Shown: positions 1 through 64,000 of the stretch, in pieces
Position numbering within the stretch: position 1 is the first letter of the stretch
Layout of the letters: each line of letters opens with the position of its first letter
Assembly (NCBI GenBank): GCA_038128225.1
Contig: JAYPJF010000002.1
Span: forward strand, 39,451 to 103,450
Source of the DNA: a bacterium
GTDB taxonomy: Bacteria; Patescibacteriota; Minisyncoccia; Phycocordibacterales; UBA2100
Length of the DNA: 64,000 nucleotides
Reading direction: 5' to 3'
Made by a program: the position numbers and the translations under genes
The notes under the pieces: model-generated
Databases searched by the model: none
Seen by the model: the letters and a program-made list of their open reading frames with translations, nothing else
Told to the model about the DNA's origin: nothing

Positions 1-141
1 GTATGGCTCTCCCGAAAAGCGTTTCTGTCCCTCGTGTGCACGCTGTGCACATTCATACGCCTTGGTGACTAGTGCAACTGCATCACCGTCACGGTCGCGC
101 ATGTGTTGCACAATCTCGTTAAGCGATTTGATTGCGGTCAT
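1..141 (-). CDS. Partial CDS: N-terminus of a RelA/SpoT-family (p)ppGpp synthetase/hydrolase; continues beyond the left window edge
   Basis: Minus-strand ATG at 139-141. Translation reads MTAIKSLNEIVQHMRDRDGDAVALVTKAYECAQRAHEGQKRFSGEPY, matching the conserved HD-domain opening (AH.GQ.R.SGEPY) of RelA/SpoT homologues. Not in the ORF track because it is truncated by the window edge. Confidence 0.55.
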   Translation of the reverse strand, partial: MTAIKSLNEIVQHMRDRDGDAVALVTKAYECAQRAHEGQKRFSGEPY

Positions 142-263
142 CTTGTCATCATACTGCGCGGTGGGGTACCTATGCAAAGAAAATCTATTCGTAGTGACAT
201 ACGGTATGATACACTCAAAAATGGACCCTTGAAGGGGTTCGGCAAAGAGAGAAGGAGTTGCCA

Positions 264-683
264 ATGTCAACAGCAACGGCGCGCATGCAAGCGCCACGGG
301 TCGCGGTGGCTCTCGAGACCACCGAAGAGGTGCTCGGCCGGCTCGGGTATTCCCCGGACCAGAAAAGGGCCCGGTGCATGATGGAGGCCGGCCTTCTTGG
401 CCTTGATCCGAACAGGGCGCACTGGTCGAAGAACCTGATCACCAGAATGCTCTCCGGCGGACAGGTGCGCGAGCAGTTTGCGTACGACAAGTACGCCGCG
501 ACCGCCCCTCTTTGGGAAGTGTACGGAGAAGTTCCCGACACCATCAAAAGTGCGGTTGCGCGCATTCGGGCGGCACTTCCGAACGCGAGGGTCGTGGTGC
601 ACACTGCGCGGTCCGATCCGTGGATCACAGTTGACGAACTCGTCGTCTTCGGCTGGGATTCCCGAGGCTCCTATTTGATCTGA
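264..683 (+). CDS. Hypothetical protein of about 139 aa, with high GC (about 60%+) relative to its neighbours
   Basis: The ORF-track frame 258..683 has GGAG 8 nt upstream of the ATG at 264 (MSTATARMQ...). A rho-independent terminator follows immediately. No family recognised. Confidence 0.4.
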   Translation: MSTATARMQAPRVAVALETTEEVLGRLGYSPDQKRARCMMEAGLLGLDPNRAHWSKNLITRMLSGGQVREQFAYDKYAATAPLWEVYGEVPDTIKSAVARIRAALPNARVVVHTARSDPWITVDELVVFGWDSRGSYLI

Positions 684-697
684 GCCTCAACGACTTT

Positions 698-733
698 GCG
701 GCGGCCGGTTCTTCCGGCCGCCGTTATTTTTTG
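698..733 (+). terminator. Rho-independent terminator after the 264..683 ORF (hairpin plus T-run), abutting the topA stop
   Basis: GCGGCGGCCGG-TTCTT-CCGGCCGCCG hairpin at 698-723 followed by TTATTTTTTG. Confidence 0.5.
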
Positions 734-2892
734 TGCGGATTATGATTGGGGCAGATTTTACTACTGCACCGCTCGGGAATTGTTTTTGTGCCCGCCATCA
801 TCAGAGATCCGCACATGGAGCAGAGTTCACCTGTAGGGCGAGCTTTAATTGCAAGTTTGCAATCAGGATAGTTTGAGCAAGAGAAAAATGGGCCAAAGCG
901 ACCACGTCGCTCAACCATCTCTCCGTTTGCACGACTCGCTTTGAGGCAGTCTGGGCATGTAACCCCCGTTGAATTTAGAAGGGCGTCACGTTTTATGTAC
1001 TTACACTTCGGGTAGCGAGAGCAGGCAATAAACTTCCCAAATCGTCCCTCGCGCTCAATCAGCTGCCCACCATGTTTTTCGTTGCATTCTGGACATGGCT
1101 CACCGATTTCTTTCGGGGGTTCAATTATTGAACCATCTTCTTTGCGCGAACCACTACACTCGGGGAATTTTTTACAGCTCATAAATTTTCCCGTGCGTGA
1201 AAGTTTATACTCCATGGGGCCACCGCAGAGGGGACATACGAATTCCTCAGGAACATCACCGAGCGAGGTAAGTTTCGGTACGTCTTTTTTACTTTTCACT
1301 TCTTTAGTGAACGGCCCATAAAACTCTTTGAGTGTTTTGCCATATTCGCGCTTTCCGTCTGCAATTTCATCAAGTTCGTCTTCCATTTCTGAAGTGAACG
1401 AGTCGCTGATGTAGTCAGCAAAATGTTTTTCTAAAAATGAGGAAACCACGTCGCCGGTATCGGTGGGGAAAAGCGTGCGGCCTTCGCGTGTCACGTACCC
1501 CCGATCTTGCAGAGTCTTAATGATTGATGCGTACGTTGATGGGCGACCAATGCCGCGTTTTTCAAGCTCTTTCACCAGTCCTGCTTCGGTGTATCGAGGA
1601 GGTGGTTGTGTTTGTTTATGTTCACTCTCTGCGTGCATGAGAGTAAGCGGGTCGTCGGGGCTCATTTTGGGTAACTCAACTTCTTCGCCGCGTGCTGCGG
1701 GGTCTGCTTTGAGCCAGCCTTCAAACATGATGCGTGAACCGTGCGCAGCAAATACCGGCGCGGTTCCAGAGTGGGCAGTGCTGGTTGTTCTCATAACGCG
1801 CGCGTCTGCCATCTGGGACGCAAGTGCTCGTGCGCGAATGAGCGAATAGAGTTTCTTCTGCTCTTCATTTGTTCCCGCTGATGCTTTGCCTGGGTTTGTG
1901 GGGCGGATTGCTTCGTGTGCTTCTTGGGCGGATTTGCTTTTTGTTTTAAAAGTGCGCGGCTGTGCAAAAGATTCTCCAAATTCTCGGTGTACCGTTCCTA
2001 AGAGTGCGGCGCGGGCTTCTTTTGCGAGGTTTGTTGAATCTGTACGCATATAGGTGATGTGGCCTGACTCATACAGTTTTTGGGCGATGCCCATGGTGCG
2101 TGAAGGCGAGAATCCGAATCGCGTTGACGCAACTTGTTGAAGAGTTGATGTCGTAAACGGCGCCCGGGGTGCGCGTGCCTGCTCTTTTTCTTCTACCGAA
2201 AGGACGCCCCAAGGTTTCGCCCGTACCTCTTCGAGAATTGAAAGAGCTGTTTTTTCATCCTTCGGCTCTTCACTACAGGTAAACGTAACCACGTGCCCAT
2301 CTTTTGTTTTTACGTCAGCAGTGAGCACCCAAAAATCTTCAGGTACAAAGGCGCGAATCTCTCGCTCCCGTTCCATGAGGATTCTCAATGCGGGGGATTG
2401 CACACGGCCTGCGGAAAGGCCGTAGCGTACTTTTTGCCAGATGAGTCCCGACAAATCATACCCAAACAGACGATCGAGCACACGGCGGGCTTCCTGCGCT
2501 TCCCGCAATTTGGTGTCGATTGCACGCGGATGCGTGAGCGCTTCTTTTATGGCGTTCTCGGTTATTTCGTGGAACACAATACGGTGTGCTTTTTTGAGGT
2601 GCAGTGTTTGTGACAAATGCCACGCGATCGCTTCTCCTTCGCGATCGGGGTCGGTTGCCAGAATAACGTTGTCTGCTTTTTTCGCTGCTTTTGACAGTTC
2701 TTCGATAACCGCTTCTTTGCCTTTTACAATCTGGTAGTTTGGTGCAAAGTCATTTTTTATATCGATTGCGTTTTTGTTACTTTTCGGCAAATCGCGAATA
2801 TGGCCGACTGACGCGCGAACGACATACCCCTTGCCGAGGTATTTCTCAATCGTCTTTGCTTTTGACGGTGACTCAACAATAACGAGCTCCAT
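724..2892 (-). CDS. topA: DNA topoisomerase I with C-terminal zinc-ribbon repeats
   Basis: 722-aa ORF. N-terminal Toprim motif (MELVIVESPSKAKTIEKYLG...GHIRDLP), TOP1A core, and multiple C-terminal CxxC...CxxC zinc-ribbon modules. Confidence 0.95.
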   Translation of the reverse strand: MELVIVESPSKAKTIEKYLGKGYVVRASVGHIRDLPKSNKNAIDIKNDFAPNYQIVKGKEAVIEELSKAAKKADNVILATDPDREGEAIAWHLSQTLHLKKAHRIVFHEITENAIKEALTHPRAIDTKLREAQEARRVLDRLFGYDLSGLIWQKVRYGLSAGRVQSPALRILMEREREIRAFVPEDFWVLTADVKTKDGHVVTFTCSEEPKDEKTALSILEEVRAKPWGVLSVEEKEQARAPRAPFTTSTLQQVASTRFGFSPSRTMGIAQKLYESGHITYMRTDSTNLAKEARAALLGTVHREFGESFAQPRTFKTKSKSAQEAHEAIRPTNPGKASAGTNEEQKKLYSLIRARALASQMADARVMRTTSTAHSGTAPVFAAHGSRIMFEGWLKADPAARGEEVELPKMSPDDPLTLMHAESEHKQTQPPPRYTEAGLVKELEKRGIGRPSTYASIIKTLQDRGYVTREGRTLFPTDTGDVVSSFLEKHFADYISDSFTSEMEDELDEIADGKREYGKTLKEFYGPFTKEVKSKKDVPKLTSLGDVPEEFVCPLCGGPMEYKLSRTGKFMSCKKFPECSGSRKEDGSIIEPPKEIGEPCPECNEKHGGQLIEREGRFGKFIACSRYPKCKYIKRDALLNSTGVTCPDCLKASRANGEMVERRGRFGPFFSCSNYPDCKLAIKARPTGELCSMCGSLMMAGTKTIPERCSSKICPNHNPHKK

Positions 2893-3040
2893 AGGTCAAT
2901 AGAAGTACCTCATTAGCCTACCATGTGTCAAGAGAGAAGGCGGGGACGGGCCTGCATGGTACCCATAAGAAACAGCAGTTCATTGACATCTCGCGTTTCT
3001 GTGGAATCATATAGCTAGTTACAGAGGACAGGAGGACTGT

Positions 3041-3148
3041 ATGGAAATTTTAGTTATTAAGTCGCTGGTTGCGATTGCGATTGGCGGTGGCATCGGTTTA
3101 TTCGCGTTCTGTCTGGGGCTCGCCGTGAGCCCTAAGAAGGAACGGTGA
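3041..3148 (+). CDS. Putative 35-aa hydrophobic micro-protein
   Basis: GGAGGA RBS 7 nt upstream of the ATG at 3041. Translation MEILVIKSLVAIAIGGGIGLFAFCLGLAVSPKKER forms a single TM helix. A perfect palindromic terminator follows. Confidence 0.3.
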   Translation: MEILVIKSLVAIAIGGGIGLFAFCLGLAVSPKKER

Positions 3149-3155
3149 CAAGTTT

Positions 3156-3181
3156 GAAACCGGCAGCATGCTGCCGGTTTC
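3156..3181. terminator. Bidirectional hairpin terminator between the micro-ORF (+) and dprA (-)
   Basis: Perfect palindrome GAAACCGGCAGC-ATG-CTGCCGGTTTC lying directly between the two convergent stop codons. Confidence 0.5.
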
Positions 3182-4048
3182 TCATTTCATGCGAACCACC
3201 CCGAGTTCTTCAGCGATGAGTCCTTTGATTTCCATCATGGAAAGGAGCGCGTTTGCCTCTGCTGCTTGTTTCTGAAGCGTTTTGATTAATACGTCACGCT
3301 CGGTAGGCTGGCCTCCAAGAATATCGAGCACCATGCGCTCATCTGGGGTGAGACTACTCCAGTCAATCGAGTGATTTTTCGCTTCGTGTTCAAACCCGAG
3401 TGTATCGAGAATGTCCTGGGGTGAGGTAACTAGCGTTGCGCCGAGCTTTAGAAATTGATGCGCGCCTTTGGAGGCGGCGCTAAAAATCGACCCGGGCACC
3501 ACCAAAAGCTCTCGATTGTAGTCACTCGCTAATCGCGCAGTAATGAGCGTGCCTGATCGTTCTTCTGCCTCAATCACAAGCACGGCGTGACTCAGGCCAA
3601 CCATGACCCGATTACGTTGCGGAAAAGTCCAGGGAGCTGCGCGTAACTTCGGTTCGAATTCAGAAACAAGTGCGCCTCCGCGGTCGAGTATTGTACGCGC
3701 AAGGTTTACATTCGTGCGTGGATATAAAACATCCCAGTCAAGCCCCGAGCCAGGCACGGCTACACAGGTAAGATCGGCATGCAAAGCTGCCTTATGTGCA
3801 CACGCATCAATACCAAGCGCCAGCCCCGAGACAATAACGATGGGAAAACCTCGCAGACCCTCAATGAGATGTTCACATACTTGCTTGCCGTACGGTGTGT
3901 ACTTGCGAGATCCAACCACGGCAAGCCAACGCGCCTCAGTGCTTTGAGGTAATGAACCGCGGATCCATAACTGCTCCGGAGGTTTTGGAATCTCGTGCAG
4001 TAAAGGTGGAAAAGCACTTTTTGGGCAGCGGGTGATTTCATCGCTCAT
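3182..4048 (-). CDS. dprA: DNA processing protein DprA (Smf)
   Basis: 288-aa ORF with a Rossmann-like DprA core (VVGSRKYTPYGKQV..., SGLALGIDACAHKAAL) and a C-terminal winged-helix-like tail. Confidence 0.85.
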   Translation of the reverse strand: MSDEITRCPKSAFPPLLHEIPKPPEQLWIRGSLPQSTEARWLAVVGSRKYTPYGKQVCEHLIEGLRGFPIVIVSGLALGIDACAHKAALHADLTCVAVPGSGLDWDVLYPRTNVNLARTILDRGGALVSEFEPKLRAAPWTFPQRNRVMVGLSHAVLVIEAEERSGTLITARLASDYNRELLVVPGSIFSAASKGAHQFLKLGATLVTSPQDILDTLGFEHEAKNHSIDWSSLTPDERMVLDILGGQPTERDVLIKTLQKQAAEANALLSMMEIKGLIAEELGVVRMK

Positions 4049-4195
4049 ACTGCAAGCCTAACACCTGGGTGCGCCAGTATAGTATTAGTTTTTCTTTTCT
4101 GGTGGTACAAGTCCAATTCACAACTGAAAAGAAGAACCTCGCGCGCTTGTGTGTAGCGCATTGCGAAGCGGCAAGATGCGTATACAATCACGTCT

Positions 4196-5467
4196 ATGCT
4201 CGATATTAAATTCATACGCGAAAATAAAGAACTCATAGCGGCTGGCGCACAAAAGAAACGCATGCAAGTCGATCTTGATCGCTTAGTCGCTGTTGACGAC
4301 CAGCGGAAAGAATTGCAGGCTCGCATTGACGAAAAACGGGCACAACAAAATGAAGCGAGTACGCGTGTGGCGAGCGCAAAGGACGATGCAACAAAACAGG
4401 CGATCATTGCTGACATGCAGCGCATTAAGGATGCGCTTAAGAGTGAAGAAGAAGAGCTGAAACCGATTATGGAAGAGTGGCGCGCCTTAATGGTGCGTGT
4501 TCCTAATATTCCCGACATGTCCGTACCGGAAGGAGATAGTGATGCTGACAACCAAGAAGTGAAAGCGTGGGGCGAAAAAACGAAATTTTCATTCACACCT
4601 AAAAGTCACATCGAGCTTATGACCGCGCTCGATATGGTGGACCTTGACCGTGGTGCAAAAGTTTCCGGATTTCGTGGGTACTTTCTCAAAAACGACGGAG
4701 CGATACTGAGCTGGGCGATCTGGCGCTATGCGCAGGATTTCTTTTTGAAAAAACAATTCACTCCCATGATCGTTCCTTCACTGGTGCGCAAGGAATCATT
4801 CTTTGGGACTGGATATTTGCCACAAGGAGAGGAGGATTTGTATAAAACACAAGACGGTGAATATCTAGCCGGTACCGCGGAGGTGGCGACCATGGGCTAC
4901 TACATGGACGAAGTTGTCGATGCCGCGGCGTTGCCCATAAAATTTATTTCGTTTTCTCCATGTTTTCGCCGGGAGGCAGGAGCGCACAGTAAAGATGTAA
5001 AAGGATTGATTCGCGTGCACGAATTCTACAAATGGGAGCAAGTCGTTTTGTGTGAGGCGAGCCACGAAGAGTCGGTGCGCTGGCATGAGTGGATTAACCG
5101 CAACACTGAAGAGTTCATTGAGTCGCTCGGCATTCCGTATCATACGGTAGCAAACTGCGGTGGTGATTTGGGACAAGGCCAGGTAAAAAAATACGATATT
5201 GAATTGTGGGTACCTGGGGAAGAAAAGTATCGAGAAATCAGCTCCGCGTCGTATTTTCATGATTTCCAAACGCGTCGTCTTAATATTCGCTACAAAGACA
5301 AAGAAGGCAAGATGCGTTTTGTACACTCATTGAACTCAACTGCTGTACCAACGCCTCGCGTGCTTGTCTCTTTGGTAGAAAACTTTCAGCAGGCGGATGG
5401 CTCGATTATGATTCCGGAAGTGCTCCGGCCATACGTTGGGAAAGATGCCATCACATCGAAGTCATAA
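4196..5467 (+). CDS. serS: Seryl-tRNA synthetase
   Basis: 423-aa ORF with an N-terminal coiled-coil arm (MLDIKFIREN...) and class-II aaRS core motifs (FRREAGAHSKD, GGDLGQGQVKKYDIELWVP). Confidence 0.95.
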   Translation: MLDIKFIRENKELIAAGAQKKRMQVDLDRLVAVDDQRKELQARIDEKRAQQNEASTRVASAKDDATKQAIIADMQRIKDALKSEEEELKPIMEEWRALMVRVPNIPDMSVPEGDSDADNQEVKAWGEKTKFSFTPKSHIELMTALDMVDLDRGAKVSGFRGYFLKNDGAILSWAIWRYAQDFFLKKQFTPMIVPSLVRKESFFGTGYLPQGEEDLYKTQDGEYLAGTAEVATMGYYMDEVVDAAALPIKFISFSPCFRREAGAHSKDVKGLIRVHEFYKWEQVVLCEASHEESVRWHEWINRNTEEFIESLGIPYHTVANCGGDLGQGQVKKYDIELWVPGEEKYREISSASYFHDFQTRRLNIRYKDKEGKMRFVHSLNSTAVPTPRVLVSLVENFQQADGSIMIPEVLRPYVGKDAITSKS

Positions 5468-5483
5468 AACAAAGAGAAGTGAC

Positions 5484-6338
5484 GTGTGGCAGGCGTCCCT
5501 TCCTTTGACTGAACGTCCAAAAAAGAAGCGGTCGCTTGCCGTGGAGAGGCGTCGTCGCCGAGTTTTCATGGCCGGCATTGCAAGCGTGCTGCTTTGTGTT
5601 GGTGTAGGTTTGCTCGCGTACGCTTCGCATCATCCGTGGATAGTAATTCGGCACATTACCGTTGAAGGCACTGCGCGCATTGATCCGAAGCGTATTGAGG
5701 CGGACATTGCATTGCAGCTCCAGGCGCACGCGCAGCACCTATTTTCTCGCAGTACGGTATTCTTTTTTGGTGGCTCAACACTCGCTTCGAATATTGAACA
5801 AAGCATCCCCGCGATTAAAGAAGCGCAAGTAGCACTTGTATCGATCACTGACCCTGCGATTCGCGTGCGAGTCGAGGAACGCACCGAGTATGCGCGGTGG
5901 TGTAATGATGGTAACGAATGTTTCGTCCTTGACGATACGGGGTTTGCATTCGCTCCATACCACGAGCAGGTGTATACGAGCGGGGTAACGTTCCGCGGCG
6001 GTTTTGAGGGGAGCCAAAATCCGATTGGCATGCATTTTGTGGTACCGGCGTTTCGAGAGATTAAAAAGATTCTCACGGCGTTTAAAAACGAAACGTATCC
6101 GATCGCCGAGTTTGAAATAGTAAACGAGCGGGATGCGCGCCTTGTGCTTCAAAACGGCATCACGATCTACGTTACTCTCGGGCAAGTTCCTGAGGAGGCC
6201 GCAAGCATTTTTAAAACTGCACTCACCGCCTCTACTCTCGAAAAGCGATTGCTCGATCTGGAGTATGTTGATTTGCGATTTGGAAACCGCGTTTACTATA
6301 AATACAAAAGGGAGGCGTCAGTACCGTTACAAGACTAA
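5484..6338 (+). CDS. FtsQ/DivIB-like cell-division protein (TM anchor plus POTRA-like domain); start uncertain (GTG 5484 or ATG 5568)
   Basis: N-terminal basic stretch, a TM helix (MAGIASVLLCVGVGLLAYA) and a beta-rich periplasmic domain (IRHITVEGTARIDPKRIEADIALQ...), as in FtsQ. The listed ORF start at 5436 overlaps the serS end. Confidence 0.5.
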   Translation: MWQASLPLTERPKKKRSLAVERRRRRVFMAGIASVLLCVGVGLLAYASHHPWIVIRHITVEGTARIDPKRIEADIALQLQAHAQHLFSRSTVFFFGGSTLASNIEQSIPAIKEAQVALVSITDPAIRVRVEERTEYARWCNDGNECFVLDDTGFAFAPYHEQVYTSGVTFRGGFEGSQNPIGMHFVVPAFREIKKILTAFKNETYPIAEFEIVNERDARLVLQNGITIYVTLGQVPEEAASIFKTALTASTLEKRLLDLEYVDLRFGNRVYYKYKREASVPLQD

Positions 6339-6358
6339 GAGCGGCCAATGGCCGCTCT
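6338..6358. terminator. Hairpin between the ftsQ-like gene (+) and the 6363..6668 gene (-)
   Basis: AGAGCGGCC-AAT-GGCCGCTCT. Confidence 0.4.
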
Positions 6359-6362
6359 TGTG

Positions 6363-6668
6363 TCATGGTGTTCCCGCTTCTGCGTCTGACGCCACTTCCA
6401 CGAGGGCGAACTTGGTGAGAAAGGCTGAACCCGCATCGGGGCTCAAGAGAACCAGGAGCCGCAGCGCGTTCGTGTGAACTGGCTCTGCGGATTTTGCTGT
6501 TGCAAGAACCAGCGCTTCTGCAAGAAGCACGTGCCTCTCGAGTGTTCTCGGGTTGGCTAGCAACTTCTCCACAAGTGCATCCAACTCATTCTCGAGAACT
6601 CCACGTGAATGCGGCGCGGCGTTTTGGCCGGCAAAAAACCCTACGAATCCTTGCAGACTCATGCCCAT
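6363..6668 (-). CDS. Hypothetical 101-aa protein
   Basis: AGGAGG RBS 6 nt upstream of the ATG (minus strand, 6675-6680). Alpha-helical, Leu/Ala-rich translation. Flanked by terminator hairpins. Confidence 0.45.
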   Translation of the reverse strand: MGMSLQGFVGFFAGQNAAPHSRGVLENELDALVEKLLANPRTLERHVLLAEALVLATAKSAEPVHTNALRLLVLLSPDAGSAFLTKFALVEVASDAEAGTP

Positions 6669-6740
6669 AGCGTTCCTCCTGGAAGCGGTGTATCTACGTG
6701 CAGCTTAACGCTGCAATTTTTATTGCGCAAGTAACATAGA

Positions 6741-6761
6741 GCCGCGGCCAAAGGCCGCGGC
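6741..6761 (-). terminator. Hairpin terminator downstream of the 6766..7059 gene
   Basis: GCCGCGGCC-AAA-GGCCGCGGC, followed on the minus strand by an A/T-rich stretch. Confidence 0.4.
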
Positions 6762-6765
6762 GGAA

Positions 6766-7059
6766 TCATTTGAAAACATAGATGCGGCTACCACCGGTGA
6801 CAGCCGCTTTTACCAGTGCCAAATCGACGACAATACCTGGCCGCACCTGAACGGTGCTACTGGGGTGTTGCAGGGCAAAAACTTTGTGCAATGGGGCGTT
6901 TTTAAAGAATCGCCTTTTGACAAACAACACCCACTGGTACCCTTTGCCATTTTCAGCATCTACGCAGTGCACAACTTGATATTCACCAGTAAGTGGCTCC
7001 TGAGGCGACGGCCGACTCTTCGTTTTGGGTGTGCTAGGAAATGTGATCACTTTCGCCAT
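6766..7059 (-). CDS. Hypothetical 97-aa protein
   Basis: Internal ATG at 7059 preceded by AGGAGGGA (revcomp of 7061-7068). Translation MAKVITFPSTPKTKSRPSPQEPLTGEYQVVHCVDAENGKGYQWVL... The longer listed ORF would overlap the dus promoter region. Confidence 0.45.
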   Translation of the reverse strand: MAKVITFPSTPKTKSRPSPQEPLTGEYQVVHCVDAENGKGYQWVLFVKRRFFKNAPLHKVFALQHPSSTVQVRPGIVVDLALVKAAVTGGSRIYVFK

Positions 7060-7152
7060 GCGTCCCTCCTTTGGGCACGTTCTATTTCCAACAAAAAAAT
7101 AGAATGAACATGCTATGTAGTCAAGGAGTGTAACTGTTGCTATAGTCGCCGC

Positions 7153-8106
7153 ATGCAATCGTTTTGGGATAAACTCCAAAAGCCATTTTTTGTGCTTGCG
7201 CCCATGGAAGATGTTACCGATACAGCATTTCGTCGGATCATTTGTGAGCATGGAAAACCGGATGTGACCTGGACCGAGTTTACTTCTGCGGATGGACTCA
7301 TGTTGGCCAATCCAAAAGGTAAAAAGAAATTATTGAGAAAACTTTCTTTTGGAGAAGGGGAGCGACCAATTGTTGCGCAGCTTTTTACTTCACAGTGCGA
7401 ACGCATGGAACAGGCAGCGGCGCTCTGTGAACAGCTTGGCTTTGACGGTATAGATATCAACATGGGTTGTCCCGACAATGCAGTGGAGCGCCAGCGGTGT
7501 GGTGCTGCACTCATTAAATATCCAGAGCAGGCGGTTGCGCTCATTCGTGCGGCGAAAAGCGGCGCACCTCGTACTCCTATTTCAGTGAAAACACGCGCAG
7601 GATACAAAAGTGATAGTGAACTCGAGAAGTGGATTACGACATTACTCCAGGAAAAACCGGCGGCGCTGACACTACACGCGCGCACACGCAAAGATATGTC
7701 GAAAGTGCCAGCACGGTGGCACTTGGTGGCTCAGACGGTCGCACTTCGGGACGCACTGAGCCCACACACGCGTGTGATCGGCAATGGCGACGCGCTTACT
7801 CTAGAGGATGCCCGGCAAAAAGCTGAGGCGAGTGGGGCCGACGGCGTGATGCTCGGCCGTGCTATTTTTGGCAACCCGTGGCTTTTTTCAGAACATATAC
7901 CCACGCCAGAAGAGCGTCTCAGGGCTCTCGAAAAACATATTCGCTATTTTGAAGAAATGATGGCTGACGTGGCCGCGTATGCAGTCATGAAAAAGCACTT
8001 CAAAGCATATATAACAGGATGGGACGGTGCGAAAGATTTACGCGCGCAGCTTATGGAAACAACTAATGCTCGGGAAGCACTTGCATTACTTGCCAAAGCG
8101 GCATAG
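7153..8106 (+). CDS. dus: tRNA-dihydrouridine synthase
   Basis: 317-aa ORF with the Dus TIM-barrel signature (LAPMEDVTDTAFRRI..., VAQLFTSQ..., DINMGCP, HARTR). Confidence 0.85.
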   Translation: MQSFWDKLQKPFFVLAPMEDVTDTAFRRIICEHGKPDVTWTEFTSADGLMLANPKGKKKLLRKLSFGEGERPIVAQLFTSQCERMEQAAALCEQLGFDGIDINMGCPDNAVERQRCGAALIKYPEQAVALIRAAKSGAPRTPISVKTRAGYKSDSELEKWITTLLQEKPAALTLHARTRKDMSKVPARWHLVAQTVALRDALSPHTRVIGNGDALTLEDARQKAEASGADGVMLGRAIFGNPWLFSEHIPTPEERLRALEKHIRYFEEMMADVAAYAVMKKHFKAYITGWDGAKDLRAQLMETTNAREALALLAKAA

Positions 8107-8145
8107 GGTAGCGCAAGTTAATTACGGTAGAGGAGCAAACAAGTC

Positions 8146-8889
8146 ATGCCGCGTGCGGCCAATTCTCGAACTGCAGTGCGTCGCTTTATGATCGACGGCA
8201 GTGTTCCGTCAACACATGATGTGGCGTATGTGACTAACGACGGTTACGACACTGCTCGACGGGGTTTGCGTCGAGTCGGAGTGCATATGCGCACACAGGA
8301 AGAAGTGCTGTTATTGAAGTATCGTGCTGCTGTGCTTTTGGCGCAAGTTGCGCATCCACAAAAAATTGCAACTTTTGAAGGGATTGCGCGGGTACGAAAA
8401 GTAAGGCTTGGGACGGTACACAAATTCTTCAGTGACCCAAAGCGAGAAGAGCTCTGCGAAAAGTGGGGTGTCGTATGCGAGAAAGAGGTAACAAGAATCA
8501 TACTTGAGCGAGCAGCGCGTCGGTGGCGCAAGAAAAATCCCGGCAAAATACTAACGCGCAAAAGACTTGCGTATGAAAGCAAGCTGTCATACGCGTGTGT
8601 TTCTGAACGATTGCACGCACACCCAGATTTGTGTCAAGAAATTGGTGTTGTGTATACCTATAGTGGCTATGAAAAGACTGATAGCGCACATCTAAAAAGC
8701 AAAGAAACGTTGTGGCGTTCGAAAAATCCAGGGGTTGCCCTGACGAGAAAAAAGTTCGCGTGTGCCCTGAACTGGGAGTACGACCGGTTGGTCTCTGTTT
8801 TGCGTCGGCACCCCAGGCTGCTTGATGAATTAGGAATTGTGGGGCGTGTGACAAGGCGACGCAAGAAACTCCAGCTGCCGTGCACGTAA
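8146..8889 (+). CDS. Hypothetical basic protein with 3 internal ~45-50 aa repeats each ending HPxLxxE(I/L)G(V/I)V
   Basis: Repeats KNPGKILTRKRLAYESKLSYACVSERLHAHPDLCQEIGVV and KNPGVALTRKKFACALNWEYDRLVSVLRRHPRLLDELGIVG, plus a degenerate N-terminal copy (HPQKIATFEGIARV). Followed by a terminator hairpin. Confidence 0.55.
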   Translation: MPRAANSRTAVRRFMIDGSVPSTHDVAYVTNDGYDTARRGLRRVGVHMRTQEEVLLLKYRAAVLLAQVAHPQKIATFEGIARVRKVRLGTVHKFFSDPKREELCEKWGVVCEKEVTRIILERAARRWRKKNPGKILTRKRLAYESKLSYACVSERLHAHPDLCQEIGVVYTYSGYEKTDSAHLKSKETLWRSKNPGVALTRKKFACALNWEYDRLVSVLRRHPRLLDELGIVGRVTRRRKKLQLPCT

Positions 8890-8894
8890 TGCCG

Positions 8895-8921
8895 GACCGC
8901 GCGAATCTTCGCGCGGTCTTT
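8895..8921 (+). terminator. Hairpin terminator after the 8146..8889 gene; abuts a TATAAT box (8924-8929) 7 nt before the dnaX ATG
   Basis: GACCGCGCG-AATCTT-CGCGCGGTC followed by TTT, then TATAAT. Confidence 0.45.
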
Positions 8922-8935
8922 GCTATAATCCGGCC

Positions 8936-9973
8936 ATGCAAAAAACTGGACTTGCGCTCTACCGTACCTATCGGCCGCATACCTTTAAAGAAGTGAGAGG
9001 ACAAGAACATATTACTGACGTGCTTTCAGCTGCAGTGAAAAATAAAACGATCGCGCACGCGTATTTATTTGCGGGTACGCGAGGCACAGGGAAGACATCA
9101 GTTGCGCGTATTTTAGCGCGAGAAATCGGTTGCACCGACAAAGATTTATACGAAATGGATGCGGCATCGAACCGTGGTGTAGACGACATTCGAGAGGTGC
9201 GCGAAGGCGTGTACTCACTTCCGTTTGAGTCGCCATACAAAGTGTATATCGTGGATGAGGCGCATATGCTCACCAAGGAGGCATGGAATGCGCTCCTCAA
9301 AACGCTCGAAGAACCGCCTTCGCATGTGGTTTTTATACTTGCGACTACCGAGCTTCATAAAGTACCCGACACCATTCAATCTCGCTGCGAGACATATATT
9401 TTCCGAGAACCATCACGTGATGTAATTGCTGATGCGGTTGAAGCGGTTGCAAAAGCAGAAAAATGCACGCTTGAACGATCTGCTGCTGATCTCATTGCCA
9501 CTCTTGCTGAAGGATCGTTTCGCGACGCGCTTAGTATCCTGCAAAAAGTACTTACGATTTCGAAAGACAAAAAAGTTGATGTCGAGGAGGTTGAGCGTGT
9601 GACCGGAGCTCCAACGGGGGAACTGCTGCGCCGAGTGCTGAGCGCACTCGCTTCGCGCGATTACGAAACTGCGTTAGCCTCAGTGCGTAACGCACAAGAA
9701 GTGAGCGCCGATGCAAAATTGTTTACCCGATTTCTAATACAGCGAGTCCGAAACACACTCCTGCTTCGTCTTGCTCCAAAAATGAAAGAATCGCTCGCGC
9801 AAGAACATACTAAGGCCGATTTCGAATTACTTGAGCGATTGGCGACAGAGAAGGATAATGGAATCACGCTTGTACTTTTGCGCGGATTGTTGCGCGCGTA
9901 TGAAGATATAACACTCGCTGCAGTTCCGTATCTTCCGCTCGAAATTGCGCTGATGGAAAGTACAACATCGTAG
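8936..9973 (+). CDS. dnaX: DNA polymerase III subunit gamma/tau, short form (345 aa)
   Basis: AAA+ clamp-loader motifs (AYLFAGTRGTGKTS Walker A, IVDEAHML, SRCE sensor). Lacks the tau C-terminal domains. Confidence 0.9.
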   Translation: MQKTGLALYRTYRPHTFKEVRGQEHITDVLSAAVKNKTIAHAYLFAGTRGTGKTSVARILAREIGCTDKDLYEMDAASNRGVDDIREVREGVYSLPFESPYKVYIVDEAHMLTKEAWNALLKTLEEPPSHVVFILATTELHKVPDTIQSRCETYIFREPSRDVIADAVEAVAKAEKCTLERSAADLIATLAEGSFRDALSILQKVLTISKDKKVDVEEVERVTGAPTGELLRRVLSALASRDYETALASVRNAQEVSADAKLFTRFLIQRVRNTLLLRLAPKMKESLAQEHTKADFELLERLATEKDNGITLVLLRGLLRAYEDITLAAVPYLPLEIALMESTTS

Positions 9974-10024
9974 TTGTGCACGCGTAGAGATTGAGCTGTT
10001 GGCACCGGATGGTAAGGTGTTTTT

Positions 10025-10552
10025 ATGAATAATCCTTGGATGTGGGTTTTGCTTATCATTATCGTTGGCATGTTCTTCTATTATCAAGGCGGTGCATTAT
10101 TTAACTCGCAGATGTCTGGCCCTGATACGCAGGCGACCACGACTGATGGGATGATAGAAGAAGACTCCGCAGCTTTTGAAGAAAAGCCCGCTGCCACCCC
10201 GGCAGCAACCGCCCCGCGCACGAGCACGCCGCAGCGACCGGCCGCGGCATCTGTTCCTGCGAATACTGTGTGGTATACCGACACAGGGTTCGTTCCGAAT
10301 CTTTTCGAGGTGCGCGCGGGTACGTCAATCACCTTTGTGAACAAGAGCAGCAAGACGATGCGTGTCACTTCGGACAAACAGTACACAGGCGCGGACCAGT
10401 ACTATCCTGAATTTGGGCAGACTTCGACCGTTGCCCCCGGCGGTACATTTGTATTCTTGTTCACTAAAACAGGTTCATGGGTGTACGCAAACCTCAACTA
10501 CCAACAGCATAAAGCGACCGTTGTCGTATTGCCGCAAAAACTTCAACAATAA
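10025..10552 (+). CDS. Membrane-anchored cupredoxin-like domain protein lacking Cu ligands
   Basis: N-terminal TM helix, a Pro/Ala/Thr-rich linker, and a C-terminal beta-sandwich resembling cupredoxin-fold proteins (VWYTDTGFVPNLFEVRAGTSITFVNKSS...). No Cys/His/Met copper-site residues. Confidence 0.5.
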   Translation: MNNPWMWVLLIIIVGMFFYYQGGALFNSQMSGPDTQATTTDGMIEEDSAAFEEKPAATPAATAPRTSTPQRPAAASVPANTVWYTDTGFVPNLFEVRAGTSITFVNKSSKTMRVTSDKQYTGADQYYPEFGQTSTVAPGGTFVFLFTKTGSWVYANLNYQQHKATVVVLPQKLQQ

Positions 10553-10569
10553 AAACCTAAGCACAAAAA

Positions 10570-10589
10570 GGGCGGCCCAGTGGCCGCCC
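10570..10589. terminator. Bidirectional hairpin between convergent genes
   Basis: GGGCGGCC-CAGT-GGCCGCCC. Confidence 0.45.
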
Positions 10590-10595
10590 AGCAGA

Positions 10596-11087
10596 TCAAA
10601 TTCCGAAATACGCATCGAGCATTGTGAGAGTTTCTTCGATGCCCTCGTCGAGTGTATCGAAGATTGGTGCGTCGGGGTACCGCATGCGAAGCAGTCTCTT
10701 GATTGCTTCAGCGGCTTTGAGTGCATGACCACTGAGTTCGGTGGTGTCGATGACGATAACTGTTTTCCCCGGATGCTGCGCGAGCGTGATCGCTGCCTCA
10801 ACATACGAGTACGATGAATCCTCGTTTCCACCCTGTTTTGGGTCACCGATGTAGAACACATAGTGCGTTGCGTGCTCCTTTGCTTTATTTTCCTCAATCT
10901 CACGTTCCGCACCCCATTGACCAGGATTTACCTGTGGATTAAAAAAGTAACTAGAAAGTATGCCAGCCTCGGTCATCTCATCGAGAAACAGCAAGCGCCA
11001 GTAGTTGTTCCCGCACGTTCCTGCGAGGAAAACGAGCGGTTCTTTCCTCTTGCGACCGAAAAGTCCCTTCAGCATTGTGATCTCCAT
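10596..11087 (-). CDS. Nucleoside 2-deoxyribosyltransferase-like (flavodoxin-fold) protein
   Basis: 163-aa ORF. LVFLAGTCGNNYW...YFFNPQ pattern and length are typical of the Nuc_deoxyribosyltransferase-like/DUF4406 fold. Family-level assignment only. Confidence 0.4.
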   Translation of the reverse strand: MEITMLKGLFGRKRKEPLVFLAGTCGNNYWRLLFLDEMTEAGILSSYFFNPQVNPGQWGAEREIEENKAKEHATHYVFYIGDPKQGGNEDSSYSYVEAAITLAQHPGKTVIVIDTTELSGHALKAAEAIKRLLRMRYPDAPIFDTLDEGIEETLTMLDAYFGI

Positions 11088-11126
11088 GACTGATATTCCG
11101 GCAGCATTCTACAATTGGTGTTCTTT

Positions 11127-11154
11127 TTGTCAAAGTTCGATAAATCTGTATACT
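11127..11154 (+). promoter_or_regulatory. Sigma70-like promoter for tRNA-Gln
   Basis: TTGTCA -16 nt- TATACT, ending 8 nt before the tRNA 5' end. Confidence 0.5.
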
Positions 11155-11162
11155 GGGCCCAT

Positions 11163-11236
11163 TGCCGGATCGTCTAATGGTAGGACAGCAGCCTTTGAAG
11201 CTGTTTATCTTGGTTCGAATCCAAGTCCGGCAGCCA
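11163..11236 (+). tRNA. tRNA-Gln (anticodon UUG), CCA encoded
   Basis: Manual cloverleaf: acceptor TGCCGGA/TCCGGCA, D-arm GTCT-AATGGTA-GGAC, anticodon stem GCAGC/GCTGT with loop CTTTGAA (U33, UUG, A37), T-arm CTTGG-TTCGAAT-CCAAG, discriminator G, CCA. Confidence 0.85.
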
Positions 11237-11266
11237 GTTTGAGATAGGTTCGGACTCCGAGGAGCA
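11231..11266 (+). repeat. 36-bp direct repeat copy 1 (att-like), overlapping the tRNA-Gln 3' end
   Basis: CAGCCAGTTTGAGATAGGTTCGGACTCCGAGGAGCA. Matches 12631-12666 except for one C/T difference (35/36). Confidence 0.75.
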
Positions 11267-11301
11267 TCCTATTTATATAGTTTTTAAAAAGTAATAAAAT
11301 T

Positions 11302-11490
11302 ATGGATATGCAAAATTTATCATGGATATTTGATGGAATTGGCACAGCGGGAGTAACTTTCGTACTCGGCTTACTGGTCGGTGGTACTGCTGGTTATAAA
11401 ATTGCGATCAGGAAAACTATAAAACAAAAGCAAAAAGCTGGCGATAATTCTAGTCAGTTCCAGATCGGTGAGATTAAAAATGACCGATAA
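11302..11490 (+). CDS. 62-aa single-TM peptide, probably the detached N-terminus of the downstream gene
   Basis: MDMQNLSWIFDGIGTAGVTFVLGLLVGGTAGYKIAIRK... has a TM helix. The C-terminal KQKQKAGDNSSQFQIGE duplicates the N-terminal motif KQTQKAGDNSQLIQAG of the next ORF. Confidence 0.4.
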   Translation: MDMQNLSWIFDGIGTAGVTFVLGLLVGGTAGYKIAIRKTIKQKQKAGDNSSQFQIGEIKNDR

Positions 11491-11539
11491 ACAGACACAA
11501 AAAGCTGGCGACAATTCTCAACTTATCCAAGCAGGGACT
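11421..11539 (+). repeat. Diverged tandem duplication (about 51 bp units, 67-bp period) spanning the junction of the two cassette-1 ORFs
   Basis: The core CAAAAAGCTGGCGA(T/C)AATTCT occurs at 11431-11451 and 11498-11518. The 67-bp offset is not a multiple of 3, so the reading frame changes by +1. Confidence 0.7.
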
Positions 11540-12535
11540 GTTATTGTTGGTATTGATGAAAAAAGAGCACGCGAAATTGTTGATGAGAAATTAAATTCGG
11601 TCTTAAAGAGTTTTACGGCAGAAGCAACGGAAGAAGCAAATAAACGAAATAGGCTTTTCGAAGACTCACTCATTCCAAGAATGATTAAAGAAAATGCTCT
11701 GTCGGCTTTTTCAGACCCTTCATTTCAAATGCTACTTATTGAAGCACAAAAAAGAGCAGCTTCAACCGAAAGAAAAGAGGATTATGATTTACTTTCAGAA
11801 TTGATGGTTCATCGTTTTGAAAAAGGTTCTAATAGGACTATTAGGGCAGGTATTTCCAGAGCAGTTGAGATTGTGGATCAAATCTCAGATGAAGCACTGC
11901 TTGCAATAACTGTCTTTCATTCGGTTGCACAGTTTGTACCTGTTACAGGTAATATGTCAGATGGCTTACAGGTCTTAGATGGTTTATTTAGTAAGGTTAT
12001 TTATGGCACTTTACCCACAAATGATAGTTGGCTTGATCATCTAGATATTCTAGATGCTATAAGAGTAACTACCTTTGGAAGTACTAAGTTATTGGAAGAC
12101 TATTGGTATGAACAATTTGATGGATATGTAAAAAATGGAATTGAAGAAAATCACGAAAAACATACCGAAGCAAAAGAGTTGCTAGTAAAAGCTCGTCTCG
12201 ACCAAAACTCTTTGGTGAAAAATCCATTTAATGAAAAATATGTAAAACTTTTAGTATTAAACAAACGCCGAATACCAAAGCTTACTTTTGTAAGTGGTCA
12301 CTCGATCACTGATGATGAAAAAGATGCTCTTGAAAAGATATACGACTTATATGATGGCACTTCAATGTCTAAAGAAGATTTTATTAAAGAAATAGAAAAA
12401 TACCCTAATCTTAAAAAACTTCGGGAATGGTGGAATAAGTTGAACAAACAATCAATTCAAATTACCTCTGTTGGTAGAGTCTTGGCTCATTCTAACGCTC
12501 AACGAGTCGATAAAACTCTACCGCCGCTCGATTAA
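11480..12535 (+). CDS. Hypothetical 352-aa protein (alternative GTG start at 11468); possibly an LPO_1073/Vpar_1526-like family member, low confidence
   Basis: Long ORF in low-GC DNA. N-terminal QKAGDNSQLIQAGTVIVG motif and C-terminal IQITSVGRVLAHSNAQ motif. I vaguely recall similar end motifs from an uncharacterised family seen in mobile or defence contexts, but cannot confirm this without a search. Confidence 0.55.
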   Translation: MTDKQTQKAGDNSQLIQAGTVIVGIDEKRAREIVDEKLNSVLKSFTAEATEEANKRNRLFEDSLIPRMIKENALSAFSDPSFQMLLIEAQKRAASTERKEDYDLLSELMVHRFEKGSNRTIRAGISRAVEIVDQISDEALLAITVFHSVAQFVPVTGNMSDGLQVLDGLFSKVIYGTLPTNDSWLDHLDILDAIRVTTFGSTKLLEDYWYEQFDGYVKNGIEENHEKHTEAKELLVKARLDQNSLVKNPFNEKYVKLLVLNKRRIPKLTFVSGHSITDDEKDALEKIYDLYDGTSMSKEDFIKEIEKYPNLKKLREWWNKLNKQSIQITSVGRVLAHSNAQRVDKTLPPLD

Positions 12536-12543
12536 AAATTGTT

Positions 12544-12607
12544 ATTCCGAGGAGCGTCGAAATGGTAGACTAAAAAGCGTCAGGAAAGCCTTGTAGGGCT
12601 TGATGGG
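12544..12607 (+). repeat. 63-bp element-associated repeat, copy A
   Basis: ATTCCGAGGAGCGTCGAAATGGTAGACTAAAAAGCGTCAGGAAAGCCTTGTAGGGCTTGATGG. Repeated at 12958-13020 with about 90% identity. Confidence 0.7.
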
Positions 12608-12630
12608 TAAATTTACGAGACCGAAGAGAC

Positions 12631-12666
12631 CAGCCAGTTTGAGATAGGTTCGGATTCCGAGGAGCA
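12631..12666 (+). repeat. 36-bp direct repeat copy 2 (att-like), preceded by a degenerate copy of the tRNA 3' acceptor/T-arm
   Basis: CAGCCAGTTTGAGATAGGTTCGGATTCCGAGGAGCA. The upstream CCGAAGAGACCAGCCA resembles the tRNA sequence CCAAGTCCGGCAGCCA. Confidence 0.75.
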
Positions 12667-12711
12667 GAGGAAAAGTGATATATTGCGGCCACTTTTGTTT
12701 ATATTCTACCT

Positions 12712-12930
12712 ATGAGTAAATATGATCCACTGTGGAAGTTCATTCGAAGGAAAGGCAGCCCATCACTCACGCTGACGTTCGACGAAATACATAAGATTGC
12801 AGGAGTCAAATTGGATCATTCGTTTCTGAACTACAAAAAGGAGTTGCTTGAATATGGGTATCAAGTCGGGAAGATTTCTTTGAAAAAACATACAGTACTA
12901 TTCTCTGTGGCAAAGAAGCAAAGAAAATAA
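12712..12930 (+). CDS. Hypothetical 72-aa protein
   Basis: MSKYDPLWKFIRRKGSPSLTLTFDEIHKIAGVKLDHSFLNYKKELLEYGYQVGKISLKKHTVLFSV. A small alpha/beta protein that may be a standalone copy of a domain seen at N-termini of larger accessory proteins. Family not identified. Confidence 0.45.
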   Translation: MSKYDPLWKFIRRKGSPSLTLTFDEIHKIAGVKLDHSFLNYKKELLEYGYQVGKISLKKHTVLFSVAKKQRK

Positions 12931-12957
12931 TTGAGGGGTTAATGTCGCATTTTGATC

Positions 12958-13020
12958 ATTCCGAGGAGCGTCGAAATGGTAGACTAAAAAGCGTCAGAGA
13001 AACCTTGCGGGGCTTTATGG
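12958..13020 (+). repeat. 63-bp element-associated repeat, copy B
   Basis: ATTCCGAGGAGCGTCGAAATGGTAGACTAAAAAGCGTCAGAGAAACCTTGCGGGGCTTTATGG. Confidence 0.7.
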
Positions 13021-13112
13021 AGATTTATCCGAATCCGAAGAGGCCAGCTGGCTAAAAATCTAAGCGATGTGATCGTCTTGGGTGTTCAGTTACTCGAAGT
13101 AATGATAGGCGT

Positions 13113-14576
13113 ATGGGGAAAGAAGAAGCACTAATCCGATTCGAAGATGTTTCGTTTGAATACAGTTCTACAAAACCAATACTCCACGAGGTAAATTTTG
13201 CGGTACGCCGTGGCATGAAGTTGGCCATCATGGGCCAGAACGGCGCCGGAAAGAGCACCATCTTGTCTTTAATTACTGGCGAACACATGCCTGAGTCGGG
13301 ATCGATTCATACACAGTCGCACCTTTTGATAGCAACTGCAAAGCAAGTGATACCGCGCGATCAGTTAGACCTTACGGTCCGAGAGTTTTTTGAAAAATGC
13401 TTTGTCGAAAAAATATACAATATTGATCCGCGTATCAACGAAGTGTTAGACATCGTGCATCTGACAGCACCGCACGATCGCATTGTCCGGTCATTTTCGG
13501 GTGGCCAGCAGGCTCGACTTTTGCTTGCCTCGGCATTGATCCAAGACCCCGACCTTCTTCTGCTTGATGAGCCGACAAATAACCTCGATGCGGCCGGTGT
13601 CGAACATCTCACAAAGTTTCTCGTCGAGTACACCAAGACCGTCATAGTTATTTCGCACGATACGGAATTTTTGAACGCGTTTACGCACGGCGTGTTGTAT
13701 CTCGACGTTCACACGCGACAAGTGGAGCGGTATCCCGGCAATTACCACACGGTTCTCCGGCACATCGCTGCACGCATCGAAACAGAAAACCGCAAGAACG
13801 CTCAACTCGCTAAAGAGATCCAAGCAAACAAAGACAAAGCAAACTTTTTCGCACAGAAAGGTGGCAAGATGCGCTTGGTCGCAAAGAAAATGCGTACCAA
13901 GGCGGAGGAGATGGAAGAGGAAAAAGTGAATGTTAAAAAAGAAGATCGAACGATCCGTGCATTCACAATTCCGGTGCAGGAAGATCTACCAATCGAAATC
14001 GTCAGAATCAGCTCAGTGACAGTGATTAAGGACCACACTCCGAGGCATAAAAAAGTCGTGCTGCGACTGAAAAAAAACCAACACCTGCTCCTCAAAGGTC
14101 CGAACGGTATCGGGAAATCTACCTTGTTACAATCGATTGTCGATCGTACTGCGCGAGGCGTGACGGTGCCGGGTGAAGTGCGGGTCGGCTACTATCGTCA
14201 GGATTTTTCGACACTTGATTTCGAAATGACTGTTTTTGAATCACTCATGTCGGTACAGAAAGTCAAAAACGAAGAAGCGATGCGCGCAACTGCCGCAGGG
14301 CTCCTCCTTACTGCGGATATCATGCAGGCGAAAGTGGGAAACCTCTCGGAAGGTCAAAAAGGACTCTTGTCATTCGCGCGACTTATTATTGAACGTCCCG
14401 GCCTTCTTATTCTCGACGAACCAACCAACCATATCAATTTTCGCCACGTTCCTGTCATCGCGAAAGCACTCGATACTTATCAGGGTGCCTTGATTCTCGT
14501 CTCACACGTTCCAGAGTTTGTAGCACAGATTCGCATCGACGAAACTCTTGATTTGGGAAAGCTGGTGTCACAATGA
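13113..14576 (+). CDS. ABC-F family ATPase (two tandem ABC domains, no TMD), short form
   Basis: Two Walker A motifs (GQNGAGKST, GPNGIGKST), two ABC signature motifs (FSGGQQARL, LSEGQKGLL) and two Walker B motifs (LLLLDEPTN, LLILDEPTN), separated by a charged linker. Confidence 0.85.
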   Translation: MGKEEALIRFEDVSFEYSSTKPILHEVNFAVRRGMKLAIMGQNGAGKSTILSLITGEHMPESGSIHTQSHLLIATAKQVIPRDQLDLTVREFFEKCFVEKIYNIDPRINEVLDIVHLTAPHDRIVRSFSGGQQARLLLASALIQDPDLLLLDEPTNNLDAAGVEHLTKFLVEYTKTVIVISHDTEFLNAFTHGVLYLDVHTRQVERYPGNYHTVLRHIAARIETENRKNAQLAKEIQANKDKANFFAQKGGKMRLVAKKMRTKAEEMEEEKVNVKKEDRTIRAFTIPVQEDLPIEIVRISSVTVIKDHTPRHKKVVLRLKKNQHLLLKGPNGIGKSTLLQSIVDRTARGVTVPGEVRVGYYRQDFSTLDFEMTVFESLMSVQKVKNEEAMRATAAGLLLTADIMQAKVGNLSEGQKGLLSFARLIIERPGLLILDEPTNHINFRHVPVIAKALDTYQGALILVSHVPEFVAQIRIDETLDLGKLVSQ

Positions 14577-14801
14577 TCGGTATTAAGAACCAGGAACGTG
14601 GTCCTGGATCCTCATCGGGGATCAACCCAGTTTTACAGATCTCCTTGCACGCACAACAAGATGTCAAACAGCGCACTTTAGCGCAATGGAGGTAGGGAAA
14701 GCGAAGAAGCATCGGCTTGAAATAGGGTCCGCGCCCAGATATTGACATGTCCTAATATACGTGATCTGATTACCGCAGACCATGTTCGAGAGGAGGTGAT
14801 T

Positions 14802-15458
14802 ATGAAAGCGGTTTTTATAGACGGACCGTCCTTATATCATTTGGGGCGGGTACTCGGCATTGCGCAATTTGATCTTTCTGCACTCAAAAAGTTTCTAACA
14901 GAAAGTACGGGGGAAGAGAAGGAGCTTGTGCAACCCATCTTTGTTACCGTGACAGCGGTGATGGGAAAAGGAGCAGCTTACGCATGGAGAGCCGCCGGTT
15001 TCGACGTTCTCGAAACCGTGAGCACCGGTAGCATTGACGACCAGGAGCTCATTAAAAAAATCGCCGCGCTCGACCCTGACAAGGTCAGCGAGGTAGTCTT
15101 GGTAAGTACGGATCAAGATTATCTCACGGTCCTCCGTCAAAAGGCTTCCCAAGGGCTCAGTGTGTGCTGGGTTGGGTCCCTCGTGAAGGGGGGAAACAAC
15201 ACCCCGTTGATGAGCACGAGTCTAAAACCCCTTTTGGGTTCGGAGTTCGACTTCGTCGATCTAGAACCTCATAAAGAGAAACTCATGCTCGTGCCAAAAA
15301 AAATGCCGCCGGTGCCTAACCCCGATGCGCCTAACAACAGGCATATGAAGATTGAATTGATCGGACCGATTGGACCTAAAGAGCGCAATACGTTTCTTCG
15401 GGCACTTGATCGAGTCCTCACAGAAAATCCTCGCCTGAGGTACAAGATTGAGGGTTAA
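14802..15458 (+). CDS. NYN-domain (LabA-like) protein
   Basis: GAGGAGG RBS upstream of the ATG at 14802. MKAVFIDGPSLYH... and the downstream acidic residues are typical of NYN/LabA-like predicted RNases. Confidence 0.6.
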   Translation: MKAVFIDGPSLYHLGRVLGIAQFDLSALKKFLTESTGEEKELVQPIFVTVTAVMGKGAAYAWRAAGFDVLETVSTGSIDDQELIKKIAALDPDKVSEVVLVSTDQDYLTVLRQKASQGLSVCWVGSLVKGGNNTPLMSTSLKPLLGSEFDFVDLEPHKEKLMLVPKKMPPVPNPDAPNNRHMKIELIGPIGPKERNTFLRALDRVLTENPRLRYKIEG

Positions 15459-15540
15459 GGGTTCGGCTTTCTGCCCCGGCATACACTGCTGGGGCTTTTC
15501 ATTTCAAAAATAACCACAACAGCCAAGATAAAATTTTATG

Positions 15541-15567
15541 CATGAGTTTGCTCAAAATAAACTCATG
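15541..15567. promoter_or_regulatory. Perfect 9-bp inverted repeat (candidate operator) upstream of the 15600 gene
   Basis: CATGAGTTT-N9-AAACTCATG. TATACT lies 8 nt upstream of the ATG at 15600. Confidence 0.3.
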
Positions 15568-15599
15568 ATTTCTACACAATACACTGTATACTAGACACT

Positions 15600-15941
15600 A
15601 TGAAAAAATATCTAGCGGTTTTTGTGGCACCCATTGAAGCGTACGATGCGATGAAAACTACGATGAAAAACAGGACTGCAGAAGATCGGCAAAAAGAAAT
15701 GGACGCATGGATGCGGTGGATGAAAATACATGAAGGAAATATTGTGGATCATGGCGGCGGCGTAGGTGCAGCAAAGAGAGTTTCGGAAGGCGGTGAAATT
15801 ACTGATGTGCGTAATGAGATTGGTGGCTACATGATTATTCAAGCAGGAAGTGCTGATGAAGCGGCGGCCATTTTTACGGACAGCCCGCATTTTGGTGTCG
15901 AGGGTGGGGCGATCGAGGTAATGGAAATTATTGACATGTAA
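15600..15941 (+). CDS. Small alpha+beta protein, YciI-like/dimeric alpha-beta-barrel candidate
   Basis: 113-aa ORF with a MKKYLAVFVAP... ferredoxin-like pattern. Weak family call. Confidence 0.35.
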   Translation: MKKYLAVFVAPIEAYDAMKTTMKNRTAEDRQKEMDAWMRWMKIHEGNIVDHGGGVGAAKRVSEGGEITDVRNEIGGYMIIQAGSADEAAAIFTDSPHFGVEGGAIEVMEIIDM

Positions 15942-15956
15942 ATAGTAGTAAAACGT

Positions 15957-16355
15957 ATGGTTAAGAAAAACGAGGTGAAATACGTGGACGGGTTTGTGCT
16001 TGTGATTGCGAAAAATAAGGTGGCAGCATACCGCAAGATGGCGAGCGAGGCGGGCACATTTTGGATGAAGCATGGGGCGCTCGGGTACAAAGAGTGTATC
16101 GGTGACGATCTTAAGCCGAACACTGGTGGGTTTCCGATACTTCTTTTCCCAACATTGGTGAAGTTGAAACCGACTGAAACAGTGTGGTTTTCATATATCG
16201 AATATAAATCGAAAGCGCATCGCAATTCGGTAAACAAAAAAGTGATGAAGGAAATGGAGAAGGCGCAAAAGAAAAACCCCGATCATATGAAAGACATGCC
16301 GTTTGATATGAAGCGCATGTCATTTGGTGGATTTAACGTCGAAGTCGGGTATTAG
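15957..16355 (+). CDS. DUF1428-family (YbaA-like) protein
   Basis: 132-aa ORF. The N-terminal VDGFVLVIAKNKVAAYRKMA pattern matches my recollection of DUF1428 proteins. Confidence 0.5.
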   Translation: MVKKNEVKYVDGFVLVIAKNKVAAYRKMASEAGTFWMKHGALGYKECIGDDLKPNTGGFPILLFPTLVKLKPTETVWFSYIEYKSKAHRNSVNKKVMKEMEKAQKKNPDHMKDMPFDMKRMSFGGFNVEVGY

Positions 16356-16417
16356 TCTCGCTCTTGCGTCTTGCGGCGTGACTTTGGCGGCGCTTGTTTC
16401 ATTGCTATACTGCGCTC

Positions 16418-16990
16418 ATGAAGAAGAGCACTCGCGGCTTAGCCGCATTGTGGATACTTATTGGCATTGTCGTTGTGGCGGCACTCTATGTTGCTGTGAC
16501 GTACAACTCACTCGTGCGCACAAACGAGAGCGTGGATGCGCAGTGGGCACAGGTTGAAACACAGTATCAGCGACGCCTTGATCTTATTCCTAATCTGGTT
16601 TCGAGTGTACGGGGCGTACTCACCCAAGAGCAAGAAGTTTTTGGACGGATTGCCGATGCGCGCACTAGATACGCAGGTGCACAAACAGTAGAAGAACGTG
16701 TGCAAGCAGTGGGTGAAGTAGAATCAGCACTCGCACGTCTTCTGGTGGTGATGGAAAATTATCCGCAGTTGCGTTCGGTGGAAGCGGTACAGAGTCTCAT
16801 GGCGGAATTGGCTGGAACGGAAAATCGTATTTCAGTGGAGCGTGGAAGATATAACGAGATTGTTCGTGATTACAACGTGTCGGTAAAAACATTTCCCGGC
16901 GCATTAACCGCGTCGCTATTTGGCTTTGAGCCGCGCACCATGTTTGAATCTGTAGAAGGGGCAGCTGTTCCTCCGTCAGTAGAACTATAG
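16418..16990 (+). CDS. lemA: LemA family protein
   Basis: N-terminal TM helix followed by YNSLVRTNESVDAQWAQVETQYQRRLDLIPNLV and RYNEIVRDYNVSVKTFPG, which are classic LemA motifs. Confidence 0.8.
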   Translation: MKKSTRGLAALWILIGIVVVAALYVAVTYNSLVRTNESVDAQWAQVETQYQRRLDLIPNLVSSVRGVLTQEQEVFGRIADARTRYAGAQTVEERVQAVGEVESALARLLVVMENYPQLRSVEAVQSLMAELAGTENRISVERGRYNEIVRDYNVSVKTFPGALTASLFGFEPRTMFESVEGAAVPPSVEL

Positions 16991-16992
16991 TC

Positions 16993-17874
16993 ATGAAGCA
17001 CGTACTCGTGCTTTTAGGGTTTTTGCTTTTGCCGAGCTTCGCGCTGGCGTACGTATCGCCCGGAACTCCCGGCGGGTATGTAAATGACTTTGCCGGAGTC
17101 CTCACGGAGGAAACGCGAACACATCTAGAAGAAACACTTCTCGCATACAGCGCTTCGACAACCAACGAAATTGCGGTGGTTACCGTGCGCTCACTTGAGG
17201 GAGATTACATTGAGCACTACGCGGTCGAGCTTTTCGAAGAATGGGGAATCGGTAAAGAAAAAAGTGACAACGGCGTACTACTGTTGCTGGCGATCGAGGA
17301 CAGGGCGGTGCGGATCGAAGTCGGGTACGGACTTGAAGGCGCGATCCCGGACAGTGTCGCCGATCGCATTATTCGCGAAGAAATGATCCCGTTACTTAAA
17401 GAGAGTGCGTATGGTATGGCGGTCAGTAATGCTGTCGCGCGCCTTCAGGAAGCTGCGGCAGGTGAGTATCAGGCAAAGCCAGATGTTGGCTTCTCGTTCA
17501 CATTTTCCGATACATTTATTGCGGTGTTTATTTTTGTGACGCTTGTCGTGCAATGGATCGCTTCGATTTTGGCACGCACCAAGTCGTGGTGGCTCGGCGG
17601 CATCGTAGGTGCGGCCGTTGGAGTACTGGTGAGTACGTTGTTTTCTTGGTGGGTCTTGCTTGGGGGCGTTGTTACGGTAGGGTTATTTTTATTTGGGCTT
17701 TTTCTTGATTTTGTTGTTTCGAGTACCTATTCGCATAGTAAAAAATATAATGTAAGTCCGCCGTGGTGGGCGGGCGGTTCGAGTGGCGGGAGTTTTGGGG
17801 GTAGCTCAGGAGGAGGTTTTGGGGGGTTTGGTGGCGGGTCTTCAGGAGGAGGCGGTGCTTCAGGAAGTTGGTAG
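16993..17874 (+). CDS. TPM-domain (YgcG-like) protein with a Gly/Ser-rich C-terminal tail
   Basis: Signal peptide, then YVNDFAGVLTEETRTHLEETL...NEIAVVTVRSLEG (TPM phosphatase-like domain), TM helices, and a GGSSGGSFGGSSGGGFGG tail. Lies immediately downstream of lemA, which is a conserved pairing. Confidence 0.75.
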   Translation: MKHVLVLLGFLLLPSFALAYVSPGTPGGYVNDFAGVLTEETRTHLEETLLAYSASTTNEIAVVTVRSLEGDYIEHYAVELFEEWGIGKEKSDNGVLLLLAIEDRAVRIEVGYGLEGAIPDSVADRIIREEMIPLLKESAYGMAVSNAVARLQEAAAGEYQAKPDVGFSFTFSDTFIAVFIFVTLVVQWIASILARTKSWWLGGIVGAAVGVLVSTLFSWWVLLGGVVTVGLFLFGLFLDFVVSSTYSHSKKYNVSPPWWAGGSSGGSFGGSSGGGFGGFGGGSSGGGGASGSW

Positions 17875-17961
17875 TGGTCAGTGAAAGGTGAGCCAAGCTC
17901 TTGAAAGAGTGTGGTATTAGTAACTTTCTCTTCTCTGGTGCGTCGTTGTTATACTGGCCAT

Positions 17962-18990
17962 ATGAAGATACTCACAGTAGTTTTGATACTCGGGGCCGTA
18001 CTTTTTGGAGGCTTTTTTCTCCTTAATAATTATATTTACAACGAGAAGCAGGCGGTGACTGCGTCTGACCCTCGCGATGCGCAGTACAGTATCGCGGGAA
18101 AGGAAGTACCGCTTACTAATGGTACGGGCGTACTTCAGGTAGAAGGTGGGTCTCATATAGTGCGTTACTTTGGTAACGAGGCGCGAGGTGACTTAAACGC
18201 GGATGGAATAAGTGACGTCGCGTTTTTGCTTGTACAAGAAATTCCGGAAGGGGAGCGTTTTTTCCTTGCCGCAGCGATTCAAAATACAGAAGCACGATTT
18301 CAAGGGACGCAGGCAATGATGATTGGTGACAATATCGCTCCACAAACCACGGCGTTTAAAGACGGGAAAGTAGTTGTGTACTATGCAGAGCGCAGAGCAG
18401 ATGGCGTGAGTGTTGGGAAAAATCTTTATGCGCTGTACGATCCTGTTGCGATGGAATTTGGAGAGGCAGTGCAAGATTTTGAAGGAGAGACCGGTGTTGT
18501 GGATGGGGAAATGAAGACGTATACCCTAGATCCGGGACTTAGCTTTTCATACCGCAATGAACCCGAAGGGTATCGCATAAGCGCATATCCGGAAAATAAC
18601 GACGCAGCTTTTGTAGACGGCGCAATACTTATGCTCAAAAGCGACGCGGCAGCGCTCGGCGAACGACAAAACGCAGAAGGTCCGCCGACAATTACCATCG
18701 CAGCGTATACAAATACCCAGAATTTGAGCGCAGACCTGTGGGCAGACCAGTACAGTATGCTCTCTCATAAAAATCTTCTGCGCGGCAATAGTATGAAAAC
18801 AAAACTCGCGGGGGTTGACGCGCTTCGCTATGGTGCCGACGGACTCTATCAAATGGATGTGGCAGTGATTGTGTATGACGGGTTTGCGTATGTGCTTTCA
18901 GGTTCGTACATGGAGTCACAGGCGCTCATTCGGCGCGATTTCGAAGCATTGCTCGAATCACTCACGTTTGCCCACGAAAAGAAACCATAA
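17962..18990 (+). CDS. Hypothetical membrane-anchored secreted protein (343 aa)
   Basis: The ATG at 17962 gives MKILTVVLILGAVLFGGFFLL (TM/signal). The remainder is beta-rich and matches no recognised family. Confidence 0.5.
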   Translation: MKILTVVLILGAVLFGGFFLLNNYIYNEKQAVTASDPRDAQYSIAGKEVPLTNGTGVLQVEGGSHIVRYFGNEARGDLNADGISDVAFLLVQEIPEGERFFLAAAIQNTEARFQGTQAMMIGDNIAPQTTAFKDGKVVVYYAERRADGVSVGKNLYALYDPVAMEFGEAVQDFEGETGVVDGEMKTYTLDPGLSFSYRNEPEGYRISAYPENNDAAFVDGAILMLKSDAAALGERQNAEGPPTITIAAYTNTQNLSADLWADQYSMLSHKNLLRGNSMKTKLAGVDALRYGADGLYQMDVAVIVYDGFAYVLSGSYMESQALIRRDFEALLESLTFAHEKKP

Positions 18991-19054
18991 CCGCGATTCG
19001 TTGGTATAAGAAGTCTTTGCTATACTTGGAGTTCTAGTAGTTAGCAAGCCACGT

Positions 19055-19558
19055 ATGCACACAATCTATACATTTACACTGCCGGTGTTTGCAAAAATGT
19101 TGGGAGGTCTAAAAAATGTACTCCAAAAAGCAAAAGAACACGGGCTCGACGAGAAAAAGCTTCTCGAAGACAGTTTAGCAGCTGACATGTTCCCGTTTGT
19201 GCGCCAAGTGCAGATTGCCTGTGATAACGCAAAAGGTGCAGCGGCTCGGCTTTCGGGCACCGAAGCGCCAAAATACGAAGATGCCGAAGCGAGCATTGAT
19301 GAACTTCTCGCGAGAATTGATAAAACTATCGGCTATATTCAAGGTTTTTCAGAGAGTGATTTTGAAGGAGCGGAAACACGACAGGTTACTTTGCCGTATT
19401 TTCCAGGCAAGTTCATGAGTGGATTTGATTACGCACGCGAGTATGCGATTCCCAACTTCTTCTTTCACACGGCAGTTGCGTACGCGATTGTTCGCAAGAA
19501 CGGAGTCTCAATAGGGAAAGCAGATTACATCAACGGGCTCCCGCTCCAAGACATGTAG
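19055..19558 (+). CDS. DUF1993-family protein
   Basis: 167-aa ORF with MHTIYTFTLPVFAKMLGGLKNVLQKA...GAETRQVTLPYFPGKFMSG, consistent with DUF1993 as recalled. Confidence 0.55.
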   Translation: MHTIYTFTLPVFAKMLGGLKNVLQKAKEHGLDEKKLLEDSLAADMFPFVRQVQIACDNAKGAAARLSGTEAPKYEDAEASIDELLARIDKTIGYIQGFSESDFEGAETRQVTLPYFPGKFMSGFDYAREYAIPNFFFHTAVAYAIVRKNGVSIGKADYINGLPLQDM

Positions 19559-19612
19559 GATTTCTCCACACGTCTGTCGTGCGGTTGCTTCGCAGCCGAT
19601 TATTATGAGGAC

Positions 19613-20668
19613 ATGGATTTTCTTCGTACAATTCAGTGGACGCCCATTAAAGTATTAAAAGCGCTTGGTGCAGTGTTTGCGGTGCTCATCATCCTTTCGG
19701 TTGCAACATACACATTGAAGCCAGTGGCTTCGATGATGGAGTATGGATCGTACTCGTATGATTCGTATCGATCAGGAATGGGAGGCGGCATGATGGCAAT
19801 TGAGCCGGGGTATGCATTTGATGAGGCGCAAGGATATGGAGGTAAAGACATGAGCCTGTCAGTGCGAAACGTTGCGGGTACGATCGCACCGGCCCCTTCG
19901 TATCCATCGAGCGTGGGTGGGGATGCAGAAGAATACGAAACAATGCAGTACAGCGTGAGTATTGAGGCGCGCACTGATGAAACATGTACTCAGATCGCAA
20001 AACTCAAAGAACACGCGTATGTGGTGTTCGAAAACGCCAATACGTACGATGCGGGTTGCTCATTCTCATTTAAAGTCGAACTTGCACATGTTGATGAAGT
20101 ACTCAGTATTCTTAGAAAATACGGGCCGAAGGAGTTGATTGAAAACACGCAAACTATCAAGCAGCAGATTGATGACTTTACTTCCGAAACTGAAATCCTT
20201 GAAAAGAAACTCGAATCAATTGACGAAACGCTACAGAGTGCACTCACTGCCTATAGTGAGATTACGGGAATCGCGACACGAACAGGAAATGCCGAGGCGC
20301 TCGCCAAGATTATTGAAAGTCGCCTCGCAATCATTGAACGTCTTACACAAGAGCGTATTACGGTGGCAGCCCAACTTGAACGGCTTGCCCGTAGCAAAGA
20401 GCAGCAACTCGATCGCCTCGTATACACATACTTCAGCGTTTCAGTGTACGAGCATCGGTATATTGACCCAGAGCAGATCAGTGATTCATGGAAGCAGGCG
20501 CTGCAAGAATTCGTCTATAGAGTAAATCGTGCCGTGCAAGACATCACTATTAATCTTGTGGTGTTTGTGCTTGCGGTAATCAAATACGGTCTCTACATAT
20601 TTGTGGTGCTCATCGCTTTGCTTGCCGCGTGGCGCGTGGTGAAGCGGGTGTGGCAGCGAATACTCTAG
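19613..20668 (+). CDS. DUF4349-like membrane protein (N-terminal and C-terminal TM, central coiled-coil)
   Basis: N-terminal TM helix, the YVVFENANTYDAGCSFSFKVELAHVDEVLSILRKYG region, coiled coils, and a C-terminal TM pair. Confidence 0.55.
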   Translation: MDFLRTIQWTPIKVLKALGAVFAVLIILSVATYTLKPVASMMEYGSYSYDSYRSGMGGGMMAIEPGYAFDEAQGYGGKDMSLSVRNVAGTIAPAPSYPSSVGGDAEEYETMQYSVSIEARTDETCTQIAKLKEHAYVVFENANTYDAGCSFSFKVELAHVDEVLSILRKYGPKELIENTQTIKQQIDDFTSETEILEKKLESIDETLQSALTAYSEITGIATRTGNAEALAKIIESRLAIIERLTQERITVAAQLERLARSKEQQLDRLVYTYFSVSVYEHRYIDPEQISDSWKQALQEFVYRVNRAVQDITINLVVFVLAVIKYGLYIFVVLIALLAAWRVVKRVWQRIL

Positions 20669-20727
20669 TATTTGACGTAGCTTTTCTCAAGTGGCATGCT
20701 CCTGTCGGGTAATAACAGGAGGTACGT

Positions 20728-21138
20728 ATGCCTGTACGAAGCGCGGGTTCATGGACAGTCATTATGGTTCGAAAAGGACCGGGAATGGTTAGTGATGACG
20801 TGCGGCATACTCTTGAAACTGCCGCGTACAAACTTACTCTTGACCGGCAAGATAAAAACCATTTTAAAAGCCGCACGTGTGAAGGGTATCTCGAAACTGG
20901 GTGGAGATCCGTGACCGTCGGGACTCGTACAGGGATACTTTTCAAAAGTGTTGTTGATAGTGGCGATGGGCCGTTCTCGGTCAACTTTCTTGTCAACAGT
21001 AAAGATCTTGATCGTGGCGCTGAGGTGCTCCGCGAAATCGAAAACGGGCGGAATGAATCAGTGAGGGTTTCGGAAGACGCGAAGCTTCCCGATGAGATGT
21101 ATGACTTCATAACGTTCTCCTCGGTACGCTCGAATTGA
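20728..21138 (+). CDS. Hypothetical 136-aa protein
   Basis: ORF with a strong downstream terminator. More protein-like than the overlapping antisense Ser-rich ORF. Confidence 0.35.
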   Translation: MPVRSAGSWTVIMVRKGPGMVSDDVRHTLETAAYKLTLDRQDKNHFKSRTCEGYLETGWRSVTVGTRTGILFKSVVDSGDGPFSVNFLVNSKDLDRGAEVLREIENGRNESVRVSEDAKLPDEMYDFITFSSVRSN

Positions 21139-21149
21139 AGATATGTACA

Positions 21150-21178
21150 AGGCCGGCTTTTGCCGGCCTCAGTTTTTT
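21150..21178 (+). terminator. Rho-independent terminator
   Basis: AGGCCGGC-TTTT-GCCGGCCT followed by CAGTTTTTT. It overlaps the listed start of the xfp ORF, which supports a later xfp start. Confidence 0.5.
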
Positions 21179-21213
21179 ACACAGCGGTAGTTGTAATGCG
21201 GTACAATAAATAC

Positions 21214-23568
21214 ATGGACAGATCACGGATCGAAGCAATCCAATCATACATTCGTGCCGCCGACTACATTTCCGCAGCGCAGATTTTTCTCAAAAAGAAC
21301 GCGCTGCTTACCGAACCGCTCAAGCGGGATGATTTGAAACCGCGACTGCTTGGTCATTGGGGTACGTGCCCGGGCATTAACTTCACGTATGCACATCTTA
21401 ATGAATATATTCGAACTCACGACGATGCAGATCTTTTATTTGTGCTCGGACCAGGGCATGGGTTTGCGGCACTGCAGGCGAATTTATATATTGAAGGAAC
21501 ACTTGCCCGATACTACCCTGAAGCAGCGCTCAACGCCCAGGGATTACAGTATGTTGTCCACGGTTTTAGTTGGCCGTATGAGTTTCCAAGCCATTCGAGC
21601 CCAGCCACTCCAGGGGTGATTCTCGAGGGCGGAGAACTCGGGTATGCGCTCGCAACTGCCTATGGAGCAGCGCTCGACAATCCGCACATGACCATCGTGT
21701 GCATGATTGGTGATGGAGAAGCGGAAACAGGACCCACCGCAACAGCGTGGCACTTGAATAAAATCGTCAACCCCGCCGACAACGGTCACGTACTCCCCAT
21801 CCTTCATCTCAATGAGTACAAGATCTCCGGCCCAACACTTTACGGGCGCATGAGCGATAGAGATCTCAAGGCTCTTTTTAAAGGGTACGGATACGAACCT
21901 ATTTTCGTCGAAGGCGTACGCATTCATCAGAAAATGGCGGCAGCGCTTGCGGTAAGCCGCACCCTTTTTGAGGCACGGCGCAAAGAAGCAGCACAGATTT
22001 CATCTGCAGGAATTTCGTCACGTCCCCCAATAATTATTCTTCGTACTCCAAAGGGGTGGGGTGGGATCAAGCGTCTCCACGGAGAAAAGATCGAAGGAAA
22101 CGCGCTCGCGCATCAAGTGGTCGCAACTGAGGCGCACACTGACGAGTTGCAGTTTAAGGCAGTAGCACAATGGCTTGCGTCGTATAAATTTCATGAGTTG
22201 TTTGACCCCGAACATGGGTTTGCCCGTGCGGTCTTGAGCGTTCTTCCGGAACCGAATCGACGCATGGGTTCTAACCGCCAGTGCTTTGGCGGGAAAAGTG
22301 TTTGTGTTGATTTGCTTGTTCCTCCAACGGTGCGGTATGTAAACAAGCAAATAACACGGGGTGTCTCGAAGGCGAGCTCGATGCTCGCCGCAGGAGAGTA
22401 CTTGCGCGACACGAGCGCACTGAATGCGCAAAATAAGAATTTTAGGTTTTTCTCACCTGACGAAACGTACTCAAATAAACTTCAGGCGATCTTCGAGCAC
22501 ACGCCGCGTGCATGGATGCAAAAAATCGAACCGTGGGATAAAGATCTTTCTCCGAGCGGGCGCGTGATTGAAATGTTGAGTGAGCATACCCTGCAAGGTC
22601 TTTTGCAGGGCTATGTACTTACGGGGCGGCACGGCGTTTTTGCTTCATACGAAGCGTTTTTACAGATTATCGCCAGCATGGCGGATCAGTACACGAAGTT
22701 CATACGAGTCGCAACCGAGATTCCGTGGCGAGGAAGCGTTTCGTCACTAAATTACATTTTGACCTCCCCAGGCTGGCGACAGGAGCATAATGGGTTCTCG
22801 CATCAGAATCCCGGGTTCATTGACGCAATGCTTCAGAAACATGGATGTTTTGTTCACGTTTATTTTCCTGCGGATCGGAACAGCACTATTCTTACACTTG
22901 AGCGCTGTTTGTCTTCAAAAAACCAAGTGAACCTTATTGTGGCAGGGAAGAGTATGGAGCCTGAGTGGCTTACACCCAAAGAAGCGGAAGAAGCCATGAA
23001 GCGAGGTGTGCTGGTATGGCATTTCGCAAGCGACGAAGACCCGCACGTGGTTCTTGCTGCTGCGGGCGACTATCTTACCGCTGAGACGCTTGCGGCACTT
23101 GAGCTTATTAAGCGTGACGCACCAGAAATCCGCGTACGTTTTGTAAATATTCTTGAGCTTTCGGCGCTTGGTATAGGGAATGAAGAATGCCGTGCCGAAT
23201 TTACGGAGTTTTCTGACTACTTCACTCCTGACAAGCCGGTAATTTTTAATTTTCATGGATACCCAGAAACGCTCAAACAAGCGTTGTTTGACCATCAGGA
23301 CGGGCAGCGCCGATTTCGTGTGCACGGATACCGAGAAGTGGGGAGTACCACGACGCCGTTTGACATGCATGTTCGAAATGGCACAAGCAGGTATCAGATC
23401 GCTAAAGAAGCGTTTGAGCTTATGAGTGAGCGCGGTGTTATTACGAAAGAAAAAGCGACACACAATATTGAACAAATCGAGACGTTACTCACTCGGCACC
23501 GTGCCTACATTAAAGAGTATGGTGTCGATATGGAGGATGTACAAACATGGCAATGGAAACAATCATAG
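21214..23568 (+). CDS. xfp: Phosphoketolase (xylulose-5-P/fructose-6-P phosphoketolase)
   Basis: Hallmark motifs GHWGTCPGINF, GPGHG and EGGELGYAL with a TPP-binding fold. About 785 aa from MDRSRIEAIQSYIRAADY. Confidence 0.9.
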   Translation: MDRSRIEAIQSYIRAADYISAAQIFLKKNALLTEPLKRDDLKPRLLGHWGTCPGINFTYAHLNEYIRTHDDADLLFVLGPGHGFAALQANLYIEGTLARYYPEAALNAQGLQYVVHGFSWPYEFPSHSSPATPGVILEGGELGYALATAYGAALDNPHMTIVCMIGDGEAETGPTATAWHLNKIVNPADNGHVLPILHLNEYKISGPTLYGRMSDRDLKALFKGYGYEPIFVEGVRIHQKMAAALAVSRTLFEARRKEAAQISSAGISSRPPIIILRTPKGWGGIKRLHGEKIEGNALAHQVVATEAHTDELQFKAVAQWLASYKFHELFDPEHGFARAVLSVLPEPNRRMGSNRQCFGGKSVCVDLLVPPTVRYVNKQITRGVSKASSMLAAGEYLRDTSALNAQNKNFRFFSPDETYSNKLQAIFEHTPRAWMQKIEPWDKDLSPSGRVIEMLSEHTLQGLLQGYVLTGRHGVFASYEAFLQIIASMADQYTKFIRVATEIPWRGSVSSLNYILTSPGWRQEHNGFSHQNPGFIDAMLQKHGCFVHVYFPADRNSTILTLERCLSSKNQVNLIVAGKSMEPEWLTPKEAEEAMKRGVLVWHFASDEDPHVVLAAAGDYLTAETLAALELIKRDAPEIRVRFVNILELSALGIGNEECRAEFTEFSDYFTPDKPVIFNFHGYPETLKQALFDHQDGQRRFRVHGYREVGSTTTPFDMHVRNGTSRYQIAKEAFELMSERGVITKEKATHNIEQIETLLTRHRAYIKEYGVDMEDVQTWQWKQS

Positions 23569-24683
23569 TACTTAATCCAGGGAGCGCCTCACATAAATTT
23601 GCGCTCTATCGAGGCTCCAGCTGCTTGTTGTCTGTGCATTACGAACGTACGGAACATGGATTTGCGCGCACGATACACGGTGCGCTGCCTGAGGCAATCA
23701 CCGAGGATGTTTTTTTGCACGCGCGGCAGGACATGATGAATTATCTCGAAGAGAGAGGTTTTTCGTGTGACATATATGTAGTGCGCGTTGTGGCGCCGGG
23801 CACGTACTTTACCGAACACCACCTTGTCGACGATTATTTTATCGAAAAACTCTCACAGGTTGCGCAGTATGACCCTGCACACACAGAGCCTACTCTGGCA
23901 CTTGTGCGCACGTTGCAGACCGAGTCTCCGCAGATTCCCATAGTTGCGGTTTCTGATAGCGCATTTCACACGTCGTTGCCAGAGTACGCACGGCGGATTC
24001 CGCTGCCGGAGTCACTCGTGGCAGAGTATGACATGGCACGATTTGGATATCATGGCATTGCGCTTTCGGCGCTTGCGGAAGATCCGGAACTTCCTTCGCG
24101 TGCAGTGGTGTGCCATTTAGGAAGCGGCTCAAGTGTCACAGGACTCAAGGATGGAAAAAGTATTGAAACTTCGATGGGGTACTCTCCTCTTGAAGGAGTT
24201 CCGATGAGCTCGCGCAGTGGCTCGGTGGACCCCGCGGTTATAGCCCGCCTGTCTCACCACATGACGCCAGAGGAGTTGATCGCACTCATGTATCAGAAAA
24301 GTGGTTTTCAAGCGTTGTGCGGTACTGATGATATGAGAGTAATGCTTCAGGCAGAAGCGACTAATTCGAGCGCGGCGCTTGCGATCGACATGTTCGTACG
24401 TCGTGTCGCGCAGTATGTTGGGGCGTACGCGATGATGCTCGGGGGGATCGATGCGATAGTATTTTCAGGGACGATTGGCGAACGCTCAGCGCCTATTCGC
24501 AGCAAAGTGTGTGCGTTACTTGCGCCATTAGGGGTTGTGCTTGACGCGACTAAAAATGAAAAAGCACAACCGCCTACGGAGGTCGCACATACAGATTCGC
24601 GTGTGCGCATACTAGTTCGTCACGCTGACGAAACAAGGGCAGCGGCACGCATTGCAGCACATACGGCACAACGTCTGGACTAG
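23547..24683 (+). CDS. ackA: Acetate kinase
   Basis: IIVLNPGSASHKFALY opening, CHLGSGSS, and length typical for the ASKHA fold. Confidence 0.9.
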   Translation: MAMETIIVLNPGSASHKFALYRGSSCLLSVHYERTEHGFARTIHGALPEAITEDVFLHARQDMMNYLEERGFSCDIYVVRVVAPGTYFTEHHLVDDYFIEKLSQVAQYDPAHTEPTLALVRTLQTESPQIPIVAVSDSAFHTSLPEYARRIPLPESLVAEYDMARFGYHGIALSALAEDPELPSRAVVCHLGSGSSVTGLKDGKSIETSMGYSPLEGVPMSSRSGSVDPAVIARLSHHMTPEELIALMYQKSGFQALCGTDDMRVMLQAEATNSSAALAIDMFVRRVAQYVGAYAMMLGGIDAIVFSGTIGERSAPIRSKVCALLAPLGVVLDATKNEKAQPPTEVAHTDSRVRILVRHADETRAAARIAAHTAQRLD

Positions 24684-24723
24684 TAAAGTTGCCCCACTTC
24701 TGTGCGCGTGTGATACTTGCGCT

Positions 24724-25716
24724 ATGCGCGTACTCGTAACTGGCGGAGCGGGATTTATTGGACACCACGTTGTTTCGTACATTCTTGAAACCACTGATTG
24801 GGATGTGGTCGTTCTTGATCGCCTTGATACTTCAGGGAATCTCAACAGGCTTGTCGATATACCGCAGTGGGAAACGCATAAAAAGCGGGTCTCGTTTGTT
24901 TTTCACGACCTCAAAGCGCCGCTTAATGAAGGTGTTGTCAATCGGATTGGTGCTGTTGAATATATTTTACATCTCGCAGCTTCAACACATGTTGATCGTT
25001 CTATTACAGATCCGATGCTCTTTGCGATGGACAATGTTATAGGAACGGTCACCATACTGGATTTTGCGCGATCACATGCACCTCTGAAGCGCTTCATTAA
25101 TTTCTCCACTGACGAAGTGTTTGGTCCGGCGTCAGTAGGATATGCGCACACGGAAGACGACCCGTACAAGCCATCGAATCCGTATTCGGCGGGGAAAGCC
25201 GGGGCTGCCTCGTTCGGGCATTCATATTTTGTGACGTACGGTACGCCAATAGTAACTGCGTATACGATGAACAATTTTGGTGAACGACAACATCCTGAAA
25301 AACTTGTGCCGAAGACCATTCGCTCGGTCGTGCGAGGCGAGCGGGTGCCCATTTTTGCGAGTCTCGATGCCTCCGGAAAACTCATGGCGGTGGGGAGTAG
25401 ATACTGGTTGCATGCGCGCAACACCGCTTCAGCAATCATGTTTATGCTCAATCATGGCGTTGTTGGCGAAGGCTACAATGTCGTGGGATTTGATGAATTG
25501 ACCAATCTTGAAATGGCGGAAAGAATCGCGGCGGTTCTTGGAAAGCCGCTTTTGTATGATCTGGTAGATTTTCACGCGATGCGTCCAGGGCACGATATGC
25601 GCTATGCACTTGACGGAGCGAAGCTCAGGGCGCTTGGTTGGAAACCTGAAGTTGATTTTGATGAATCTTTGAAGCGCACGGTGAAATTTTGTGTAGACCA
25701 TCCTGAATGGGTGTAA
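24724..25716 (+). CDS. NAD-dependent epimerase/dehydratase (dTDP-glucose 4,6-dehydratase / UDP-sugar epimerase family)
   Basis: MRVLVTGGAGFIGHHV (GxxGxxG Rossmann motif), STDEVFG, and a YSAGKAG (YxxxK) catalytic motif. Confidence 0.75.
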   Translation: MRVLVTGGAGFIGHHVVSYILETTDWDVVVLDRLDTSGNLNRLVDIPQWETHKKRVSFVFHDLKAPLNEGVVNRIGAVEYILHLAASTHVDRSITDPMLFAMDNVIGTVTILDFARSHAPLKRFINFSTDEVFGPASVGYAHTEDDPYKPSNPYSAGKAGAASFGHSYFVTYGTPIVTAYTMNNFGERQHPEKLVPKTIRSVVRGERVPIFASLDASGKLMAVGSRYWLHARNTASAIMFMLNHGVVGEGYNVVGFDELTNLEMAERIAAVLGKPLLYDLVDFHAMRPGHDMRYALDGAKLRALGWKPEVDFDESLKRTVKFCVDHPEWV

Positions 25717-25768
25717 GTTATACCCACGGTAAGCGCCTGCCGGAATTCTCTGCACGGTATACTGAAAG

Positions 25769-27343
25769 ATGATGCGTGTTTTCCATCTTGTACTCAAAGG
25801 AGGTGCTTTTTTGCTCGTATTTTTTGTTGTCGCGGTTTTTGTTCGATTAGCAACGCGCGGTGATATTGCGCAAGCCGACTCGGCTCTGTATAACCCTTCG
25901 TATTGTCTCGGAGCGTGGGGAAATCCAACGGGAGCAAGCGGGGCGCCACAGGCAAAAACAGGGGACCCCCTTCACCAATTTCCTCCTGAACAGGCCGCCT
26001 ATCTCGCGCCGGACTCTGTGTCACTTATTTTCTGCGGGTATTTCAATGTGGAAGCGAAGGATAATGCACCAAAAAGTGCGCGAGTTTCTTTTGTGTGGGC
26101 GCACGATGGGTCCTCGGCAAGCGCTCCGGTTTCCGAACATGAAGACCCGATCATAAACACAGAAGAGACCATAGAGATACAAAGCGAGACCCACACTGTC
26201 TCTGATCCTGCGACGGAACCATCTCAAGCGGATAGCGCAGATGCACAATCGTCAGAAACAGTAACAGTCGATGAAACTACAATTCAGCCGCCCGAAGAAA
26301 GTGACACTGAAAAGGGCGGTGTCGAGGAATCAGTGTCATCGCCGGAGATGCAATCAGAAACACATGAGCCTGGGCCAGCACCACAACCTTCCTCGCCAAC
26401 CGGAGAGAGTCCTTCTCAGACGGATACGCCCGCGCCTGTAGTTGAGTCCGCACCAGCCGCGTGGCTCACGATAATCGGGAACATACTCAGCCTGACTGCG
26501 ACAGAAGCGTACGCGACCGAAGAGGCGGAGCACGCATTTCTTAAAGTGAGTTACAGCTTTGATGGAGTGCGTTGGTTTACTGCGGGACAAGCACATACGG
26601 GTAATTGGGACACGTTTTCTGTCGATATTCCTGCGACGTCGTGGGAGGATTTGCATAATCTTCAAATAATGATCCTACCTTTGCCGGGCGAGCGACCATC
26701 GATTTATCTTGATGCGATTGAGCTTTCGGTGGAGAATGACCTTACACTCATAGAAACTGCCCTTGAGGGTGCAGAGGCAACGCTTGCTGTTGTTGATGCT
26801 GTGGCAGACTCGCTCATCGCAGTCACTGAAGACTTAACACACGTCTTCGTAACGGAAGAAACGAATCAACTAGCGGCGGTAGATGTCTCACAAACTCAGG
26901 AGAGTATAGAAGAGCCGCCTGTACCCGCACACAAGGAAACGCGGCTCGCGTTTTCGCTGGCGGGGCCATCAATAAAAGCCACACGAAATCTGGCATGGTA
27001 CGATCCTGAGTTTGCGGCGACACTTACTGACGAGCCGGAGTTGGTTGATCCAAAAGTTTCTATCACCGACGGTGTGATGACGGTCTCGGGTCAGTGCACG
27101 CGTGAATTTTTTGTAGTGCTTTTCACTAAGAACGTGGATGATTATACGGCACTTCCTCCTCGGCTTGCGTCGAATTACGCTGCTTCCTGCGTGAACAACT
27201 CGTTTTCATACACGGTTACACACCTACCGGCGAATACGCACGAAGGGCCGTATTACCTTTTGCTCGCCGAACAGGACGCAACGACTCCGTGGGTACCATT
27301 ATCGAACTTGCAGCCAGTCACCTTATCGCGGGTTGATTTGTAG
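25769..27343 (+). CDS. Hypothetical secreted/membrane-anchored protein with an acidic low-complexity region
   Basis: N-terminal TM helix, an E/S/T/P-rich acidic linker (aa ~130-220), then a beta-rich domain. Confidence 0.5.
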   Translation: MMRVFHLVLKGGAFLLVFFVVAVFVRLATRGDIAQADSALYNPSYCLGAWGNPTGASGAPQAKTGDPLHQFPPEQAAYLAPDSVSLIFCGYFNVEAKDNAPKSARVSFVWAHDGSSASAPVSEHEDPIINTEETIEIQSETHTVSDPATEPSQADSADAQSSETVTVDETTIQPPEESDTEKGGVEESVSSPEMQSETHEPGPAPQPSSPTGESPSQTDTPAPVVESAPAAWLTIIGNILSLTATEAYATEEAEHAFLKVSYSFDGVRWFTAGQAHTGNWDTFSVDIPATSWEDLHNLQIMILPLPGERPSIYLDAIELSVENDLTLIETALEGAEATLAVVDAVADSLIAVTEDLTHVFVTEETNQLAAVDVSQTQESIEEPPVPAHKETRLAFSLAGPSIKATRNLAWYDPEFAATLTDEPELVDPKVSITDGVMTVSGQCTREFFVVLFTKNVDDYTALPPRLASNYAASCVNNSFSYTVTHLPANTHEGPYYLLLAEQDATTPWVPLSNLQPVTLSRVDL

Positions 27344-27367
27344 TCGGTGACCCGGTAGGCTTTCACA

Positions 27368-27988
27368 ATGGCGATCGTTGCACGGAATCTTGAGGGGATT
27401 AATGCGGTGGCGGTATCTCCGGCACAGAGGCTTGCACTCCCGGAGCCGCAGCATGTTTTCGCGCTTTTTCCAGGCGCGGCATCGAAAGGCTCTCGGCTTC
27501 TTGATGATGCGGCACTTCATATGCGTGCATTTACATTTCCCGAACTATCGCTGCAGCTCATTTTTGAACCCACGCGTATTCGTCTTGAAGCTACGACCGC
27601 ACATAAGCCTGCGGAATTGCGTCTTGGCGAAATTTTACACACTGTCGAAAAAACGATATTTCCAAAAAACACGTTCGAACGACACGGGTTTAATTACGAC
27701 ATTGCGTATCAGTACGACGCTATCATCCCGCAAAGAGCGTTGTGGGAGCGTTTTGTTTCTAAGGATGTGCTGGAGAACATGACCCATTTCGGTTGGCAAA
27801 TGACTCTCCAAAAAGGGAAAGGGGAACAGAAAGAAACGTACTTCTTTAAGGTGGTCTCACCACTCGAGCTCCGGGTACTTGCTAACATCGAAATTGACCA
27901 CAAACACGGGGATTTTGATGCACAGCGGAAGTTTGAAGAGTGTTATACTTCATCTCAAGAGATCGTGAATCACCTCACGTTCTCTTAG
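27368..27988 (+). CDS. Hypothetical protein (206 aa)
   Basis: ORF only. No recognisable family. Confidence 0.4.
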   Translation: MAIVARNLEGINAVAVSPAQRLALPEPQHVFALFPGAASKGSRLLDDAALHMRAFTFPELSLQLIFEPTRIRLEATTAHKPAELRLGEILHTVEKTIFPKNTFERHGFNYDIAYQYDAIIPQRALWERFVSKDVLENMTHFGWQMTLQKGKGEQKETYFFKVVSPLELRVLANIEIDHKHGDFDAQRKFEECYTSSQEIVNHLTFS

Positions 27989-27991
27989 TCG

Positions 27992-29491
27992 ATGACGCTC
28001 TCACATAATGGGATAAAATTTCGGAGAACGACCCGGCGATCTGTCGCTGTGTTTTTCATTTTGTGTGTTGAAATAGTTCTTTCGTTTTTCTTATACGTAA
28101 CATTAACCGCGCACATGCTGTGGCCTGAAAAGTCAGGCGCAGCGGTTGGTGTTGCCAACATACTTTCATATGAAGGTCGGCTCATGGATGAAAACGGTTC
28201 GCCGCTGGGCGGAACAGGCGAGCCGTATTGTTTTCGATTCTCGATTTACGACGCGCAGTCTTCCGGTACTAAATTGTGGCCATCAGGAACACCCGCAACC
28301 ACCACTGCAACCACTACCGACGGAGTATTCACTGCACTCATCGGCCAAGCAGACACGCTCGATTACAATTTTTATTCAAGCGACACGGTGTTTCTGAATG
28401 TTGACGTATACACGGCGACATCAACAAACGGCACTAATTGTTTTAATGGATCGTGGGAAACGCTCGCGCCGAGGCAGCGGGTTGCGGCAACGGGATACGC
28501 ACGCGCCGCGGAAAATGTCTATAGTTCACTTTTCTCAACCAACGTCGCTTCGGGTATCGTACAAGTGGGGACCGGCGTTGGCGGGGCGTCACCAAAATTT
28601 CTCGGACTTGATGTAAAAAACACTAATGACTATATCGGGCAATCGTGTGCTACTTCAGGAACCGTATGGTACAACTCTGCGATCTCGAAGGCGCTCGTGT
28701 GCGAAAACGGCGTGATCCAAGCAATCAGTAACTCTTCGGCCACTACCACTATCGCGGCGTTAACAGCAAATGGAGGCACGCCCGTAACCACGGGCACGGT
28801 CGTATTTTCAAATTCGAACGGTGTCACTTTTGGCATCAACGGAAACACGATCACGGCAAGCGTAAATGCGGGGGGCGGCGGCACCACCTATAGTGGATAT
28901 GCACCAGAGTATCATGGAAAAGAGCAGGTCGCGGGGCAGCAGGGGCAAGGAACGTTTTTTGTTCAGCCAATGTGGAATGCTCCTTCATTTCAATTTGATC
29001 GATTTGTGATGCCGATCAACTTTTCCAATACATCAAACTCTTCGGGTAGCGCAACCCTTTCATTTTGGGTGGGAGTGTACTCAAAAAATGTTTCAACACT
29101 TTCACTGGTCATGAGCAGCTCAGTTTCGACGAATGTGACTATGTCGGGAACTGCAGGGAGTTATTCACTCTACGCGGGCCCAAGAAACTTGACTATACCG
29201 TGGACGAGCACTCTTAGCGGAAGTGATTATTGGATTGGCATTGGATCGCGCACCACGACTGGCGGCGCAAACATGTCGATTTCGCAATTTTTGGCATCAC
29301 AACCAAACTCAGTGTATTCAGGAAACTTTGGTGTCGCGAGTAACGCGACGAAAGGAGGCATCCTCGGGCAAGGGTTTTATAGCGCAACAACTTCCGCCGT
29401 GCCGGCATCGATTGCGTTTACTCAAATCAATGCCTCAGGTTCCCTAAACCGCAGGCCGCCCGTGTATTTTTTCATGAGTGACTCTATATGA
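27992..29491 (+). CDS. Thr/Ser/Gly-rich secreted surface protein (499 aa) with an N-terminal TM/signal anchor
   Basis: N-terminal hydrophobic helix. Extended T/S/G/N-rich beta-rich sequence (PATTTATTTDG, SNSSATTTIAALTANGGT...). Its end overlaps the next gene's start (ATGA), suggesting translational coupling. Confidence 0.55.
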   Translation: MTLSHNGIKFRRTTRRSVAVFFILCVEIVLSFFLYVTLTAHMLWPEKSGAAVGVANILSYEGRLMDENGSPLGGTGEPYCFRFSIYDAQSSGTKLWPSGTPATTTATTTDGVFTALIGQADTLDYNFYSSDTVFLNVDVYTATSTNGTNCFNGSWETLAPRQRVAATGYARAAENVYSSLFSTNVASGIVQVGTGVGGASPKFLGLDVKNTNDYIGQSCATSGTVWYNSAISKALVCENGVIQAISNSSATTTIAALTANGGTPVTTGTVVFSNSNGVTFGINGNTITASVNAGGGGTTYSGYAPEYHGKEQVAGQQGQGTFFVQPMWNAPSFQFDRFVMPINFSNTSNSSGSATLSFWVGVYSKNVSTLSLVMSSSVSTNVTMSGTAGSYSLYAGPRNLTIPWTSTLSGSDYWIGIGSRTTTGGANMSISQFLASQPNSVYSGNFGVASNATKGGILGQGFYSATTSAVPASIAFTQINASGSLNRRPPVYFFMSDSI

Positions 29492-30216
29492 AATCCGCAG
29501 TCATTATCGAAAACCTTGGTCTCGGCGTTCATAACACTGATCTTCAGGCAACGGTCGCACGTTTGGAAAAGGGAAAAACGTATCAAAATCTTTCAACGAT
29601 CATAGTGTGTCCGACGCGCGGTATGATTCCGGATCGTGTCGTGCAGTCATGGATGGGGCTCATAAAGCCCATGAATCAAAAGATCGTTGGCCCCATATTC
29701 TTTCGTGGATATGAAGTGGGGGAAGCGTATAACATGGCGGTGAATTTTATTCTCTCCAACCCCGAACTCAGTACTTGGAAATACATGCTCACGATTGAAG
29801 AAGATAACTTACCCCCGCAAGATGGGCTCATGCGTCTGTATGAGAACATGGATACCTATGATGTTGTCGGTGGTTTGTATTGGACAAAAGGCGAAGGTGG
29901 TCAACCTATGATATATGGGGATCCAACTGTCGAGCCACTGAACTTTATTCCCCAAAAACCTGTTCCAGATACTTTGGTGCCTGCACGGGGACTCGGAATG
30001 GGATTCAATCTTTGGAAGATTGAGATGTTCAAAGATGAACGTATTCCGAGGCCGTGGTTTAAGACGTGGAATGACATAACCCCGGGGCAGGGTGCACGCG
30101 TGTATACACAAGACCTCTATTTTTACGAGAACGCGGGGAAAGCAGGGTATCGATTTGCGTGCGATACGCGGGTCAAAGTGGGGCATCTCGATGTTACAAC
30201 TGATGTTGTTTGGTAG
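29488..30216 (+). CDS. Putative GT-A-fold glycosyltransferase
   Basis: 242-aa ORF with a TIIVCPTRG opening, an acidic EED motif (TIEEDNLPP) and size consistent with a single-domain GT-A enzyme. Family not resolved. Confidence 0.4.
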   Translation: MKSAVIIENLGLGVHNTDLQATVARLEKGKTYQNLSTIIVCPTRGMIPDRVVQSWMGLIKPMNQKIVGPIFFRGYEVGEAYNMAVNFILSNPELSTWKYMLTIEEDNLPPQDGLMRLYENMDTYDVVGGLYWTKGEGGQPMIYGDPTVEPLNFIPQKPVPDTLVPARGLGMGFNLWKIEMFKDERIPRPWFKTWNDITPGQGARVYTQDLYFYENAGKAGYRFACDTRVKVGHLDVTTDVVW

Positions 30217-30219
30217 TAT

Positions 30220-31176
30220 ATGAAAAAATACATTTTCGCTCTCTGTGCACTCGTGTTTGTAGCGATAGGCGGATTTTTTGCAGGTGCGTATCCGCACAAT
30301 TCTGCGGGAGCAGAAAGCGCTCTTGCGGTGAAGAAGTCGAGTGGACACCCACTCATAAACCCCACTGTAACCGCTGGGCTTGAAAAACACTTCATCATCA
30401 ATGTGCAACCGTTGAAAGAACAATTTATGAGTATACAAAAACAATACGCACATAAAACGTATCTGTATTTTGCCTATCTTAATAATGATTCATGGGTGGG
30501 GTTGAGCGAGCGAGAGTATTTCACCGCCGCATCGACAATCAAAATTCCTCTTGCGATGAGTGTTATGCGTGCTGTGGAAACAGGAAAACTCTCACTCGAA
30601 GACAAATACACTATTACCTTTGACGATTTGGACGTGGGTTTTGGCACGTTCCACGAGCGTGCGGAAGGGAAAACGGTGAGTATTCGAGAATTAGTACGCA
30701 TCATGCTTGAGGAATCTGACAATACTGCAATGCAGTCATTAATTCATGTATTGCAAAACAGTGGCAGCACCGATCCTTTCGAACAAGTTTACGCGTTTAT
30801 GGGATGGGACAATTATCCTGGGCTTGGGGAGGCACCGGAATACTTCGCCATCAATCTCAAAGTACTTTCCAATATGTTTCTTGCACTCTACAATGCACGG
30901 TACGTAAACGCTGATCATTCTCAAGAAATACTACACTATCTCGATAATGCGAATTTTAACGAACAAATTGTTGCAGGGGTTCCGCATTCGATTGCGGTTG
31001 CGCATAAAAGCGGCGTGCAGACAGAGTCTCAAACGTATTCAGATTGTGGGATAGTATATGTCCCAAACCGGCATTATCTCCTCTGTTTGGGTTCGGAGGG
31101 CTCGTCAAAAGATATTGCCGACGCATTCATGAAAGAAGCATCGAAGGCGGCATATGAGTTTGTCATCAATAACTAG
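30220..31176 (+). CDS. Class A beta-lactamase-like serine hydrolase (secreted)
   Basis: Signal peptide plus the three class-A motifs in the right order: S-T-I-K (AASTIK), S-D-N (EESDNTAMQ), K-S-G (AHKSG). Confidence 0.65.
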   Translation: MKKYIFALCALVFVAIGGFFAGAYPHNSAGAESALAVKKSSGHPLINPTVTAGLEKHFIINVQPLKEQFMSIQKQYAHKTYLYFAYLNNDSWVGLSEREYFTAASTIKIPLAMSVMRAVETGKLSLEDKYTITFDDLDVGFGTFHERAEGKTVSIRELVRIMLEESDNTAMQSLIHVLQNSGSTDPFEQVYAFMGWDNYPGLGEAPEYFAINLKVLSNMFLALYNARYVNADHSQEILHYLDNANFNEQIVAGVPHSIAVAHKSGVQTESQTYSDCGIVYVPNRHYLLCLGSEGSSKDIADAFMKEASKAAYEFVINN

Positions 31177-31247
31177 GACAGGATTCTCGTCACCGCGGGA
31201 TACAAGCACCAGTGGAAGGGTGTCGAAAGCACTAGTATACTGGCGCG

Positions 31248-31760
31248 ATGAAGTTAGATATCGCGTGCGGACAAAATAAGCGTGAGGGATTTATGGGAGT
31301 CGATATTGCGCCAGGACCTGGCGTTGATTTTGTGTGGGACTTAGAACAATTTCCCTGGAAACCGTTCGCGGACAATTCAGTGGAAGAAGCGCATGTGTCG
31401 CATTATGCGGAACACACTAAAGACCTGATGTCATTTATGAACGAAGTGTGGCGAATTTGCGAAGATGGCGCAAAAGTGACAATTATCGGGCCGTACTACA
31501 CGTCTATTCGTGCGTGGCAGGATCCTACTCATACGCGCGCGTTGAGTGAGGCAACGTGGCAGTACTTTCAAAAACCGTGGCGAGAGGTGAATAAACTCGA
31601 CCATTACCCAATTAGGTGCGATTTCGAAGTTACAAACATGCTTCTGTTTTTTAATGAACCGTGGAATCAAAAATCGGAAGAGGCGCGCGCGTTTGCGGCG
31701 CAACACTACTTTAATGTAGTCTCCGATATACTGGTTGAACTGAAAGTCAAAAAAGCGTGA
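31248..31760 (+). CDS. Small class I SAM-dependent methyltransferase
   Basis: LDIACGQNKREGFMGVDI resembles MTase motif I, with a downstream acidic motif II-like DLEQFP. 170 aa. Confidence 0.4.
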   Translation: MKLDIACGQNKREGFMGVDIAPGPGVDFVWDLEQFPWKPFADNSVEEAHVSHYAEHTKDLMSFMNEVWRICEDGAKVTIIGPYYTSIRAWQDPTHTRALSEATWQYFQKPWREVNKLDHYPIRCDFEVTNMLLFFNEPWNQKSEEARAFAAQHYFNVVSDILVELKVKKA

Positions 31761-31772
31761 TACCCTTACGCT

Positions 31773-32219
31773 GTGTCGCCTCGAATAATTCATATCGGAG
31801 CATTATGCGCGGCACTCCTCGCCTCTGGTGCGGCGTTTCTTTATCTGCACCCGTTCGGATCGGAATCAGTTGTGTATGAGCGCATCGCATCTATTCCTGC
31901 GGCGCCGACGTTGCCACCGTCACCGCTTATGACCTATCCAGATCCTGATACCTACCAGCAGTTCGTGTTTGCTGCGCGCGCTGAGGCGGTGGTCGATATA
32001 ACGTGTGAGGATGCCTACGCGACGGTTCTGATCTATCCGCGCGACGTTGATTATCGGAAAAATCCCACGGGCGCAAAACACAACATCGCGTATCTGTGTG
32101 AAGAAAAAGGGGATACAGCGTTGTCGATTGATCTCCATGGCAAACCATTTACCGTGGGCGAGACCTACTACATTGTTCGCGCGCACCAAGGTAGCGGTGA
32201 ATGGTATAATCCCTATTAA
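31773..32219 (+). CDS. Hypothetical secreted protein (148 aa)
   Basis: Signal peptide (MSPRIIHIGALCAALLASGAAFLY), then a Pro-rich stretch. Confidence 0.4.
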   Translation: MSPRIIHIGALCAALLASGAAFLYLHPFGSESVVYERIASIPAAPTLPPSPLMTYPDPDTYQQFVFAARAEAVVDITCEDAYATVLIYPRDVDYRKNPTGAKHNIAYLCEEKGDTALSIDLHGKPFTVGETYYIVRAHQGSGEWYNPY

Positions 32220-32221
32220 GT

Positions 32222-32611
32222 ATGTGGCACTGGGTACAGTCATTCGTTTGGATATTTATTTTCGTGATGGTTTTTGGTGTCTTTGTGCTGTGGGGGCCTG
32301 CGCTAGGGCCGTTTCTATCTCTTCACACCGCGCCGTATACGCATGATGTATATGGAGTGTACTTAGAAAGTGGTCACGTGTTCTATGGAGAAATCAGATC
32401 AGTAGGATGGCACTCATTAGTGCTCGAAAATGTCCACTCGTTCCAGAATGTTACCGTGGGCGAAACTTCGACAAGTAATTTCCAGGCACAAAAAGATAAT
32501 CCGCTCACGCGGCCTGAAAACTGGTTGGTGATCGAACGAGACGCGATTCTTTTTTACGAGAAACTCACTCCTGCTGCAAAAATAATGTCGCTTATTCGTG
32601 GGGAATCATGA
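32222..32611 (+). CDS. Hypothetical membrane-anchored protein (129 aa)
   Basis: N-terminal TM helix. 4-nt overlap with the next gene. Confidence 0.4.
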   Translation: MWHWVQSFVWIFIFVMVFGVFVLWGPALGPFLSLHTAPYTHDVYGVYLESGHVFYGEIRSVGWHSLVLENVHSFQNVTVGETSTSNFQAQKDNPLTRPENWLVIERDAILFYEKLTPAAKIMSLIRGES

Positions 32612-34218
32612 ACTATGTAGTCGGTTTTATACTCGCAGGGTGCGTAGTGCCAACGATTGTGTTTGGATTCACCGCAACATCAACAAATTTTCACGTAAAT
32701 CAGGCAATTGTTTCGATCGGCGGCGGAAACCCCACAAGCTCAGTAAGTACATCGACCAACTTCCAGCTTTTTGGCGCTGGCGGGCAAACAGGCACGGGGA
32801 CGTCAACAATCGGTTCGTCATTTACGTTGTACGGTGGCTTTCTGCGCTCGATGTTCAAAAGTGTTCGTCCAACGTATACGCTCGAGCATTTTCATTGGCG
32901 CAATGATGATGGCACGGAAACATCAGCGACCTCGGGAACGTTGGGTGTGCAAGATACGGCAACGTCGTCGGTGCCAAAATCGGCAGCAAAACGATTGCGC
33001 ATTGCAGTTTCAAACGAAGGTGGGACTCAGGCAAACTACAGTGCTACCCAGTTTCGACTTGAGTACGGCCTTAAATCAACAACGTGTGGAGCGATAAGCT
33101 CGTGGAGTGATGTTGGTGCCGGTGCAGGGGATTGGGATATGTCAGATTCGAGCAATGTAACCAATGGAGGAAATACAACCAATATCGCGCTAGGTAGTGG
33201 AGGCGTCGGTGACGAGAACAAATACTTTATTGGAGATGGAGGTGTTCGCGATACCGCAAGCGAAACGAGCGCACAATTTGTTGAGAGTCACTCGTTTTAT
33301 GAAATCGAATATTCCATTCAGGCGCTCGCTGCTGCAACCGACAGTGGTACATATTGTTTTCGAGTGACCGCATCGGGTACCGATACGCTCTTTGTGTATG
33401 ACGTATACCCTGAAGCAACTCTTGCGGCAGGAGCGGGAACGCGGCCGATTGCTTCTGCGGTTTCGATTGACTCCGGTGCTGCCGCGGTGACACTCACCGA
33501 AAACACGATAAAAAACGTATCGTGCGTAGGCACGGTAACTGATACTGACGAATTTGCTGACATCACTTCGGTAACTGCAGATTTGTATCGAACTTCGGTG
33601 GGAGTCGGCGGGGGAGAGGATGACAATAACTACTACCAACTCGCAGGAGATGCGGAATGTGTTCCTTCAGGGGGCTCTGGAAACTCTGAAACATATACGT
33701 GTACATTTGCCGTGCAATATTTTGCCGACCCGACCGATACAGGTTCTCCAAATGCGAGTGACACATGGACGTGCACGATGACTCCTTCTGACGGCGTGGG
33801 AGCAGGAACTGCCGCGTCAGACACAATCGAAATGAATTCTCTCATGGCGCTCACGGTGACTGCGACGATTGCGTACGGAAGCGTGAATGCAAATGCCGAC
33901 ACGGGGAGTGTGAACCAAACGACAACGGTCACTAATACCGGCAATCGCGACATGGATCCAGAACTTTCAGGCGTCACCATGGCGGACGGAGGGAACTCCA
34001 TCGCCGTTGGTCAACAAAAGTACGCGGACGCTGCATTTACCTACACATCCGGAGGTGTCGCGCTTTCTACTACGCCGACAGCGATCAATGTAACTTTGCC
34101 TCAGCGGACCGGAGGAGCAATTAGCGACGATGTACTCTGGGGTCTTGGAGTTCCTAACGGTACACCGATCGGAAGTTACACAGGAACAAATACATTTACC
34201 GCAGTAGCGGGGTTGTAG
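32608..34218 (+). CDS. Thr/Gly-rich secreted surface protein, paralogue A (536 aa)
   Basis: N-terminal hydrophobic anchor. Shares with the 34273 gene the domain signatures TLTENT..., (I)A(Y/F)G(S/T)V(N/S)ANADTG..NQ..T.TNTGN, and a C-terminal (W)G(L/I)..PNG...G.YTG.NTFTAVA(G/D) motif. Confidence 0.55.
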   Translation: MNYVVGFILAGCVVPTIVFGFTATSTNFHVNQAIVSIGGGNPTSSVSTSTNFQLFGAGGQTGTGTSTIGSSFTLYGGFLRSMFKSVRPTYTLEHFHWRNDDGTETSATSGTLGVQDTATSSVPKSAAKRLRIAVSNEGGTQANYSATQFRLEYGLKSTTCGAISSWSDVGAGAGDWDMSDSSNVTNGGNTTNIALGSGGVGDENKYFIGDGGVRDTASETSAQFVESHSFYEIEYSIQALAAATDSGTYCFRVTASGTDTLFVYDVYPEATLAAGAGTRPIASAVSIDSGAAAVTLTENTIKNVSCVGTVTDTDEFADITSVTADLYRTSVGVGGGEDDNNYYQLAGDAECVPSGGSGNSETYTCTFAVQYFADPTDTGSPNASDTWTCTMTPSDGVGAGTAASDTIEMNSLMALTVTATIAYGSVNANADTGSVNQTTTVTNTGNRDMDPELSGVTMADGGNSIAVGQQKYADAAFTYTSGGVALSTTPTAINVTLPQRTGGAISDDVLWGLGVPNGTPIGSYTGTNTFTAVAGL

Positions 34219-34272
34219 GTGTGGATAACTACAGAGAGCGGCGACGCTTCACTATATACTTGATGAGTAACT

Positions 34273-35244
34273 ATGATGCGCCGTGCACGATCGCTCAACT
34301 TCAACGCGTGGACAATTTCCGCGGTAGTTTTTGCAGCAGGCGTTTTGGTCTCTGCAACTATCGTGCTCGCGGATACTGCATCAACTTCGGTTACGGTAGG
34401 TAACTCATCTCCTACCGTGAGTGCTGTGTCGATGAATGGCGGCACAAACATTACTCTTACCGAAAACACGTTTGTGAATGCCACAACAACGTTTACGGTA
34501 ACTGATGGGAACGGATGCAGTACGATTTCAAGTGTCTCGGCGCAGTTTGCCTTTGCTTCAACGAGCGCGGCGCTCTACGGAGCCAATTGTTCCTACAATG
34601 CGCAAGTGTGTTATTTCCCAACACTCTGTGCAGCAACAACGACAGGAAATACATGCACTGGTGGTTCTGATACTTCAGTACAGTATGATTGTGGCTACAA
34701 AATTTGGTATCCTGCGCGACCCACCGACGGCTCCTCCCCGGGTCTTTCGAGTGCGCAGTGGTACGTCTCAGCAACCGCGACGGACGCAAGCGCAGCAACA
34801 GGAAATGCAACAAATACCGGCGAAACCATTGAGGTTGTTACTTTGAATGCACTTAATGTGAGCGGATCCATTGGCTTTGGAACCGTCTCCGCAAACGCAG
34901 ACACTGGCGGCACGAATCAAAGCGTCACCCACACCAATACTGGAAATACCGCGATTGATAATCAGGTGTCTGGTGACGTAATGTGTACTGACTACTCGAC
35001 GTGTGTTGGTGGTGTACTGCAGCCATCGCAGCAGAAGTTTGGATTGAGTGACGTAACGTACGCTTCACTCACGAGTACACTCGCTGCAACCACATCGCCT
35101 GCATCAATTGAATTTGATCTGGCGACTTCCTCAGCAACCACCACTGCAATCACTGATTTGTCATATTGGGGTATTGCGATTCCAAACGGTCAGACCACTG
35201 GCGCGTATACGGGACAAAACACTTTTACCGCGGTTGCTGACTAG
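34273..35244 (+). CDS. Thr/Gly-rich secreted surface protein, paralogue B (323 aa)
   Basis: Signal peptide, the same motif set as paralogue A, and the C-terminal ...IPNGQTTGAYTGQNTFTAVAD. Confidence 0.55.
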   Translation: MMRRARSLNFNAWTISAVVFAAGVLVSATIVLADTASTSVTVGNSSPTVSAVSMNGGTNITLTENTFVNATTTFTVTDGNGCSTISSVSAQFAFASTSAALYGANCSYNAQVCYFPTLCAATTTGNTCTGGSDTSVQYDCGYKIWYPARPTDGSSPGLSSAQWYVSATATDASAATGNATNTGETIEVVTLNALNVSGSIGFGTVSANADTGGTNQSVTHTNTGNTAIDNQVSGDVMCTDYSTCVGGVLQPSQQKFGLSDVTYASLTSTLAATTSPASIEFDLATSSATTTAITDLSYWGIAIPNGQTTGAYTGQNTFTAVAD

Positions 35245-35276
35245 GTTTCCTGTCGCGCTCGTGTACACTTAAGCGC

Positions 35277-36167
35277 ATGTATCGAGGCTTACTTTTTTCA
35301 CTGGTACTGGTAGCCTTAACTGTCCCTTGGATTGCGGATGCCGGATTTGGTGTTTCGCCCCCACTTGTTAAAGAAGACCGCCTTGTTCCAGGTATTACGC
35401 TTGAGCGAATTGTGTACTTGGTCCAGGGTAGCCCTGAGCGCGATCTGCAAGTTGAGTTGTTTGTTGAATCTGATATCAGCGACTGGATACGCTTTCCGCA
35501 AGGTAACCCGATCACGATTCCAAAAGGTGTGCAACAATTTCCTCTTGCTGTGCAGGTGAGTGTGCCCGCTGACGCGCAGCTCGGTGTATATAAAGGCTCT
35601 ATTCGCATCACCACGGTACCTGAAAAAGCTGACGAGGCAGGTGAAGTAGCGATCGCGATTGGCGGATTGGTTGAACTGGATCTCACGGTTGGTAATGACG
35701 TTATTGTCGATTTGAAAGTGCGTACGATTAAGATTTTGAATGTGAAGGAAGGCGATGACGCTGAAGCAGATGTCACTATCGTTAATAGCGGCAACGCACC
35801 GGCTGCACCAGACGCGGCGACGTTTGAATTATTCAACAAATTTGGTGAGCTACGACTAGCGTATGGTGAGACGCAAGAGTTCAAGCTTGTGCCCGCGTTT
35901 GGCGAGCTCGTTGAACATCTTTCGTTTCCTATCGATATTCATCTTGCTCCTGGAGAATACTGGGGCCACGTTAAAGTGTACAAAGATAAGGAGTTAATTG
36001 GAGAGTTGCGTACGGTGTTTAATGTTACGGAAAAAACCTTTTTGGAAAAATACCAGTGGTATCTCGTGGGTGCATTGGGGCTTCTTGCATCCATACTCCT
36101 CCTTGTATTTGTTGTCATGATGCGGCGCCAGAACAGACCCGTATACTACGAGCAACCTATACGATGA
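35277..36167 (+). CDS. Secreted protein with a C-terminal TM anchor (architecture reminiscent of DUF916/DUF3324-type cell-surface proteins, low confidence)
   Basis: Signal peptide, a GFGVSPPLV... beta-rich ectodomain, then a C-terminal TM helix (WYLVGALGLLASILLLVFVVMM) plus a basic tail. Confidence 0.45.
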   Translation: MYRGLLFSLVLVALTVPWIADAGFGVSPPLVKEDRLVPGITLERIVYLVQGSPERDLQVELFVESDISDWIRFPQGNPITIPKGVQQFPLAVQVSVPADAQLGVYKGSIRITTVPEKADEAGEVAIAIGGLVELDLTVGNDVIVDLKVRTIKILNVKEGDDAEADVTIVNSGNAPAAPDAATFELFNKFGELRLAYGETQEFKLVPAFGELVEHLSFPIDIHLAPGEYWGHVKVYKDKELIGELRTVFNVTEKTFLEKYQWYLVGALGLLASILLLVFVVMMRRQNRPVYYEQPIR

Positions 36168-36170
36168 AAC

Positions 36171-37265
36171 ATGCGCGTTGCAGCATTGCTACTTATTGTG
36201 TGCTTCATAAGCACGTGGGTGTATGCGGACACGGCGTCGATAACGGTAACGGTGATTATCGCACAGTGTACTGACGGGTCTGATAATGATGGCGATACGC
36301 TGATTGACTACCCTTCTGACCCAGGGTGTTCTTCGACTGGGGATAATGATGAATCAAACGCTGCCCCGCACTGCTCGGACACTCTGGATAATGATTCTGA
36401 CGGTCTTACTGATTACCCCGCAGATCCTGGGTGCTATAAAACCAGTTATATTTCCGAGGCAATGGCTGCGGGGGGCGGCGGTGGTGGCGGGGGGGGTGGA
36501 GGAGGCGGAGGTGGGGTGGTATCGAGTGGGTCAGCGGTGACTCTAACCGGGTACGCCTATCCAAATAGCGTTGTGCACGTATACCAAGACGGACGACGGG
36601 TATTAGAAGTGTATGCGGGTTCCGATGCGCGCTTTACTGCAACGATACAAAATCTTTCTGCGGGTATTTATACGTTTGGTGTAAGTGCGCAAGATGAAGA
36701 CGGAAGACGTTCGGCGCTGTTTAATATTCCACTCTCCGTCTCTGTTTCATCACAAACAAGTATTGGCGGCACCGTACTCGCACCAACGATAACATCGGAT
36801 TACGAAAAAATTCGTCACGGTGACACTTTGACGCTTTTTGGAGCAACGATTCCGAACGCGCAAGTGACTGTTGAAGTCAATTCTGAGACACAGCTCTTTG
36901 TTCGCGCTGAATCAAATGCTGATGGCGCGTATCTCGCGAGATTTGATACGTCACAGATCGAGCGCGGAGATCACGTCGCGCGCGCGAAAGCCGAGTCTGA
37001 AACTCTTTCGATTCCGTATGGGACGGCGATAGGGTTTGTTGTTGGCGATGTAAACGTGCCGCGTGTTGAGGCGTCTGGTTCGGTGCGTAAAGGCGATCTC
37101 ACAAGTGATGGAAAAGTTGATATTCGAGATTTTTCAGTTGCTGCGTACTGGTATCGACGAACACTTACCGCCGAGTTTGCGCTCATCGAGTCTGAAAGGC
37201 TCAATGGCGATGGAAAAATTGATCTGAAAGATTTTAGTATCATGGCGTATTATTGGACCTCATAA
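36171..37265 (+). CDS. Secreted dockerin-domain protein with two Cys/Asp-rich Ca-binding-like repeats and a Gly15 linker
   Basis: Signal peptide. Two copies of C(T/S)DxxDNDxDxLxDYPxDPGC (thrombospondin-type-3-like DxDxDG). GGGGGGGGGGGGGGG linker. Beta-rich domain. C-terminal duplicated dockerin-like segments GDLTSDGKVDIRDFSVAAYWY / LNGDGKIDLKDFSIMAYYW. Confidence 0.55.
   Translation: MRVAALLLIVCFISTWVYADTASITVTVIIAQCTDGSDNDGDTLIDYPSDPGCSSTGDNDESNAAPHCSDTLDNDSDGLTDYPADPGCYKTSYISEAMAAGGGGGGGGGGGGGGGVVSSGSAVTLTGYAYPNSVVHVYQDGRRVLEVYAGSDARFTATIQNLSAGIYTFGVSAQDEDGRRSALFNIPLSVSVSSQTSIGGTVLAPTITSDYEKIRHGDTLTLFGATIPNAQVTVEVNSETQLFVRAESNADGAYLARFDTSQIERGDHVARAKAESETLSIPYGTAIGFVVGDVNVPRVEASGSVRKGDLTSDGKVDIRDFSVAAYWYRRTLTAEFALIESERLNGDGKIDLKDFSIMAYYWTS
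36468..36525 (+). repeat. Poly-glycine codon tract containing G6 and G8 homopolymers
   Basis: GCGGGGGGCGGCGGTGGTGGCGGGGGGGGTGGAGGAGGCGGAGGTGGGG, with G8 at 36489-36496. Confidence 0.8.
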
Positions 37266-38113
37266 CTATGCGTATCTGTTTTCGACCATTTCTCTTCGCC
37301 GCGTTAATAGCTGTGTTTGTTATAGTCCCAGACCAGGCGATTGCCGCATCAGTTGAAGCACGTGTCGCTCGAGACGGGGCCCTGTGGAGAGTCACATATA
37401 TTTTGCACGCAGAGGGGGCTGCGTTAAACGTACTTGCGGGGACGTTTCCTTTTTCTTCTGATCTAAAAGTAGAGCGCATAGAAACTGGACGTAGTATCAT
37501 CCAGCTTTGGGTTACTTCTCCCAAAAATGACCGTGCTGGCGTAACGTTTGAAGGAGTTGTTCCGGGCGGATTTTTGGGGAGCGCAATCCCGTCCCGAGGA
37601 TTGACTGGCTCGGGAGAAATAATGACTGCCGTCTTTTCATCAGAAAAGGATCATGGGATATTGGCGGGTGGTTCTATTAGAGGGTATCTTCACGATGGCA
37701 GTGGGACGGAGGTTTCGCTTCCGTTTGCTGAAGTCACGTTTGATGCACGAACTCCTGAAGAAAACGTTTCTGATGACCGTACACCTCCCGCACGTATTTT
37801 TTTTGAAATTCTAAACGAGCCTTCAATGCTCGTGCTTGACGCTCAAGATAAAGAAACAGGCATCGATCGCTACGAGGTGAAGATAGGGCGCACTGAATGG
37901 AAGACTGTCGAGCCGCCGGTGCCGCTTTCGCAGGCGGAGCGAGATGCGCGCATTGCCGTGCGTGCATTTGATAACGCCGGAAATTTTCGTGAAGCCCTTG
38001 TTCAGGAATCATCTCCGAACGAAACATACAAGCGCATCTTAGGTATTATTGGCATACTCGTGATCGTCCTCGTACTGGCGGCGGTATATATGCGCGTGAT
38101 GCACAGGGAGTAG
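37253..38113 (+). CDS. Hypothetical secreted protein with a C-terminal TM anchor (286 aa)
   Basis: Signal peptide (FLFAALIAVFVIVPDQAIA), a beta-rich ectodomain, and a C-terminal TM helix (ILGIIGILVIVLVLAAVYM). Confidence 0.45.
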   Translation: MDLITMRICFRPFLFAALIAVFVIVPDQAIAASVEARVARDGALWRVTYILHAEGAALNVLAGTFPFSSDLKVERIETGRSIIQLWVTSPKNDRAGVTFEGVVPGGFLGSAIPSRGLTGSGEIMTAVFSSEKDHGILAGGSIRGYLHDGSGTEVSLPFAEVTFDARTPEENVSDDRTPPARIFFEILNEPSMLVLDAQDKETGIDRYEVKIGRTEWKTVEPPVPLSQAERDARIAVRAFDNAGNFREALVQESSPNETYKRILGIIGILVIVLVLAAVYMRVMHRE

Positions 38114-38137
38114 TTTCAGAACTTCTCTATACCGTCT

Positions 38138-39115
38138 ATGATACGTTTTATGAAGCACGCATTATTCTCTGGGATGCTCGGTGCGCTCTACTTCTGTGTA
38201 GGGGCGCTACCGTTAGTTGCAGATGCTGCAACACTCCAATTTGGTGGCGCAACGCAGGGGACTGTTGGAAGCACGCTCACGATTCCGATTACCGTGAGCG
38301 CAGCACAAGGAGAATCGGTTAACGCGGTTTCTGCAACAGTGCGTTTTCCCGCTGCGCTACTTGAGGCGACCTCAATGTCTTCTTCGGGGAGCATCGTAAA
38401 TTTTTGGGTGCAGCAACCAAGTTTTTCAGCCTCAGCGGGGACAGCAGAACTTGAGGGGGTAATACTCAATCCAGGTTTTAGCTCTCAGCAAGGAATAGTT
38501 GCAACACTGACGTTTCGAGTTCGCGCTGCTGGAGCAGCAACACTCTCATTTTCTTCGGCTTCAGTTTTAGCGAATGATGGGGCGGGGAGTAACATACTCA
38601 CCGCGTCTCCGTCAAAAACACTCACCCTTACTGCTCCTGAGGTAAAGAAAGAAGAGCAAAAGAAGATCGAGCCGACGACAGGAAGCGCTGAAGAGAAAAA
38701 ACCAATCGAGGTTGTGCCGCCACCACTACGTGAAGCAACAAGCGCTCTTGAGATTTCGCCGATACAGGACGATGTCCCCGCGACGTCGACTTACCAGACG
38801 CATCCGGCACCGTCGTTCGGGTATGCACTTCCTTTAGCAACGGGGCTCGCGATCCTTGGCTGGCTCATAATACTTGCACGGTTCCTTTTCGATCGGAGAG
38901 CTAAGGTGCCGCCTTTGAAACGTATCGCTGCAGCCGACCGCGCACTCCACCAAGCGCTTAAAGACCTACGATCTGACCTCTCGCACGAACTGAAACATTT
39001 GCGCGCAAAAGAGGGCGCAGGCACGCTAACGGTCGAGGAACGGCATATTTTGAAGCGTTTTGCAGGAGCGATGAACGAATTTGATAAAATTGACTCCGAC
39101 TCGGAGCGAGCGTAA
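38138..39115 (+). CDS. Membrane-anchored cohesin-like domain protein with a cytoplasmic coiled-coil tail
   Basis: Signal peptide. ATLQFGGATQGTVGSTLTIPITVSAAQGESVNAVSATVRFPAALLEATS...GIVATLTFRVRAAGAATLSFSSASVLANDGAG matches the cohesin beta-sandwich pattern (GxT(V/L)xIPVx(V/F)S...VNAxxxx(V/I)xF(D/P)..LE...). Then a Pro/Glu linker, a TM helix (LATGLAILGWLIILARFLF), and a basic/coiled tail. Confidence 0.55.
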   Translation: MIRFMKHALFSGMLGALYFCVGALPLVADAATLQFGGATQGTVGSTLTIPITVSAAQGESVNAVSATVRFPAALLEATSMSSSGSIVNFWVQQPSFSASAGTAELEGVILNPGFSSQQGIVATLTFRVRAAGAATLSFSSASVLANDGAGSNILTASPSKTLTLTAPEVKKEEQKKIEPTTGSAEEKKPIEVVPPPLREATSALEISPIQDDVPATSTYQTHPAPSFGYALPLATGLAILGWLIILARFLFDRRAKVPPLKRIAAADRALHQALKDLRSDLSHELKHLRAKEGAGTLTVEERHILKRFAGAMNEFDKIDSDSERA

Positions 39116-39150
39116 GAAGACCACTTGCTTTTGGAAGAAGAGCGAGTAGA

Positions 39151-39528
39151 GTGCCGTACATGAAATACAAATACACAGCCATCGTCGGGGCGATTCTTAT
39201 TCTTGCGGGATTGTTTGTATGGGGTTCTTTTGGGCGTGCTGCACAACCACAAGCAGAAGAGCCAGTGCGCCACCTGGTCGAGGTATCAGGTAACATTGTT
39301 CATGGTGAGCCGCAGAGAACTAAGCATGGGTGGCGTTTTAAAGAAAATGGCAACGTATTTGAGCTCGCTTTTTCTTCTCAAAGCATATGTGCAGGAAAAA
39401 CATCTTCTGGTATTTGTAACCCCACAAAGTTTATTGATGGACGTGCGGCGGATCTAGAAGGAGAACTTGTTGATGGGCTTTTGCGTGTGTACAAGCTTAC
39501 ATTTACTGAACCAGTAACGACTCAATAA
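39151..39528 (+). CDS. Hypothetical membrane-anchored small protein (125 aa)
   Basis: N-terminal TM helix. Two Cys residues in the ectodomain. Confidence 0.4.
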   Translation: MPYMKYKYTAIVGAILILAGLFVWGSFGRAAQPQAEEPVRHLVEVSGNIVHGEPQRTKHGWRFKENGNVFELAFSSQSICAGKTSSGICNPTKFIDGRAADLEGELVDGLLRVYKLTFTEPVTTQ

Positions 39529-39529
39529 T

Positions 39530-39970
39530 ATGCGCCTCCGCGTCGTTTTGAGCATTCTCGCGGCACTACTCATATGTACGGGAGTGTACTTGTTGCTTCT
39601 GAAACCTGATCACGATGGTGTGCAAAAGACCTCTTCTGTCATCATGCCGCCGACGGTTACGTGGCTTTTTGCAGAAAGTGCTGCCGCTGGTCCGGAAACT
39701 CCACCCAAAACGAAAGTGATTATCCGAACAGAACGAGGCCTTAAAGATGTAGGCATGTATGACGGAACATGTTTTGATGTTGCAGGCTCGAACTGGGAAT
39801 TAGTCAGTGGAGAAATATCCGCCGTGATTTGTTATTGGGCAGGAGGCGGCACGGAAATTGGTGTGTTTGAAGAAAATGGAGAGTATGTGGTGAAAGAAGG
39901 GGTTATTGAGGAGCCCACCGAAGAAACCGACGGCATTCGAGGTGTATTTAAGACACTCTTTGTGCTTTAA
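39530..39970 (+). CDS. Hypothetical membrane-anchored small protein (146 aa)
   Basis: N-terminal TM helix and an acidic C-terminus. Confidence 0.4.
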   Translation: MRLRVVLSILAALLICTGVYLLLLKPDHDGVQKTSSVIMPPTVTWLFAESAAAGPETPPKTKVIIRTERGLKDVGMYDGTCFDVAGSNWELVSGEISAVICYWAGGGTEIGVFEENGEYVVKEGVIEEPTEETDGIRGVFKTLFVL

Positions 39971-39997
39971 AGGGAATGGGTAATTGAACTGAAAACA

Positions 39998-40024
39998 AAA
40001 ACACCCAGCAGCGCTGGGTGTTTT
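39998..40024. terminator. Bidirectional hairpin terminator between the surface operon (+) and the LTD gene (-)
   Basis: AAAACACCCAGC-AGC-GCTGGGTGTTTT followed by T. Confidence 0.5.
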
Positions 40025-40037
40025 TGGTACGAGTCGT

Positions 40038-41717
40038 TTATAAACCTGGTGTCGGTGTTTCTCGGTCTACCCAATCACTTGCGGTATTGGTGTCAGTAGT
40101 TACTGACGATCGAGCAATCGAGTGACCGTCTGCGACTGACGCGGTTGATGGATCAAACGCTGTTGTATTTGACCCCCACGAAACTGCGTCAACCACAGTG
40201 TCTCCGCTTTTTAGAAACACTCCGTCGCTCGAATTACTCAAACCGTTGCCGATTGAGCCGCCCAGAACAACTACCGGTACACCCCCGGGGAAACTCCAGA
40301 AGTTCGCGGTTGTGCTGGTGCCGGTGACAATGAGGTATCCTCCTGCTGCGATCGTTGTTGTTGCAGGGAAGGCATCAGTTGAAGTAGCGTCCATGATAGA
40401 CCATCCGCTTATGTCGACAGGGGAAGCTGTGGGGTTATAAAGTTCCACCCACTCATTTCCGGGGTCGTCACCGTGAGCCGTGTCAGGATTATAGTACGCC
40501 TCACTGATAATGACATGAGCAACTTGCGGCGCGGGTTCAAGTACCGTCACCACGACGCTGTCCGCCGCTTCACCGCCCAATCCAGAGCACGTGAGCGTGT
40601 ATGTGCTTGTAGTCGCTGGACTTGCTGCAATCGAACTGTTGAGCGGAACTGCGCCACTCCATGCTCCTGAGCCTGTGCAGGTTGTTGCCTGTGTTGACGC
40701 CCACGAAAGCGTCGTAGTTCCGCCACGGGTAATAGTTGTTGGGTTGGCCGTCAAATCCACCGTCGGCATTGGGTGTGGACTTACGGTCACGGTTTCCGAT
40801 TCAGATACTGAACCTCCCGCGCCCGTACAGGTGAGCGTGTACGTTGTTGTCGTTGCAGGGGTAACTACCATGGAGCCTGAGGTGTCTTTTGACCCCGACC
40901 AGCCATCTGAGGCGGTGCACGCGGTGGTGTTTGTTGAACTCCAGCTGATAAGCGAGCTTGTGCCTACAAGGATACTCGCCGGGTTAACGGTAAGCGAAAG
41001 AGTTGGTGTGGGCGCTGGTGTAACCGTAACCGTTGTTGTGCCCGAAACCGATCCTCCGTTTCCTGTGCACGTAAGAACATACTGCGCGGTTGTGGTAGGA
41101 GAGACGCCCTCGCTGCCTGAAGTTGTTTTTAACCCACTCCAATTGCCTGATGCGGTGCAGCCGTTTGCGTTTGCAGCAGTCCATGAGAGTGTCGCGCTGT
41201 TGCCGGACACTATCGTTGTTGGGCTAGCGCCGAAGGTAAGAGTTGGCTGCGAGGGCGGCGCCGCGTTTACGGTAACCGTTGCGGAATCGCTTGTGGATCC
41301 AGTCGCATTACTGCAGGTGAGTGTGTATGTAGTCGTTGTTGCTGGGGAGACACTCAGAGAGCCATTTTTTTCTTGAGCGCCACTCCAACCACCGGAAGCC
41401 GTACACGTTTCGGCGTTTGCACTTGACCAGGTAAGTAACGATGAGCTGCCCACAGTAATCGACTCTGGGTTACTTACGTGAGATACGGTAGGTACAGGCA
41501 GCGGCGGAGTCTCACGACACATCCATAACTGCACGTGACTCGGGAACCGTTGTTTCAGCGGTTTAAGACCTTCGCACACTTGATCGTAAATATGGTTACG
41601 CAGATCATCGTATCGAAGTGGCGAATGATACGCGGAGCCAGCCTCAAGGACACCGACTCCTGCCGATAAAAACACAAGAGTTAATAAACCAAGCCAAGAA
41701 GCACGAAGTAATGCCAT
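40038..41717 (-). CDS. Secreted protein with 4 tandem Ig-like repeats and a C-terminal lamin-tail domain (LTD)
   Basis: Signal peptide. Four repeats of ~90 aa (T(L/V)T.NP..I..G.S..L.W.S.NA..CTASG.WSG.K..SGS..VSPATTTTYTLTC.G.GGS.S.S.TVTV). C-terminal HVIISEAYYNPDTAHGDDPGNEWVELYNPTASPVDISGW...SNSSDGVFLKSGDTVVDAVSWG is the LTD signature. Confidence 0.7.
   Translation of the reverse strand: MALLRASWLGLLTLVFLSAGVGVLEAGSAYHSPLRYDDLRNHIYDQVCEGLKPLKQRFPSHVQLWMCRETPPLPVPTVSHVSNPESITVGSSSLLTWSSANAETCTASGGWSGAQEKNGSLSVSPATTTTYTLTCSNATGSTSDSATVTVNAAPPSQPTLTFGASPTTIVSGNSATLSWTAANANGCTASGNWSGLKTTSGSEGVSPTTTAQYVLTCTGNGGSVSGTTTVTVTPAPTPTLSLTVNPASILVGTSSLISWSSTNTTACTASDGWSGSKDTSGSMVVTPATTTTYTLTCTGAGGSVSESETVTVSPHPMPTVDLTANPTTITRGGTTTLSWASTQATTCTGSGAWSGAVPLNSSIAASPATTSTYTLTCSGLGGEAADSVVVTVLEPAPQVAHVIISEAYYNPDTAHGDDPGNEWVELYNPTASPVDISGWSIMDATSTDAFPATTTIAAGGYLIVTGTSTTANFWSFPGGVPVVVLGGSIGNGLSNSSDGVFLKSGDTVVDAVSWGSNTTAFDPSTASVADGHSIARSSVTTDTNTASDWVDRETPTPGL
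40400..41495 (-). repeat. Tandem ~270-bp coding repeats (4 copies) encoding the Ig-like modules
   Basis: Visible protein-level periodicity, and recurrent DNA blocks (e.g. GTGAGCGTGTA...GTTGTCGTTGCAGG, ACGGTAACCGTTG...). Confidence 0.65.
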
Positions 41718-41827
41718 ACGGGGACTTGCCTAGCTTAATAATAGGTCGTTTAAGACCAGAAACTCTATTGGTAAGTATCGCACGAGTATATGAAAACAAC
41801 GTGTGGACATGGGTTATGATGTAAAAC

Positions 41828-42451
41828 ATGAAGCTTGTCTACTTCGTGCGCCATGGACAAAGCGAGGCAAATGTCGGGGCGGTATTTCAAGGAGCCGAAT
41901 CGCCGCTTACGGCGACTGGAAGAAAACAAGCGTCTCGGATTGCGGCACGCGTGGCGAGACTGCCTGTCGAAGTGGTGATTGTAAGTCCTCTGAAGCGAGC
42001 ACAGGAAACCGCAGAATGTATTAAAGCACATACTACGGCCCCGATCATTACAAGCCCGTTATTCCAGGAACGAAAGAAACCTCGTGGTCTTGAAGGGAAG
42101 TCGCTCCATGACCCGAAAGCGCAGCATGTATACCACGCGTGGGTGCGAACATTGTTTGCACGCAACCGAGAGCTTCACAGTGGCGAAAATTACGAACGCT
42201 TAGTAAAGCGAGCTCAACAGGCGCTGCGTTTTCTCGAGAAACGCTCTGAGCAGCATATCGCTGTGGTGACCCACGGTTTCTTTATGCGAATACTCGCTGC
42301 GATAGTGATACATGGGAAGGCAAACCCCGACATTGTGCGTGTGTTTGCCAAAGGGCTTGAGATGGAAAACACAGGTTTAACCGTATTTCGCTTCACTCCT
42401 GAACGCGGGTGGCAGCTATGGATTTGGAATGACCATTCACACCTCGGCTGA
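41828..42451 (+). CDS. Histidine phosphatase family protein (phosphoglycerate mutase-like)
   Basis: VRHGQSEAN catalytic RHG motif near the N-terminus, and a downstream HG (VTHGFFMR). Confidence 0.75.
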   Translation: MKLVYFVRHGQSEANVGAVFQGAESPLTATGRKQASRIAARVARLPVEVVIVSPLKRAQETAECIKAHTTAPIITSPLFQERKKPRGLEGKSLHDPKAQHVYHAWVRTLFARNRELHSGENYERLVKRAQQALRFLEKRSEQHIAVVTHGFFMRILAAIVIHGKANPDIVRVFAKGLEMENTGLTVFRFTPERGWQLWIWNDHSHLG

Positions 42452-42538
42452 GTTGTACACAGAACCTGCTGGCAGTGGGGTGTGAGTGCGTTAGCATTAA
42501 CCCAAGGTCGATTTTATGCCTTTTCTAAAGGAAAAAGT

Positions 42539-42769
42539 ATGAATACGAAAATGCTCCACATGGCCGCGTTTCTGTTGGTGATTGTAGGCGCCCTCAATTG
42601 GCTCCTCGTCGGCCTTGCTGGATGGGATATTGGCCAGATCTTCGGCGGCATGGATGCGGTAATTTCTCGCATCGTGTATGTGCTCGTTGGTCTCTCAGGC
42701 ATTTATCTCCTTGTTACCCACAAAAAAGATTGCAAACATTGTGGTAGTAACAATACTGCGATGATGTAA
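42539..42769 (+). CDS. DUF378-family small membrane protein
   Basis: The ATG at 42539 has the A-rich RBS AAAGGAAAAAG upstream. MNTKMLHMAAFLLVIVGALNWLLVGLAGWDIGQIFGG is the DUF378 two-helix signature. Confidence 0.55.
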   Translation: MNTKMLHMAAFLLVIVGALNWLLVGLAGWDIGQIFGGMDAVISRIVYVLVGLSGIYLLVTHKKDCKHCGSNNTAMM

Positions 42770-42833
42770 TGCATCGAACGCTTTGGGAACAACACGGCCC
42801 TCTGCGGCCGTGTTGTGCTATGCTTTGAATACC

Positions 42834-43904
42834 ATGTCAATATTTCGGATGCCGAAAGCACCTTCGTGGTTTGAGCCATACGTGCGCTACATCCCAACTG
42901 TTGCGCTTGTTTGGGGTATTATTTGGGACTCGCTCACACTGAGCCGCCCGGATCGCATTTTTGATAATCTTGTCGTACTTGCATACCTCACGCTTTCCGC
43001 GGGGATAATAGTACTCCTCAACATGGAACATAAGCGGCGCAGCATAGAACCGCTACTTCTTTTAGGCGTTCTTCAGTTTAGTTTTGGCAACCTGACAAGT
43101 GCACTCCTAATTTTGTACACAAAAAGTGGCACTATCATCGGAGGGGCGCTTTTTCTCGGGTTACTTGCACTTCTTTTGGTGAGTAACGAAGTGTTGCGTG
43201 AACGATATCAGCGCCTTCAGGTTCATATTGCGGTATGGTACCTTCTTGTACTTGCATACGCCGTTCTTATTGTGCCGGTACTCGTGGGCTCGATCGAATG
43301 GTATATGTTTTTTATGAGTCTTGGGGTTGCCCTCGGTGCCGCCATCGGACTTTTAAGTGTTGTGCACGCGGTAAGCCCGACAACAGTATGGAATCGTGTG
43401 CGGAATGTCGGTCCTTCAATAACTGCAGTTTCAATTGCGGTTATCGGACTCTACGCATTTAACTGGATTCCACCGGTCCCTCTCGCGCTTAAACATGTTG
43501 GTGTATATCACGCGGTGACTCGCACGGCAGAGGGATATGAGCTTACATACGAGGCGCCTTCGCGGCTCGCTTTTTGGCGATCCACAAGCGCAACGTATAA
43601 CCATCAAGGACAGCCAGCTTTTTGCGTCAGTGCCATATTTGCTCCAAAAAATCTGTCGCTTACGATCTACCATCGGTGGGAAAAGTGGAGTGAGGAACGA
43701 GAAGATTGGGACACCGTAAGCCTGATTCCATTTTCTATGAACGGGGGACGTGATGAGGGTTACCGTGGCTATTCTGAAACGAACCGTCTTACTCCAGGGT
43801 TGTGGCGCTGCGATGTTGAAACAGAACGGGGAGCCCTTATCGGCCGGGTAAAATTTTTTGTTCAGGAGGGTACTCCGACAGAATTATTTACCCGAGCGCT
43901 ATAA
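42834..43904 (+). CDS. Polytopic membrane protein with a C-terminal soluble domain (DUF2914-like, low confidence); start uncertain
   Basis: 5-6 TM helices, then a ...TIYHRWEKWSEE...TPGLWRCDVETERGALIGRVKFFV beta-rich domain. Confidence 0.4.
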   Translation: MSIFRMPKAPSWFEPYVRYIPTVALVWGIIWDSLTLSRPDRIFDNLVVLAYLTLSAGIIVLLNMEHKRRSIEPLLLLGVLQFSFGNLTSALLILYTKSGTIIGGALFLGLLALLLVSNEVLRERYQRLQVHIAVWYLLVLAYAVLIVPVLVGSIEWYMFFMSLGVALGAAIGLLSVVHAVSPTTVWNRVRNVGPSITAVSIAVIGLYAFNWIPPVPLALKHVGVYHAVTRTAEGYELTYEAPSRLAFWRSTSATYNHQGQPAFCVSAIFAPKNLSLTIYHRWEKWSEEREDWDTVSLIPFSMNGGRDEGYRGYSETNRLTPGLWRCDVETERGALIGRVKFFVQEGTPTELFTRAL

Positions 43905-45053
43905 AGGTTGTTCGATACCCACTTCAATCTGGAGGTGGGTCTCGACAGATGTCGTAGCGGTCGTAGTTGCAGTGCTTGTGGCTGTGGGCAATGTATCATC
44001 GTCCGCCTGCTCAGACACTTCGCTCTCACCGTCTTCTTGTACTGCGAGCATAAGATCAAGCGATCGCTCGAAACGGGTTTCAGCTTCCTCGAGGCGTCCT
44101 TCCGCAAACGCTGAGGCTCCAACGATACGTTCTCGTTCAGCTTCGTTGAAGCGTTCGCGCGCCGATTGTGCGACATCGCTTCCTAAACGTTTCTCGAGGC
44201 GCGATACGACACGGTCAGTATTTTTTGAACGTTCATGGGCCGTTTCAATGAGTCCTGCAACTCGGCCGCGCAATTCTTCGCGTGGCGGTTCTGATGCGGT
44301 AAGCGTGCTAAGTTCCGCGGCATTTGGTGCGGTGTCGGTTGCGGTGGGCGGCTCGATAGTGAGCGCCATTGTTCTTACCTCAGCCGCGTCCTCGGTGCTC
44401 GCTTTTGCCTGGGCCATCTCTGCGTGAGGTGTAGCGGAGAAGGCAAGGCGGACGGAAGAGCGTATGATGCGGTCACGTGCTTTTTCAGCAGCCAAGATGC
44501 GTGACTGGATATGTGCTTGTAGCTCTCGGGTGCCCGTGTCGGCCATACGTGATTCGGATGTTTCTGGTGTGGTTTCCACGTTATCTACAGCGCGGTGGGC
44601 GTCTTCTGCGTGTGCAGTAATATGTGCGTCGAGCTCGGTGCGGATTTCTGGTGTGAGGCGGTCCTCTGCCATGAGAAGTGTTGCTTCCGCGATCCTTCGC
44701 TCTGCGCGCTCAACCGCCCATAACGCTTGTTTTTCGCTCGAGACAATGAGTGCCGCGCGCACTTCTTCGGTGATAGAGACCTTGATTGGATACAGGGCGT
44801 CGCCAGGCAGTGCGTGTTCTGCAGCAAAAACAGTTCCACCAGACAATAGGATAATGAGAGAGAATGCGATGAGCGGAAGAGGGCGCAAGAAAGCAATGCC
44901 GATGAACCATGGAGACCGCTCTATAGCTTTGGTACGTATAGGTTTGTGCGCGATGTACGAAGTAAGAAACGTGTACATTCTCTCTTTTTCAGCGCTGGTC
45001 AACTGCTCGCGGCGCGCTTGGTCAAAAAATGTATCCGTGTGATCGTACTTCAT
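43899..45053 (-). CDS. Anti-sigma factor-like membrane protein (DUF5667-like periplasmic domain)
   Basis: Overlaps the upstream ECF sigma gene by 4 nt. Cytoplasmic N-terminus, TM helix, then LPGDALYPIK (the DUF5667 hallmark as I recall it) and a long helical/charged region. Confidence 0.55.
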   Translation of the reverse strand: MKYDHTDTFFDQARREQLTSAEKERMYTFLTSYIAHKPIRTKAIERSPWFIGIAFLRPLPLIAFSLIILLSGGTVFAAEHALPGDALYPIKVSITEEVRAALIVSSEKQALWAVERAERRIAEATLLMAEDRLTPEIRTELDAHITAHAEDAHRAVDNVETTPETSESRMADTGTRELQAHIQSRILAAEKARDRIIRSSVRLAFSATPHAEMAQAKASTEDAAEVRTMALTIEPPTATDTAPNAAELSTLTASEPPREELRGRVAGLIETAHERSKNTDRVVSRLEKRLGSDVAQSARERFNEAERERIVGASAFAEGRLEEAETRFERSLDLMLAVQEDGESEVSEQADDDTLPTATSTATTTATTSVETHLQIEVGIEQPL

Positions 45054-45550
45054 ATGATGTGTAATTTTGTTCGTAGTTGCGCGAGGCCACGATTAATACG
45101 TACTGAAACGACGTTCGGTGTCAGTGAAAGCACTCGCGCAATCTCCGCAGGCGTTAACCCTTCCATATAGCGTAAGGTGAGCGGCACGCGGTACGTTTCA
45201 TCGAGGGAAGACAACACGGAGCGGATATGCGCAAACTCAGCGGTGGTGTGTTGGGCCTCATTGGTTGAGGGTTCGAACCCGCTTTCCTCGAGCACGTCGA
45301 GAGAAACGCTTTTCTTTTTCCGATAAAAATCAATAATTGCGTTATGGGCCGTACGGTACAAAAACGCCTTCCACGAGTCGATAGCCCCTCCTTCGCGGAC
45401 GTAGTCCCATGTCTTTGCGAATACATCTTGAGTGAGGTCAAGCGCCTGCTCGCGCGCGCCCACACGGCTTAAACAAAAGCGGAAAATGCCATCGGCGTGT
45501 TCTTTGTGTGCTGCCAGGAATGCTTCTTCACTCTGAGACGGTTTACCCAT
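45050..45550 (-). CDS. ECF-type RNA polymerase sigma factor (sigma-70 family, regions 2 and 4)
   Basis: 166-aa ORF. Region 2 (DLTQDVFAKTWDYV) and region 4 HTH (LTPAEIARVLSLTPNVVSVRINRGLAQLR). Confidence 0.8.
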   Translation of the reverse strand: MGKPSQSEEAFLAAHKEHADGIFRFCLSRVGAREQALDLTQDVFAKTWDYVREGGAIDSWKAFLYRTAHNAIIDFYRKKKSVSLDVLEESGFEPSTNEAQHTTAEFAHIRSVLSSLDETYRVPLTLRYMEGLTPAEIARVLSLTPNVVSVRINRGLAQLRTKLHII

Positions 45551-45598
45551 ACATTCCTTACCATCCTACGTGAAATATTACATGCTACAATCCCCCCG

Positions 45599-46435
45599 AT
45601 GCGTATCGTAATCGGCGTTCTCTGTATAGGGTGTATCGTTTTCTCGTTTTTTGCCGTTGAGTCGTTGCGACGTGATCTTGAGTGGGAAACCACAATGGTG
45701 CGTACACAACACGCAGAGGAGCCGAGTGTCGTTACTGGAGTTACTACAGAAACAGACGCACGGATCCCAAAAAGTCTCGGTGTTCAAGAAGTGATCGTTG
45801 ACGAGGAGCATAAAACTTCAGAAAACACATCGCAGACACCCATAATGCAACAAGCCGAAAAGGGCGAATCATTTGCGAGCGCGTGGAAACATGCAAAAGC
45901 GACCATGTTTTGGGTTGGCGAGGATGCAACTTCTGACAATGGGTTTATTCACAATAGCGCGAGTGCGTGGGATGAAATCTGGGAGACGCATTTTGGGGGC
46001 GTTGATGACCCAGAGACCCGTTGTGGGTATCATCCGTGCGGGTTCACGCCAAAACAAAACCCTTTCTACGTTGCGCTTCCTTATAATGATTTTGATGATG
46101 AGGGGAATCGGAAGGCAAACGCGTCACGCGTGCCGTGGTTTGATGATAGGTCATCGGGATCATTGCTTGAAAATCGATGGGTTGAGGTACGCCGAAATGG
46201 CGTCTCGTGTTTTGGTCAGTGGCAGGATGTTGGACCGTTTGAGGAAGACGACGTTGAGTATGTGTTCGGTGATGCGGCTGCGCCGAAAAATACCACCATT
46301 GTTGGGGCGGGCATCGATCTCTCCCCGGCGCTTTCAGATTGCCTAAGCCTTGGCGGTTTGGGCGAGGTGGAATGGAGGCATGTGGCCACAGAGCGTGTAG
46401 TTCGTGGACCTTGGACCGACATCGTCACCCATTAA
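45599..46435 (+). CDS. Hypothetical secreted protein (278 aa from the internal ATG)
   Basis: The start at 45599 gives the signal/TM MRIVIGVLCIGCIVFSFFAV. Divergent from the ECF sigma gene, so possibly part of its regulon. Confidence 0.45.
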   Translation: MRIVIGVLCIGCIVFSFFAVESLRRDLEWETTMVRTQHAEEPSVVTGVTTETDARIPKSLGVQEVIVDEEHKTSENTSQTPIMQQAEKGESFASAWKHAKATMFWVGEDATSDNGFIHNSASAWDEIWETHFGGVDDPETRCGYHPCGFTPKQNPFYVALPYNDFDDEGNRKANASRVPWFDDRSSGSLLENRWVEVRRNGVSCFGQWQDVGPFEEDDVEYVFGDAAAPKNTTIVGAGIDLSPALSDCLSLGGLGEVEWRHVATERVVRGPWTDIVTH

Positions 46436-48572
46436 GGGTAAATGGTGCGATGCGGAGTCGCATGAGCGCGACATGGCAATCACCGTGGCGCTTTTGTACA
46501 CCCCAATGGAAGAGCGAGCCAGTGAGTGCAAGCCACACACTTTTGAGTACGATCGCGGCGATAAGGTATCGATAAAAAAGACGCTGTAACAAGAGTGTTG
46601 TGAACAACAGTCGGTAATGAGGGTGTTTTTCATCGCGTAGCGCAACTGCAGCAATGAGCATGTCGAAAAGTGTATAAGCCAGAAATGGGATGAGTATCAG
46701 CGATATATAAGACTGAGTAACAATTCCAATAATGAGCGCGATATCCAAAAGCGGGAGACACATCGGAAGGAGGACATTGAAGGTTATGGTGTATGGAAGT
46801 ACTAGAAAACCTAGCCACGGCCGAGAAGTCGAGGCAAACCAAGGGAGATACTTCCATACACACTGCACGGTTCCATACATCCAGCGCATCCGCTGCTTGA
46901 AAAATGCGCGAACCGTATGGGGCGTTTCAGTAAACGCATACGCGCGCGCATCATAACGAACCGAATATCCTTCCGAAAGCAGCTTGAATGTAAGATCCTG
47001 GTCTTCCACCACCGTGTCGGTCGAGTATCCTCCAAGACGCTCGATTACGTCCTTGCGCCATGCGCCGAGGGCTCCGGGCACGATATGAACTGCGTTTCCA
47101 AGTGCAAAAACCGTTTTATCAATGTTCTGTCCTTGTGTGTACTCAAGATACTGGAACGCACTCAAAAGGGTTTTGATTGCAGCAGGGTAGATTTTTCCGG
47201 ATACGGCGCCAACATGAGGGTCGCTGAAATGCGTCACCAGGTGTGTGATTGCGTCAGGGGCAACGATTGTATCGGCATCAATGCAGACGACGATGTTGTG
47301 TTGCGCATGGGGAAGTGCAAATGAAAGCGCTTTTGCTTTCGCCCCCTCGTTTTCTTTCTGAAGTAGTCGCAAGTGCGAGCCGATGAATGGAATTAGTGCA
47401 AGTACCCGAGCGCTGGTTTCATCGGTCGAACCGTCGTCGACGACAATTATTTCGTCGCCAGGGCGGATCGCTTTCGCTGCCGAGTGAATGGTCGCCTCGA
47501 TGTTGAGTGCCTCGTTGAAGGCTGGGATGAGCACTGACACCGGCTCGGTATGTGCTTCAAGGGGGGCGCGGCGAGCTCGTGCCCATGGCACATAGAGAAA
47601 ACGTAGAAGGAGAACCGTCCACATACGGGTAAGTCCGAGAATCACCAAAATACCGATAATACCCCAAAGAAGGGATGATCCTTGTGTGTATGCAACAGCG
47701 GCCCCAGCAAGAAGCGCATCCCGCCCAATGCCAAGTGGTGCGGCTGGCATGACATCGGCTTTAGTTAGACCGAGTTGCTGAGAAATTGGCACGAAGGTGT
47801 ATCCTTCAGCTTTCATTGTTGCAATGAATCCAGGGAGCGCCTCAAGTGTCGTTCCGCTTCCAGCCTCTTCGTGAAGAAGCACTACGTTATGTTTGCGATT
47901 TGATTGATTGTACACACCTTCTATAAGGCGTCGCTCGAGGCGCGCTTTCCCAGTTTTCGGGTCCGACTCCAACCAATCAAGTGAATCGATTGTGGTACCA
48001 ATAACAAGAAAACCCGCTTTCTCTGCCCAGCGGAACGCCTCTGCGTTTTGGGTGCTGCCATCGAGTTCCCATGATTCAAAGTCAATCAAAAAAGGAGGGC
48101 GGTATAGATATGATGTATGCCCAGTAATATTCCTCAATACTCGGTCTGCGGCACTTAATTCCGCACGGAGCCGGCGTTCATTGGCATGCACCTCACGAGA
48201 GTGGGTAAATGTGTGGTTCCCGATTTCAAAAAGAGGCGAAGTAGCAACACGGCGAACGATATCCGGATGCTTCACCATATACTCTCCTATGAAGAAAAAA
48301 GTCGCAGGCACGTGTTCGCGTTCGAGAAGGTCGAGAAGCTGTGGCGTATACACTTCGTGTGGGCCGTCATCAAAAGATAACGAGATCCATTTATCGGAGT
48401 TTTCCGCAGTAGTATTTGCGGTGAGTTGTGGCGCAACATGAGTATCGCGCACCACCGCTTCCATTGAATAGGGAATTGAAACTAAAAACAGTATGGTGAT
48501 TCCGATGACCGCACACGCACTAAGGCCGTACACAAACCATTTTCTCCATCCGTGACGGTCATAAAAAATCAT
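46425..48572 (-). CDS. Fusion protein: polysaccharide deacetylase (NodB/CE4) plus processive family-2 glycosyltransferase (PgaB/PgaC- or IcaB/IcaA-like)
   Basis: N-terminal TM. The CE4 motifs ISLSFDDGP and FFFIGEYMVKHPDIVRRV...GNHTFTH. TM segments. The GT2 motifs VLIPAFNEA, VVDDGSTDETS, and QxxRW (QRMRWMYG). A C-terminal TM bundle. Confidence 0.8.
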   Translation of the reverse strand: MIFYDRHGWRKWFVYGLSACAVIGITILFLVSIPYSMEAVVRDTHVAPQLTANTTAENSDKWISLSFDDGPHEVYTPQLLDLLEREHVPATFFFIGEYMVKHPDIVRRVATSPLFEIGNHTFTHSREVHANERRLRAELSAADRVLRNITGHTSYLYRPPFLIDFESWELDGSTQNAEAFRWAEKAGFLVIGTTIDSLDWLESDPKTGKARLERRLIEGVYNQSNRKHNVVLLHEEAGSGTTLEALPGFIATMKAEGYTFVPISQQLGLTKADVMPAAPLGIGRDALLAGAAVAYTQGSSLLWGIIGILVILGLTRMWTVLLLRFLYVPWARARRAPLEAHTEPVSVLIPAFNEALNIEATIHSAAKAIRPGDEIIVVDDGSTDETSARVLALIPFIGSHLRLLQKENEGAKAKALSFALPHAQHNIVVCIDADTIVAPDAITHLVTHFSDPHVGAVSGKIYPAAIKTLLSAFQYLEYTQGQNIDKTVFALGNAVHIVPGALGAWRKDVIERLGGYSTDTVVEDQDLTFKLLSEGYSVRYDARAYAFTETPHTVRAFFKQRMRWMYGTVQCVWKYLPWFASTSRPWLGFLVLPYTITFNVLLPMCLPLLDIALIIGIVTQSYISLILIPFLAYTLFDMLIAAVALRDEKHPHYRLLFTTLLLQRLFYRYLIAAIVLKSVWLALTGSLFHWGVQKRHGDCHVALMRLRIAPFTLNG

Positions 48573-48654
48573 GCAACATCAGCCTATCATAAGCGCCACC
48601 ACGAAACGTCAATCACAACACGGGTTTGGTATCAGGCAATGATTGTTGTACTAT

Positions 48655-48993
48655 ATGCAGATGATCATAAAACAGCTCTTGGTGTCGGTCGTAGCAATTT
48701 TTCTTGGTGCATACCTCATTCCCGGTGTCAGTATTACCGTTGCGGGTGCGCTAGTGCTTTCGCTTGTTTTAGGAATCATCAACATGTTCATTAAGCCTAT
48801 CGTGCAGCTTGTGGCTTTGCCGCTCACCATCATGACATTCGGGCTTTTTGCACTCGTCATTAATGCGCTTTTGATCATGCTCGCCGATTATTTTGTGGCA
48901 GGCTTTGCGGTTTCTGGTTTTTGGGTGGCGCTCTTGTTTGCGCTGCTTATATCAGTTGTGACCGCATTGTTCGGCTCCTTCATTCGCGGGTAA
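48655..48993 (+). CDS. Phage-holin-family-4 / DUF360-like small membrane protein
   Basis: 3-4 TM helices in ~113 aa (IIKQLLVSVVAIFLGAYLIPGVSI..., ...NALLIMLADYF...), typical of the YvlD/DUF360 holin-like family. Confidence 0.5.
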   Translation: MQMIIKQLLVSVVAIFLGAYLIPGVSITVAGALVLSLVLGIINMFIKPIVQLVALPLTIMTFGLFALVINALLIMLADYFVAGFAVSGFWVALLFALLISVVTALFGSFIRG

Positions 48994-49057
48994 TAAATCT
49001 CAGTTCATTCACTGCGCTCTAATTGCTGGAGTGCGCTAGAGGTGATACGGTTTAGCT

Positions 49058-49966
49058 ATGCAAAAAACGATTATAGGCGTACTCGTTCTTGGAATCATTG
49101 CAGGCGGAATATACGTTGCGCTCAAGAACGCGTCCCTCGTGGAAAACGTAGACTCTTCTCGAAGCGCTGAGACTGCACTGAAACGTACAACTATCGACAT
49201 GTCCGAATTTGGCGCTGGCATGGTTACACTTACCGACGGGGAAGCCACATTCAAAGTGGATGGTCAGGAGACCCCCACCGGATATGTTTCAGTGAACGGC
49301 GCGCGCGGGGAGATTCGCAGTGGCGACGACAGTGAATTTTTTGTGCCGATGAGTGTGAGTGGTGGCGGTACTGGAGTGTTTCAATTTCTCGTTCACTTTA
49401 CATATGAACATGACACTGATCAAGTTGTCGAACGGCAGCGCATACTACTCGGAGATCGAATTTTGGTAACCGCAATCAATGTTGAACAAACTGCACCGAC
49501 CGCATACGAAGTCTTAGTTTCGGTGAAGGATCGTGGCGTGTTCGACGCAATGGCTTCAGTGCCATCACAGGATCGGGTATTACACTTTAAGAGAGGAAGT
49601 GACGGGCAGTTTGAACTTGCGCACGTCATTTACGGAACGCTCGAAGACTACACTATAGTTGTCGTGTGGCCCTTGCCCAATGCACAAGTCGGCAAATCGT
49701 TTACGGTGCAGGGGGCAGCGCGCGGGCCGTGGTATTTTGAGGCTAGTTTTCCGGCGGTGGTAAAAAATGCGGAGGGAGACATTGTCGGACAAGGTATTGC
49801 CCAAGCTGAAGGAGAGTGGATGACTGAAGAACTTGTTCCTTTTGTGGCGCCGGTCACTTTGCCTGACGATGCCCACGGCGTATACGCGCTTGTACTCCAA
49901 AAGGACAACCCTTCCGGATTGCCTGAGAACGAGGCGTCAATCGAGTTTCCAATTTTCGTACAATAA
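49058..49966 (+). CDS. Secreted protein with a C-terminal Gmad2-like Ig-fold domain
   Basis: N-terminal TM/signal. The C-terminal FTVQGAARGPWYFEASFPAVVKNAEGDIVGQGIAQAEGEWMTEE matches the Gmad2/GerM-associated Ig-like domain pattern. Confidence 0.5.
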   Translation: MQKTIIGVLVLGIIAGGIYVALKNASLVENVDSSRSAETALKRTTIDMSEFGAGMVTLTDGEATFKVDGQETPTGYVSVNGARGEIRSGDDSEFFVPMSVSGGGTGVFQFLVHFTYEHDTDQVVERQRILLGDRILVTAINVEQTAPTAYEVLVSVKDRGVFDAMASVPSQDRVLHFKRGSDGQFELAHVIYGTLEDYTIVVVWPLPNAQVGKSFTVQGAARGPWYFEASFPAVVKNAEGDIVGQGIAQAEGEWMTEELVPFVAPVTLPDDAHGVYALVLQKDNPSGLPENEASIEFPIFVQ

Positions 49967-50132
49967 CCCAAGGAAACTTGTCCTATTGACCTACCGCTTT
50001 CCAAGCGGTACGTTTTCAATAGCCGCGGCGTCTTTCTCGTTTTCCTGGCGCCCGGCCCTCTCTTAGGAGAGGTTCCTCCCACAACTTGGGCCGTCTGTGC
50101 GACGGCCCATTTTTTCGTGATATAGTCAGCGT

Positions 50133-51371
50133 ATGCAGCTTTCTGAAATACTTACTGCACGGGGTTTTGTGCACCAGTATTCAACTAAAACACTTGGTGA
50201 AATTACCGACGGTGACGCACGTGTTGTCTATTTGGGAGTTGATCCAACGGCGGATTCAATACATGTGGGAAACCTTGCGGGGTTTATGATGCTCCGTCAT
50301 TTTGTTGAACATGGGCACAGGATAGTTCTTTTGATCGGCGGAGGAACAGGAATGATTGGAGACCCAAAACCCGATGTTGAACGCCCGCTCACGCCACCTG
50401 AAGAAGTTGCGGGGCGAGCTGAAAAAATAAAAAAACAAGCGCAACGCCTTTTTGGGGGAGTGGAAGTTGAAGTGGTCAACAATCATGATTGGCTCTCGAA
50501 ACTTGACCTCATTTCATTTCTACGCGACATCGGCAAGCACTTTACCGTGAACGCGCTCATGAAAAAGGACGCAATCGCGGCGCGCCTAAAAAGTGAAGAA
50601 GGGATCTCGTACACGGAGTTCGCGTACCCACTTTTGCAGGCATACGATTTTTGGCACCTCTTTAAAGAAAAATCATGCACCGTACAAATTGGCGGATCAG
50701 ATCAGTGGGGGAATATCACTGCGGGGGTTGAGCTTATCAGACGAAAAGAAAACGCCGCGGCGTTTGCGCTCACCCTGCCTCTTATTGTGGATAAAAGTGG
50801 AAAAAAGTTTGGAAAAAGTGAAGGAAATGCCGTGTGGCTGGATGCGACAAAAACAACCCCATTTGCTTTCTATCAGTTTTGGCTCCAAGTTGATGACGAC
50901 CAAGTAGAGGCACTCTTGAAACAATTTACATTGCTTTCGCTTAGCGACATTGAACATATGATTGCCGAGCATGTAAAAGATCCAGGAAAGCGCGCAGCTC
51001 AGAAAGCTCTTGCGCATGCAGTTACTGAGCTCGTGCACGGCAAACCAGAAGCGGATGCAATTGCGCGCGCGTCGGAAATTTTGTATAGTACGGACACAAT
51101 TCAAGTTACCCCTGTGGAGCGAGAAGTGTTGCTCGCACAAGCGCCTAAAACACATGTTGCAGAAGGGGATTCAATTGTCGACGTGCTTGTTGCAGTAGGA
51201 TTTGCAACTTCGAAACGAGAAGCACGCGAGTTTCTTGATAATGGCAGCGTGACCTTGCAAGGAAAAAAAATAGGCAGTGAGTACGTGCTTACCGATAAGG
51301 ACTTTGTTGAAGAGTTTGCGATTTTGCGGCGTGGCAAACGCAACTCGTGTCTACTTACAACGGTGTTATGA
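50133..51371 (+). CDS. tyrS: Tyrosyl-tRNA synthetase
   Basis: HIGN (HIGH-class motif), KFGKS (KMSKS), and a C-terminal S4-like domain. 412 aa. Confidence 0.9.
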   Translation: MQLSEILTARGFVHQYSTKTLGEITDGDARVVYLGVDPTADSIHVGNLAGFMMLRHFVEHGHRIVLLIGGGTGMIGDPKPDVERPLTPPEEVAGRAEKIKKQAQRLFGGVEVEVVNNHDWLSKLDLISFLRDIGKHFTVNALMKKDAIAARLKSEEGISYTEFAYPLLQAYDFWHLFKEKSCTVQIGGSDQWGNITAGVELIRRKENAAAFALTLPLIVDKSGKKFGKSEGNAVWLDATKTTPFAFYQFWLQVDDDQVEALLKQFTLLSLSDIEHMIAEHVKDPGKRAAQKALAHAVTELVHGKPEADAIARASEILYSTDTIQVTPVEREVLLAQAPKTHVAEGDSIVDVLVAVGFATSKREAREFLDNGSVTLQGKKIGSEYVLTDKDFVEEFAILRRGKRNSCLLTTVL

Positions 51372-51838
51372 GACAAGAGCGACCGGCTCCACAGGACCCT
51401 GGAGTTTCAGGTCCTGGTGACGTGACGCACTCCGAAATCATTCTTCCGCGCTCTGGTGAGAATAAAGAACAAACAGAGGAGCGACGGCGTTTGCTCAAAC
51501 TACTCAGCGTTTTCAGAACGCAGGCACCAGACTATATTCCGCAAACGCACGGGAAAACGATGCCGCGCGAAAATTTCATTCACGGTTTGCAAACGCTCAT
51601 AGCACAGGAACCGGCAGAGGTGGGGAAGTTTGTATTGTATCGATGGTTCTCTTTTTGGAGTAACAACGCAGATCAGGAAGTGTGGCACAGCATGATCGAT
51701 AAGTTGGGTATTCCTGTGGATAGTCGAAAGGTGCTGGATGAGGCAATCAGTAAAAAGCTGAGTAATAGAGAGACCCTGGAATGGGTCAGCAAAAATTACC
51801 CTCGTCTCGATTTCGGATCGGTTCCGCTAGAACAGTAA
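51347..51838 (+). CDS. Hypothetical protein (start uncertain)
   Basis: ORF only. Overlaps the tyrS end by 25 nt. Confidence 0.3.
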   Translation: MSTYNGVMRQERPAPQDPGVSGPGDVTHSEIILPRSGENKEQTEERRRLLKLLSVFRTQAPDYIPQTHGKTMPRENFIHGLQTLIAQEPAEVGKFVLYRWFSFWSNNADQEVWHSMIDKLGIPVDSRKVLDEAISKKLSNRETLEWVSKNYPRLDFGSVPLEQ

Positions 51839-51898
51839 TTCTTGACTCGCACACTGTTCGTCATAGAATGTGAGTGTTAAAAGCTAACAAAACATTGT

Positions 51899-52321
51899 AT
51901 GTCGTCACTTATCAGGTGGGAACCATTCGATGAATTTGATCGCTTTTTTAACGATCGTTTGCCTAGCATGATGCAACAGTTTCCGTCGGTCAGCTGGGAT
52001 TTGGCAGTAGATCTCTACGAAGAGGGTGATGTGCTGATCGCAGAGATGCAAATTCCGGGGATGGACAAAGAATTGATTAAAGTTGCGATTAAAGATGGAC
52101 ATCTGCGTGTTTCCGGCGTTCGCGAAGAGAAAAAAGAAGAGAAGAAGAAAAATTATTTCCATCGCGAAATGCGACGCGGTTCGTTCGAGCGCACAATCAA
52201 GCTCCCGGTTTCGGTAGATAAGAAAAAAGTGAAAGCAGAGTACAAAGGGGGTATATTAAAAGTAATGATGCCTAAAGCCGACGCGAAAGAAGATGAGGTA
52301 AAGGTATCGGTAGCAGAATAA
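51899..52321 (+). CDS. Hsp20/alpha-crystallin family small heat-shock protein
   Basis: The alpha-crystallin domain pattern (AVDLYEEGDVLIAEMQIPGMDKELIKVAIKDGHLRVSG..., FERTIKLP, GILKV). Confidence 0.8.
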   Translation: MSSLIRWEPFDEFDRFFNDRLPSMMQQFPSVSWDLAVDLYEEGDVLIAEMQIPGMDKELIKVAIKDGHLRVSGVREEKKEEKKKNYFHREMRRGSFERTIKLPVSVDKKKVKAEYKGGILKVMMPKADAKEDEVKVSVAE

Positions 52322-52323
52322 GT

Positions 52324-52788
52324 ATGATGAACTGGTACATGATTGGAGGGGCTGTAGTCCTTGCGTTGATCGTGTTCGGAACGTGGTTTTATTCAAAAAA
52401 TTCAAACCTCATGGCAAACAGTGATGTGAACGCTCAAGTTGCAGCGGCAGCTGCACAAGGCTTAAAGCTCGAAGATGTAACCGTAGGAGCAGGTGACGAA
52501 GCGCAAACAGGGCAAACTGTCGCGGTACACTATGTGGGCAAGCTTCAAGACGGCACGGTGTTTGATTCTTCCGTTGCGCGCGGTACACCATTTACATTCA
52601 CGCTGGGCACGGGGCAAGTGATTAAAGGATGGGATCAGGGTGTTGCCGGCATGCGGGTCGGTGGCGTTCGTAAGTTAGAAATTCCACCCGAGCTTGGATA
52701 TGGCGATCGTGACTTGGGCGCAATTCCTCCTAATTCAACGTTGTTCTTTGACGTTGAGCTTTTGGGCGTCGTTGATTCAAAAGGATAA
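52324..52788 (+). CDS. FKBP-type peptidyl-prolyl cis-trans isomerase, membrane-anchored
   Basis: N-terminal TM helix, then VAVHYVGKLQDGTVFDSS...FTLGTGQVIKGWDQGVAGMRVGGVRKLEIPPELGYG...LFFDVELL. Confidence 0.8.
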   Translation: MMNWYMIGGAVVLALIVFGTWFYSKNSNLMANSDVNAQVAAAAAQGLKLEDVTVGAGDEAQTGQTVAVHYVGKLQDGTVFDSSVARGTPFTFTLGTGQVIKGWDQGVAGMRVGGVRKLEIPPELGYGDRDLGAIPPNSTLFFDVELLGVVDSKG

Positions 52789-52812
52789 TTCTTCAAGAAG
52801 AAACGCAAACAG

Positions 52813-52836
52813 AAACGGCGGCCTTGGCCGCCGTTT
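52813..52836. terminator. Bidirectional hairpin terminator
   Basis: AAACGGCGGCC-TT-GGCCGCCGTTT between convergent genes. Confidence 0.5.
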
Positions 52837-52843
52837 CGCGTGA

Positions 52844-53257
52844 CTATTCGTCGCAGTCGTCGTCGAAGTTGACTGCGGCGAATGCGCGTGTCGCTATACA
52901 CTCCGCGCATGACTCGGGGACCTCAAGCTCATGCAGTGCCCTCACAGCGCTTGCGCGCGCTTCGTCGATTGCGTCGCCAGCATCGTGAGTTCCGCACTCC
53001 CACAAGCTGTCATCATCCAAAAAGGTGTATGCAACCGAAATACCGGTTTTCACGCAATTCTTCAGACGCTCGAGCCGTTCTATGACCGCGACCGGCGCTT
53101 TCCTAAGCGCAAGTTGTGCCGCACGCTTGGGGCGCTTCTTTTCGGGGGCCCATGCATGGAATATCAAACTCGCCGAAGGCAGAAGCCCGCTGATGGGGTT
53201 TGTTTCCACACAGCGCTTGTTCCCGCACGGGCGATTGATTTTTTCGAGCCTCATCAC
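52844..53257 (-). CDS. Hypothetical Cys-rich acidic protein (137 aa)
   Basis: ORF with 8 Cys (CGNKRC, WECGTHD, CAEC) and an acidic C-terminus (DDDCDE). No confident family. Confidence 0.35.
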   Translation of the reverse strand: MMRLEKINRPCGNKRCVETNPISGLLPSASLIFHAWAPEKKRPKRAAQLALRKAPVAVIERLERLKNCVKTGISVAYTFLDDDSLWECGTHDAGDAIDEARASAVRALHELEVPESCAECIATRAFAAVNFDDDCDE

Positions 53258-53380
53258 ACCCTCCTCTTTTACCCAAAATCACTATACAATCGAAACAAGA
53301 TTTGGCAATGACGGACCATACTCACGTAGTTGATAAGTGAAAAAGTTGCATTTTAGAGGTTTTCTCAGCACACTGGGTAT

Positions 53381-55405
53381 ATGAATTTTAAGCTTGAGTC
53401 GTCGTATGCGCCGGCAGGCGACCAGCCAAAGGCGATCGAATCCCTAGTTGACGGACTGCATGCAGGTAAAAATCACCAAACATTGCTTGGCGTGACTGGT
53501 TCAGGGAAAACATTCACGGTTGGAAATGTCATTGCGCGCATTGATAAACCCACCTTGGTTATCGCGCACAACAAGACGCTTGCGGCGCAACTTGCTGCAG
53601 AGTATCGGGAGTTCTTTCCGCACAGTGCAGTGCACTATTTTGTTTCCTACTATGACTACTATCAGCCGGAGGCGTATGTGCCGGTTTCAGATACTTACAT
53701 CGAAAAGGAGGCAATGGTGAACGAAGACATTGAGCGACTTCGGCACGCGGCGACGCAGGCACTACTTACGCGCAAGGATGTGATCATTGTGGCGTCAGTT
53801 TCGTGCATTTATGGCCTCGGATCGCCCGAGGAATATGAGAAAGTAAATCTAAAGCTTGTAGTGGGAGAAAAACAATCGCGCTCAGATTTAATTCGTGCGC
53901 TTGTCGGGATATATTTTGAACGCACCAATGCGGACCTTTCTCCTGGCACATTCCGCGCTCTCGGAAACACTGTTGAAGTGATGCCTGCGAACGAGCGCGC
54001 ACTGTATCGCATCCAGCTCAGTCCGGCAGGTATCGCGCGCATCGAAGAACAAGACCCGCTTACGCGAAAGACGACGGTGGAACATTCTTCACTTTTTATT
54101 TTTCCCGCGCGGCACTACGTAACACCAAAAGATATACAAGATGCAGCTGTAAGCGACATTGAAGCCGAGCTTGCTCAACAGCTTTCGCTGTTCGAAAAAC
54201 AAGGAAAGTTACTGGAAGCTGACCGTCTAAAACGTCGCACCAAGCAAGATATTGCAATGATTCGCGAATTTGGGTATTGCAACGGCATTGAAAATTACTC
54301 GCGGCACTTTGATCGGCGCAAATCAGGGGAGCCGCCCTACACCTTGCTCTCGTATTTTCCGCGCACTAAAGAGGGGGGCGCCGATTTTCTTACGGTCATC
54401 GATGAGTCTCATGTCACCGTACCGCAAATTGGGGGTATGTATGCAGGTGATCGCTCGCGCAAAAACGTGCTTGTGGAACACGGATTTCGGCTGCCCAGTG
54501 CCGTTGACAACCGGCCGCTCACGTTTGATGAATTTTCTGCGCGTGTAGGGCAAGTAATTTATACGAGTGCCACACCTGCAGAGTACGAACGCATTAAAAG
54601 TGGCAAGCCAGTCGAAATGATTGTACGGCCAACAGGACTTGTTGACCCTGAAATATGCGTGCGCCCCGTGATCGAAAAAGGAAGTTATCCAGGACAAGTA
54701 CATGACTTTATCAACGAGGCTGACGCAACAACAAAGCGCGGCGCTCGCTCAATGGTAACGGTACTAACCAAAAAGATGGCGGAAGACCTCGCTGCATTTC
54801 TGATTGAGCGGGGTATTAAAGCAAAATATTTACATAGCGATGTTAAAACGGTTGAGCGCATAGAAATTCTTACCGACTTTCGCAAAGGGGTGTTCGATGT
54901 GCTTGTCGGAGTGAACCTGCTGCGCGAAGGACTTGATTTGCCCGAAGTTGAATTAGTGGGCATTCTTGACGCCGACAAAGAAGGATTCTTGCGGAGTGAG
55001 ACATCACTGATTCAAACTATCGGCCGCGCGGCGCGAAATGTACACGGACGGGTATTGCTGTATGCCGACACAATGACTGGTTCGCTTGAGCGCGCGATTG
55101 GTGAGACAGAGCGACGTCGCGTGCTGCAGAAAGCGTACAATGAAAAACATGGCATCACGCCGCAAACTATCAAAAAGAAAATCGCAGACATTACCGGAGA
55201 TATTCAAAAAGCGCGCGCCAAGGCTATAACAAAACTTTCCGAACTTGACCAAAAGGCGTATGAAGGAAAATCGCTTGCTCAAATCATTGAGGCAAAGCGA
55301 CGCGAAATGCATGATGCCGCCGACGATCTCGACTTCGAGACCGCAGCGATTCTTCGAGATGAGATTCATGAGCTGGAAAAGCGTGCTCCGAAATCAAAAA
55401 AGTAA
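53381..55405 (+). CDS. uvrB: Excinuclease ABC subunit B
   Basis: 674-aa ORF with helicase motif I (GVTGSGKT), a beta-hairpin region, and a C-terminal UVR domain (ADDLDFETAAILRDEIHELE). Confidence 0.95.
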   Translation: MNFKLESSYAPAGDQPKAIESLVDGLHAGKNHQTLLGVTGSGKTFTVGNVIARIDKPTLVIAHNKTLAAQLAAEYREFFPHSAVHYFVSYYDYYQPEAYVPVSDTYIEKEAMVNEDIERLRHAATQALLTRKDVIIVASVSCIYGLGSPEEYEKVNLKLVVGEKQSRSDLIRALVGIYFERTNADLSPGTFRALGNTVEVMPANERALYRIQLSPAGIARIEEQDPLTRKTTVEHSSLFIFPARHYVTPKDIQDAAVSDIEAELAQQLSLFEKQGKLLEADRLKRRTKQDIAMIREFGYCNGIENYSRHFDRRKSGEPPYTLLSYFPRTKEGGADFLTVIDESHVTVPQIGGMYAGDRSRKNVLVEHGFRLPSAVDNRPLTFDEFSARVGQVIYTSATPAEYERIKSGKPVEMIVRPTGLVDPEICVRPVIEKGSYPGQVHDFINEADATTKRGARSMVTVLTKKMAEDLAAFLIERGIKAKYLHSDVKTVERIEILTDFRKGVFDVLVGVNLLREGLDLPEVELVGILDADKEGFLRSETSLIQTIGRAARNVHGRVLLYADTMTGSLERAIGETERRRVLQKAYNEKHGITPQTIKKKIADITGDIQKARAKAITKLSELDQKAYEGKSLAQIIEAKRREMHDAADDLDFETAAILRDEIHELEKRAPKSKK

Positions 55406-55480
55406 ATTTGGCGCTGAGGCATTTCTTCAAACAACGGTGCTCTTGATGTTTTTTGATGCCGTGTGCTAAGCTAGCGCCTC

Positions 55481-56614
55481 ATGCGAATTGTAATGGTTGC
55501 ATCGCCATGGTTAGGGGGAAGCGGAACCGTCGCCTCTCGTTTGGCTCGCGCCCTTGCGAGAAACGAACATGTGGTGCGGCTTGTTACGTATCCAACGGCG
55601 AGCTCCGCACAAACTAATGCGGAAATGCCTGCAAGTCTTGTTGAGCCGTTTGAATTTCCCTTGTTTCCGTTCCCGTTATACGAGCTTGCGCTTGCGGAAA
55701 AAATTGCGGAGGAAGTGCTTTCAATTAACGCCGAAGTTATCCATGCGCATTACGGGATACTTTTTGGTCACGCGGCCTTTTTAGCACAACAGAGTTTGCG
55801 GATTCGAGGCTACGAAGTACCGATTGTGCTTACATTGCACGGAACAGATGTGCTCGGGCTTGATCTCGCTCGCCCTGGCGCAGTTGCTCCCAAGCATCTT
55901 AATACGCTCATCATTCGCTCCGCCGATGCAGTCTCGGCGGTGTCAGATAATTTGGCAGCGTACGCAAAAGATCTTTATGGGGTCGCCAACTCACATATAC
56001 ATGTAGTACACAACGCTATAAATACAAAGGTTTTCTCGCCACAATTTGATGTTGAGCGCTCGTGCGAGAACCCAATAGTAATCCACGCTTCTAATTTTCG
56101 CTCCGTCAAACGCCCGCTGCTTGTTCTTGAGGTGTTTGAACTTCTGCGAAAAAAGCGAGCAGTTCAGATGCGGTTTGTCGGCGAAGGTCCAGAACTCAGC
56201 GCGGTAAAAGAACAAGTACGCATTCGTTCAATTCCCGATGTAAGTTTTTCTGGGGTCCTTTCTGAGCGCGAACTTGCAAAAAGTTTTGCGCGCAGCCGAG
56301 CGCTTATTTTGCCGTCAACTTATGAAAGTTTCTCCCTCGTAGCACTTGAAGCACACGCGACCGGTACGCCTGTTGTTGCGTCACGGGTAGGAGGGATCGA
56401 TGAGGTTGTGCGCCATGAAGAAACAGGTTACTTGGTTGATCCTTGCGCGCCTGCATCAGTGTACGCTGCTACTGTAGAACGAATCCTCTCAGCTTCTCCA
56501 CATGAGTATCAGCGCATGAGCGACGCGGCATGGGAACATGCGCGGAAATTTGATGAAGAGATAATTACCGCACAATATCTCTCATTGTATCAACGTACGC
56601 TTAAAAAAGATTAG
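55481..56614 (+). CDS. GT4-family glycosyltransferase, BshA/MshA-like (N-acetylglucosaminyl transferase type)
   Basis: MRIVMVASPWLGGSGTVASRLARALARNEHVVRLVTYP mirrors the BshA/MshA N-terminal signature. The C-terminal GT-B half contains E...E motifs (EGPEL..., ESFSLVALEAHATGTPVVAS). Confidence 0.65.
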   Translation: MRIVMVASPWLGGSGTVASRLARALARNEHVVRLVTYPTASSAQTNAEMPASLVEPFEFPLFPFPLYELALAEKIAEEVLSINAEVIHAHYGILFGHAAFLAQQSLRIRGYEVPIVLTLHGTDVLGLDLARPGAVAPKHLNTLIIRSADAVSAVSDNLAAYAKDLYGVANSHIHVVHNAINTKVFSPQFDVERSCENPIVIHASNFRSVKRPLLVLEVFELLRKKRAVQMRFVGEGPELSAVKEQVRIRSIPDVSFSGVLSERELAKSFARSRALILPSTYESFSLVALEAHATGTPVVASRVGGIDEVVRHEETGYLVDPCAPASVYAATVERILSASPHEYQRMSDAAWEHARKFDEEIITAQYLSLYQRTLKKD

Positions 56615-57329
56615 GGAGAAATTGGAAAGGATCCGCCAAACCGATTGGTGAATATACTGAACGGTACGCTTCCCCAAACGTCCGATTAATTAGAAAACCG
56701 TTTCGACGCGCGCGCGCCTCCCACATTTTTTTTACTGAATCGCTTGTGTCTACTGTTTGCACCGTATCTGGGCGAGTGCTGAATTGTGATTCGTGTGCAA
56801 GCAATGCTTTCATTTTTGTTTCCCACACGTCAGAAATATCAAGAATAAAGGAGGGCTCAAATTCCTGCCACATTTCATAATAGAGAATATGGGTAGGGCG
56901 GTGGCGCTCCTGCCCGGTTTCATACTTGCGCAACCCAGCAGTAAAAACTGCTTCTCGCACCAACTTGGGTGTGTTCTCATGATCTGGATGTCGATCAAAT
57001 TCATGGGGGATCAATATCATCCGCGGTTTGTGTTTTCTTATTGTTCGTATGAAAACATCTTGTGTTTCTCTCGAGTTAAAAAGAAAATTGTTAGGGAGGC
57101 CCAAGTTTTCTCGGACCGATACGCCAAGGATTTCCGCTGCACGCGCTGCCTCTGTCTGGCGTTCGTCTACGGTTCCGTTTGTAGAAAGTTCTCCTTTTGT
57201 TACGTCGATAATGCACGTCGTGTATTCGAGTTTGTGCGCGAGTGCGAGTAGGCCACCACAACCAAACTCGACATCGTCAGGATGGGGGCCGATTGCCATT
57301 ATGTCGACATCGTCGGGACTGTCTCTCAT
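56601..57329 (-). CDS. PIG-L/LmbE family N-acetylglucosaminyl deacetylase (BshB-like)
   Basis: AIGPHPDDVEFGCGG and a HxxH-type metal-binding motif (HPDHENT), which define the PIG-L family. Confidence 0.65.
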   Translation of the reverse strand: MRDSPDDVDIMAIGPHPDDVEFGCGGLLALAHKLEYTTCIIDVTKGELSTNGTVDERQTEAARAAEILGVSVRENLGLPNNFLFNSRETQDVFIRTIRKHKPRMILIPHEFDRHPDHENTPKLVREAVFTAGLRKYETGQERHRPTHILYYEMWQEFEPSFILDISDVWETKMKALLAHESQFSTRPDTVQTVDTSDSVKKMWEARARRNGFLINRTFGEAYRSVYSPIGLADPFQFLPNLF

Positions 57330-57364
57330 AAACGCAGTCTGCCTAACTGTTACATAAAAAGCAA

Positions 57365-57386
57365 GAGAGGCGCCGAAGCGCCTCTC
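57365..57386 (-). terminator. Terminator hairpin directly after the stop of the 57390..58391 gene
   Basis: GAGAGGCGC-CGAA-GCGCCTCTC, followed on the minus strand by TTGCTTTTTATG. Confidence 0.5.
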
Positions 57387-57389
57387 GAA

Positions 57390-58391
57390 TTACAGCTCGT
57401 GATGAGTGAACCGCGGACGCAGTTCGCCACCAAGGATTGCGTATGAAACATCAGTGGGCCGACTGTTCCAGTATCGTGCGATTGAGTCTACAACAGCGTG
57501 CGAAATATCAGGCGGCTGTTCACCGCGTCGCCGTTTGCGCTCATCATATGCACGGATCATCGCTCGGATAGGATTCACGGCGACTCGCCAATCGAACTCG
57601 ACTTGCAGTACATGCACTTTCATACGCGGCAAGTACCGATCCCTCAACTCAAGAGACTGAGCAGTGTATCCAAGCATAGTGCACGCGACATGATAGCCTC
57701 GTGCATTGTACTCAAGCAAGAGAAACATTCCTCGTGGCACAAGAACGTCCCGTTTCGAGATGGTCTCACCATGGTACGGGTGTCTCTTATAGTCTTCGTC
57801 AATCCTCCAGAACCCGTTTCTAGCGGTACGGAGGTCACGAAACAAAACGGGGGGACTCTCGCGGAAAAACTCGATAAGACCCCGGTCGACGCCTGCGTTT
57901 GAATGGAGCATTTCTCGTACACTTCGGGCTTTCGGCATGTCTGACGGTTTAACGTGGGGAGTAACTCCGCATGTCTCAGCAACACGCATCGCCCATGAGC
58001 ACTCCATATCGTGGATGCTTTGAACTAGTGGACCCACGATTGTTGAATCATCGTAGCAGGCTTTGATGGTCGCTTCTGTAGGAGGACCACTGAGATATGC
58101 GAGTTCTCTCGGGCTCTTGAAGGTTCCGGCAATGTTTGGCAACTGATGTCCAGGAGCATATAAGGTCCAGGGAATGCGACATCCCAGAGACCAGTAGTCA
58201 GTCCACTTGTTGATAACACGAGGCTCACTGAGTCCCGTGCTGATCCATGGAGTATCGGCATCTTGTGCAAGGTACATCACGTCTGCTGACGGGAACGCGC
58301 TCCTCACCGCTTTCGCGCGAAGCAGCCCTCCGCCAGCAGGCCATTGATCACCGAGCACGATCTTTCGCGGCGCGGCCTGTGTTTCGGTCAC
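57390..58391 (-). CDS. Hypothetical conserved-looking protein (333 aa)
   Basis: Long ORF with ordinary codon usage and its own terminator. No family recognised. Confidence 0.5.
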   Translation of the reverse strand: MTETQAAPRKIVLGDQWPAGGGLLRAKAVRSAFPSADVMYLAQDADTPWISTGLSEPRVINKWTDYWSLGCRIPWTLYAPGHQLPNIAGTFKSPRELAYLSGPPTEATIKACYDDSTIVGPLVQSIHDMECSWAMRVAETCGVTPHVKPSDMPKARSVREMLHSNAGVDRGLIEFFRESPPVLFRDLRTARNGFWRIDEDYKRHPYHGETISKRDVLVPRGMFLLLEYNARGYHVACTMLGYTAQSLELRDRYLPRMKVHVLQVEFDWRVAVNPIRAMIRAYDERKRRRGEQPPDISHAVVDSIARYWNSRPTDVSYAILGGELRPRFTHHEL

Positions 58392-58461
58392 AATTTAGTT
58401 CCTTTCTCATTATGGCACCATGTGTGACGTTACTATATACAGCGATTCTTGGCAAAGGGTT

Positions 58462-59631
58462 TCAAAACGCCTGCGTCACATGCCGACGCACCAGCGCAAG
58501 CCAGAGTGGAGAAAAAGCGAGCGATAACGCGATTACGGAGAGTGCAATTTGGTAATCAGTGTTCTTGATAAAGCCATTAGCTGCACCTAGGGTAATTAGC
58601 ACAAACGAAAACTCTCCAATTTGTCCCAACACGGCGCTCAATATCAAAGCGGATTTGAAAGGTATGTGAAGCGCACGGAGAATGATCGTGTTACACAATG
58701 TTTTCATAATAAGCACGATACCGAGTATGGCGGAAATTGTGAGTATGTTTTCGAGTATGAATGAGGGGTTGAGCATCAAGCCAATCGAGAGAAAGAACAC
58801 CATGATCAGCAGATCGTGAATAGAGTGGATGGCGTTTCGATAGGCAACACCGAGCGTGCCCACGTTTCCTAAGAGGAGTCCCATTGAAAACGCACCGTAT
58901 GCAGCGGAGAGTCCAACAGCACCACTTACCGCCGCGGCGCCGAAACAAAGTGCCATGCCGGCGACCACCGGCTGTGCGTGGCCTATACCGAGAACGCGTT
59001 CTGCACGGGTAAGCAGTCCCGGATGTTTTTGTATGTAGCCGATGGCAACGATGCTTCCTACGATGACAACAATTGCAAAAATAATGCGCAGACTATCTTC
59101 AAAGGTGACACTATCGCCTCCAAGCGTTGCGACAATTAGGAGCATCGGAATTACTGCAAGATCTTGCGCGATTAAGATTGCCGTAGCAAGTCTACCGGCA
59201 GAAGATTGGCTCGCGCGGAGCTCCCACAGCATACTCATCGCAACTGCTGTGGACGAAAGAGAAACAACAAAGCCCAATAGAATGCCCAATTGCCAACTCC
59301 ACCCCAGTAGCGAGCTAAACCCCAACATAAACATGAGGCCAATACTGATTTGGAGTCCAGTGATGATTAGTGCCGGGCGCATAGAGCGCCTAAACTGCTT
59401 GATATCAAGTTCGAGACCGAGCATGAACATCAACAAGATCACGGCGAGCTCTGCGAGCTCGTGGACCAGCGGGTCGTTTCCTTGAAGGCCTAAAAGTCCG
59501 GGCCCAATAAGCATACCGACAACGATGTATCCGACCAGCGTTGGCTGGCGGAGTCGCTGGAGGAATAGCCCACCAACAAAGGCGAGGAAAAGAATGAGTG
59601 CCAAGTGTGAAAGTGTAAACACATGTTCCAC
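58462..59631 (-). CDS. Cation:proton antiporter (CPA2/KefB-like Na+/H+ exchanger membrane domain)
   Basis: About 12 TM helices and the typical N-terminal LALILFLAFVGGLFLQRLRQPTLVGYIVVGMLIGP. Confidence 0.75.
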   Translation of the reverse strand: MEHVFTLSHLALILFLAFVGGLFLQRLRQPTLVGYIVVGMLIGPGLLGLQGNDPLVHELAELAVILLMFMLGLELDIKQFRRSMRPALIITGLQISIGLMFMLGFSSLLGWSWQLGILLGFVVSLSSTAVAMSMLWELRASQSSAGRLATAILIAQDLAVIPMLLIVATLGGDSVTFEDSLRIIFAIVVIVGSIVAIGYIQKHPGLLTRAERVLGIGHAQPVVAGMALCFGAAAVSGAVGLSAAYGAFSMGLLLGNVGTLGVAYRNAIHSIHDLLIMVFFLSIGLMLNPSFILENILTISAILGIVLIMKTLCNTIILRALHIPFKSALILSAVLGQIGEFSFVLITLGAANGFIKNTDYQIALSVIALSLAFSPLWLALVRRHVTQAF

Positions 59632-59741
59632 AAATGCACTATACTAGGCACATTTTGAGTTATCCCCACATGCGCGCGCCGTTGACTTGCCGCGCATTAA
59701 AAAGTAAAAGAGAGGAAGGCGTGTGAATAGGGAGAACGGGA

Positions 59742-60038
59742 ATGAACGCCAATCTGTTCGACTATCTGTCGGAGGCCGCGCGGCGCGCAGGTCGGTATTG
59801 CTGGATGGTCCACACGGATGTGCCTGGGATCATCGTTACATTTTCGATCGCGCTCTTTTTTGTAGTGAAAGGAGGAGGCGCCTTTCCCGAGTTACCGCTT
59901 TTCGCCGACAGTCTTTGTACAGCACTGCTGTCACTCTACCTGATGTGGCTTTTGGTGGCACTTGTCTGGATGATACTTCCCGACGCCGCCAAAATCTACC
60001 TCATGGGATCTCAGGATACTCAAGACGACGATGAGTAA
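59742..60038 (+). CDS. Small membrane protein (98 aa) with an acidic C-terminus
   Basis: Two predicted TM helices. Followed by a terminator hairpin. Confidence 0.4.
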
Positions 60039-60046
60039 GCGTCTCC

Positions 60047-60070
60047 AGACCGCGGCTTCGGCCGCGGTCT
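60047..60070 (+). terminator. Rho-independent terminator
   Basis: AGACCGCGGC-TTCG-GCCGCGGTCT followed by TCTGTGTG. Confidence 0.45.
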
Positions 60071-60125
60071 TCTGTGTGCTATAGTGCACAGGTACCCCCA
60101 CAGGAACATACGGGGGTTCGTTTCT

Positions 60126-62708
60126 ATGGAAGACGTGATTGTTGTAAAAGGCGCGCGCACGCACAATCTGAAAAATGTGTCGGTAGAGATGCCGCGTAAT
60201 AAATTAGTTGTCTTTACAGGCCTCTCCGGCTCGGGCAAATCGTCGCTCGCCTTCGATACGATCTTTGCGGAAGGGCAGCGCAAGTATGTCGAGTCACTTT
60301 CAGCGTACGCGCGACAGTTTTTGAATAAGATGCAAAAACCTGATGTCGACGAGATCAGCGGGCTCTCCCCAGCAATTTCGATTGATCAGAAGAGCCGTTC
60401 GAACAACCCACGCTCAACCGTTGCCACTATCACCGAAATCTATGATTATCTCCGTGTTTTGTACGCCCGTGTAGGCAAACCACATTGTCTTGCCTGTGGG
60501 CATGAAGTGCGCAAGATGTCGAACGAAGAAATTCTTGGCTCGGTACTCGAGATTGTAAAAGAGGCGCGCAAGACAGGAACGAAAAAAGTAATGGATGTGG
60601 CAATTTCAGATGCAAAAATTGCGATTGTCTCTCCAGTGGTTGTCGGACGCAAGGGAGAATACTATCAGCTCTTGTACGACATGCTTGGGAAAGGGTATGA
60701 GGCCGCCTATGTTGATGGAGAGCGCAAGTCACTCCGCGAGCGCGTTGTTCTTGAGAAACAAAAAAAGCACACGATCGATATCGTGGTCGACGAAATATTT
60801 CTGACCGAGTTTAGCGATGATCCAAAAAACTCACACGAACGCGCGAGCGAAGCGATCGAGCGGGCACTTCATGAATCGGATGGGCTTGTTAGAATTATCG
60901 GTCCTGACGGTGGCGCAAAAACTGTATCGAGCAAATTCATGTGCCCACATGACGGCTTCTCTTTTCCTGAAGTTGAGCCGCGACTTTTCTCATTCAATTC
61001 TCCGTATGGCGCCTGTCCTGTGTGTAACGGCATCGGGACCAAATTCTTGTACGGTGACGAGCCGTGTGAAGCATGCGGCGGGGCGCGACTTCGCCCCGAG
61101 GCGCTTAATGTTTTTCTCGGCGGGGGCCCTACTGAAGGCAAAAACATCGTGGCAGTAAGCTCGATGTCAATCGAAGAAGCGAGTAATTTTTTCAAGAAGT
61201 TGAAGTTAACGAAGAAGGAGCAGGAAATTTCACACGCGGTTGTTAAGGAGATAACCAATCGCCTTACGTTTATGCTTGATGTCGGGATCGAGTATCTTAC
61301 CCTTGATCGGCGCGCGAATACGCTTTCAGGAGGAGAAGCACAGCGCATTCGACTCGCGTCGCAACTTGGTTCTGGTCTTGTGGGCGCATTGTATGTTTTA
61401 GATGAGCCAACTATCGGACTCCATCAGCGCGATAATGATCGCCTGATCACGACACTTAAGAATTTGCGCGATCTCGGCAACACCGTAATTGTTGTTGAGC
61501 ATGACGAAGACACTATTTATGCAGCGGATTACATCGTCGACATCGGACCCGGTGCCGGCGTGCATGGCGGTACGATTGTGGTTTCTGGGTGGCTCGAGAA
61601 ACTTCTGACTGCAAAAAAGAACGAATCAGGATCGGAGACACTGGCGTATCTGCGCGGCGAAAAAAGTATAGAGTTGCCCGAAAAACGACGCACGACAGAC
61701 AAAGGGAAAATCAAAATCCGCGGTGCAAATAAATTCAATATAAAGAATCTCTCAGTTGATGTCCCGTTGGGGAAACTCGTCTGTGTGACGGGTGTTTCCG
61801 GCTCAGGCAAGTCCACGTTTTTATACGAAATTCTTGATCGCAATTTGCGTGCGAAACTTGATCGGCGTTACCGAACCGCAAAAGTGTACAATGTAGGCAC
61901 ATTTGAGGGTACGGAGTATCTTGGCCGCACAATTTTGATAGATCAGTCGCCCATTGGCCGCACGCCCCGCTCGAATCCAGCAACGTACACGGGCGCGTTT
62001 ACCCACATTCGCGATATGTTTGCAATGACCGAAGAAGCGCGCGCGCGAGGTTGGTCTCCTGGACGCTTCAGTTTTAACGTAAAAGGCGGGAGGTGTGAGT
62101 CGTGTGAAGGCAATGGCCTCATCGCGGTTGAAATGCACTTTTTGCCCACAGTCTATGTGACCTGCGATGTGTGCAACGGAAAGCGTTTTATGAAAGAAAC
62201 GCTCGAAGTAAAGTATAAAAAGAAAAGCATTCACGATGTCCTCTCGATGACCATCGAAGAAGCACTCGCGTTTTTTGAAGATATTCCTGCGATTTCAGAT
62301 CGTCTGCAAACACTTGCCGATGTGGGACTTGGATACCTTGAGCTTGGACAAAGCGCGACGACGCTTTCTGGCGGTGAGGCCCAACGAGTCAAAATTGCTT
62401 CCGAATTGTACCGACCGCACACAACAAAGACGATGTATCTTTTGGATGAGCCAACCGTCGGGCTTCACTATGAGGACGTTCGTAAACTGATCGAAATACT
62501 TCAAAAATTGGTTGACCGCGGTAATACGGTGGTGGTTATCGAACACAACCTTGACCTGATTAAATGCGCCGACTACATCATCGACATGGGACCTGAAGGC
62601 GGTGTTGGTGGTGGCTCAATTGTCGCGAAAGGAACACCAGAAGATGTTGCCCGCGCCAAAGGATCGTTTACTGCCACTTATCTTGCACGTGCACTTAAAA
62701 AGAAGTAA
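60126..62708 (+). CDS. uvrA: Excinuclease ABC subunit A
   Basis: Two ABC ATPase modules ([25 protein letters not shown]), zinc-finger CxxC pairs, and signature motifs [12 protein letters not shown] / [12 protein letters not shown]. 861 aa from MEDVIVV. Confidence 0.95.
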
Positions 62709-62717
62709 CGTCCACCT

Positions 62718-63182
62718 ATGCGAATATACACGATTGTCGGAATTATTCTTTTCGTAATCATTGGACTTTTTGCGTGGGGCCAATTTAACGCAGCGCAAAA
62801 ACCTGTTTCGTACTGGGAAAGCACGCCGATCGCATGCCTCTCAAATGGGCACGAAAATCTCTCGCTTCATATACACCAAGAATTATTTGTGCTTGTTGAT
62901 GGAGTAGAAGAGACAGTTCCGGCGAATATCGGCATTACTCCTTCATGCATGGCGGAAGTGCACACACACGACACAACGGGGAAACTACACGTAGAGGCAA
63001 CTCGCAGCGACAAAAAGTTTACTCTTGAAGATTTGTTCACCATTCAGCACATGCCGATAGAACGGAGTGGGTATTCACTTGCGATTGACGTTGATGGAAA
63101 GAAAGTCTCATCCGCGAAAGAAGTTGAACTCAGGGACGGGCAGCGCATTGTTATGGCGTATACCTCTGTCCCCACGCAATAG
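62718..63182 (+). CDS. Hypothetical membrane-anchored protein (154 aa)
   Basis: N-terminal TM helix. 2 Cys in the ectodomain. Confidence 0.45.
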   Translation: MRIYTIVGIILFVIIGLFAWGQFNAAQKPVSYWESTPIACLSNGHENLSLHIHQELFVLVDGVEETVPANIGITPSCMAEVHTHDTTGKLHVEATRSDKKFTLEDLFTIQHMPIERSGYSLAIDVDGKKVSSAKEVELRDGQRIVMAYTSVPTQ

Positions 63183-63243
63183 TTGCCGGCTTTGTAACGC
63201 TTGGTACAGTCAGAGTCTAGAGTGTCACGCGGAGGAAGAAGTG

Positions 63244-63645
63244 ATGGGTGAAAACCACAGGCTGTCTCTGGCGGAAATTTGTGAGCGAGTCGAGGTGATC
63301 AATGCTTCGATAGAGCGGTGGAAAGGGCGGCCGCATGTACCGACTTTGCACACAAGTCGCGGACGAGAACGCAAAACCAGCGAATATTACGCTGGGCGCT
63401 TTTATGCGCGGAAGGACGTGTTACTGTACCTTGAAATACATTTTGGTGTTGCCGATCTCGGGGCGCTGTTTCTTTTGTGCCAGCGGCATATGAGCGGGCC
63501 GTTAAGTGTGCGCACGAGGCGCATGGTAGCGCAAACGCTTGCCGACTACCATAACGGGAGTGCGCTACCGTGTTTTGTGCTCGCAACATATGTCATGCTT
63601 CGGGAAGAAGGGCAAAAAATCCCTGCGTTGGCAGCAGCGGAGTAG
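63244..63645 (+). CDS. Hypothetical protein (133 aa from the internal ATG)
   Basis: GGAGGAAGAAGTG RBS-like sequence before the ATG at 63244. The upstream part of the listed ORF overlaps the preceding gene. Confidence 0.35.
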   Translation: MGENHRLSLAEICERVEVINASIERWKGRPHVPTLHTSRGRERKTSEYYAGRFYARKDVLLYLEIHFGVADLGALFLLCQRHMSGPLSVRTRRMVAQTLADYHNGSALPCFVLATYVMLREEGQKIPALAAAE

Positions 63646-63731
63646 TTGCGGCCTTCACGCGAAAACTTCTTGCCTTTTTCATGTTTTATCCTATAGAATT
63701 AGGGCAGCTGGGGAAAACAGATGAGGCTAGT

Positions 63732-64000
63732 ATGAGACTGCGTCGCAAGCATCCGTCGGCGCTGAGGGCGTCGACGTCACCTATTGCCGTGTTGTATGTA
63801 GCGTATGATACGGCGTCGGCGCCCGAGATATTCAATCGGGCGTATGAGCATTCGACTGGGTGTTCGAGATGGCGCAAAGGCGCGCAGCCTCGGATCCACC
63901 AGGATCTCGATGTCTTTTACGAGGAAGGCGTGTTGCCAGACTACGTGGAGGCACAGCGTCTGCTCCACTGTGAGAAACTGCTCTCGCGGCGAATGCAAAC
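63732..64000 (+). CDS. Possible partial CDS running off the right edge
   Basis: The ATG at 63732 is preceded by GAGG. The open frame MRLRRKHPSALRASTSPIAVLYVAYDTASAPEIF... reaches the window end with no stop. Confidence 0.25.
   Translation, partial: MRLRRKHPSALRASTSPIAVLYVAYDTASAPEIFNRAYEHSTGCSRWRKGAQPRIHQDLDVFYEEGVLPDYVEAQRLLHCEKLLSRRMQ

Follow-up and report, generated by a model that had tools for sequence, protein, structure and literature searches.

Tandem accretion of att-flanked islands that lack an integrase has been described at tRNA and tmRNA genes (PMC5704250, PMC3146451). In the CIMEs of the Streptococcus ICESt1/ICESt3 family (PMC5704250), att-type direct repeats lie at the 3' end of a tRNA, genes for integration and transfer are absent, the units stand in tandem with internal att copies, the outer sites are decayed, and an integrase supplied in trans is presumed to be needed for mobilisation. 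The ssrA islands of Dehalococcoides (PMC3146451) are multiple tandem low-GC islands behind one small-RNA gene, delimited by a short direct repeat (20 bp) of the 3' end of that gene; a conserved extra motif that cannot be aligned to the RNA gene lies just 5' of each repeat, and some islands are without an integration module and have been proposed to be CIMEs. Integron cassettes and CALINs are short single-gene units in one orientation, each closed by a conserved site of about 60-140 bp and stacked at a fixed resident site, with unrelated cargo whose function is mostly unknown. The E. coli microcin H47 island represents a class of small integrase-less islands that excise by means of a site-specific recombinase acting in trans; it reportedly has no integrase and excisionase genes of its own and is said to be about 13 kb long. 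Islands of this kind, according to a passage of PMC3191183, usually encode an integrase and an excisionase of their own.

We compared with these systems a locus in a Saccharibacteria (TM7) genome. Within the window (the whole stretch of 64 kb that was analysed), two cassettes stand in tandem behind tRNA-Gln(UUG), at 11237-13050, and each consists of a 30-nt left module (Y), a low-GC cargo and a right module (X) of about 91 nt. As a gene-insertion hotspot the locus is genuine, though small and fairly conventional, and it has no recombinase gene of its own. Its features are as follows.

10596-11087, minus strand: gene for a nucleoside-deoxyribosyltransferase-like protein of 163 aa, left flank, divergent from the tRNA, no recombinase
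11127-11154, plus strand: putative sigma-70-like promoter, TTGTCA-16-TATACT, 10/12 consensus positions, just 5' of tRNA-Gln(UUG)
11163-11236, plus strand: tRNA-Gln(UUG) with encoded CCA (ARAGORN; Rfam RF00005, 64.9 bits), attB-like anchor of the array
11231-11266, plus strand: 36-nt block, copy 1, CAGCCA and Y1 (C variant), ending in the core TCCGAGGAGC at 11256-11265
11237-12636, plus strand: cassette 1 as an indel unit (Y1, cargo 1 and X1), 1400 bp, absent from a 99.3%-identical strain
11267-12543, plus strand: cargo 1, 35.0% GC, two ORFs of 62 aa and 351 aa
11302-11490, plus strand: 62-aa ORF of cargo 1, with a possible membrane segment (hydrophobic stretch)
11480-12535, plus strand: 351-aa ORF of cargo 1, LPO_1073/Vpar_1526 family (NF045477), uncharacterised
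12544-12636, plus strand: right module X1, opening with the core ATTCCGAGGAGC 8 nt past the cargo stop codon and closing in CCAGCCA
12631-12666, plus strand: 36-nt block, copy 2, CAGCCA and Y2 (T variant), core at 12656-12665
12667-12957, plus strand: cargo 2, 38.1% GC, one ORF of 72 aa
12712-12930, plus strand: 72-aa ORF of cargo 2, sub-threshold DUF7662 match only
12958-13050, plus strand: right module X2, opening with the core ATTCCGAGGAGC and ending in ...CCGAAGAGGCCAGC before TGGC, right edge of the island
13113-14576, plus strand: ABC-F ATPase gene, conserved right flank, outside the element

ARAGORN and Rfam agree in placing one tRNA-Gln(UUG) at the site; the tRNA is intact and the low-GC insert follows directly 3' of it. 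The 163-aa protein on the left gives a weak match to Nuc_deoxyri_tr2, and a search for homologues of its gene, wanted as a synteny anchor, returned none beyond itself. The interval delimited in an earlier note on this DNA begins at the promoter match (11127).

That note had reported two repeats. The first, of 36 nt (CAGCCAGTTTGAGATAGGTTCGGAyTCCGAGGAGCA), was recovered by our repeat search as described, with two copies 1400 bp apart at 35/36 identity; it takes in the 6 nt with which the tRNA ends (CAGCCA) and the 30 nt of Y, and the longest exact run common to both copies is 24 nt. The second had been given as 63 bp recurring after 413 bp. It exists but is larger: the 91-nt X has copies at 12544-12634 and 12958-13048 with 84% identity and a spacing of 414 bp, X1 and X2 being identical over their first 40 nt and about 70% identical after that. 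Together, X1 and the second copy of the 36-nt block make up an inter-cassette module of about 122 bp. The core 10-mer TCCGAGGAGC is found exactly at all four junctions (11256, 12546, 12656 and 12960), where the note had placed it, and nowhere else in the 64 kb; for 30-mer and 32-mer repeat probes, the expected number of chance matches is zero. A small palindrome, TCGGA-y-TCCGA, is present in the repeat, and apart from it we saw no convincing dyad-symmetric recombinase core. The repeats had also been called nested, and this has to be corrected to a tandem arrangement. Since no Y block follows X2, X2 is the right edge of the island; cassette 2 is without an intact right-hand copy of the 36-nt block and keeps the 12-nt core and a degenerate ...CCAGC. 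The DNA between the repeats is AT-richer, as had been noticed: GC amounts to 35.0% in the first cargo and 38.1% in the second, versus 49.6% in the window and 48-50% in the flanks, and the low-GC stretch is sharply delimited, from 11267 to about 13000.

What the cargo does was approached through PADLOC, PHROGs, Pfam and NCBIfam, which for the 351-aa, 62-aa and 72-aa proteins together returned only the one uncharacterised family. An AlphaFold model made for the cargo has a pLDDT of 94 and gave no match among PDB folds at E<1; the 72-aa protein gave none among PDB sequences, and a literature search on the cargo family names brought nothing useful. In phage and plasmid collections (blastn) only the tRNA was matched, and four pattern scans of viral contigs gave nothing or chance matches. 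The earlier expectation of defence or addiction cargo is unsupported: PADLOC produced 0 matches to defence systems for the cassette proteins, none of which could be placed in a known defence or toxin-antitoxin family, and no known defence gene turned up in the window either.

Among the described systems, CIMEs come with a definition, attL and attR without integration or transfer genes, that describes cassette 1 and, in part, cassette 2 with its degenerate attR. On the other hand, the units here measure 0.4 and 1.4 kb, whereas CIMEs span kilobases to tens of kilobases; the repeat here is made of the last 6 nt of the tRNA and 30 nt of trailer; every unit has a conserved X of about 91 nt in which the junction core occurs a second time; there is no known cognate ICE, IME or integrase, and the host belongs to the CPR (Saccharibacteria). 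Most Dehalococcoides islands carry a serine-recombinase integration module (DsiB/DsiA) and are much larger, whereas no integration module was seen in the copies studied here. In contrast to integron cassettes and CALINs, X/Y has no imperfect palindrome or hairpin of the attC type, the ends of the module are direct and not inverted repeats, there is no IntI and the anchor is a tRNA gene. The microcin H47 island has another host and no tRNA-adjacent modular X/Y architecture. Of the marks of a tRNA island of a tyrosine integrase, we found the insertion at the tRNA 3' end, the distal repeat and the empty site, and did not find the integrase gene.

The empty site comes from a natural strain. In Logan contig L001 (SRR23967303), the tRNA bases 11205-11236 run straight into Y (T variant), after which come cargo 2, X2 and the ABC-F gene. 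This strain is 99.3% identical to the window (16/2429 nt differ) and is without exactly cassette 1 at the 36-nt repeat. The contig includes 26 nt of tRNA-specific sequence ahead of Y, and since the shared exact run of 24 nt is shorter than the Logan k, which was assumed to be 31, no single k-mer bridges the join. The allele with cassette 1 was confirmed by contig L002, which reads tRNA-Y1-cargo 1-X1 head with 0 mismatches to the window, while L004 and L005 carry cargo 2-X2-ABC-F; mismatches to the window are 0-1 in these three contigs. For cassette 1 we thus see a precise presence/absence polymorphism, and no allele without cassette 2 was found. The allele in L001 answers the search for an empty site proposed in the earlier note and, with the repeats and the base composition, bears out in part its interpretation: there is an insertion hotspot at the tRNA-Gln 3' end with two small foreign low-GC units and att-like direct repeats, and it varies between strains.

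Three further, TM7-like sources show the Y-cargo-X layout around other cargo. L009 reads cargoA-X5-Y-cargoB-X4, with X4 truncated, and is, with the window, one of the two sources with arrays of at least two cassettes. L006 has a methyltransferase followed by X3 and a truncated Y fragment. The most diverged source, L032, shows tRNA-Gln(UUG)-CAGCCA-GTTTGAG and then a methyltransferase between diverged forms of Y and of X (X6). Copies of X are 71-84% identical around wholly different cargo, a range that comes from only six copies in four sources and generalises weakly. In every case X starts 0-27 nt past the stop codon of the cargo, and X1 is 79-80% identical to X3 and X4 of other samples. The junction core of L032 is lineage-specific, with GCTCGAGTCGCA at the end of Y, GCTCAAGACGCG at the start of X and GCTCAAGTCGGCCAG at the end of X, where the window has TCCGAGGAGCA, TCCGAGGAGCG and TCCGAAGAGGCCAGC, respectively; the core therefore co-varies between the end of Y and the start of X. 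Homologues of the methyltransferase (71-77% identity) are found in unrelated contexts without X, Y or tRNA-Gln(UUG), so the gene was captured into the cassette context. When methyltransferase homologues were followed as a lead to further arrays, only L032 was informative. A scan for X in 185,579 species genomes gave one match, L006, and a metagenome scan gave 4 matches, of which only L009 is real.

Several identities for X/Y were considered and most of them rejected. As a known RNA family it fails: Rfam, run with E<=5 on 3.1 kb and with E<=10 on 561 nt, reported only the tRNA. As a structured element it does no better than shuffles (DNA and RNA fold z-scores of -1.1 to +1.2); folded as DNA, X and X+Y and the complements of both lie at z -0.28 to +1.22 with no hairpin, and RNAalifold on the six X copies yields -5.7 kcal/mol, its covariation term being unfavourable, and no conserved pairing. 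Inverted repeats and hairpins, including an R''/R' pair, are absent, which excludes attC and IS605-type ends, and the lack of hairpins in Y and X and of Y1_Tnp among the window ORFs tested speaks against an IS200/IS605-type element or PATE. A REP-like intergenic repeat or MITE, the former of which the earlier note had named as fatal to its reading, does not fit either: no copies exist outside 11231-13050 in the 64 kb, there is no hairpin, and public matches are almost nil. The frame SEERRNGRLKSVR is open in all copies of X; as a peptide-coding element X is rejected, with no start codon in L006 and L009 and, by inspection, no fixed frame relative to the upstream ORF. The end of X had also been taken for a decayed T-arm and acceptor of the tRNA. 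A resemblance of 10/16 outside the shared CAGCCA has weak statistical support (colinear local alignment of X to tRNA-Gln, 2000 shuffles, p from about 0.0005 for X3 to about 0.1 for X5), but X is not recognised as a tRNA or pseudo-tRNA: Rfam gives no tRNA match at E<=10, an nhmmer profile of X finds no tRNA-Gln, and ARAGORN in intron mode with lowered thresholds finds none at 80% and inconsistent noise at 60%, and is negative on reconstructed 'empty' Y+X units.

We read 11237-13050 as two CIME-like, integrase-less mini-elements that accreted one behind the other at the tRNA-Gln(UUG) 3' end and would have entered site-specifically by way of a recombinase acting in trans, and we put the probability of this reading at about one half. 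Each element comprises a Y of about 30 nt directly after ...CAGCCA, 0.3-1.3 kb of foreign DNA that is low in GC and has one or two ORFs in the orientation of the tRNA, and X. Opening with the same 10-12-nt core that closes Y, X itself closes in ...CCAGC(CA) and so rebuilds the junction (CAGCCA, then GTTTGAG...) at the far end of the element, where the next one could land. Entry may have taken place by site-specific recombination at the 36-nt block or the core, with a recombinase whose gene probably lies at another place in the genome or is carried by a helper element, and X+Y may serve as the element-borne att site. The elements are perhaps CIME-like passengers by now, the outer boundary of cassette 2 having presumably decayed.

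The absence of an integrase from the units, already remarked upon from the sequence, holds for a wider set. No recombinase domain was found in the cassette ORFs (62, 351 and 72 aa); 20 mid-sized window ORFs (Pfam) and the annotated flanks yielded neither an integrase nor a serine recombinase or transposase; there was no IntI-like gene or Phage_integrase among the window ORFs tested, the divergent gene being nucleoside-deoxyribosyltransferase-like; and no recombinase beside X3 in L006 (9 ORFs, Pfam). A regex motif screen for recombinases was likewise negative. The lack of a recombinase in the examined DNA counts against our reading, as does the lack of a right-hand 36-nt copy in cassette 2. It is further weakened by the identity block, which contains only 6 nt of the tRNA, an overlap of unusual length for classical tRNA-targeting integrases, and by the want of a convincing dyad-symmetric core beyond the small palindrome. 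As to movement, the best reading names two routes, a trans-acting recombinase or natural transformation followed by homologous recombination.

That homologous recombination does all the work, with no dedicated recombinase, is possible though rather doubtful. The tRNA-Gln/Y and X would then be portable homology arms of about 100 bp, DNA from related strains would swap or add cargo, and unequal or intramolecular recombination at the 36-nt repeats would produce the 1400-bp indel. Homologous deletion between these repeats explains the single 1400-bp presence/absence allele equally well, and L001 retains the T variant, as expected if the crossover fell within the repeat's first 24 nt. The identical 40-nt head of X1 and X2, with about 70% identity beyond it, resembles gene conversion. 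No recombinase appears in any DNA examined, DprA is encoded in the window (3182-4048), and natural competence is reported for Saccharibacteria in a passage of PMC10633639. However, homologous exchange leaves unexplained why cargo is constantly bracketed by a short direct core repeat, why the core co-varies in the diverged L032 and why homology ends abruptly at the core. Moreover, repeats of 36 and 12 nt are short substrates for RecA-dependent events, and growth of an array in tandem needs more than allelic replacement.

It is unlikely, in our view, that the locus is a previously undescribed, integron-like capture platform of a Saccharibacteria lineage, in which the tRNA-Gln(UUG) 3' end and Y would form a fixed landing site, a non-hairpin X+Y of about 120 bp would travel with single-gene cassettes and regenerate the site, and a recombinase encoded elsewhere would move cassettes between strains. 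Taken as a strict analogy, with the tRNA-Gln 3' end and Y in the role of attI, the X+Y of about 122 bp in that of attC and a recombinase moving single-gene cassettes, it is quite unlikely. The cassettes do hold one or two ORFs in the same orientation with a conserved module of about 90-120 bp 0-27 nt further on, arrays of at least two cassettes exist in the window and L009, cargo is unrelated between cassettes, and the core repeat stands at both ends of each inter-cassette module. Yet X/Y does not fold and shows no conserved pairing, the R''/R' inverted-repeat pair is absent, the divergent gene is nucleoside-deoxyribosyltransferase-like and no IntI-like gene was found in its place, the arrays are very short, and the modules are extremely rare in public data.

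Very unlikely are inert debris, that is, remains of larger and mostly deleted prophages or ICEs at tRNA-Gln, or local duplications of the tRNA region, leaving immobile units. The degenerate outer boundary of cassette 2, the truncated X4 of L009, the mere Y fragment after X3 in L006 and the lack of phage or plasmid similarity outside the tRNA would fit such decay, but X is 71-84% conserved across sources despite completely different cargo, cassette 1 varies between 99.3%-identical strains, and X1 is as close to X3 and X4 (79-80%) as it is to X2 beyond the 40-nt head (about 70%). Finally, although short-read contigs break at repeats and none of the independent contigs retrieved spans the X1-Y2 junction (12574-12693), we hardly believe in a chimeric assembly of a tRNA-cassette 1 and a tRNA-cassette 2 strain allele, since L002 and L005, from the same sample, match cassettes 1 and 2 near-exactly, the breakpoints (12968 and 12573) lie exactly k-1 from the 40-mer shared by X1 and X2, as expected if both X copies are in one genome, and L009 independently has X-Y between two cargos.

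Whichever explanation applies, islets with flanking att sites that stand in tandem at a tRNA gene are, as a general phenomenon, well known. In CPR bacteria, including Saccharibacteria, mobile elements are poorly characterised, and the tiny genomes leave little room for accessory DNA. A tRNA-linked site that gains and loses single foreign genes between near-identical strains is a handle on gene exchange in these reduced epibionts, and the short conserved modules would suit a neutral landing pad for genetic tools, transformation of this group having become possible only recently. A dedicated recombinase, if there is one, would define a new cassette system; if none exists, the locus would be a tidy example of homology-guided cassette exchange.

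The interval between tRNA-Gln and the ABC-F gene also differs among more distant relatives. A uniform interval in related genomes had been named beforehand as grounds for giving up the idea of insertions, and this is not what is seen: relatives with ABC-F genes of 80-86% identity have unrelated DNA at this position, namely small ORFs over 1 kb, an insert of 6.5 kb, or an island with RAYT and Shedu. In one of these relatives (L015), the Y1_Tnp protein is a RAYT with 27-nt REPs of its own that are unrelated to X/Y.

The host is a Saccharibacteria (TM7) bacterium, and the closest named homologues of its ABC-F protein are labelled Patescibacteria. The only tRNA gene of the window, tRNA-Gln(UUG), is followed by two cassettes, each made of a left module (Y), a low-GC cargo and a right module (X).

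Features of the tRNA-Gln(UUG) locus
11127-11154: sigma-70-like promoter match directly 5' of tRNA-Gln(UUG), good match to the consensus
11163-11236 (+): tRNA-Gln(UUG)
11237-11266: Y1, sequence GTTTGAGATAGGTTCGGACTCCGAGGAGCA
11267-12543: cargo 1, ORFs of 62 aa and 351 aa, both on the + strand
12544-12636: X1, starting with ATTCCGAGGAGC and ending in CCAGCCA
12637-12666: Y2, equal to Y1 apart from a single C/T difference
12667-12957: cargo 2, a single 72-aa ORF
12958-13050: X2, starting with ATTCCGAGGAGC and ending in CCAGC|TGGC
Right flank: 62 nt after X2, then the ABC-F gene from 13113

A repeat search has shown that the 36-nt block formed by CAGCCA and Y occurs in two copies, 1400 bp apart and identical at 35/36 positions. 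X1 and X2 are spaced by 414 bp and share 84% identity over 91 nt, the first 40 nt being identical. The 10-mer TCCGAGGAGC occurs exactly four times in 64 kb, closing both Y copies and opening both X copies; for longer repeat probes the chance expectation in the window is zero. The end of X recreates the ...CAGCCA/GTTTGAG junction, and its start carries a second copy of the junction core. The cassettes are miniature (0.4 and 1.4 kb). Cargo 1 has a GC content of 35.0% and cargo 2 one of 38.1%, compared with 49.6% for the window. The att-like repeats and the two foreign, low-GC units described in an earlier note are thus confirmed. The units are, however, arranged in tandem and not nested as proposed there, and the right-hand repeat is present but longer than the note had it. 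In summary, the locus has the anatomy of a tandem accretion of small att-flanked islets at a tRNA gene. Weak promoter-like matches are found soon after Y in both cassettes (11272-11300, TTTATA-17-TAAAAT; 12698-12726, TTTATA-17-TATGAT; 9/12 consensus positions each); shuffled sequence gives at least as many matches of this kind as the region does.

An empty-site allele, which the note had suggested looking for, was found among the Logan short-read contigs. Two of these from the same strain, L002 (tRNA, Y1, cargo 1 and the head of X1) and L004 (cargo 2, X2 and ABC-F), reproduce the window with 0-1 mismatches; samples that contain this strain are SRR26337528, DRR685533 and DRR404984. In the same-strain contigs the breaks lie exactly k-1 bases from the repeats, at 12968 (12998-30) for the starts of L003 and L005 and at 12573 (12544+29) for the end of L002. 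Contig L001, from another sample (SRR23967303), contains 26 tRNA-specific nt, the T variant of the 36-nt block, cargo 2, X2 and ABC-F, with 16 differences from the window over 2429 positions. It represents a distinct strain (approximately 99.3% identity to the window) that lacks the 1400-bp cassette 1 precisely at the repeat. Since the longest exact run common to both copies of the block is 24 bases, and Logan assemblies are assumed to use 31-mers, no single k-mer bridges the join in L001. The T variant in the empty allele places the crossover within the block's first 24 nt (CAGCCAGTTTGAGATAGGTTCGGA), and this placement holds for insertion and deletion alike. The circle junction of cassette 1 (X1 end, Y1 and start of cargo 1) would read ...GAGACCAGCCAGTTTGAGATAGGTTCGGACTCCGAGGAGCATCCTATT, and a cargo-free site, in which the core joins Y directly to X, ...GGTTCGGATTCCGAGGAGCGTCGAAATGG.

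Both modules are rare. Among 185,579 species (one genome each), the sole match to the head of X was L006, a Candidatus Saccharibacteria MAG; a metagenome scan for X gave one true match, L009, and viral, phage and plasmid collections gave none for X or Y. In L009, with the layout cargoA-X5-Y-cargoB-X4, the same X+Y module lies between two unrelated ORFs in DNA of about 34% GC. An accessory-looking ORF with a phosphoribosyltransferase domain (35-400, +) converges there on the truncated X4 at the array edge. In L006, a SAM-methyltransferase gene is directly followed by X3 and a fragment of Y, and then by housekeeping DNA with 51% GC. A further source, L032, has a tRNA-Gln(UUG) ending in CAGCCA, then GTTTGAG and a diverged Y. 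Its methyltransferase, next in order, shares 84% identity with the one in L006 and is followed by a diverged X6, which is about 57% identical to the other X copies and colinear throughout. The junction core of L032 is unlike that of the window, but its three positions are still similar to one another.

Junction core in L032 and in the window
Y end: L032 GCTCGAGTCGCA; window TCCGAGGAGCA
X start: L032 GCTCAAGACGCG; window TCCGAGGAGCG
X end: L032 GCTCAAGTCGGCCAG; window TCCGAAGAGGCCAGC

Because the core co-varies across these positions, the short direct repeat that brackets the cargo is an architectural property and not a coincidence. Homologues of the methyltransferase (71-77% identity) are found in ordinary, unrelated neighbourhoods that contain neither X, Y nor tRNA-Gln(UUG), and the gene has evidently been captured into the cassette context.

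Even with a cutoff of E<=10 on a slice of 561 nt, Rfam found only the tRNA in the region. Neither as DNA nor as RNA do X, X+Y or their complements fold better than shuffles, and an alignment of six copies has no conserved structure. This lack of structure rules out that X and Y are attC-like hairpins, REP elements or IS200/IS605-type ends. A coding role for X was rejected, too, since its open frame lacks a start codon in two sources and does not keep a constant phase relative to the upstream gene. As for the proposal that X is a decayed tRNA end, X aligns colinearly with tRNA-Gln (D-arm-like GTCGAAATGGTAGAC, the CGAATCC motif and the terminal CAGC(CA)), with an alignment that beats shuffles only modestly (p ~0.0005 to 0.1, depending on the copy), but we were not able to detect it with the Rfam tRNA model, ARAGORN at relaxed thresholds or nhmmer. 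A tRNA origin of X is possible but unproven.

No cassette ORF matched an integrase, transposase, PADLOC or toxin-antitoxin model; the supposition of defence cargo is not supported. The absence of an integrase, on the other hand, was correctly noted: a motif screen, a Pfam search of 20 mid-sized window ORFs and the precomputed annotation of the flanks revealed no recombinase, and neither did Pfam for the nine ORFs adjoining X3 in L006.

We favour, with a probability of about one half, a reading in which the cassettes would enter by site-specific recombination with the recombinase supplied in trans, because homology ends sharply, the core repeat co-varies and the target is a tRNA. Its main rival, homology-guided cassette exchange following natural transformation, seems to us rather unlikely: it accounts equally well for the missing recombinase and the single indel, but leaves the bracketing core repeat unexplained. 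The window does contain a DprA (DNA-processing protein A) gene (3182-4048, -; Pfam E=9e-65), which is consistent with natural transformation in the host, and Saccharibacteria have been reported to be naturally competent (PMC10633639). Less likely than these two are a dedicated integron-like platform, which is improbable (X does stand beside unrelated cargo; attC-like hairpins are ruled out), and inert debris, which we consider very unlikely. An assembly chimera can practically be dismissed, both parts of the array recurring in the same-strain contigs. The earlier interpretation is partly supported, and the finding itself is real. The anatomy resembles that of known systems: CIMEs (PMC5704250) are likewise att-flanked islands in tandem at tRNA genes, and the Dehalococcoides ssrA islands share the tandem pattern, with a conserved motif, unalignable to the RNA gene, preceding each direct repeat (PMC3146451). 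The present array differs from both in its miniature size and in a conserved ~91-nt X module that travels along with cargo of unrelated kinds; the second junction-core copy at the X start and the CPR host are also distinctive. This kind of feature is already well known, and the interest lies mainly in the host lineage and the cassette-like modularity.

The hotspot stands, and the locus is variable: relatives with an 80-86% identical ABC-F carry other, unrelated DNA upstream of it; X and Y were not found in any of these (L011-L018, L020). In L011-L014, a tRNA-Gln(CUG) is followed by small ORFs in about 1 kb of DNA with normal GC; in L018 and L020, a tRNA-Gln(CUG) precedes 6.5 kb that contain surface-protein, oxidase and two-component genes. 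In L015-L017, where no tRNA lies within 7 kb, the stretch contains a RAYT and its REPs, a homologue of Shedu SduA and additional ORFs. The L015 stretch (JGI Ga0163153_10000005; ABC-F 83% identical; 2130-2910, 3774-5210) has a Y1_Tnp (RAYT-like) gene upstream of ABC-F, flanked by an inverted 19-nt arm and three tandem 27-nt REP-like units, together with a Shedu SduA_C protein and unannotated ORFs beside a giant RHS-repeat protein. In L018, about 4.2 kb just upstream of the ABC-F orthologue, with a DAO oxidase, a histidine kinase and a response regulator, lie between the copies of a 53-nt direct repeat (2310-2362 / 6516-6568, 77%), which may be a further att-like pair at this hotspot. A 63-nt period recurs about 12 times in the kinase gene, and a run of N breaks a 12-nt tandem repeat. 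The tRNA-Gln(CUG) upstream of ABC-F in L011-L014, L018, L020 and L030 has no encoded CCA, whereas the tRNA-Gln(UUG) of the window and L032 has one. Between the isoacceptors, the 5' ~24 nt (acceptor and D arm) and the 3' ~27 nt (T arm and acceptor) are ~91-96% identical, the difference being confined to the anticodon arm.

Divergent from the tRNA lies an essentially orphan nucleoside-deoxyribosyltransferase-like gene (10596-11087, -). It matched one cluster, with 100% identity over 98% of the query, which is a shorter-start call of the same gene, and nothing else at E<=1e-10 among 5.8 billion proteins. The 351-aa protein of cargo 1 (11480-12535, +) belongs to the widespread, uncharacterised LPO_1073/Vpar_1526 family (NF045477; PF28206 in the precomputed annotation; 1119 representative clusters), for which a literature search by name gave no matches. 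Its AlphaFold model (pLDDT 94) is mostly helical with a small beta region, and Foldseek found no PDB structure that matches it with E<1. Owing to a 30-nt direct repeat inside cargo 1 (11422-11451 / 11489-11518, 87%), one motif is encoded twice, in the 62-aa ORF at its C-terminus (KQKQKAGDNSSQFQ) and in the 351-aa ORF at its N-terminus (KQTQKAGDNSQLIQ), namely the conserved N-terminal QxQKAGDNSxQxQ of the family. This repeat may reflect a local duplication or the split of an N-terminally extended form.

Follow-up and report, generated by a model that had tools for sequence, protein, structure and literature searches.

The locus and its boundaries

Two overlapping genes occupy cassette 1 of a low-GC islet in the window (the whole 64-kb stretch of DNA analysed here), and all coordinates given below refer to features on its forward strand. 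The first gene (11302..11490, from the ORF list) encodes a 62-aa single-pass membrane peptide ending in IKNDR*, and the second (11480..12535) encodes a soluble protein of the long subfamily of the LPO_1073/Vpar_1526 family (NF045477, PF28206), read in the +1 frame relative to the first. The original prediction had described both ORFs, the end of the peptide and the frame relation as we found them; the large protein, to which it gave 352 aa, is in fact 351 aa long from the ATG used in homologues, or 355 aa from an upstream GTG.

The islet carrying this module starts at the 3' end of a tRNA-Gln(UUG) gene (11163..11236; ARAGORN; Rfam tRNA, 64.9 bits). A repeat search identified a 36-nt direct repeat, of which the left copy (11231..11266), made of the last 6 nt of the tRNA gene and the 30 nt downstream of it, bounds cassette 1 on the left and is 97% identical to the right copy (12631..12666), which is both the right bound of cassette 1 and the left bound of cassette 2. 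The terminal core of the repeat, TCCGAGGAGC, occurs 4 times against 0.1 expected, and the GC content is 0.32-0.38 over positions 11200-12600 as compared with about 0.50 in the flanks. Its start at a tRNA 3' end, the recurrence of that end in a direct repeat on the far side and the atypical GC content are the features of a tRNA-integrated islet. No integrase-sized ORF appears in the ORF list within 11237-13110, and the tRNA was the sole match in an Rfam scan of 11000-13300. The 91-nt repeats fold no better than shuffled sequence, and a scan for promoters and terminators yielded nothing above shuffled expectation. tRNA genes also adjoin close homologues of the module, namely tRNA-Gln (locus L003), a type-II tRNA (L014), tRNA-Leu (L027) and tRNA-Gly (L029 and L013).

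The junction between the two genes

The overlap between the two genes, ATGACCGATAA, measures 11 nt (11480..11490, from the ORF coordinates) and runs from the start codon of the large gene to the stop codon of the peptide gene. A Shine-Dalgarno-like GGTGAG (11467..11472), read directly from the sequence, lies inside the peptide gene and ends 7 nt before the ATG of the large gene. At this junction there are two copies of a 30-nt motif, one in the peptide tail (11422..11451), where it encodes KQKQKAGDNS, and the other in the N-terminal codons of the large gene (11489..11518), where it encodes KQTQKAGDNS; both encode KQxQKAGDNS, are spaced 67 nt apart and are identical at 26 of their 30 positions. 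No other two 30-mers in the window that are offset by 30-200 nt agree at 26 or more positions.

The original prediction had read this junction as the trace of a single ancestral gene split by a 67-bp tandem duplication. The duplicated DNA segment and its 67-nt spacing stand, but the longer unit does not, as the other 37 nt of the supposed repeat match at 12 positions, which is chance level, and Tandem Repeats Finder, run on 11200-12700, did not call a 67-nt period. Against such an origin of the split there is also the fact, detailed below, that most fused relatives carry two copies of the motif. As had been foreseen, in silico deletion of one copy (11431-11497) does fuse the transmembrane (TM) helix in-frame to the large domain, giving a single open ORF of 388 aa. 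An assembly artefact as the source of the arrangement was ruled out by an independent SRA assembly (L001), in which both proteins are identical to ours and the 11-nt overlap is also present.

Conservation of the split pair

The peptide gene lies directly upstream of the large gene in 84 split loci from at least eight phyla, with 19 of the 22 metagenome loci (34-74% identity) and about 65 of the 80 genome loci, the latter sampled from Patescibacteria, Bacteroidota, Gamma- and Epsilon-proteobacteria, Firmicutes, Verrucomicrobia, Vampirovibrio and Fibrobacter. All of the closest relatives (65-91% identity) are split likewise. In 82 of the 84 split loci the frame relation is +1. Of the 84, 53 (about 57 if GTG starts are counted) overlap by 11 nt; across loci the length of the overlap varies from 8 to 32 nt, being 2 mod 3 in all but two. 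A purine-rich, SD-like tetramer is located no more than 14 nt from the ATG in 39 of the 46 loci with an 11-nt overlap. The locus in the window presents the same traits, that is, an upstream TM peptide, a tail motif repeated in the next gene and a +1 stop inside the first codons of the partner.

These data bear directly on one of the two options offered by the original prediction, according to which the locus is a recently inactivated gene, a pseudogene left when a frameshifting 67-bp tandem duplication broke a membrane-anchored protein of about 390 aa. The 388-aa ORF restored by the deletion and the existence of natural 390- and 402-aa proteins of exactly that architecture are what one would expect from such an event; however, proteins of 34-91% identity from many phyla are encoded with this split, frame and overlap, substitutions in the peptide gene are of the coding type, just 30 of the 67 nt are repeated, the independent assembly encodes both proteins with an equal overlap, and the single-copy fusion P0334 looks derived. 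The original prediction had itself named a consistent occurrence of the homologues as two separate genes with this overlap as the outcome that would refute it, and we regard a recent inactivation as refuted by these comparisons. The other option, a programmed two-part arrangement, fits the data. For annotation purposes, the upstream small ORF with its 11-nt overlap denotes a real gene pair and not a frameshifted pseudogene.

Since an 11-nt overlap and a fixed +1 frame are found together with a Shine-Dalgarno-like element inside the first gene, the peptide and the large protein are most likely made together by translational coupling. The pair resembles other coupled overlapping genes in that the stop and start codons overlap and the SD lies inside the upstream gene, and differs from them in its overlap of 11 nt, where 1 or 4 nt is common. 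Programmed +1 ribosomal frameshifting or transcriptional slippage, through which a fused membrane-anchored form of about 410 aa would be made besides the separate products, could account for the near-universal +1 relation and would be in line with the natural occurrence of in-frame fusions with two motif copies (P0207, P0256), with the A5 run that directly precedes the ATG (TTAAAAATG) in the window and in close relatives, and with an in-frame fusion at an A7 run in locus L049. Yet the junction consensus contains no conserved slippery sequence, most Bacteroidota loci reading GATTATAATGGC, and the overlap length is variable, while the ATG (invariant in the set with 11-nt overlaps) and the SD-like element are conserved, which fits independent initiation. 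Moreover, the +1 relation is simply explained by a stop codon falling within the conserved [DNS]-K codons of the large gene, and the L049 fusion may be a homopolymer sequencing error, as it comes from a MAG that, to judge by its isolate name, was probably assembled from long reads. We hold frameshifting or slippage to be very unlikely.

The membrane peptide

From its N- to its C-terminus, the 62-aa peptide consists of an acidic segment, a TM helix (residues ~13-32; 11338..11397) and a basic tail with the terminal KQKQKAGDNSSQFQIG motif. Its net charge is -2 before the TM segment and +5 after it, and the predicted topology places the N-terminus outside and the basic C-terminal tail in the cytoplasm. 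Within the TM helix there is a conserved GxxxGGxxG glycine zipper (G23, G27, G28 and G31; 11368-11394), invariant across the 14 class-A peptides compared. TM glycine zippers are established oligomerisation motifs, and the one found here may have this role. The peptide gene is under purifying selection. Because its family comprises 82 clusters, every one of 56-97 aa, and because homologues differ mainly at third codon positions (577, 258 and 1517 differences at positions 1, 2 and 3, respectively), the upstream ORF is a real gene.

The large protein

The original prediction had guessed a relation to the LPO_1073/Vpar_1526 family, and this proved correct. The large protein scores 118.2 bits against NF045477 (cutoff 45; E 4.6e-34), with residues 24-343 matching profile positions 1-246 of 257; Pfam PF28206 ('Vpar_1526') is precomputed for the identical protein P0001, and 1079 PF28206 homologues of the large protein were counted. 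Clustered at 50% identity, the family comprises about 1,900 groups, and it is found in at least eight phyla, with CPR bacteria and the P2 prophages of E. coli among its carriers. Alignments with members named in NCBI/UniRef (P0072 and P0096) revealed the conserved blocks that the window protein has in common with the family: an N-terminal Q-x-[AG]-G-x-N-S...Q motif, a helical core DPSFQ...EAQK..A..TER..DYDLLSELL.HR and a C-terminal end ITSVG.VLAHSNAQR.D..LPPL. The canonical short form, 275-285 aa in length, aligns with the whole of the profile; members of the long subfamily, to which the window protein belongs, reach about 350-380 aa, and the additional residues of the window protein fall in its C-terminal half.

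In the AlphaFold2 (AF2) monomer (pLDDT 89, pTM 0.83), the N-terminal motif region is disordered (residues 1-22, pLDDT ~35) and is followed by a helical domain (residues 27-173) and an alpha/beta C-terminal part, with a winged-helix-like subdomain, perhaps comparable to MarR/PadR-like DNA-binding proteins, at residues ~183-257 (12026..12250). No solved structural relative of the large protein was found; a PDB sequence profile search returned nothing below E 0.3, the local Pfam-A copy gave no significant match for either protein, and no catalytic domain was recognised. Literature searches retrieved a single proteomics paper that names the family in passing (Vpar_1526), no text containing the motif strings, and neither a described function nor a functional test for any member.

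Natural fusions

Searching, as had been proposed, for homologues in which the TM segment and the large domain form a single ORF, we found rare natural fusions. Some of them, of 390 aa (P0334) and 402 aa (P0322/P0355/P0358/P0362), consist of a class-A TM helix, one motif copy and the domain; they are almost identical in design to the fused protein reconstructed in the original prediction and support the view that the peptide and the large protein are parts of one functional unit. P0207 and P0256 are in-frame fusions with two motif copies, and P0109, P0116, P0084, P0061, P0062 and P0090 join unrelated 2- or 4-TM regions to two motif copies, so that a minority of lineages have a large protein that begins with a membrane region of 1, 2 or 4 helices. 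As most of the fused relatives carry two motif copies, the duplication of the motif and the fission of the gene are separable events. The single-copy fusion P0334 looks derived and not ancestral, because it is a singleton and its nearest relatives, at 46% identity, have about 354 aa and no TM part.

The natural fusions to membrane regions, together with the conservation of the pair and the co-evolution of the motif copies described below, indicate that the large protein works together with the peptide at the inner face of the cytoplasmic membrane, and its N-terminal membrane modules are interchangeable. Vpar_1526 itself has been detected in membrane fractions of V. parvula (PMC5491611). The occurrence of the two polypeptides as one chain in some genomes is shared with Rosetta-stone fission/fusion pairs, whereas the presence of a copy of the junction motif in both halves is not required in ordinary gene fissions.

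Co-evolution of the shared motif

The motif that the tail of the peptide has in common with the large protein's N-terminus reads Q-K-[AG]-G-D-N-S-x-Q-x-Q, and its two copies co-evolve within loci. Their amino-acid identity is 0.692 within loci versus 0.590 between loci, a value that none of 5000 permutations reached, and the consensus of both copies shifts together, from QKAGDNS.Q.Q in class A to QKGGD.STNIQ in class B. The shared motif may join the peptide to the large protein, either through motif-to-motif association or through a common binding partner. In an AF2 monomer model of the two-copy fusion P0109, built on a shallow alignment, the linker was disordered and no hairpin formed between the copies (pLDDT 26-37), so that this model lends no structural support to a pairing of the motifs. 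At the DNA level, genome-specific codon usage may partly account for the within-locus excess of motif identity. Around the module in Vibrio loci there are no integron-like repeat arrays, the motif repeat being present alone with a spacing of 85 nt.

Genomic context

No conserved third gene accompanies the pair: 150 neighbours fell into 134 Pfam families, each found at most twice. Type I restriction-modification (R-M) genes adjoin the module in three loci (L015, L120 and L107), the call in L015 resting on a 417-aa upstream ORF read as an S subunit, and further neighbours include ArdA, transposases, and R-M or PDC systems, along with many housekeeping genes. A Bacteroidales copy, present in 433 contigs, adjoins an erm-type methyltransferase and IS66/IS21, and in one locus (L112) the peptide gene stands alone beside an IS element. 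Phage and plasmid collections contain almost no members of the family, with 1 and 2 records, respectively. PADLOC-DB v2.0 gave nothing at E<=1 for either protein of the window pair or for the cassette-2 ORF, and nothing at E<=0.01 for the E. coli pair described below or the short paralogue; in PHROGs the sole match was phrog_19542, to which no function is assigned.

A short-form pair of E. coli, composed of an 81-aa 2-TM peptide (WP_000687980) and a 285-aa protein of the LPO_1073 family (WP_000490525), is located in P2-like prophages at the gpA-gpQ hotspot, adjacent to the validated Rst_3HP system. This hotspot has been experimentally shown to contain anti-phage systems (PMC9122126). Rousset et al. 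(2022) entered the pair as 'hypothetical' only, and the system tested by them that matches the neighbouring Hp1-3 genes is described as consisting of three genes with no predicted domain and as protecting against P1. The Hp1-3 proteins that neighbour the E. coli pair match PADLOC at E<1e-150. Most of the E. coli pair is present in 6 of 5426 complete E. coli genomes, a seventh containing an 8% fragment, and it sits in the prophage defence hotspot wherever the context was inspected. It resembles the module of the window in that the motif in the peptide tail, SQSVGDNSTAVQARGD, is found again at the N-terminus encoded by the following gene, KQKQQIGNNSYAIQAGNN, and in being a self-contained unit at a variable, horizontally acquired site. 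It differs in that WP_000490525 belongs to the short subfamily and is 24% identical to the window protein over 62% of its length, in the two TM helices of its peptide, and in the spacing of the genes, which lie 9 nt apart and do not overlap.

Possible function

A role outside conflict, for example in the regulation of the envelope or of transport, with chance carriage in variable regions, would agree with the lack of any match to a defence model, with the many housekeeping neighbours, and with the expression of Vpar_1526 in an uninfected culture of V. parvula, where it was detected in membrane (envelope) fractions (PMC5491611). Such an accessory or housekeeping role is nevertheless unlikely, given the patchy distribution over at least eight phyla with about 50% identity of the large protein between Patescibacteria and Proteobacteria, the rarity and hotspot location of the E. 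coli pair, the atypical GC content of the window locus, and the interchangeable N-terminal membrane modules.

The tRNA islets, the type I restriction genes, the IS/erm neighbourhood and the P2 hotspot point to a mobile accessory module, plausibly one that acts in phage defence. Judged on this context, anti-phage defence of the abortive-infection or exclusion type is the most likely function of the module, a view that we hold tentatively and that agrees with the candidate defence or abortive-infection role put forward in the original prediction. The module would be a self-contained accessory system of mobile DNA, in which the large protein, with its winged-helix-like part, could sense a cue of infection, and a membrane-acting output could come from the glycine-zipper peptide or, in fused forms, from the TM region. 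By analogy, it would be comparable to two-part membrane anti-phage systems known in general, such as Kiwa (KwaA/KwaB), RexA/RexB and the abortive-infection systems with TM effectors, in which a membrane component and a cytoplasmic partner are co-encoded in variable regions, and interchangeable N-terminal TM modules may likewise be a trait in common with many defence systems. Unlike these systems, the module has no PADLOC match and no catalytic or known sensor domain, and its junction motif has no described counterpart among them.

A toxin-antitoxin or addiction module stabilising mobile elements, with the peptide as the toxin and the large protein neutralising it through the shared motif, would suit a compact, tightly coupled two-gene unit found in mobile, low-GC and IS-rich contexts, as well as a conserved GxxxGGxxG TM helix, known from oligomerising or pore-forming peptides. 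On the other hand, a toxin is not usually found covalently fused to its antitoxin, as the two proteins are here in some relatives, the peptide gene can persist without its partner next to an IS element (L112), and no known toxin-antitoxin family was matched in the Pfam and NCBIfam scans. We consider this reading rather unlikely; it overlaps with abortive-infection defence and does not exclude it.

Overall, the locus in the window is probably an intact, ordinary copy of a conserved, horizontally moving two-gene module. The structural and genetic part of this explanation is very likely correct. A more specific proposal, possible but doubtful, is that the pair constitutes a widespread, undescribed anti-phage system, in which the halves of a gene fission are held by a co-evolving 'sticky' motif that would recruit the soluble sensor to a killing or blocking glycine-zipper peptide. 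If the defence role is true, the system is a new one, present also in the minimal genomes of Patescibacteria, and an unusually clean example of gene fission with the halves linked through a duplicated motif; if it is not, the locus amounts to two ordinary accessory genes within a tRNA islet. A family so far known by little more than its name becomes a concrete two-component membrane module with fused and split natural forms and a co-evolving junction motif, of which the pair at the P2 prophage hotspot of E. coli is a tractable representative.

Organization of the locus and the tRNA islet

The stretch that follows the tRNA-Gln(UUG) gene (11163-11236) has a GC content of 0.32-0.38, against about 0.50 on both sides, and holds a peptide ORF of 62 aa (11302-11490) and a large ORF running from an ATG at 11480 to 12535. 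As the homologues use this ATG (M-T/A-D/G/N-K-Q...), the large protein comprises 351 aa, one fewer than in the original prediction. The end of the peptide gene and the start of the large gene share 11 nt (ATGACCGATAA); the large gene is read in the +1 frame with respect to its neighbour, and an SD-like GGTGAG is present at 11467-11472. The peptide is made up of an acidic N-terminus (net charge -2), a single hydrophobic helix, and a basic tail (net charge +5) which, according to the positive-inside rule, is expected to be cytoplasmic.

The islet (11231-13048) contains a 36-nt repeat that begins with the tRNA 3' end (11231 and 12631), a 91-nt repeat with 84% identical copies (12544 and 12958), and four occurrences of the 10-mer TCCGAGGAGC (11256, 12546, 12656, and 12960; 0.1 expected). 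These repeats bound two cassettes, 11267-12543, which carries the gene pair, and 12667-12957. No integrase-sized ORF was found inside the islet, the 91-nt units folded no better than shuffled sequence, and an Rfam scan of the islet matched the tRNA solely. The second cassette contains a 72-aa ORF (12712-12930, + strand; MSKYDPLWKFIRRKGSPSLTLTFDEIHKIAG...), without PADLOC or NCBIfam match, whose sole and weak hit is Pfam DUF7662 (E 0.066). Alike promoter-like elements (TTTATA, 17 nt, TAAAAT/TATGAT), of a kind whose count is not above shuffled expectation, lie at the start of each cassette ORF (11272-11300 and 12698-12726, + strand); the first stops 1 nt short of the peptide ATG, so that an mRNA made from it would have a very short leader or none, and the second overlaps the start codon of its ORF (12712). 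A 163-aa ORF (10596-11087, - strand), ending 76 nt from the tRNA, matches the nucleoside 2-deoxyribosyltransferase-like PF15891 at 28.1 bits (cutoff, 30).

Conservation of the two-gene arrangement

The survey of homologues began with 25 metagenome loci at 34-74% identity and was extended to 80 loci in genomes of Patescibacteria, Bacteroidota, Gamma- and Epsilon-proteobacteria, Firmicutes, Verrucomicrobia, Vampirovibrio, and Fibrobacter. In the great majority, the large gene is immediately preceded by a gene for a small membrane peptide. The large gene occupies the +1 frame in 82 of the 84 split loci; 53 of the 84 (about 57 when GTG starts are counted) have an overlap of precisely 11 nt, and the remaining lengths (8, 14, 17, 23, 26, and 32 nt) are all 2 mod 3. 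The two-part arrangement that had been put forward as one option is thereby borne out. The constant +1 relation might also bring to mind programmed frameshifting, which we consider very improbable; of 46 loci that have the 11-nt overlap, 39 show a purine-rich SD-like tetramer ahead of the large-gene ATG. The other option had been a recently inactivated gene. Deletion of 11431-11497 in silico does fuse the two ORFs in frame, as foreseen, into a single open ORF of 388 aa; the split is conserved across phyla, however, homologues being separate genes that overlap in the same way, which the original prediction had itself named as a refuting finding, and a recent pseudogene is scarcely conceivable.

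The peptide forms a family of its own, with 82 clusters, every one of 56-97 aa. Differences between its homologues fall mostly at third codon positions (577/258/1517 for positions 1/2/3), as expected of a translated peptide gene under purifying selection. Two classes were distinguished: class A (MEWIFDGIGTA..T...GLL.GG..GY, with an invariant GxxxGGxxG glycine zipper), found in Patescibacteria, Bacteroidota, and Firmicutes, and class B (MEWI.ENKDWLFSG.AIA.P.AIIGW), found in Proteobacteria. An independent SRA assembly (L001) yielded identical proteins and the same 11-nt overlap, so that the arrangement is no assembly error. These data show that an intact and typical representative of a conserved two-gene module is present here, that the peptide is a real gene, and that the overlap and frame relation are conserved.

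Two adjoining genes could also constitute an addiction (toxin-antitoxin) module, which we hold to be unlikely; a P0164-type peptide gene that adjoins a DDE transposase (L112, 6001-6177), with no large gene called beside it, indicates that the peptide gene can persist by itself. At another locus (L022, 523-630), the peptide gene is seemingly 5'-truncated downstream of a putative IS (rve-type) transposase ORF, and the large gene is intact.

Repeated motif at the gene junction

Segments 11422-11451 and 11489-11518, spaced by 67 nt, are identical at 26 of 30 positions, and as no second pair of 30-mers with at least 26/30 identity at offsets of 30-200 nt was found in the 64-kb window, the repeat is not due to chance. 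The rest of the supposed 67-nt unit is identical at 12 of 37 positions, and the region was not called by Tandem Repeats Finder; what is repeated is therefore a 30-nt coding motif (KQxQKAGDNS), and the 67-bp tandem duplication proposed to have split an ancestral gene is not evidenced. Of that first description, the ORF pair and the existence of a DNA repeat stand.

In class A and class B alike, the peptide tail closes with the motif with which the partner protein begins. The two copies read QKAGDNSSQIQ and QKAGDNSQQLQ in class A, and QKGGDNSTNIQ and QKGGDGSTNIQ in class B, both changing together between classes. Amino-acid identity of the copies is 0.692 within the same locus versus 0.590 between different loci (0 of 5000 permutations reached the observed value), and this excess is also present inside each class; in a few loci (L007 and L069) the copies are identical in DNA. 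This greater within-locus likeness shows that the copies evolve in concert, by gene conversion, under a common functional constraint, or through the two combined. Genome-specific codon usage may inflate the DNA-level signal; the amino-acid signal is less exposed to it.

In Vibrio (L062, 3924-4055; L068, 3923-4051), a DNA-level motif repeat of 44-47 nt (75-87% identical) occurs at 85-nt spacing, the class-B counterpart of the 67-nt spacing in the window. At seven loci (L075, L076, L078, L081, L084, L085, and L095), mostly Lachnospiraceae or related Firmicutes (L078 is a Bifidobacteriaceae record), an upstream peptide of ~95-100 aa itself bears the motif twice, with an acidic, serine-rich spacer in between; with the partner copy this makes three per locus.

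Fused and rearranged forms

Homologues joining a TM part and the large domain in a single ORF were indeed found, as a minority: N-terminal extensions of at least 75 aa occur in ~10 of 80 genome loci and in 8 of the best 150 cluster representatives. In these extensions, two or four TM helices that bear no relationship to the peptide precede two motif copies. Fusions with the class-A helix have either two copies (P0207, 456 aa; P0256, 446 aa) or one (P0334, 390 aa; the small clade P0322/P0355/P0358/P0362, 402 aa), the one-copy proteins resembling the reconstruction made earlier and upholding the unity of the two halves. P0334 looks derived, being a singleton whose closest relatives (46% identity) have ~354 aa and no TM part. 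Three-gene arrays (L015, 1934-4089; L106, 2952-5083; L018) begin with a 69-aa class-B-like TM peptide, continue with a short-form LPO_1073 paralogue of 275-281 aa, and end with a long-form gene. Membrane attachment, via a separate peptide or a fusion, is thus shown to be constant in the family. Taken together, these sequence comparisons indicate that a single functional unit, working at the membrane, is divided between peptide and large protein, that the membrane module is interchangeable, and that motif duplication and gene fission are separate events.

The L106 array has an upstream 632-aa putative HATPase-type ATPase. In a Halarcobacter ebronensis MAG (L049, 3828-4030), the sole genome locus in which a class-B peptide and the large gene form one reading frame, the two meet at an A7 run (GTAAAAAAATG), where one more A would restore the usual split with an 8-nt overlap; this could be a homopolymer sequencing error, the isolate name suggesting a long-read assembly, a real fusion, or a phase-variable site.

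The large protein

Membership of the LPO_1073/Vpar_1526 family, a guess in the original prediction, was confirmed by NCBIfam NF045477 (118.2 bits; cutoff, 45) and by PF28206, precomputed in Pfam for an identical database protein. A profile search of 1.84 billion representative proteins placed 1882 clusters in the family at E<=1e-3 and 452 at E<=1e-30. The family has a canonical short form of 275-285 aa, which aligns with the NCBIfam profile over its whole length, and a long subfamily of about 350-380 aa, into which the window protein falls. In its AF2 model (pLDDT 89, pTM 0.83), residues 1-22, with the motif, are disordered, followed by a helical domain (27-173) and an alpha/beta part (183-343). 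Neither Foldseek against PDB and BFVD nor a profile search of PDB sequences gave a significant relative. In the model of a natural two-copy fusion (P0109), the linker with both motifs is disordered (pLDDT 26-37), so that motif-to-motif pairing stays hypothetical.

Overall, the earlier interpretation holds in part. The locus adds a member to a family that is known yet uncharacterised and is itself an ordinary instance, and the comparison defines a widespread membrane module that can be tested and is marked by an unusual, duplicated motif at the junction.

Possible function and genomic context

We regard this structural and genetic account of the module as highly probable. The two genes would be translationally coupled, and the shared motif may link peptide and large protein; a defence-type system, in which the large protein would sense and the membrane part would act, is a tentative proposal, somewhat short of even odds. 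No PADLOC model matched the window proteins or a related E. coli pair. In Veillonella parvula, Vpar_1526 was detected in the whole-cell, outer-membrane, and surface fractions (PMC5491611), the sole literature mention found of any family member. A membrane role outside conflict is quite unlikely.

Among 150 nearest neighbours at 49 loci, no conserved third gene was found, the neighbours matching 134 Pfam families, each at most twice. The module occurs in surroundings typical of mobile accessory DNA: it lies in tRNA-adjacent islets in several Patescibacteria, and neighbours include ArdA, transposases, type II and IIG R-M or PDC candidates, and, at L120, L015, and L107, adjacent type I R-M genes (in L120, 27 nt separate HsdR from a fused form downstream of it; in L015, an upstream 417-aa ORF is read as a putative S (specificity) subunit). 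A Bacteroidales pair (peptide P0164; 38 member sequences, 433 contigs; L111, L113-L118) travels with a 266-aa erm-type rRNA adenine methyltransferase, with IS66 and IS21 upstream in most contigs, and is apparently carried along by a resistance element that has spread widely. Phage and plasmid collections held almost no family copies.

The most telling context is found in E. coli: the stretch between gpA/DinI and the portal gene of a P2-like prophage holds a short-form pair, whose peptide has 81 aa and two TM helices (tail, SQSVGDNSTAVQARGD) and whose LPO_1073 protein has 285 aa (start, MFSDKQKQQIGNNSYAIQAGNN). This pair adjoins genes that match the Rst_3HP defence system (E<1e-150). Rousset et al. 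(2022; PMC9122126) showed that the gpA-gpQ interval is a hotspot of anti-phage systems; the tested system corresponding to the neighbouring genes has three genes with no clear predicted domain and protects against P1, and the pair itself is labelled "hypothetical" only. Most of this pair is held by 6 of 5426 complete E. coli genomes, a seventh having an 8% fragment.

Follow-up and report, generated by a model that had tools for sequence, protein, structure and literature searches.

The window, a 64,000 nt stretch of a bacterial contig (GenBank accession number JAYPJF010000002.1; coordinates 39451 to 103450), was found to include 15 co-directional, tightly packed genes on the + strand (g1–g15; positions 27368–39970), with g0 upstream on the same strand and g16 facing them from the opposite strand. 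The features are as follows.

25769–27343, +, g0: 524 aa, N-terminal transmembrane (TM) anchor; linked to the system though upstream of the segment annotated initially
27368–27988, +, g1: 206 aa, without signal peptide
27992–29491, +, g2: 499 aa, Thr/Ser/Gly-rich surface protein with N-terminal TM anchor (TM residues 14–44)
29488–30216, +, g3: GT-A glycosyltransferase-like by family profile match
30220–31176, +, g4: class-A beta-lactamase/PBP-like serine hydrolase with N-terminal TM anchor
31248–31760, +, g5: small SAM-dependent methyltransferase-like protein
31773–32219, +, g6: small protein with N-terminal anchor
32222–32611, +, g7: small protein with N-terminal anchor
32608–34218, +, g8: 'large' secreted protein, variable N-terminal region, C-terminal module in common with g9
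34273–35244, +, g9: 'small' secreted protein, two beta-sandwich domains, conserved mature N-terminal strand motif ADTASTSVTVGN
35277–36167, +, g10: WxLIP-like; signal peptide, two PapD/Ig-like beta-sandwich domains, C-terminal TM helix
36171–37265, +, g11: secreted adaptor with Big_6 domains and C-terminal Dockerin_1
37268–38113, +, g12: membrane-anchored cohesin-like; signal peptide, cohesin-like domain, PPE linker, OmpL47-type beta domain, C-terminal TM helix
38138–39115, +, g13: membrane-anchored cohesin; signal peptide, cohesin domain, linker, TM helix, helical cytoplasmic tail of ~70 aa
39160–39528, +, g14: small protein with hydrophobic N-terminal anchor, operon end
39530–39970, +, g15: small protein with hydrophobic N-terminal anchor, operon end
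39996–40026, no strand: bidirectional intrinsic-terminator-like hairpin (14-bp stem, 7 GC pairs, then a T-run)
40038–41717, −, g16: convergent secreted protein with a lamin-tail domain (LTD, 3e-17) and four ~80-aa Ig-like repeats

The dense + strand array had been recognised in the initial annotation, but with 14 genes rather than the 15 counted here. An N-terminal hydrophobic segment was found in 12 of the 15 genes and is absent from g1, g3 and g5, which are presumably cytoplasmic; the products are mostly secreted or membrane-anchored. Coupling of many of the genes by 4-nt overlaps was not borne out, as true overlaps of this type are present at only two junctions (29488–29491 and 32608–32611) and six further junctions have gaps of 1–3 nt. 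The proteins with a C-terminal TM anchor number three (g10, g12 and g13) instead of four. The convergent end of the locus was confirmed: the hairpin between g15 and g16 was the strongest site in a terminator scan, and closes the + strand operon as well as g16 facing it.

Homologues were all from Paceibacterota/Parcubacteria MAGs, placing the source in the CPR, in agreement with the small-genome bacterium proposed earlier. In a synteny comparison of 16 distinct Paceibacteria loci, g8–g13 (32608–39115) were present in the same order in every full-length related locus, and are the conserved core of the system. The order large–small–g10–g11–g12–g13 was found in loci L006, L007, L008, L010, L011, L013, L016–L021 and L022 at protein identities of 20–70%, and in L019 it persists despite inserted mobile or defence genes. 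Genes g0–g7 accompany the core in three other species, and are an accessory module that travels with it in some lineages. However, the block is not co-conserved to its full extent, as g14, g15 and g16 were absent from all related loci of other species, with g16 found in same-species contigs only. As these three genes are not co-conserved and lie beyond or at the operon end, they are not counted as members of the system; the LTD, the four repeats and the convergent orientation of g16 are as first described, but this gene is a neighbour outside the conserved unit. The locus is nonetheless a real, dedicated cell-surface gene block conserved in ultrasmall Paceibacteria (CPR) bacteria, as had been proposed, with conserved surface-protein genes, a true cohesin/dockerin set and embedded enzymes.

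The products of g8 and g9 had been described as Thr/Gly-rich paralogues, and were found to share 38% identity over 277 aa (E 1e-30); both, like g2, are rich in Thr, Ser and Gly. The C-terminal ~260 aa of g8 form a two-domain module that is also found in g9. Orthologues of g8, always encoded upstream of g9, span lengths of 529 to 1645 aa and differ in the N-terminal region only, the C-terminal module being retained. Another module is shared in like manner in L022, where a 204-aa small protein corresponds to the last 170 aa of a 1588-aa large protein (50% identity, E 6e-36). Structural matches to g9 were to generic Ig-like domains only. The mature N-terminal residues A33, D34, T38, V40, V42, N44 and P47 of g9 are conserved, though this segment is a coil in the predicted model. 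A mature N-terminal motif in which conserved residues alternate is common to g9 and g11 and co-varies across loci, reading SVEV/SVEI in L013 and AQ..TTVTV/AQ..TTLTISV in L016 and L017.

The predicted model of g10 (pLDDT 93) has two beta-sandwiches and a TM helix, and its best structural match was the solved WxLIP1 structure. The syntenic counterpart of g10 in L022 passes the Pfam model WxLIP_PGBD (32.1 bits; cut-off 27.3), and this protein matched the g10 family with an hhalign probability of 95% (E 2.5e-8). No match to WxLIP_PGBD or DUF3324 was found among 53 close and 52 distant members of the g10 family, thus the WxLIP link comes from a single structural match together with a single transitive profile match. 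A WxL cluster, as published, is made up of one WxLIP, a small WxL protein and a large WxL protein (PMC10599100, PMC9772566). The g8–g13 core has this defining layout, with large and small proteins that have a common C-terminal module and, next in line, a protein in which two Ig-like domains precede a C-terminal TM helix, and the earlier reading, in which the locus was not recognised as a WxL system, therefore needs changing. Several features differ from the published clusters. The WxL domain (PF13731) was found in 0 of 54 g9-family members and the W-x-L motif pair was not detected; the shared module is ~260 aa in two domains, compared with 160–190 aa; g10 itself is unmatched by DUF916 or DUF3324, whereas WxLIP proteins consist of DUF916/DUF3324 and a TM segment; and an LPXTG partner was not found here. 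The host is a CPR bacterium, whereas nearly all published clusters come from Lactobacillales and Bacillales (PMC10599100), and the core also retains a dockerin protein together with two cohesin anchors.

The cohesin-like anchored protein first reported corresponds to g13, which scored 31.7 bits against Pfam Cohesin (gathering cut-off 24.1) and has its TM segment at residues 227–252. Cohesin was matched by 6 of 11 g13 family members (best 1.4e-10), and positions in the cytoplasmic tail are partly conserved (alignment A5). From sequence comparison, g12 appears to be a second cohesin protein, a paralogue of g13 missed in the initial annotation: the two families align with an hhalign probability of 100% (E 2e-41), and g12 had weak PDB matches to R. 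flavefaciens scaffoldin cohesins. Pfam Cohesin was matched by 1 of 13 g12 family members (1.7e-4), and NCBIfam barrel_OmpL47 matched g12 at 3.4e-8, below the model cut-off. The TM segment of g12 is residues 252–281.

The product of g11 comprises a signal peptide, the strand motif ADTASITVTV, two Cys-bounded DNDGD modules, poly-Gly, two Big_6 Ig domains (7.9e-9) and a dockerin. Its assignment as a dockerin-bearing protein holds at the family level, with Dockerin_1 in 14 of 14 members (best 9e-9), Big_6 in 12 of 14, and an invariant duplicated D-x-N-x-D...D loop (Ca-loop Asp/Asn residues), but the protein in the window scored 19.6 bits, below the Pfam cut-off of 22.9. As in non-cellulosomal cohesin–dockerin pairs and anchoring scaffoldins, the cohesin carriers are cell-attached, and the g11 dockerin appears to be of the canonical, duplicated, Ca-binding type. 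In contrast to those systems, the anchor is a C-terminal TM helix rather than SLH or sortase, enzymes are not recruited, one dockerin is set against two paralogous cohesins, and an OmpL47-type domain follows each cohesin. In L024, a distant family member, a pair of g9-type and g10-type genes is present but the dockerin gene is absent, suggesting that the pair and the cohesin–dockerin set may act independently. The cohesin–dockerin part is thus an add-on to the g8–g10 core and not its basis.

Homologues of g0 were found upstream of the core in L007, L016 and L017, with a probable counterpart, judged by position and size only, in L023. In L006, the N-terminal ~320 aa of g0 are fused to a g8-like large protein (25% identity, 342 aa, E 1e-13). 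No above-threshold family match was obtained for g0 in the profile search, for g1 in Pfam, NCBIfam or PHROG, or for g2, g6 and g7 in Pfam and NCBIfam. A g1 homologue was identified by sequence in L007, and in both L022 and L023 a size-matched gene occupies the corresponding position. Homologues lie directly upstream of g8 for g6 in L007 and for g6 and g7 in L009. The g2 protein is unrelated in sequence to g8 and has an orthologue in L007 (E 4e-113). L001, a strain otherwise ~100% identical, carries a 542-aa allele of g2 with 67.5% identity to it, and g4 likewise has just 51% identity between near-identical strains, the g2–g4 segment being hypervariable.

The enzyme calls made initially were retained. 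The serine hydrolase g4 matched Beta-lactamase2 at 5.9e-38 and carries the STIK105, SDN166 and KSG263 motifs; a homologue adjoins the g8-like gene on its upstream side in L006, L010, L011 and L019. The GT-A-like assignment of g3 survives at the family level, as g3 itself had no Pfam match but the family profile matched PDB 2c0n (GT-A glycosyltransferase A197 of STIV; E 1.9e-5) and 12 of 16 family members weakly matched Glycos_transf_2. A PHROG glycosyltransferase family was matched by g3 at 0.005. Its 'IEEDN' segment has invariant E104 and D106, and 5170 homologues were found, with 67–83% identity to the window protein among 120 listed. The methyltransferase-like g5 matched PHROG methyltransferase families at 1.8e-6, and its counterpart in L023 is recorded with Methyltransf_11, but its own Pfam score for Methyltransf_11 (0.0027) was below the cut-off; an orthologue is present in L007 (E 2e-95). 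Across the locus, the cohesin, dockerin, LTD, beta-lactamase-like, GT-A-like and methyltransferase calls all survived profile searches, though some solely at the family level.

The reading we favour, with moderate confidence, is that g8–g13 specify a non-covalently assembled surface adhesin complex that follows the WxL (Csc) logic of Lactobacillales/Bacillales, with the addition of a cohesin–dockerin anchor. All six core proteins would be exported by Sec. The lineage-variable N-terminal region of g8 would be the binding part and g9 its small partner, with the C-terminal two-domain module docking both at the cell envelope. The membrane-tethered WxLIP relative g10 would use beta-strand augmentation to capture and stabilise g8 and g9, the strand in question probably being the conserved one at the mature N-terminus of g9; g11, with its strand motif and C-terminal dockerin, would couple this assembly with the two cohesins in the membrane, g12 and g13. 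The accessory genes g0–g7, which include the GT-A-like, methyltransferase-like and PBP/beta-lactamase-like proteins and the Thr-rich g2, may form an envelope-modification or display module. The Thr-rich proteins may be glycosylated, as was first suggested. The likely role of such a complex, for which we infer an association with the cell wall, would be to let these ultrasmall cells adhere to a substrate or host cell, and as a means of attachment of Paceibacteria to hosts or surfaces the locus is a good candidate, though unproven.

It is possible, but rather unlikely, that the core instead directs a strand-exchange fibre, a pilus of a single-membrane cell. Here each g9 would donate its conserved N-terminal strand to the next subunit and so polymerise; g8 would be the tip adhesin, g10 a membrane-tethered PapD-like chaperone, and g11 would give the last donor strand, its dockerin tying the fibre base to g12 and g13. 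The conserved g9 segment that is nevertheless a coil in the model, the co-varying motif in g11, the two-domain PapD-like fold of g10 and the tip adhesin-like arrangement of g8, with an extra N-terminal region on a pilin-like module, are all consistent with this, and usher-free donor-strand fibres have precedents in TasA, archaeal bundling pili and cannulae (PMC9245690). However, the g9 model has seven strands in each domain with no evident missing strand, so that the subunit model consists of complete sandwiches, and the chaperone-like structural matches of g10 were no better than generic PapD-like domains. The 'small' protein is missing in L023, ~620 aa in L016 and L017 and 1111 aa in L018. 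Chaperone–usher systems differ further in having an usher and an outer membrane and in a chaperone that is not membrane-tethered, and no usher, sortase or Peptidase_M73/TasA signature was found in profile searches of the locus proteins.

An improbable alternative is a general envelope architecture, an S-layer-like or wall-associated glycoprotein coat, in which g9 and g2 would be abundant coat proteins, g10, g12 and g13 membrane tethers, and g3, g4 and g5 would modify the wall or coat. The Thr/Ser/Gly richness of g2, g8 and g9, the embedded GT-A-like enzyme and PBP-like hydrolase, and the wide distribution of the g3 and g10 families (2084 clusters for the latter) could be so explained. A C-terminal, wall-binding SH3b domain was also found in 15 of 52 distant g10-family members; it follows a two-TM hairpin, a topology that would place it outside the cell, and it also speaks for the envelope association in the reading favoured above. 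However, SLH or other S-layer signatures were absent in profile searches of the locus proteins, and the strong variation of the g8 N-terminal regions among lineages and of g2–g4 among strains is easier to reconcile with diversifying pressure on interaction surfaces than with a structural coat.

It is very unlikely that these are independent surface protein genes, adjacent but without joint function. The separate occurrence of the pair in L024 would be in keeping with this, but the reading is disfavoured by the synteny, with order kept over 16 loci at 20–40% identity and through the insertions in L019, and by the gene fusion in L006 and the co-varying g9/g11 motif. A small-scale counterpart of the cellulosome, serving to capture or degrade polysaccharide and suggested by the cohesin and dockerin modules and by the carbohydrate use first proposed for Csc/WxL clusters (PMC1534035), is scarcely credible, as glycoside hydrolase, CBM or other CAZyme domains were found in no locus protein in profile searches, the single dockerin-bearing protein, g11, has Ig-type domains only, and weak matches to the GH123 N-domain correspond to a non-catalytic beta-sandwich.

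Related loci (L-numbers denote these loci or contigs, from public data) were gathered by protein look-ups and one genome scan, and the window proteins were mapped onto their ORFs using phmmer. The scan of a genome collection with a reduced alignment yielded 10 loci, and the same or nearly the same contigs were present in several public runs. The genes considered are listed below.

25769-27343 (+), g0, accessory module
27368-27988 (+), g1, accessory module
27992-29491 (+), g2, accessory module
29488-30216 (+), g3, candidate glycosyltransferase
30220-31176 (+), g4, putative serine hydrolase
31248-31760 (+), g5, weakly methyltransferase-like
31773-32219 (+), g6, accessory module
32222-32611 (+), g7, accessory module
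32608-34218 (+), g8, large protein, start of the core
34273-35244 (+), g9, small protein
35277-36167 (+), g10, two Ig-like domains and TM helix
36171-37265 (+), g11, dockerin protein
37268-38113 (+), g12, cohesin-type paralogue of g13
38138-39115 (+), g13, cohesin protein, end of the core
39160-39528 (+), g14
39530-39970 (+), g15
40038-41717 (-), g16, LTD protein

The order large-small-g10-g11-g12-g13 was found in L006, L007, L008 (without g13), L010, L011, L013 and L016-L021, with protein identities of ~20-70%, and in a variant form in L022. In L006, L010, L011 and L019 the gene immediately 5' of the large one is g4, and the full g0-g13 series is present in L007/L014, L022 and L023, with g0-g2 and g5-g7 of L022 and L023 assigned by gene order and size. 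No counterpart of g14, g15 or g16 was found among the loci of other species. As g0-g13 recur and g14-g16 do not, the initial annotation of a surface locus at 27368-41717 is divided by this comparison: the block is indeed conserved, but its limits become 25769-39115 and the LTD protein g16 falls outside it. Among the matches listed, homologues of g9, g10 and g3 were all hypothetical proteins of Paceibacterota, Parcubacteria or Lloydbacteria MAGs. In L019, the block order is kept despite insertions of toxin-antitoxin and defence genes; the inserted AbiEii, HicB-like and PDDEXK genes are located at 7037-8509 and 11051-11464, between genes of the conserved block.

The g0 gene, which precedes the originally proposed limits, corresponds over its N-terminal 320 aa to a fused part of the L006 large protein, and the large protein of that species would therefore be membrane-anchored. 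The L006 protein (1645 aa; coordinates 5004-9938) combines a g0-like N-terminal TM-anchored region with a g8/g9-type C-terminal module. The g6-like ORF of L007 also matches g0 weakly (7e-5), which suggests that g6 may have a small domain in common with the C-terminal portion of g0.

The plus strand was confirmed to carry a dense array, though of 15 ORFs (g1-g15, 27368-39970; intergenic gaps of -4 to 71 nt) and not the 14 co-directional genes first counted. The 4-nt overlaps, said to be many, are present at g2/g3 and g7/g8 only, and six other junctions are gaps of 1-3 nt; an overlap of g11 and g12 is only apparent, as it requires a TTG start at 37253, and the gene calls of identical public contigs take the ATG at 37268. 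Nearly all products had been described as signal-peptide or TM proteins, and 12 do have an N-terminal hydrophobic segment, but g1, g3 and g5 do not. A C-terminal TM helix was found in g10, g12 and g13 only, and not in four proteins as claimed. The earlier description was therefore right in kind, with several of its counts off. A terminator with a 14-bp stem is located at 39996-40026, between g15 and the convergent g16. Promoter-like sites were below chance expectation in a scan and were left out of the argument. Nine products (g0, g1, g2, g6, g7, g8, g9, g14 and g15) had no match in Pfam, NCBIfam and PHROG scans.

The cohesin-dockerin assignments held. The g13 protein matched Pfam Cohesin at 31.7 bits (cut-off 24.1), as did 6 of 11 members of its family, and Dockerin_1 was matched by 14/14 assembled members of the g11 family (best 9e-9), the window protein itself scoring 19.6 bits, below the cut-off of 22.9. 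The g11 family alignment places two Ca-binding loops at the extreme C-terminus, with D309, N311, D313, D320, D347 and D354 conserved. Comparison of the g12 and g13 families using hhalign gave a probability of 100% (E 2e-41) over an alignment spanning the cohesin domain, the PPE linker and the OmpL47-type domain. On this profile match g12, initially recorded merely as an anchored protein, is a paralogue of g13, and it was counted as having a cohesin domain because of this link between the families. Domain scans of the locus proteins and the g11 family detected no catalytic CAZyme or CBM domain; membership of the cellulosomes was rejected, as the locus has no dockerin-bearing carbohydrate-active enzymes or CBMs. 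The TM helix of g13 is followed by ~70 aa of cytoplasmic tail (38894-39115), helical and charged, with partly conserved positions among relatives (F..LR...L..EE..L); this tail hints at a link to something intracellular.

The two proteins reported as paralogous, g8 and g9, are 38% identical (E 1e-30) and have a common C-terminal module of ~260 aa; g2 was rejected as a further paralogue by sequence comparison. Orthologues of g8 are between 529 and 1645 aa long, the difference being confined to their N-terminal regions, and an adjacent large/small pair with a common C-terminal domain recurs across all full-length loci. The model of g10 (pLDDT 93) consists of two beta-sandwiches and a TM helix, and g10 has the WxLIP architecture of a signal peptide, two tandem Ig-like domains and a C-terminal TM helix. 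The g9 and g10 family profiles gave only chance-level matches to PDB sequences, and a fold search with g9 gave generic Ig-like matches only, from which no family could be assigned.

By definition, a WxL cluster encodes one WxLIP (DUF916, DUF3324 and a TM helix), one small and one large WxL protein, the large one with variable host-binding domains followed by a C-terminal WxL domain, and such clusters are almost confined to Lactobacillales and Bacillales (PMC10599100, PMC9772566). The layout of g8-g9-g10 is that of a WxL cluster. However, the WxL domain (PF13731) has 160-190 aa and two W-x-L motifs, in contrast to the ~260 aa of the g8/g9 module, and was found in 0/54 g9-family members. DUF916 (Pfam WxLIP_PGBD) and DUF3324 had no match in g10 or in 105 members of its family (53 close and 52 distant). 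The C-terminal Y-x5-F-x-A spacing presumably resembles WxL motif 2, and is a lead, not a test. The initial annotation had not recognised the locus as WxL, which stands for the sequence-based membership tests but not for the gene layout.

A connection was provided by L022, where the protein at the g10 position matched Pfam WxLIP_PGBD at 32.1 bits (cut-off 27.3) and the g10 family with an hhalign probability of 95%. Through this syntenic protein g10 is putatively tied to the WxLIP signature, though only transitively. No homology was detectable between the g9 module and the L022 small/large module except in the C-terminal YTGT-T-TA strand. As L022 keeps the pairing with another module, what stays constant appears to be the pairing logic together with the WxLIP-like protein, the common module and N-terminal payload being variable. 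In L022 (12243-17736) a small protein of 204 aa has 50% identity to the final 170 aa of a 1588-aa large protein; this small module has a WxL-domain-like size, yet no Pfam WxL match. By analogy of layout, the locus would work like a WxL cluster, one that lacks the WxL sequence signatures and bears a conserved cohesin-dockerin extension.

One motif, in which alternate positions are conserved and which changes in parallel between loci, is found at the mature N-terminus of both g9 and g11. This motif may be a beta-strand that both proteins present to one common partner. The likeliest interpretation, with about an even chance of being correct, is a putative adhesin platform of WxL-like type, non-covalently assembled and linked to the membrane by a cohesin-dockerin anchor. 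The main rival, which draws on the same facts and which we judge unlikely, is a fibre built by donor-strand exchange, for which g10 would act as chaperone and g11 as the adaptor at the base; against it, the g9 model has complete sandwiches and the small subunit is absent from some loci. In its fullest form, the core would be a new surface fibre type for single-membrane bacteria, in which g9 subunits and a g8 tip adhesin are joined by N-terminal donor-strand exchange, assisted by a membrane-tethered PapD/WxLIP-like chaperone (g10), and the base is held by the dockerin adaptor g11 in the TM-anchored cohesins g12 and g13; this is distinctly improbable, though if true the Firmicutes WxL clusters and the CPR system would have a single ancient strand-complementation machinery as their origin. 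We give lower probability to a general role as a coat, to a role like that of a cellulosome and to mere adjacency of the genes.

Other known systems were rejected on their defining features. The locus has neither the outer-membrane usher nor the periplasmic PapD chaperone of a chaperone-usher pilus, and type IV pilus membership was likewise rejected. All locus proteins lacked an LPXTG-like motif by regex search and domain scans found no sortase domain, excluding a sortase-assembled pilus. A TasA/camelysin or archaeal bundling pilus was rejected for want of a Peptidase_M73 subunit, as g8, g9 and 54 family members gave no match to this jelly-roll (PF12389).

Beyond these loci, the g10 family comprises 2084 clusters at 50% identity (E up to 0.001). 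A C-terminal SH3b domain was present in 15 of 52 distant members scanned; WxLIP_PGBD was not found among the distant relatives, SH3b and CARDB being found instead. Nine SH3b-type relatives inspected have a two-TM hairpin ahead of the C-terminal region, which by topology places the SH3b region outside the cell. SH3b domains bind the cell wall, and their presence in these 15 relatives is indirect support for a putative non-covalent binding of peptidoglycan. The SH3b-type sub-family was seen among the distant g10-family proteins P0463-P0501 and at L024:185-1666. In L024, a short contig, the gene before the SH3b-type g10 relative has the g9-type C-terminal motif at its end, and no dockerin or cohesin gene is next to this relative; thus the g9-type/g10-type pair by itself is the minimal unit, to which the cohesin-dockerin set is added.

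Paceibacteria and other CPR bacteria, Saccharibacteria aside, are uncultured, and type IV pili were the sole surface apparatus discussed for attachment of such CPR to hosts or particles in the literature found. Full-text literature searches found no paper in which WxL or cohesin-dockerin surface loci are connected with CPR, Patescibacteria or Parcubacteria. The locus would be a second, widespread CPR surface system with clear parts (the g10 family alone has ~2000 clusters), in which clusters of WxL type, hitherto almost only of lactic-acid bacteria and Bacillales, reach a very distant phylum and a cohesin-dockerin pairing serves as putative membrane anchor for non-enzymes. A variable 'payload' protein with strain-level hypervariable neighbours is the pattern expected for host- or phage-facing molecules. 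If the proposed protein-protein contacts are real, the large proteins would be candidates for host-range prediction in CPR genomes.

Among the enzymes proposed, g4 matched Beta-lactamase2 (5.9e-38), in agreement with the class-A beta-lactamase-like assignment, and has the catalytic motifs S-x-x-K (STIK105), S-D-N (SDN166) and K-[ST]-G (KSG263). From the family profile and these motifs, g4 is predicted to be a class A beta-lactamase/PBP-like serine hydrolase. The GT-A-like assignment of g3 drew no Pfam match from g3 itself, but the family profile matched PDB 2c0n (E 1.9e-5), the A197 protein of Sulfolobus turreted icosahedral virus, a GT-A glycosyltransferase. Glycos_transf_2 was matched weakly by 12/16 g3-family members, and E104 and D106, a candidate acidic DXD-type motif, are invariant in the family alignment. 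There are 5170 g3 homologues, and the matches listed (120) have 67-83% identity to the window protein; by identity among the matches listed, g3 is much more conserved than the neighbouring genes. Among characterised proteins, those closest to g3 are viral (STIV A197 and PHROG families). The g5 product, initially called a SAM methyltransferase, is methyltransferase-like, but weakly so. In g16, both the LTD (3e-17) and four Ig-like repeats of ~80 aa each were recovered.

When the window was compared with L001, in which the flanking genes are 100% identical, g2-g4 (27992-31176) had diverged, with identities of 67.5% for g2 (499 versus 542 aa), 76% for g3 and 51% for g4; g0 is 94% identical. Judging from these identities, the segment appears to be a cassette within the accessory module that is hypervariable or has recombined. 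A smaller patch was found in g11 (36419-36494), just 5' of a poly-Gly tract, where there are 13 nt differences in 76 bp relative to L002 (CDSTSDNSEANAS to CYKTSYISEAMAA), which is elsewhere identical over ~20 kb. The poly-Gly run itself is shorter by 2 residues in L004. Local conversion, slippage or an effect of the assembly could account for these differences. A DUF5667 protein and ECF-type sigma factor pair is encoded on the minus strand (43899-45550), 2 kb downstream of the locus, and may regulate genes of the envelope.
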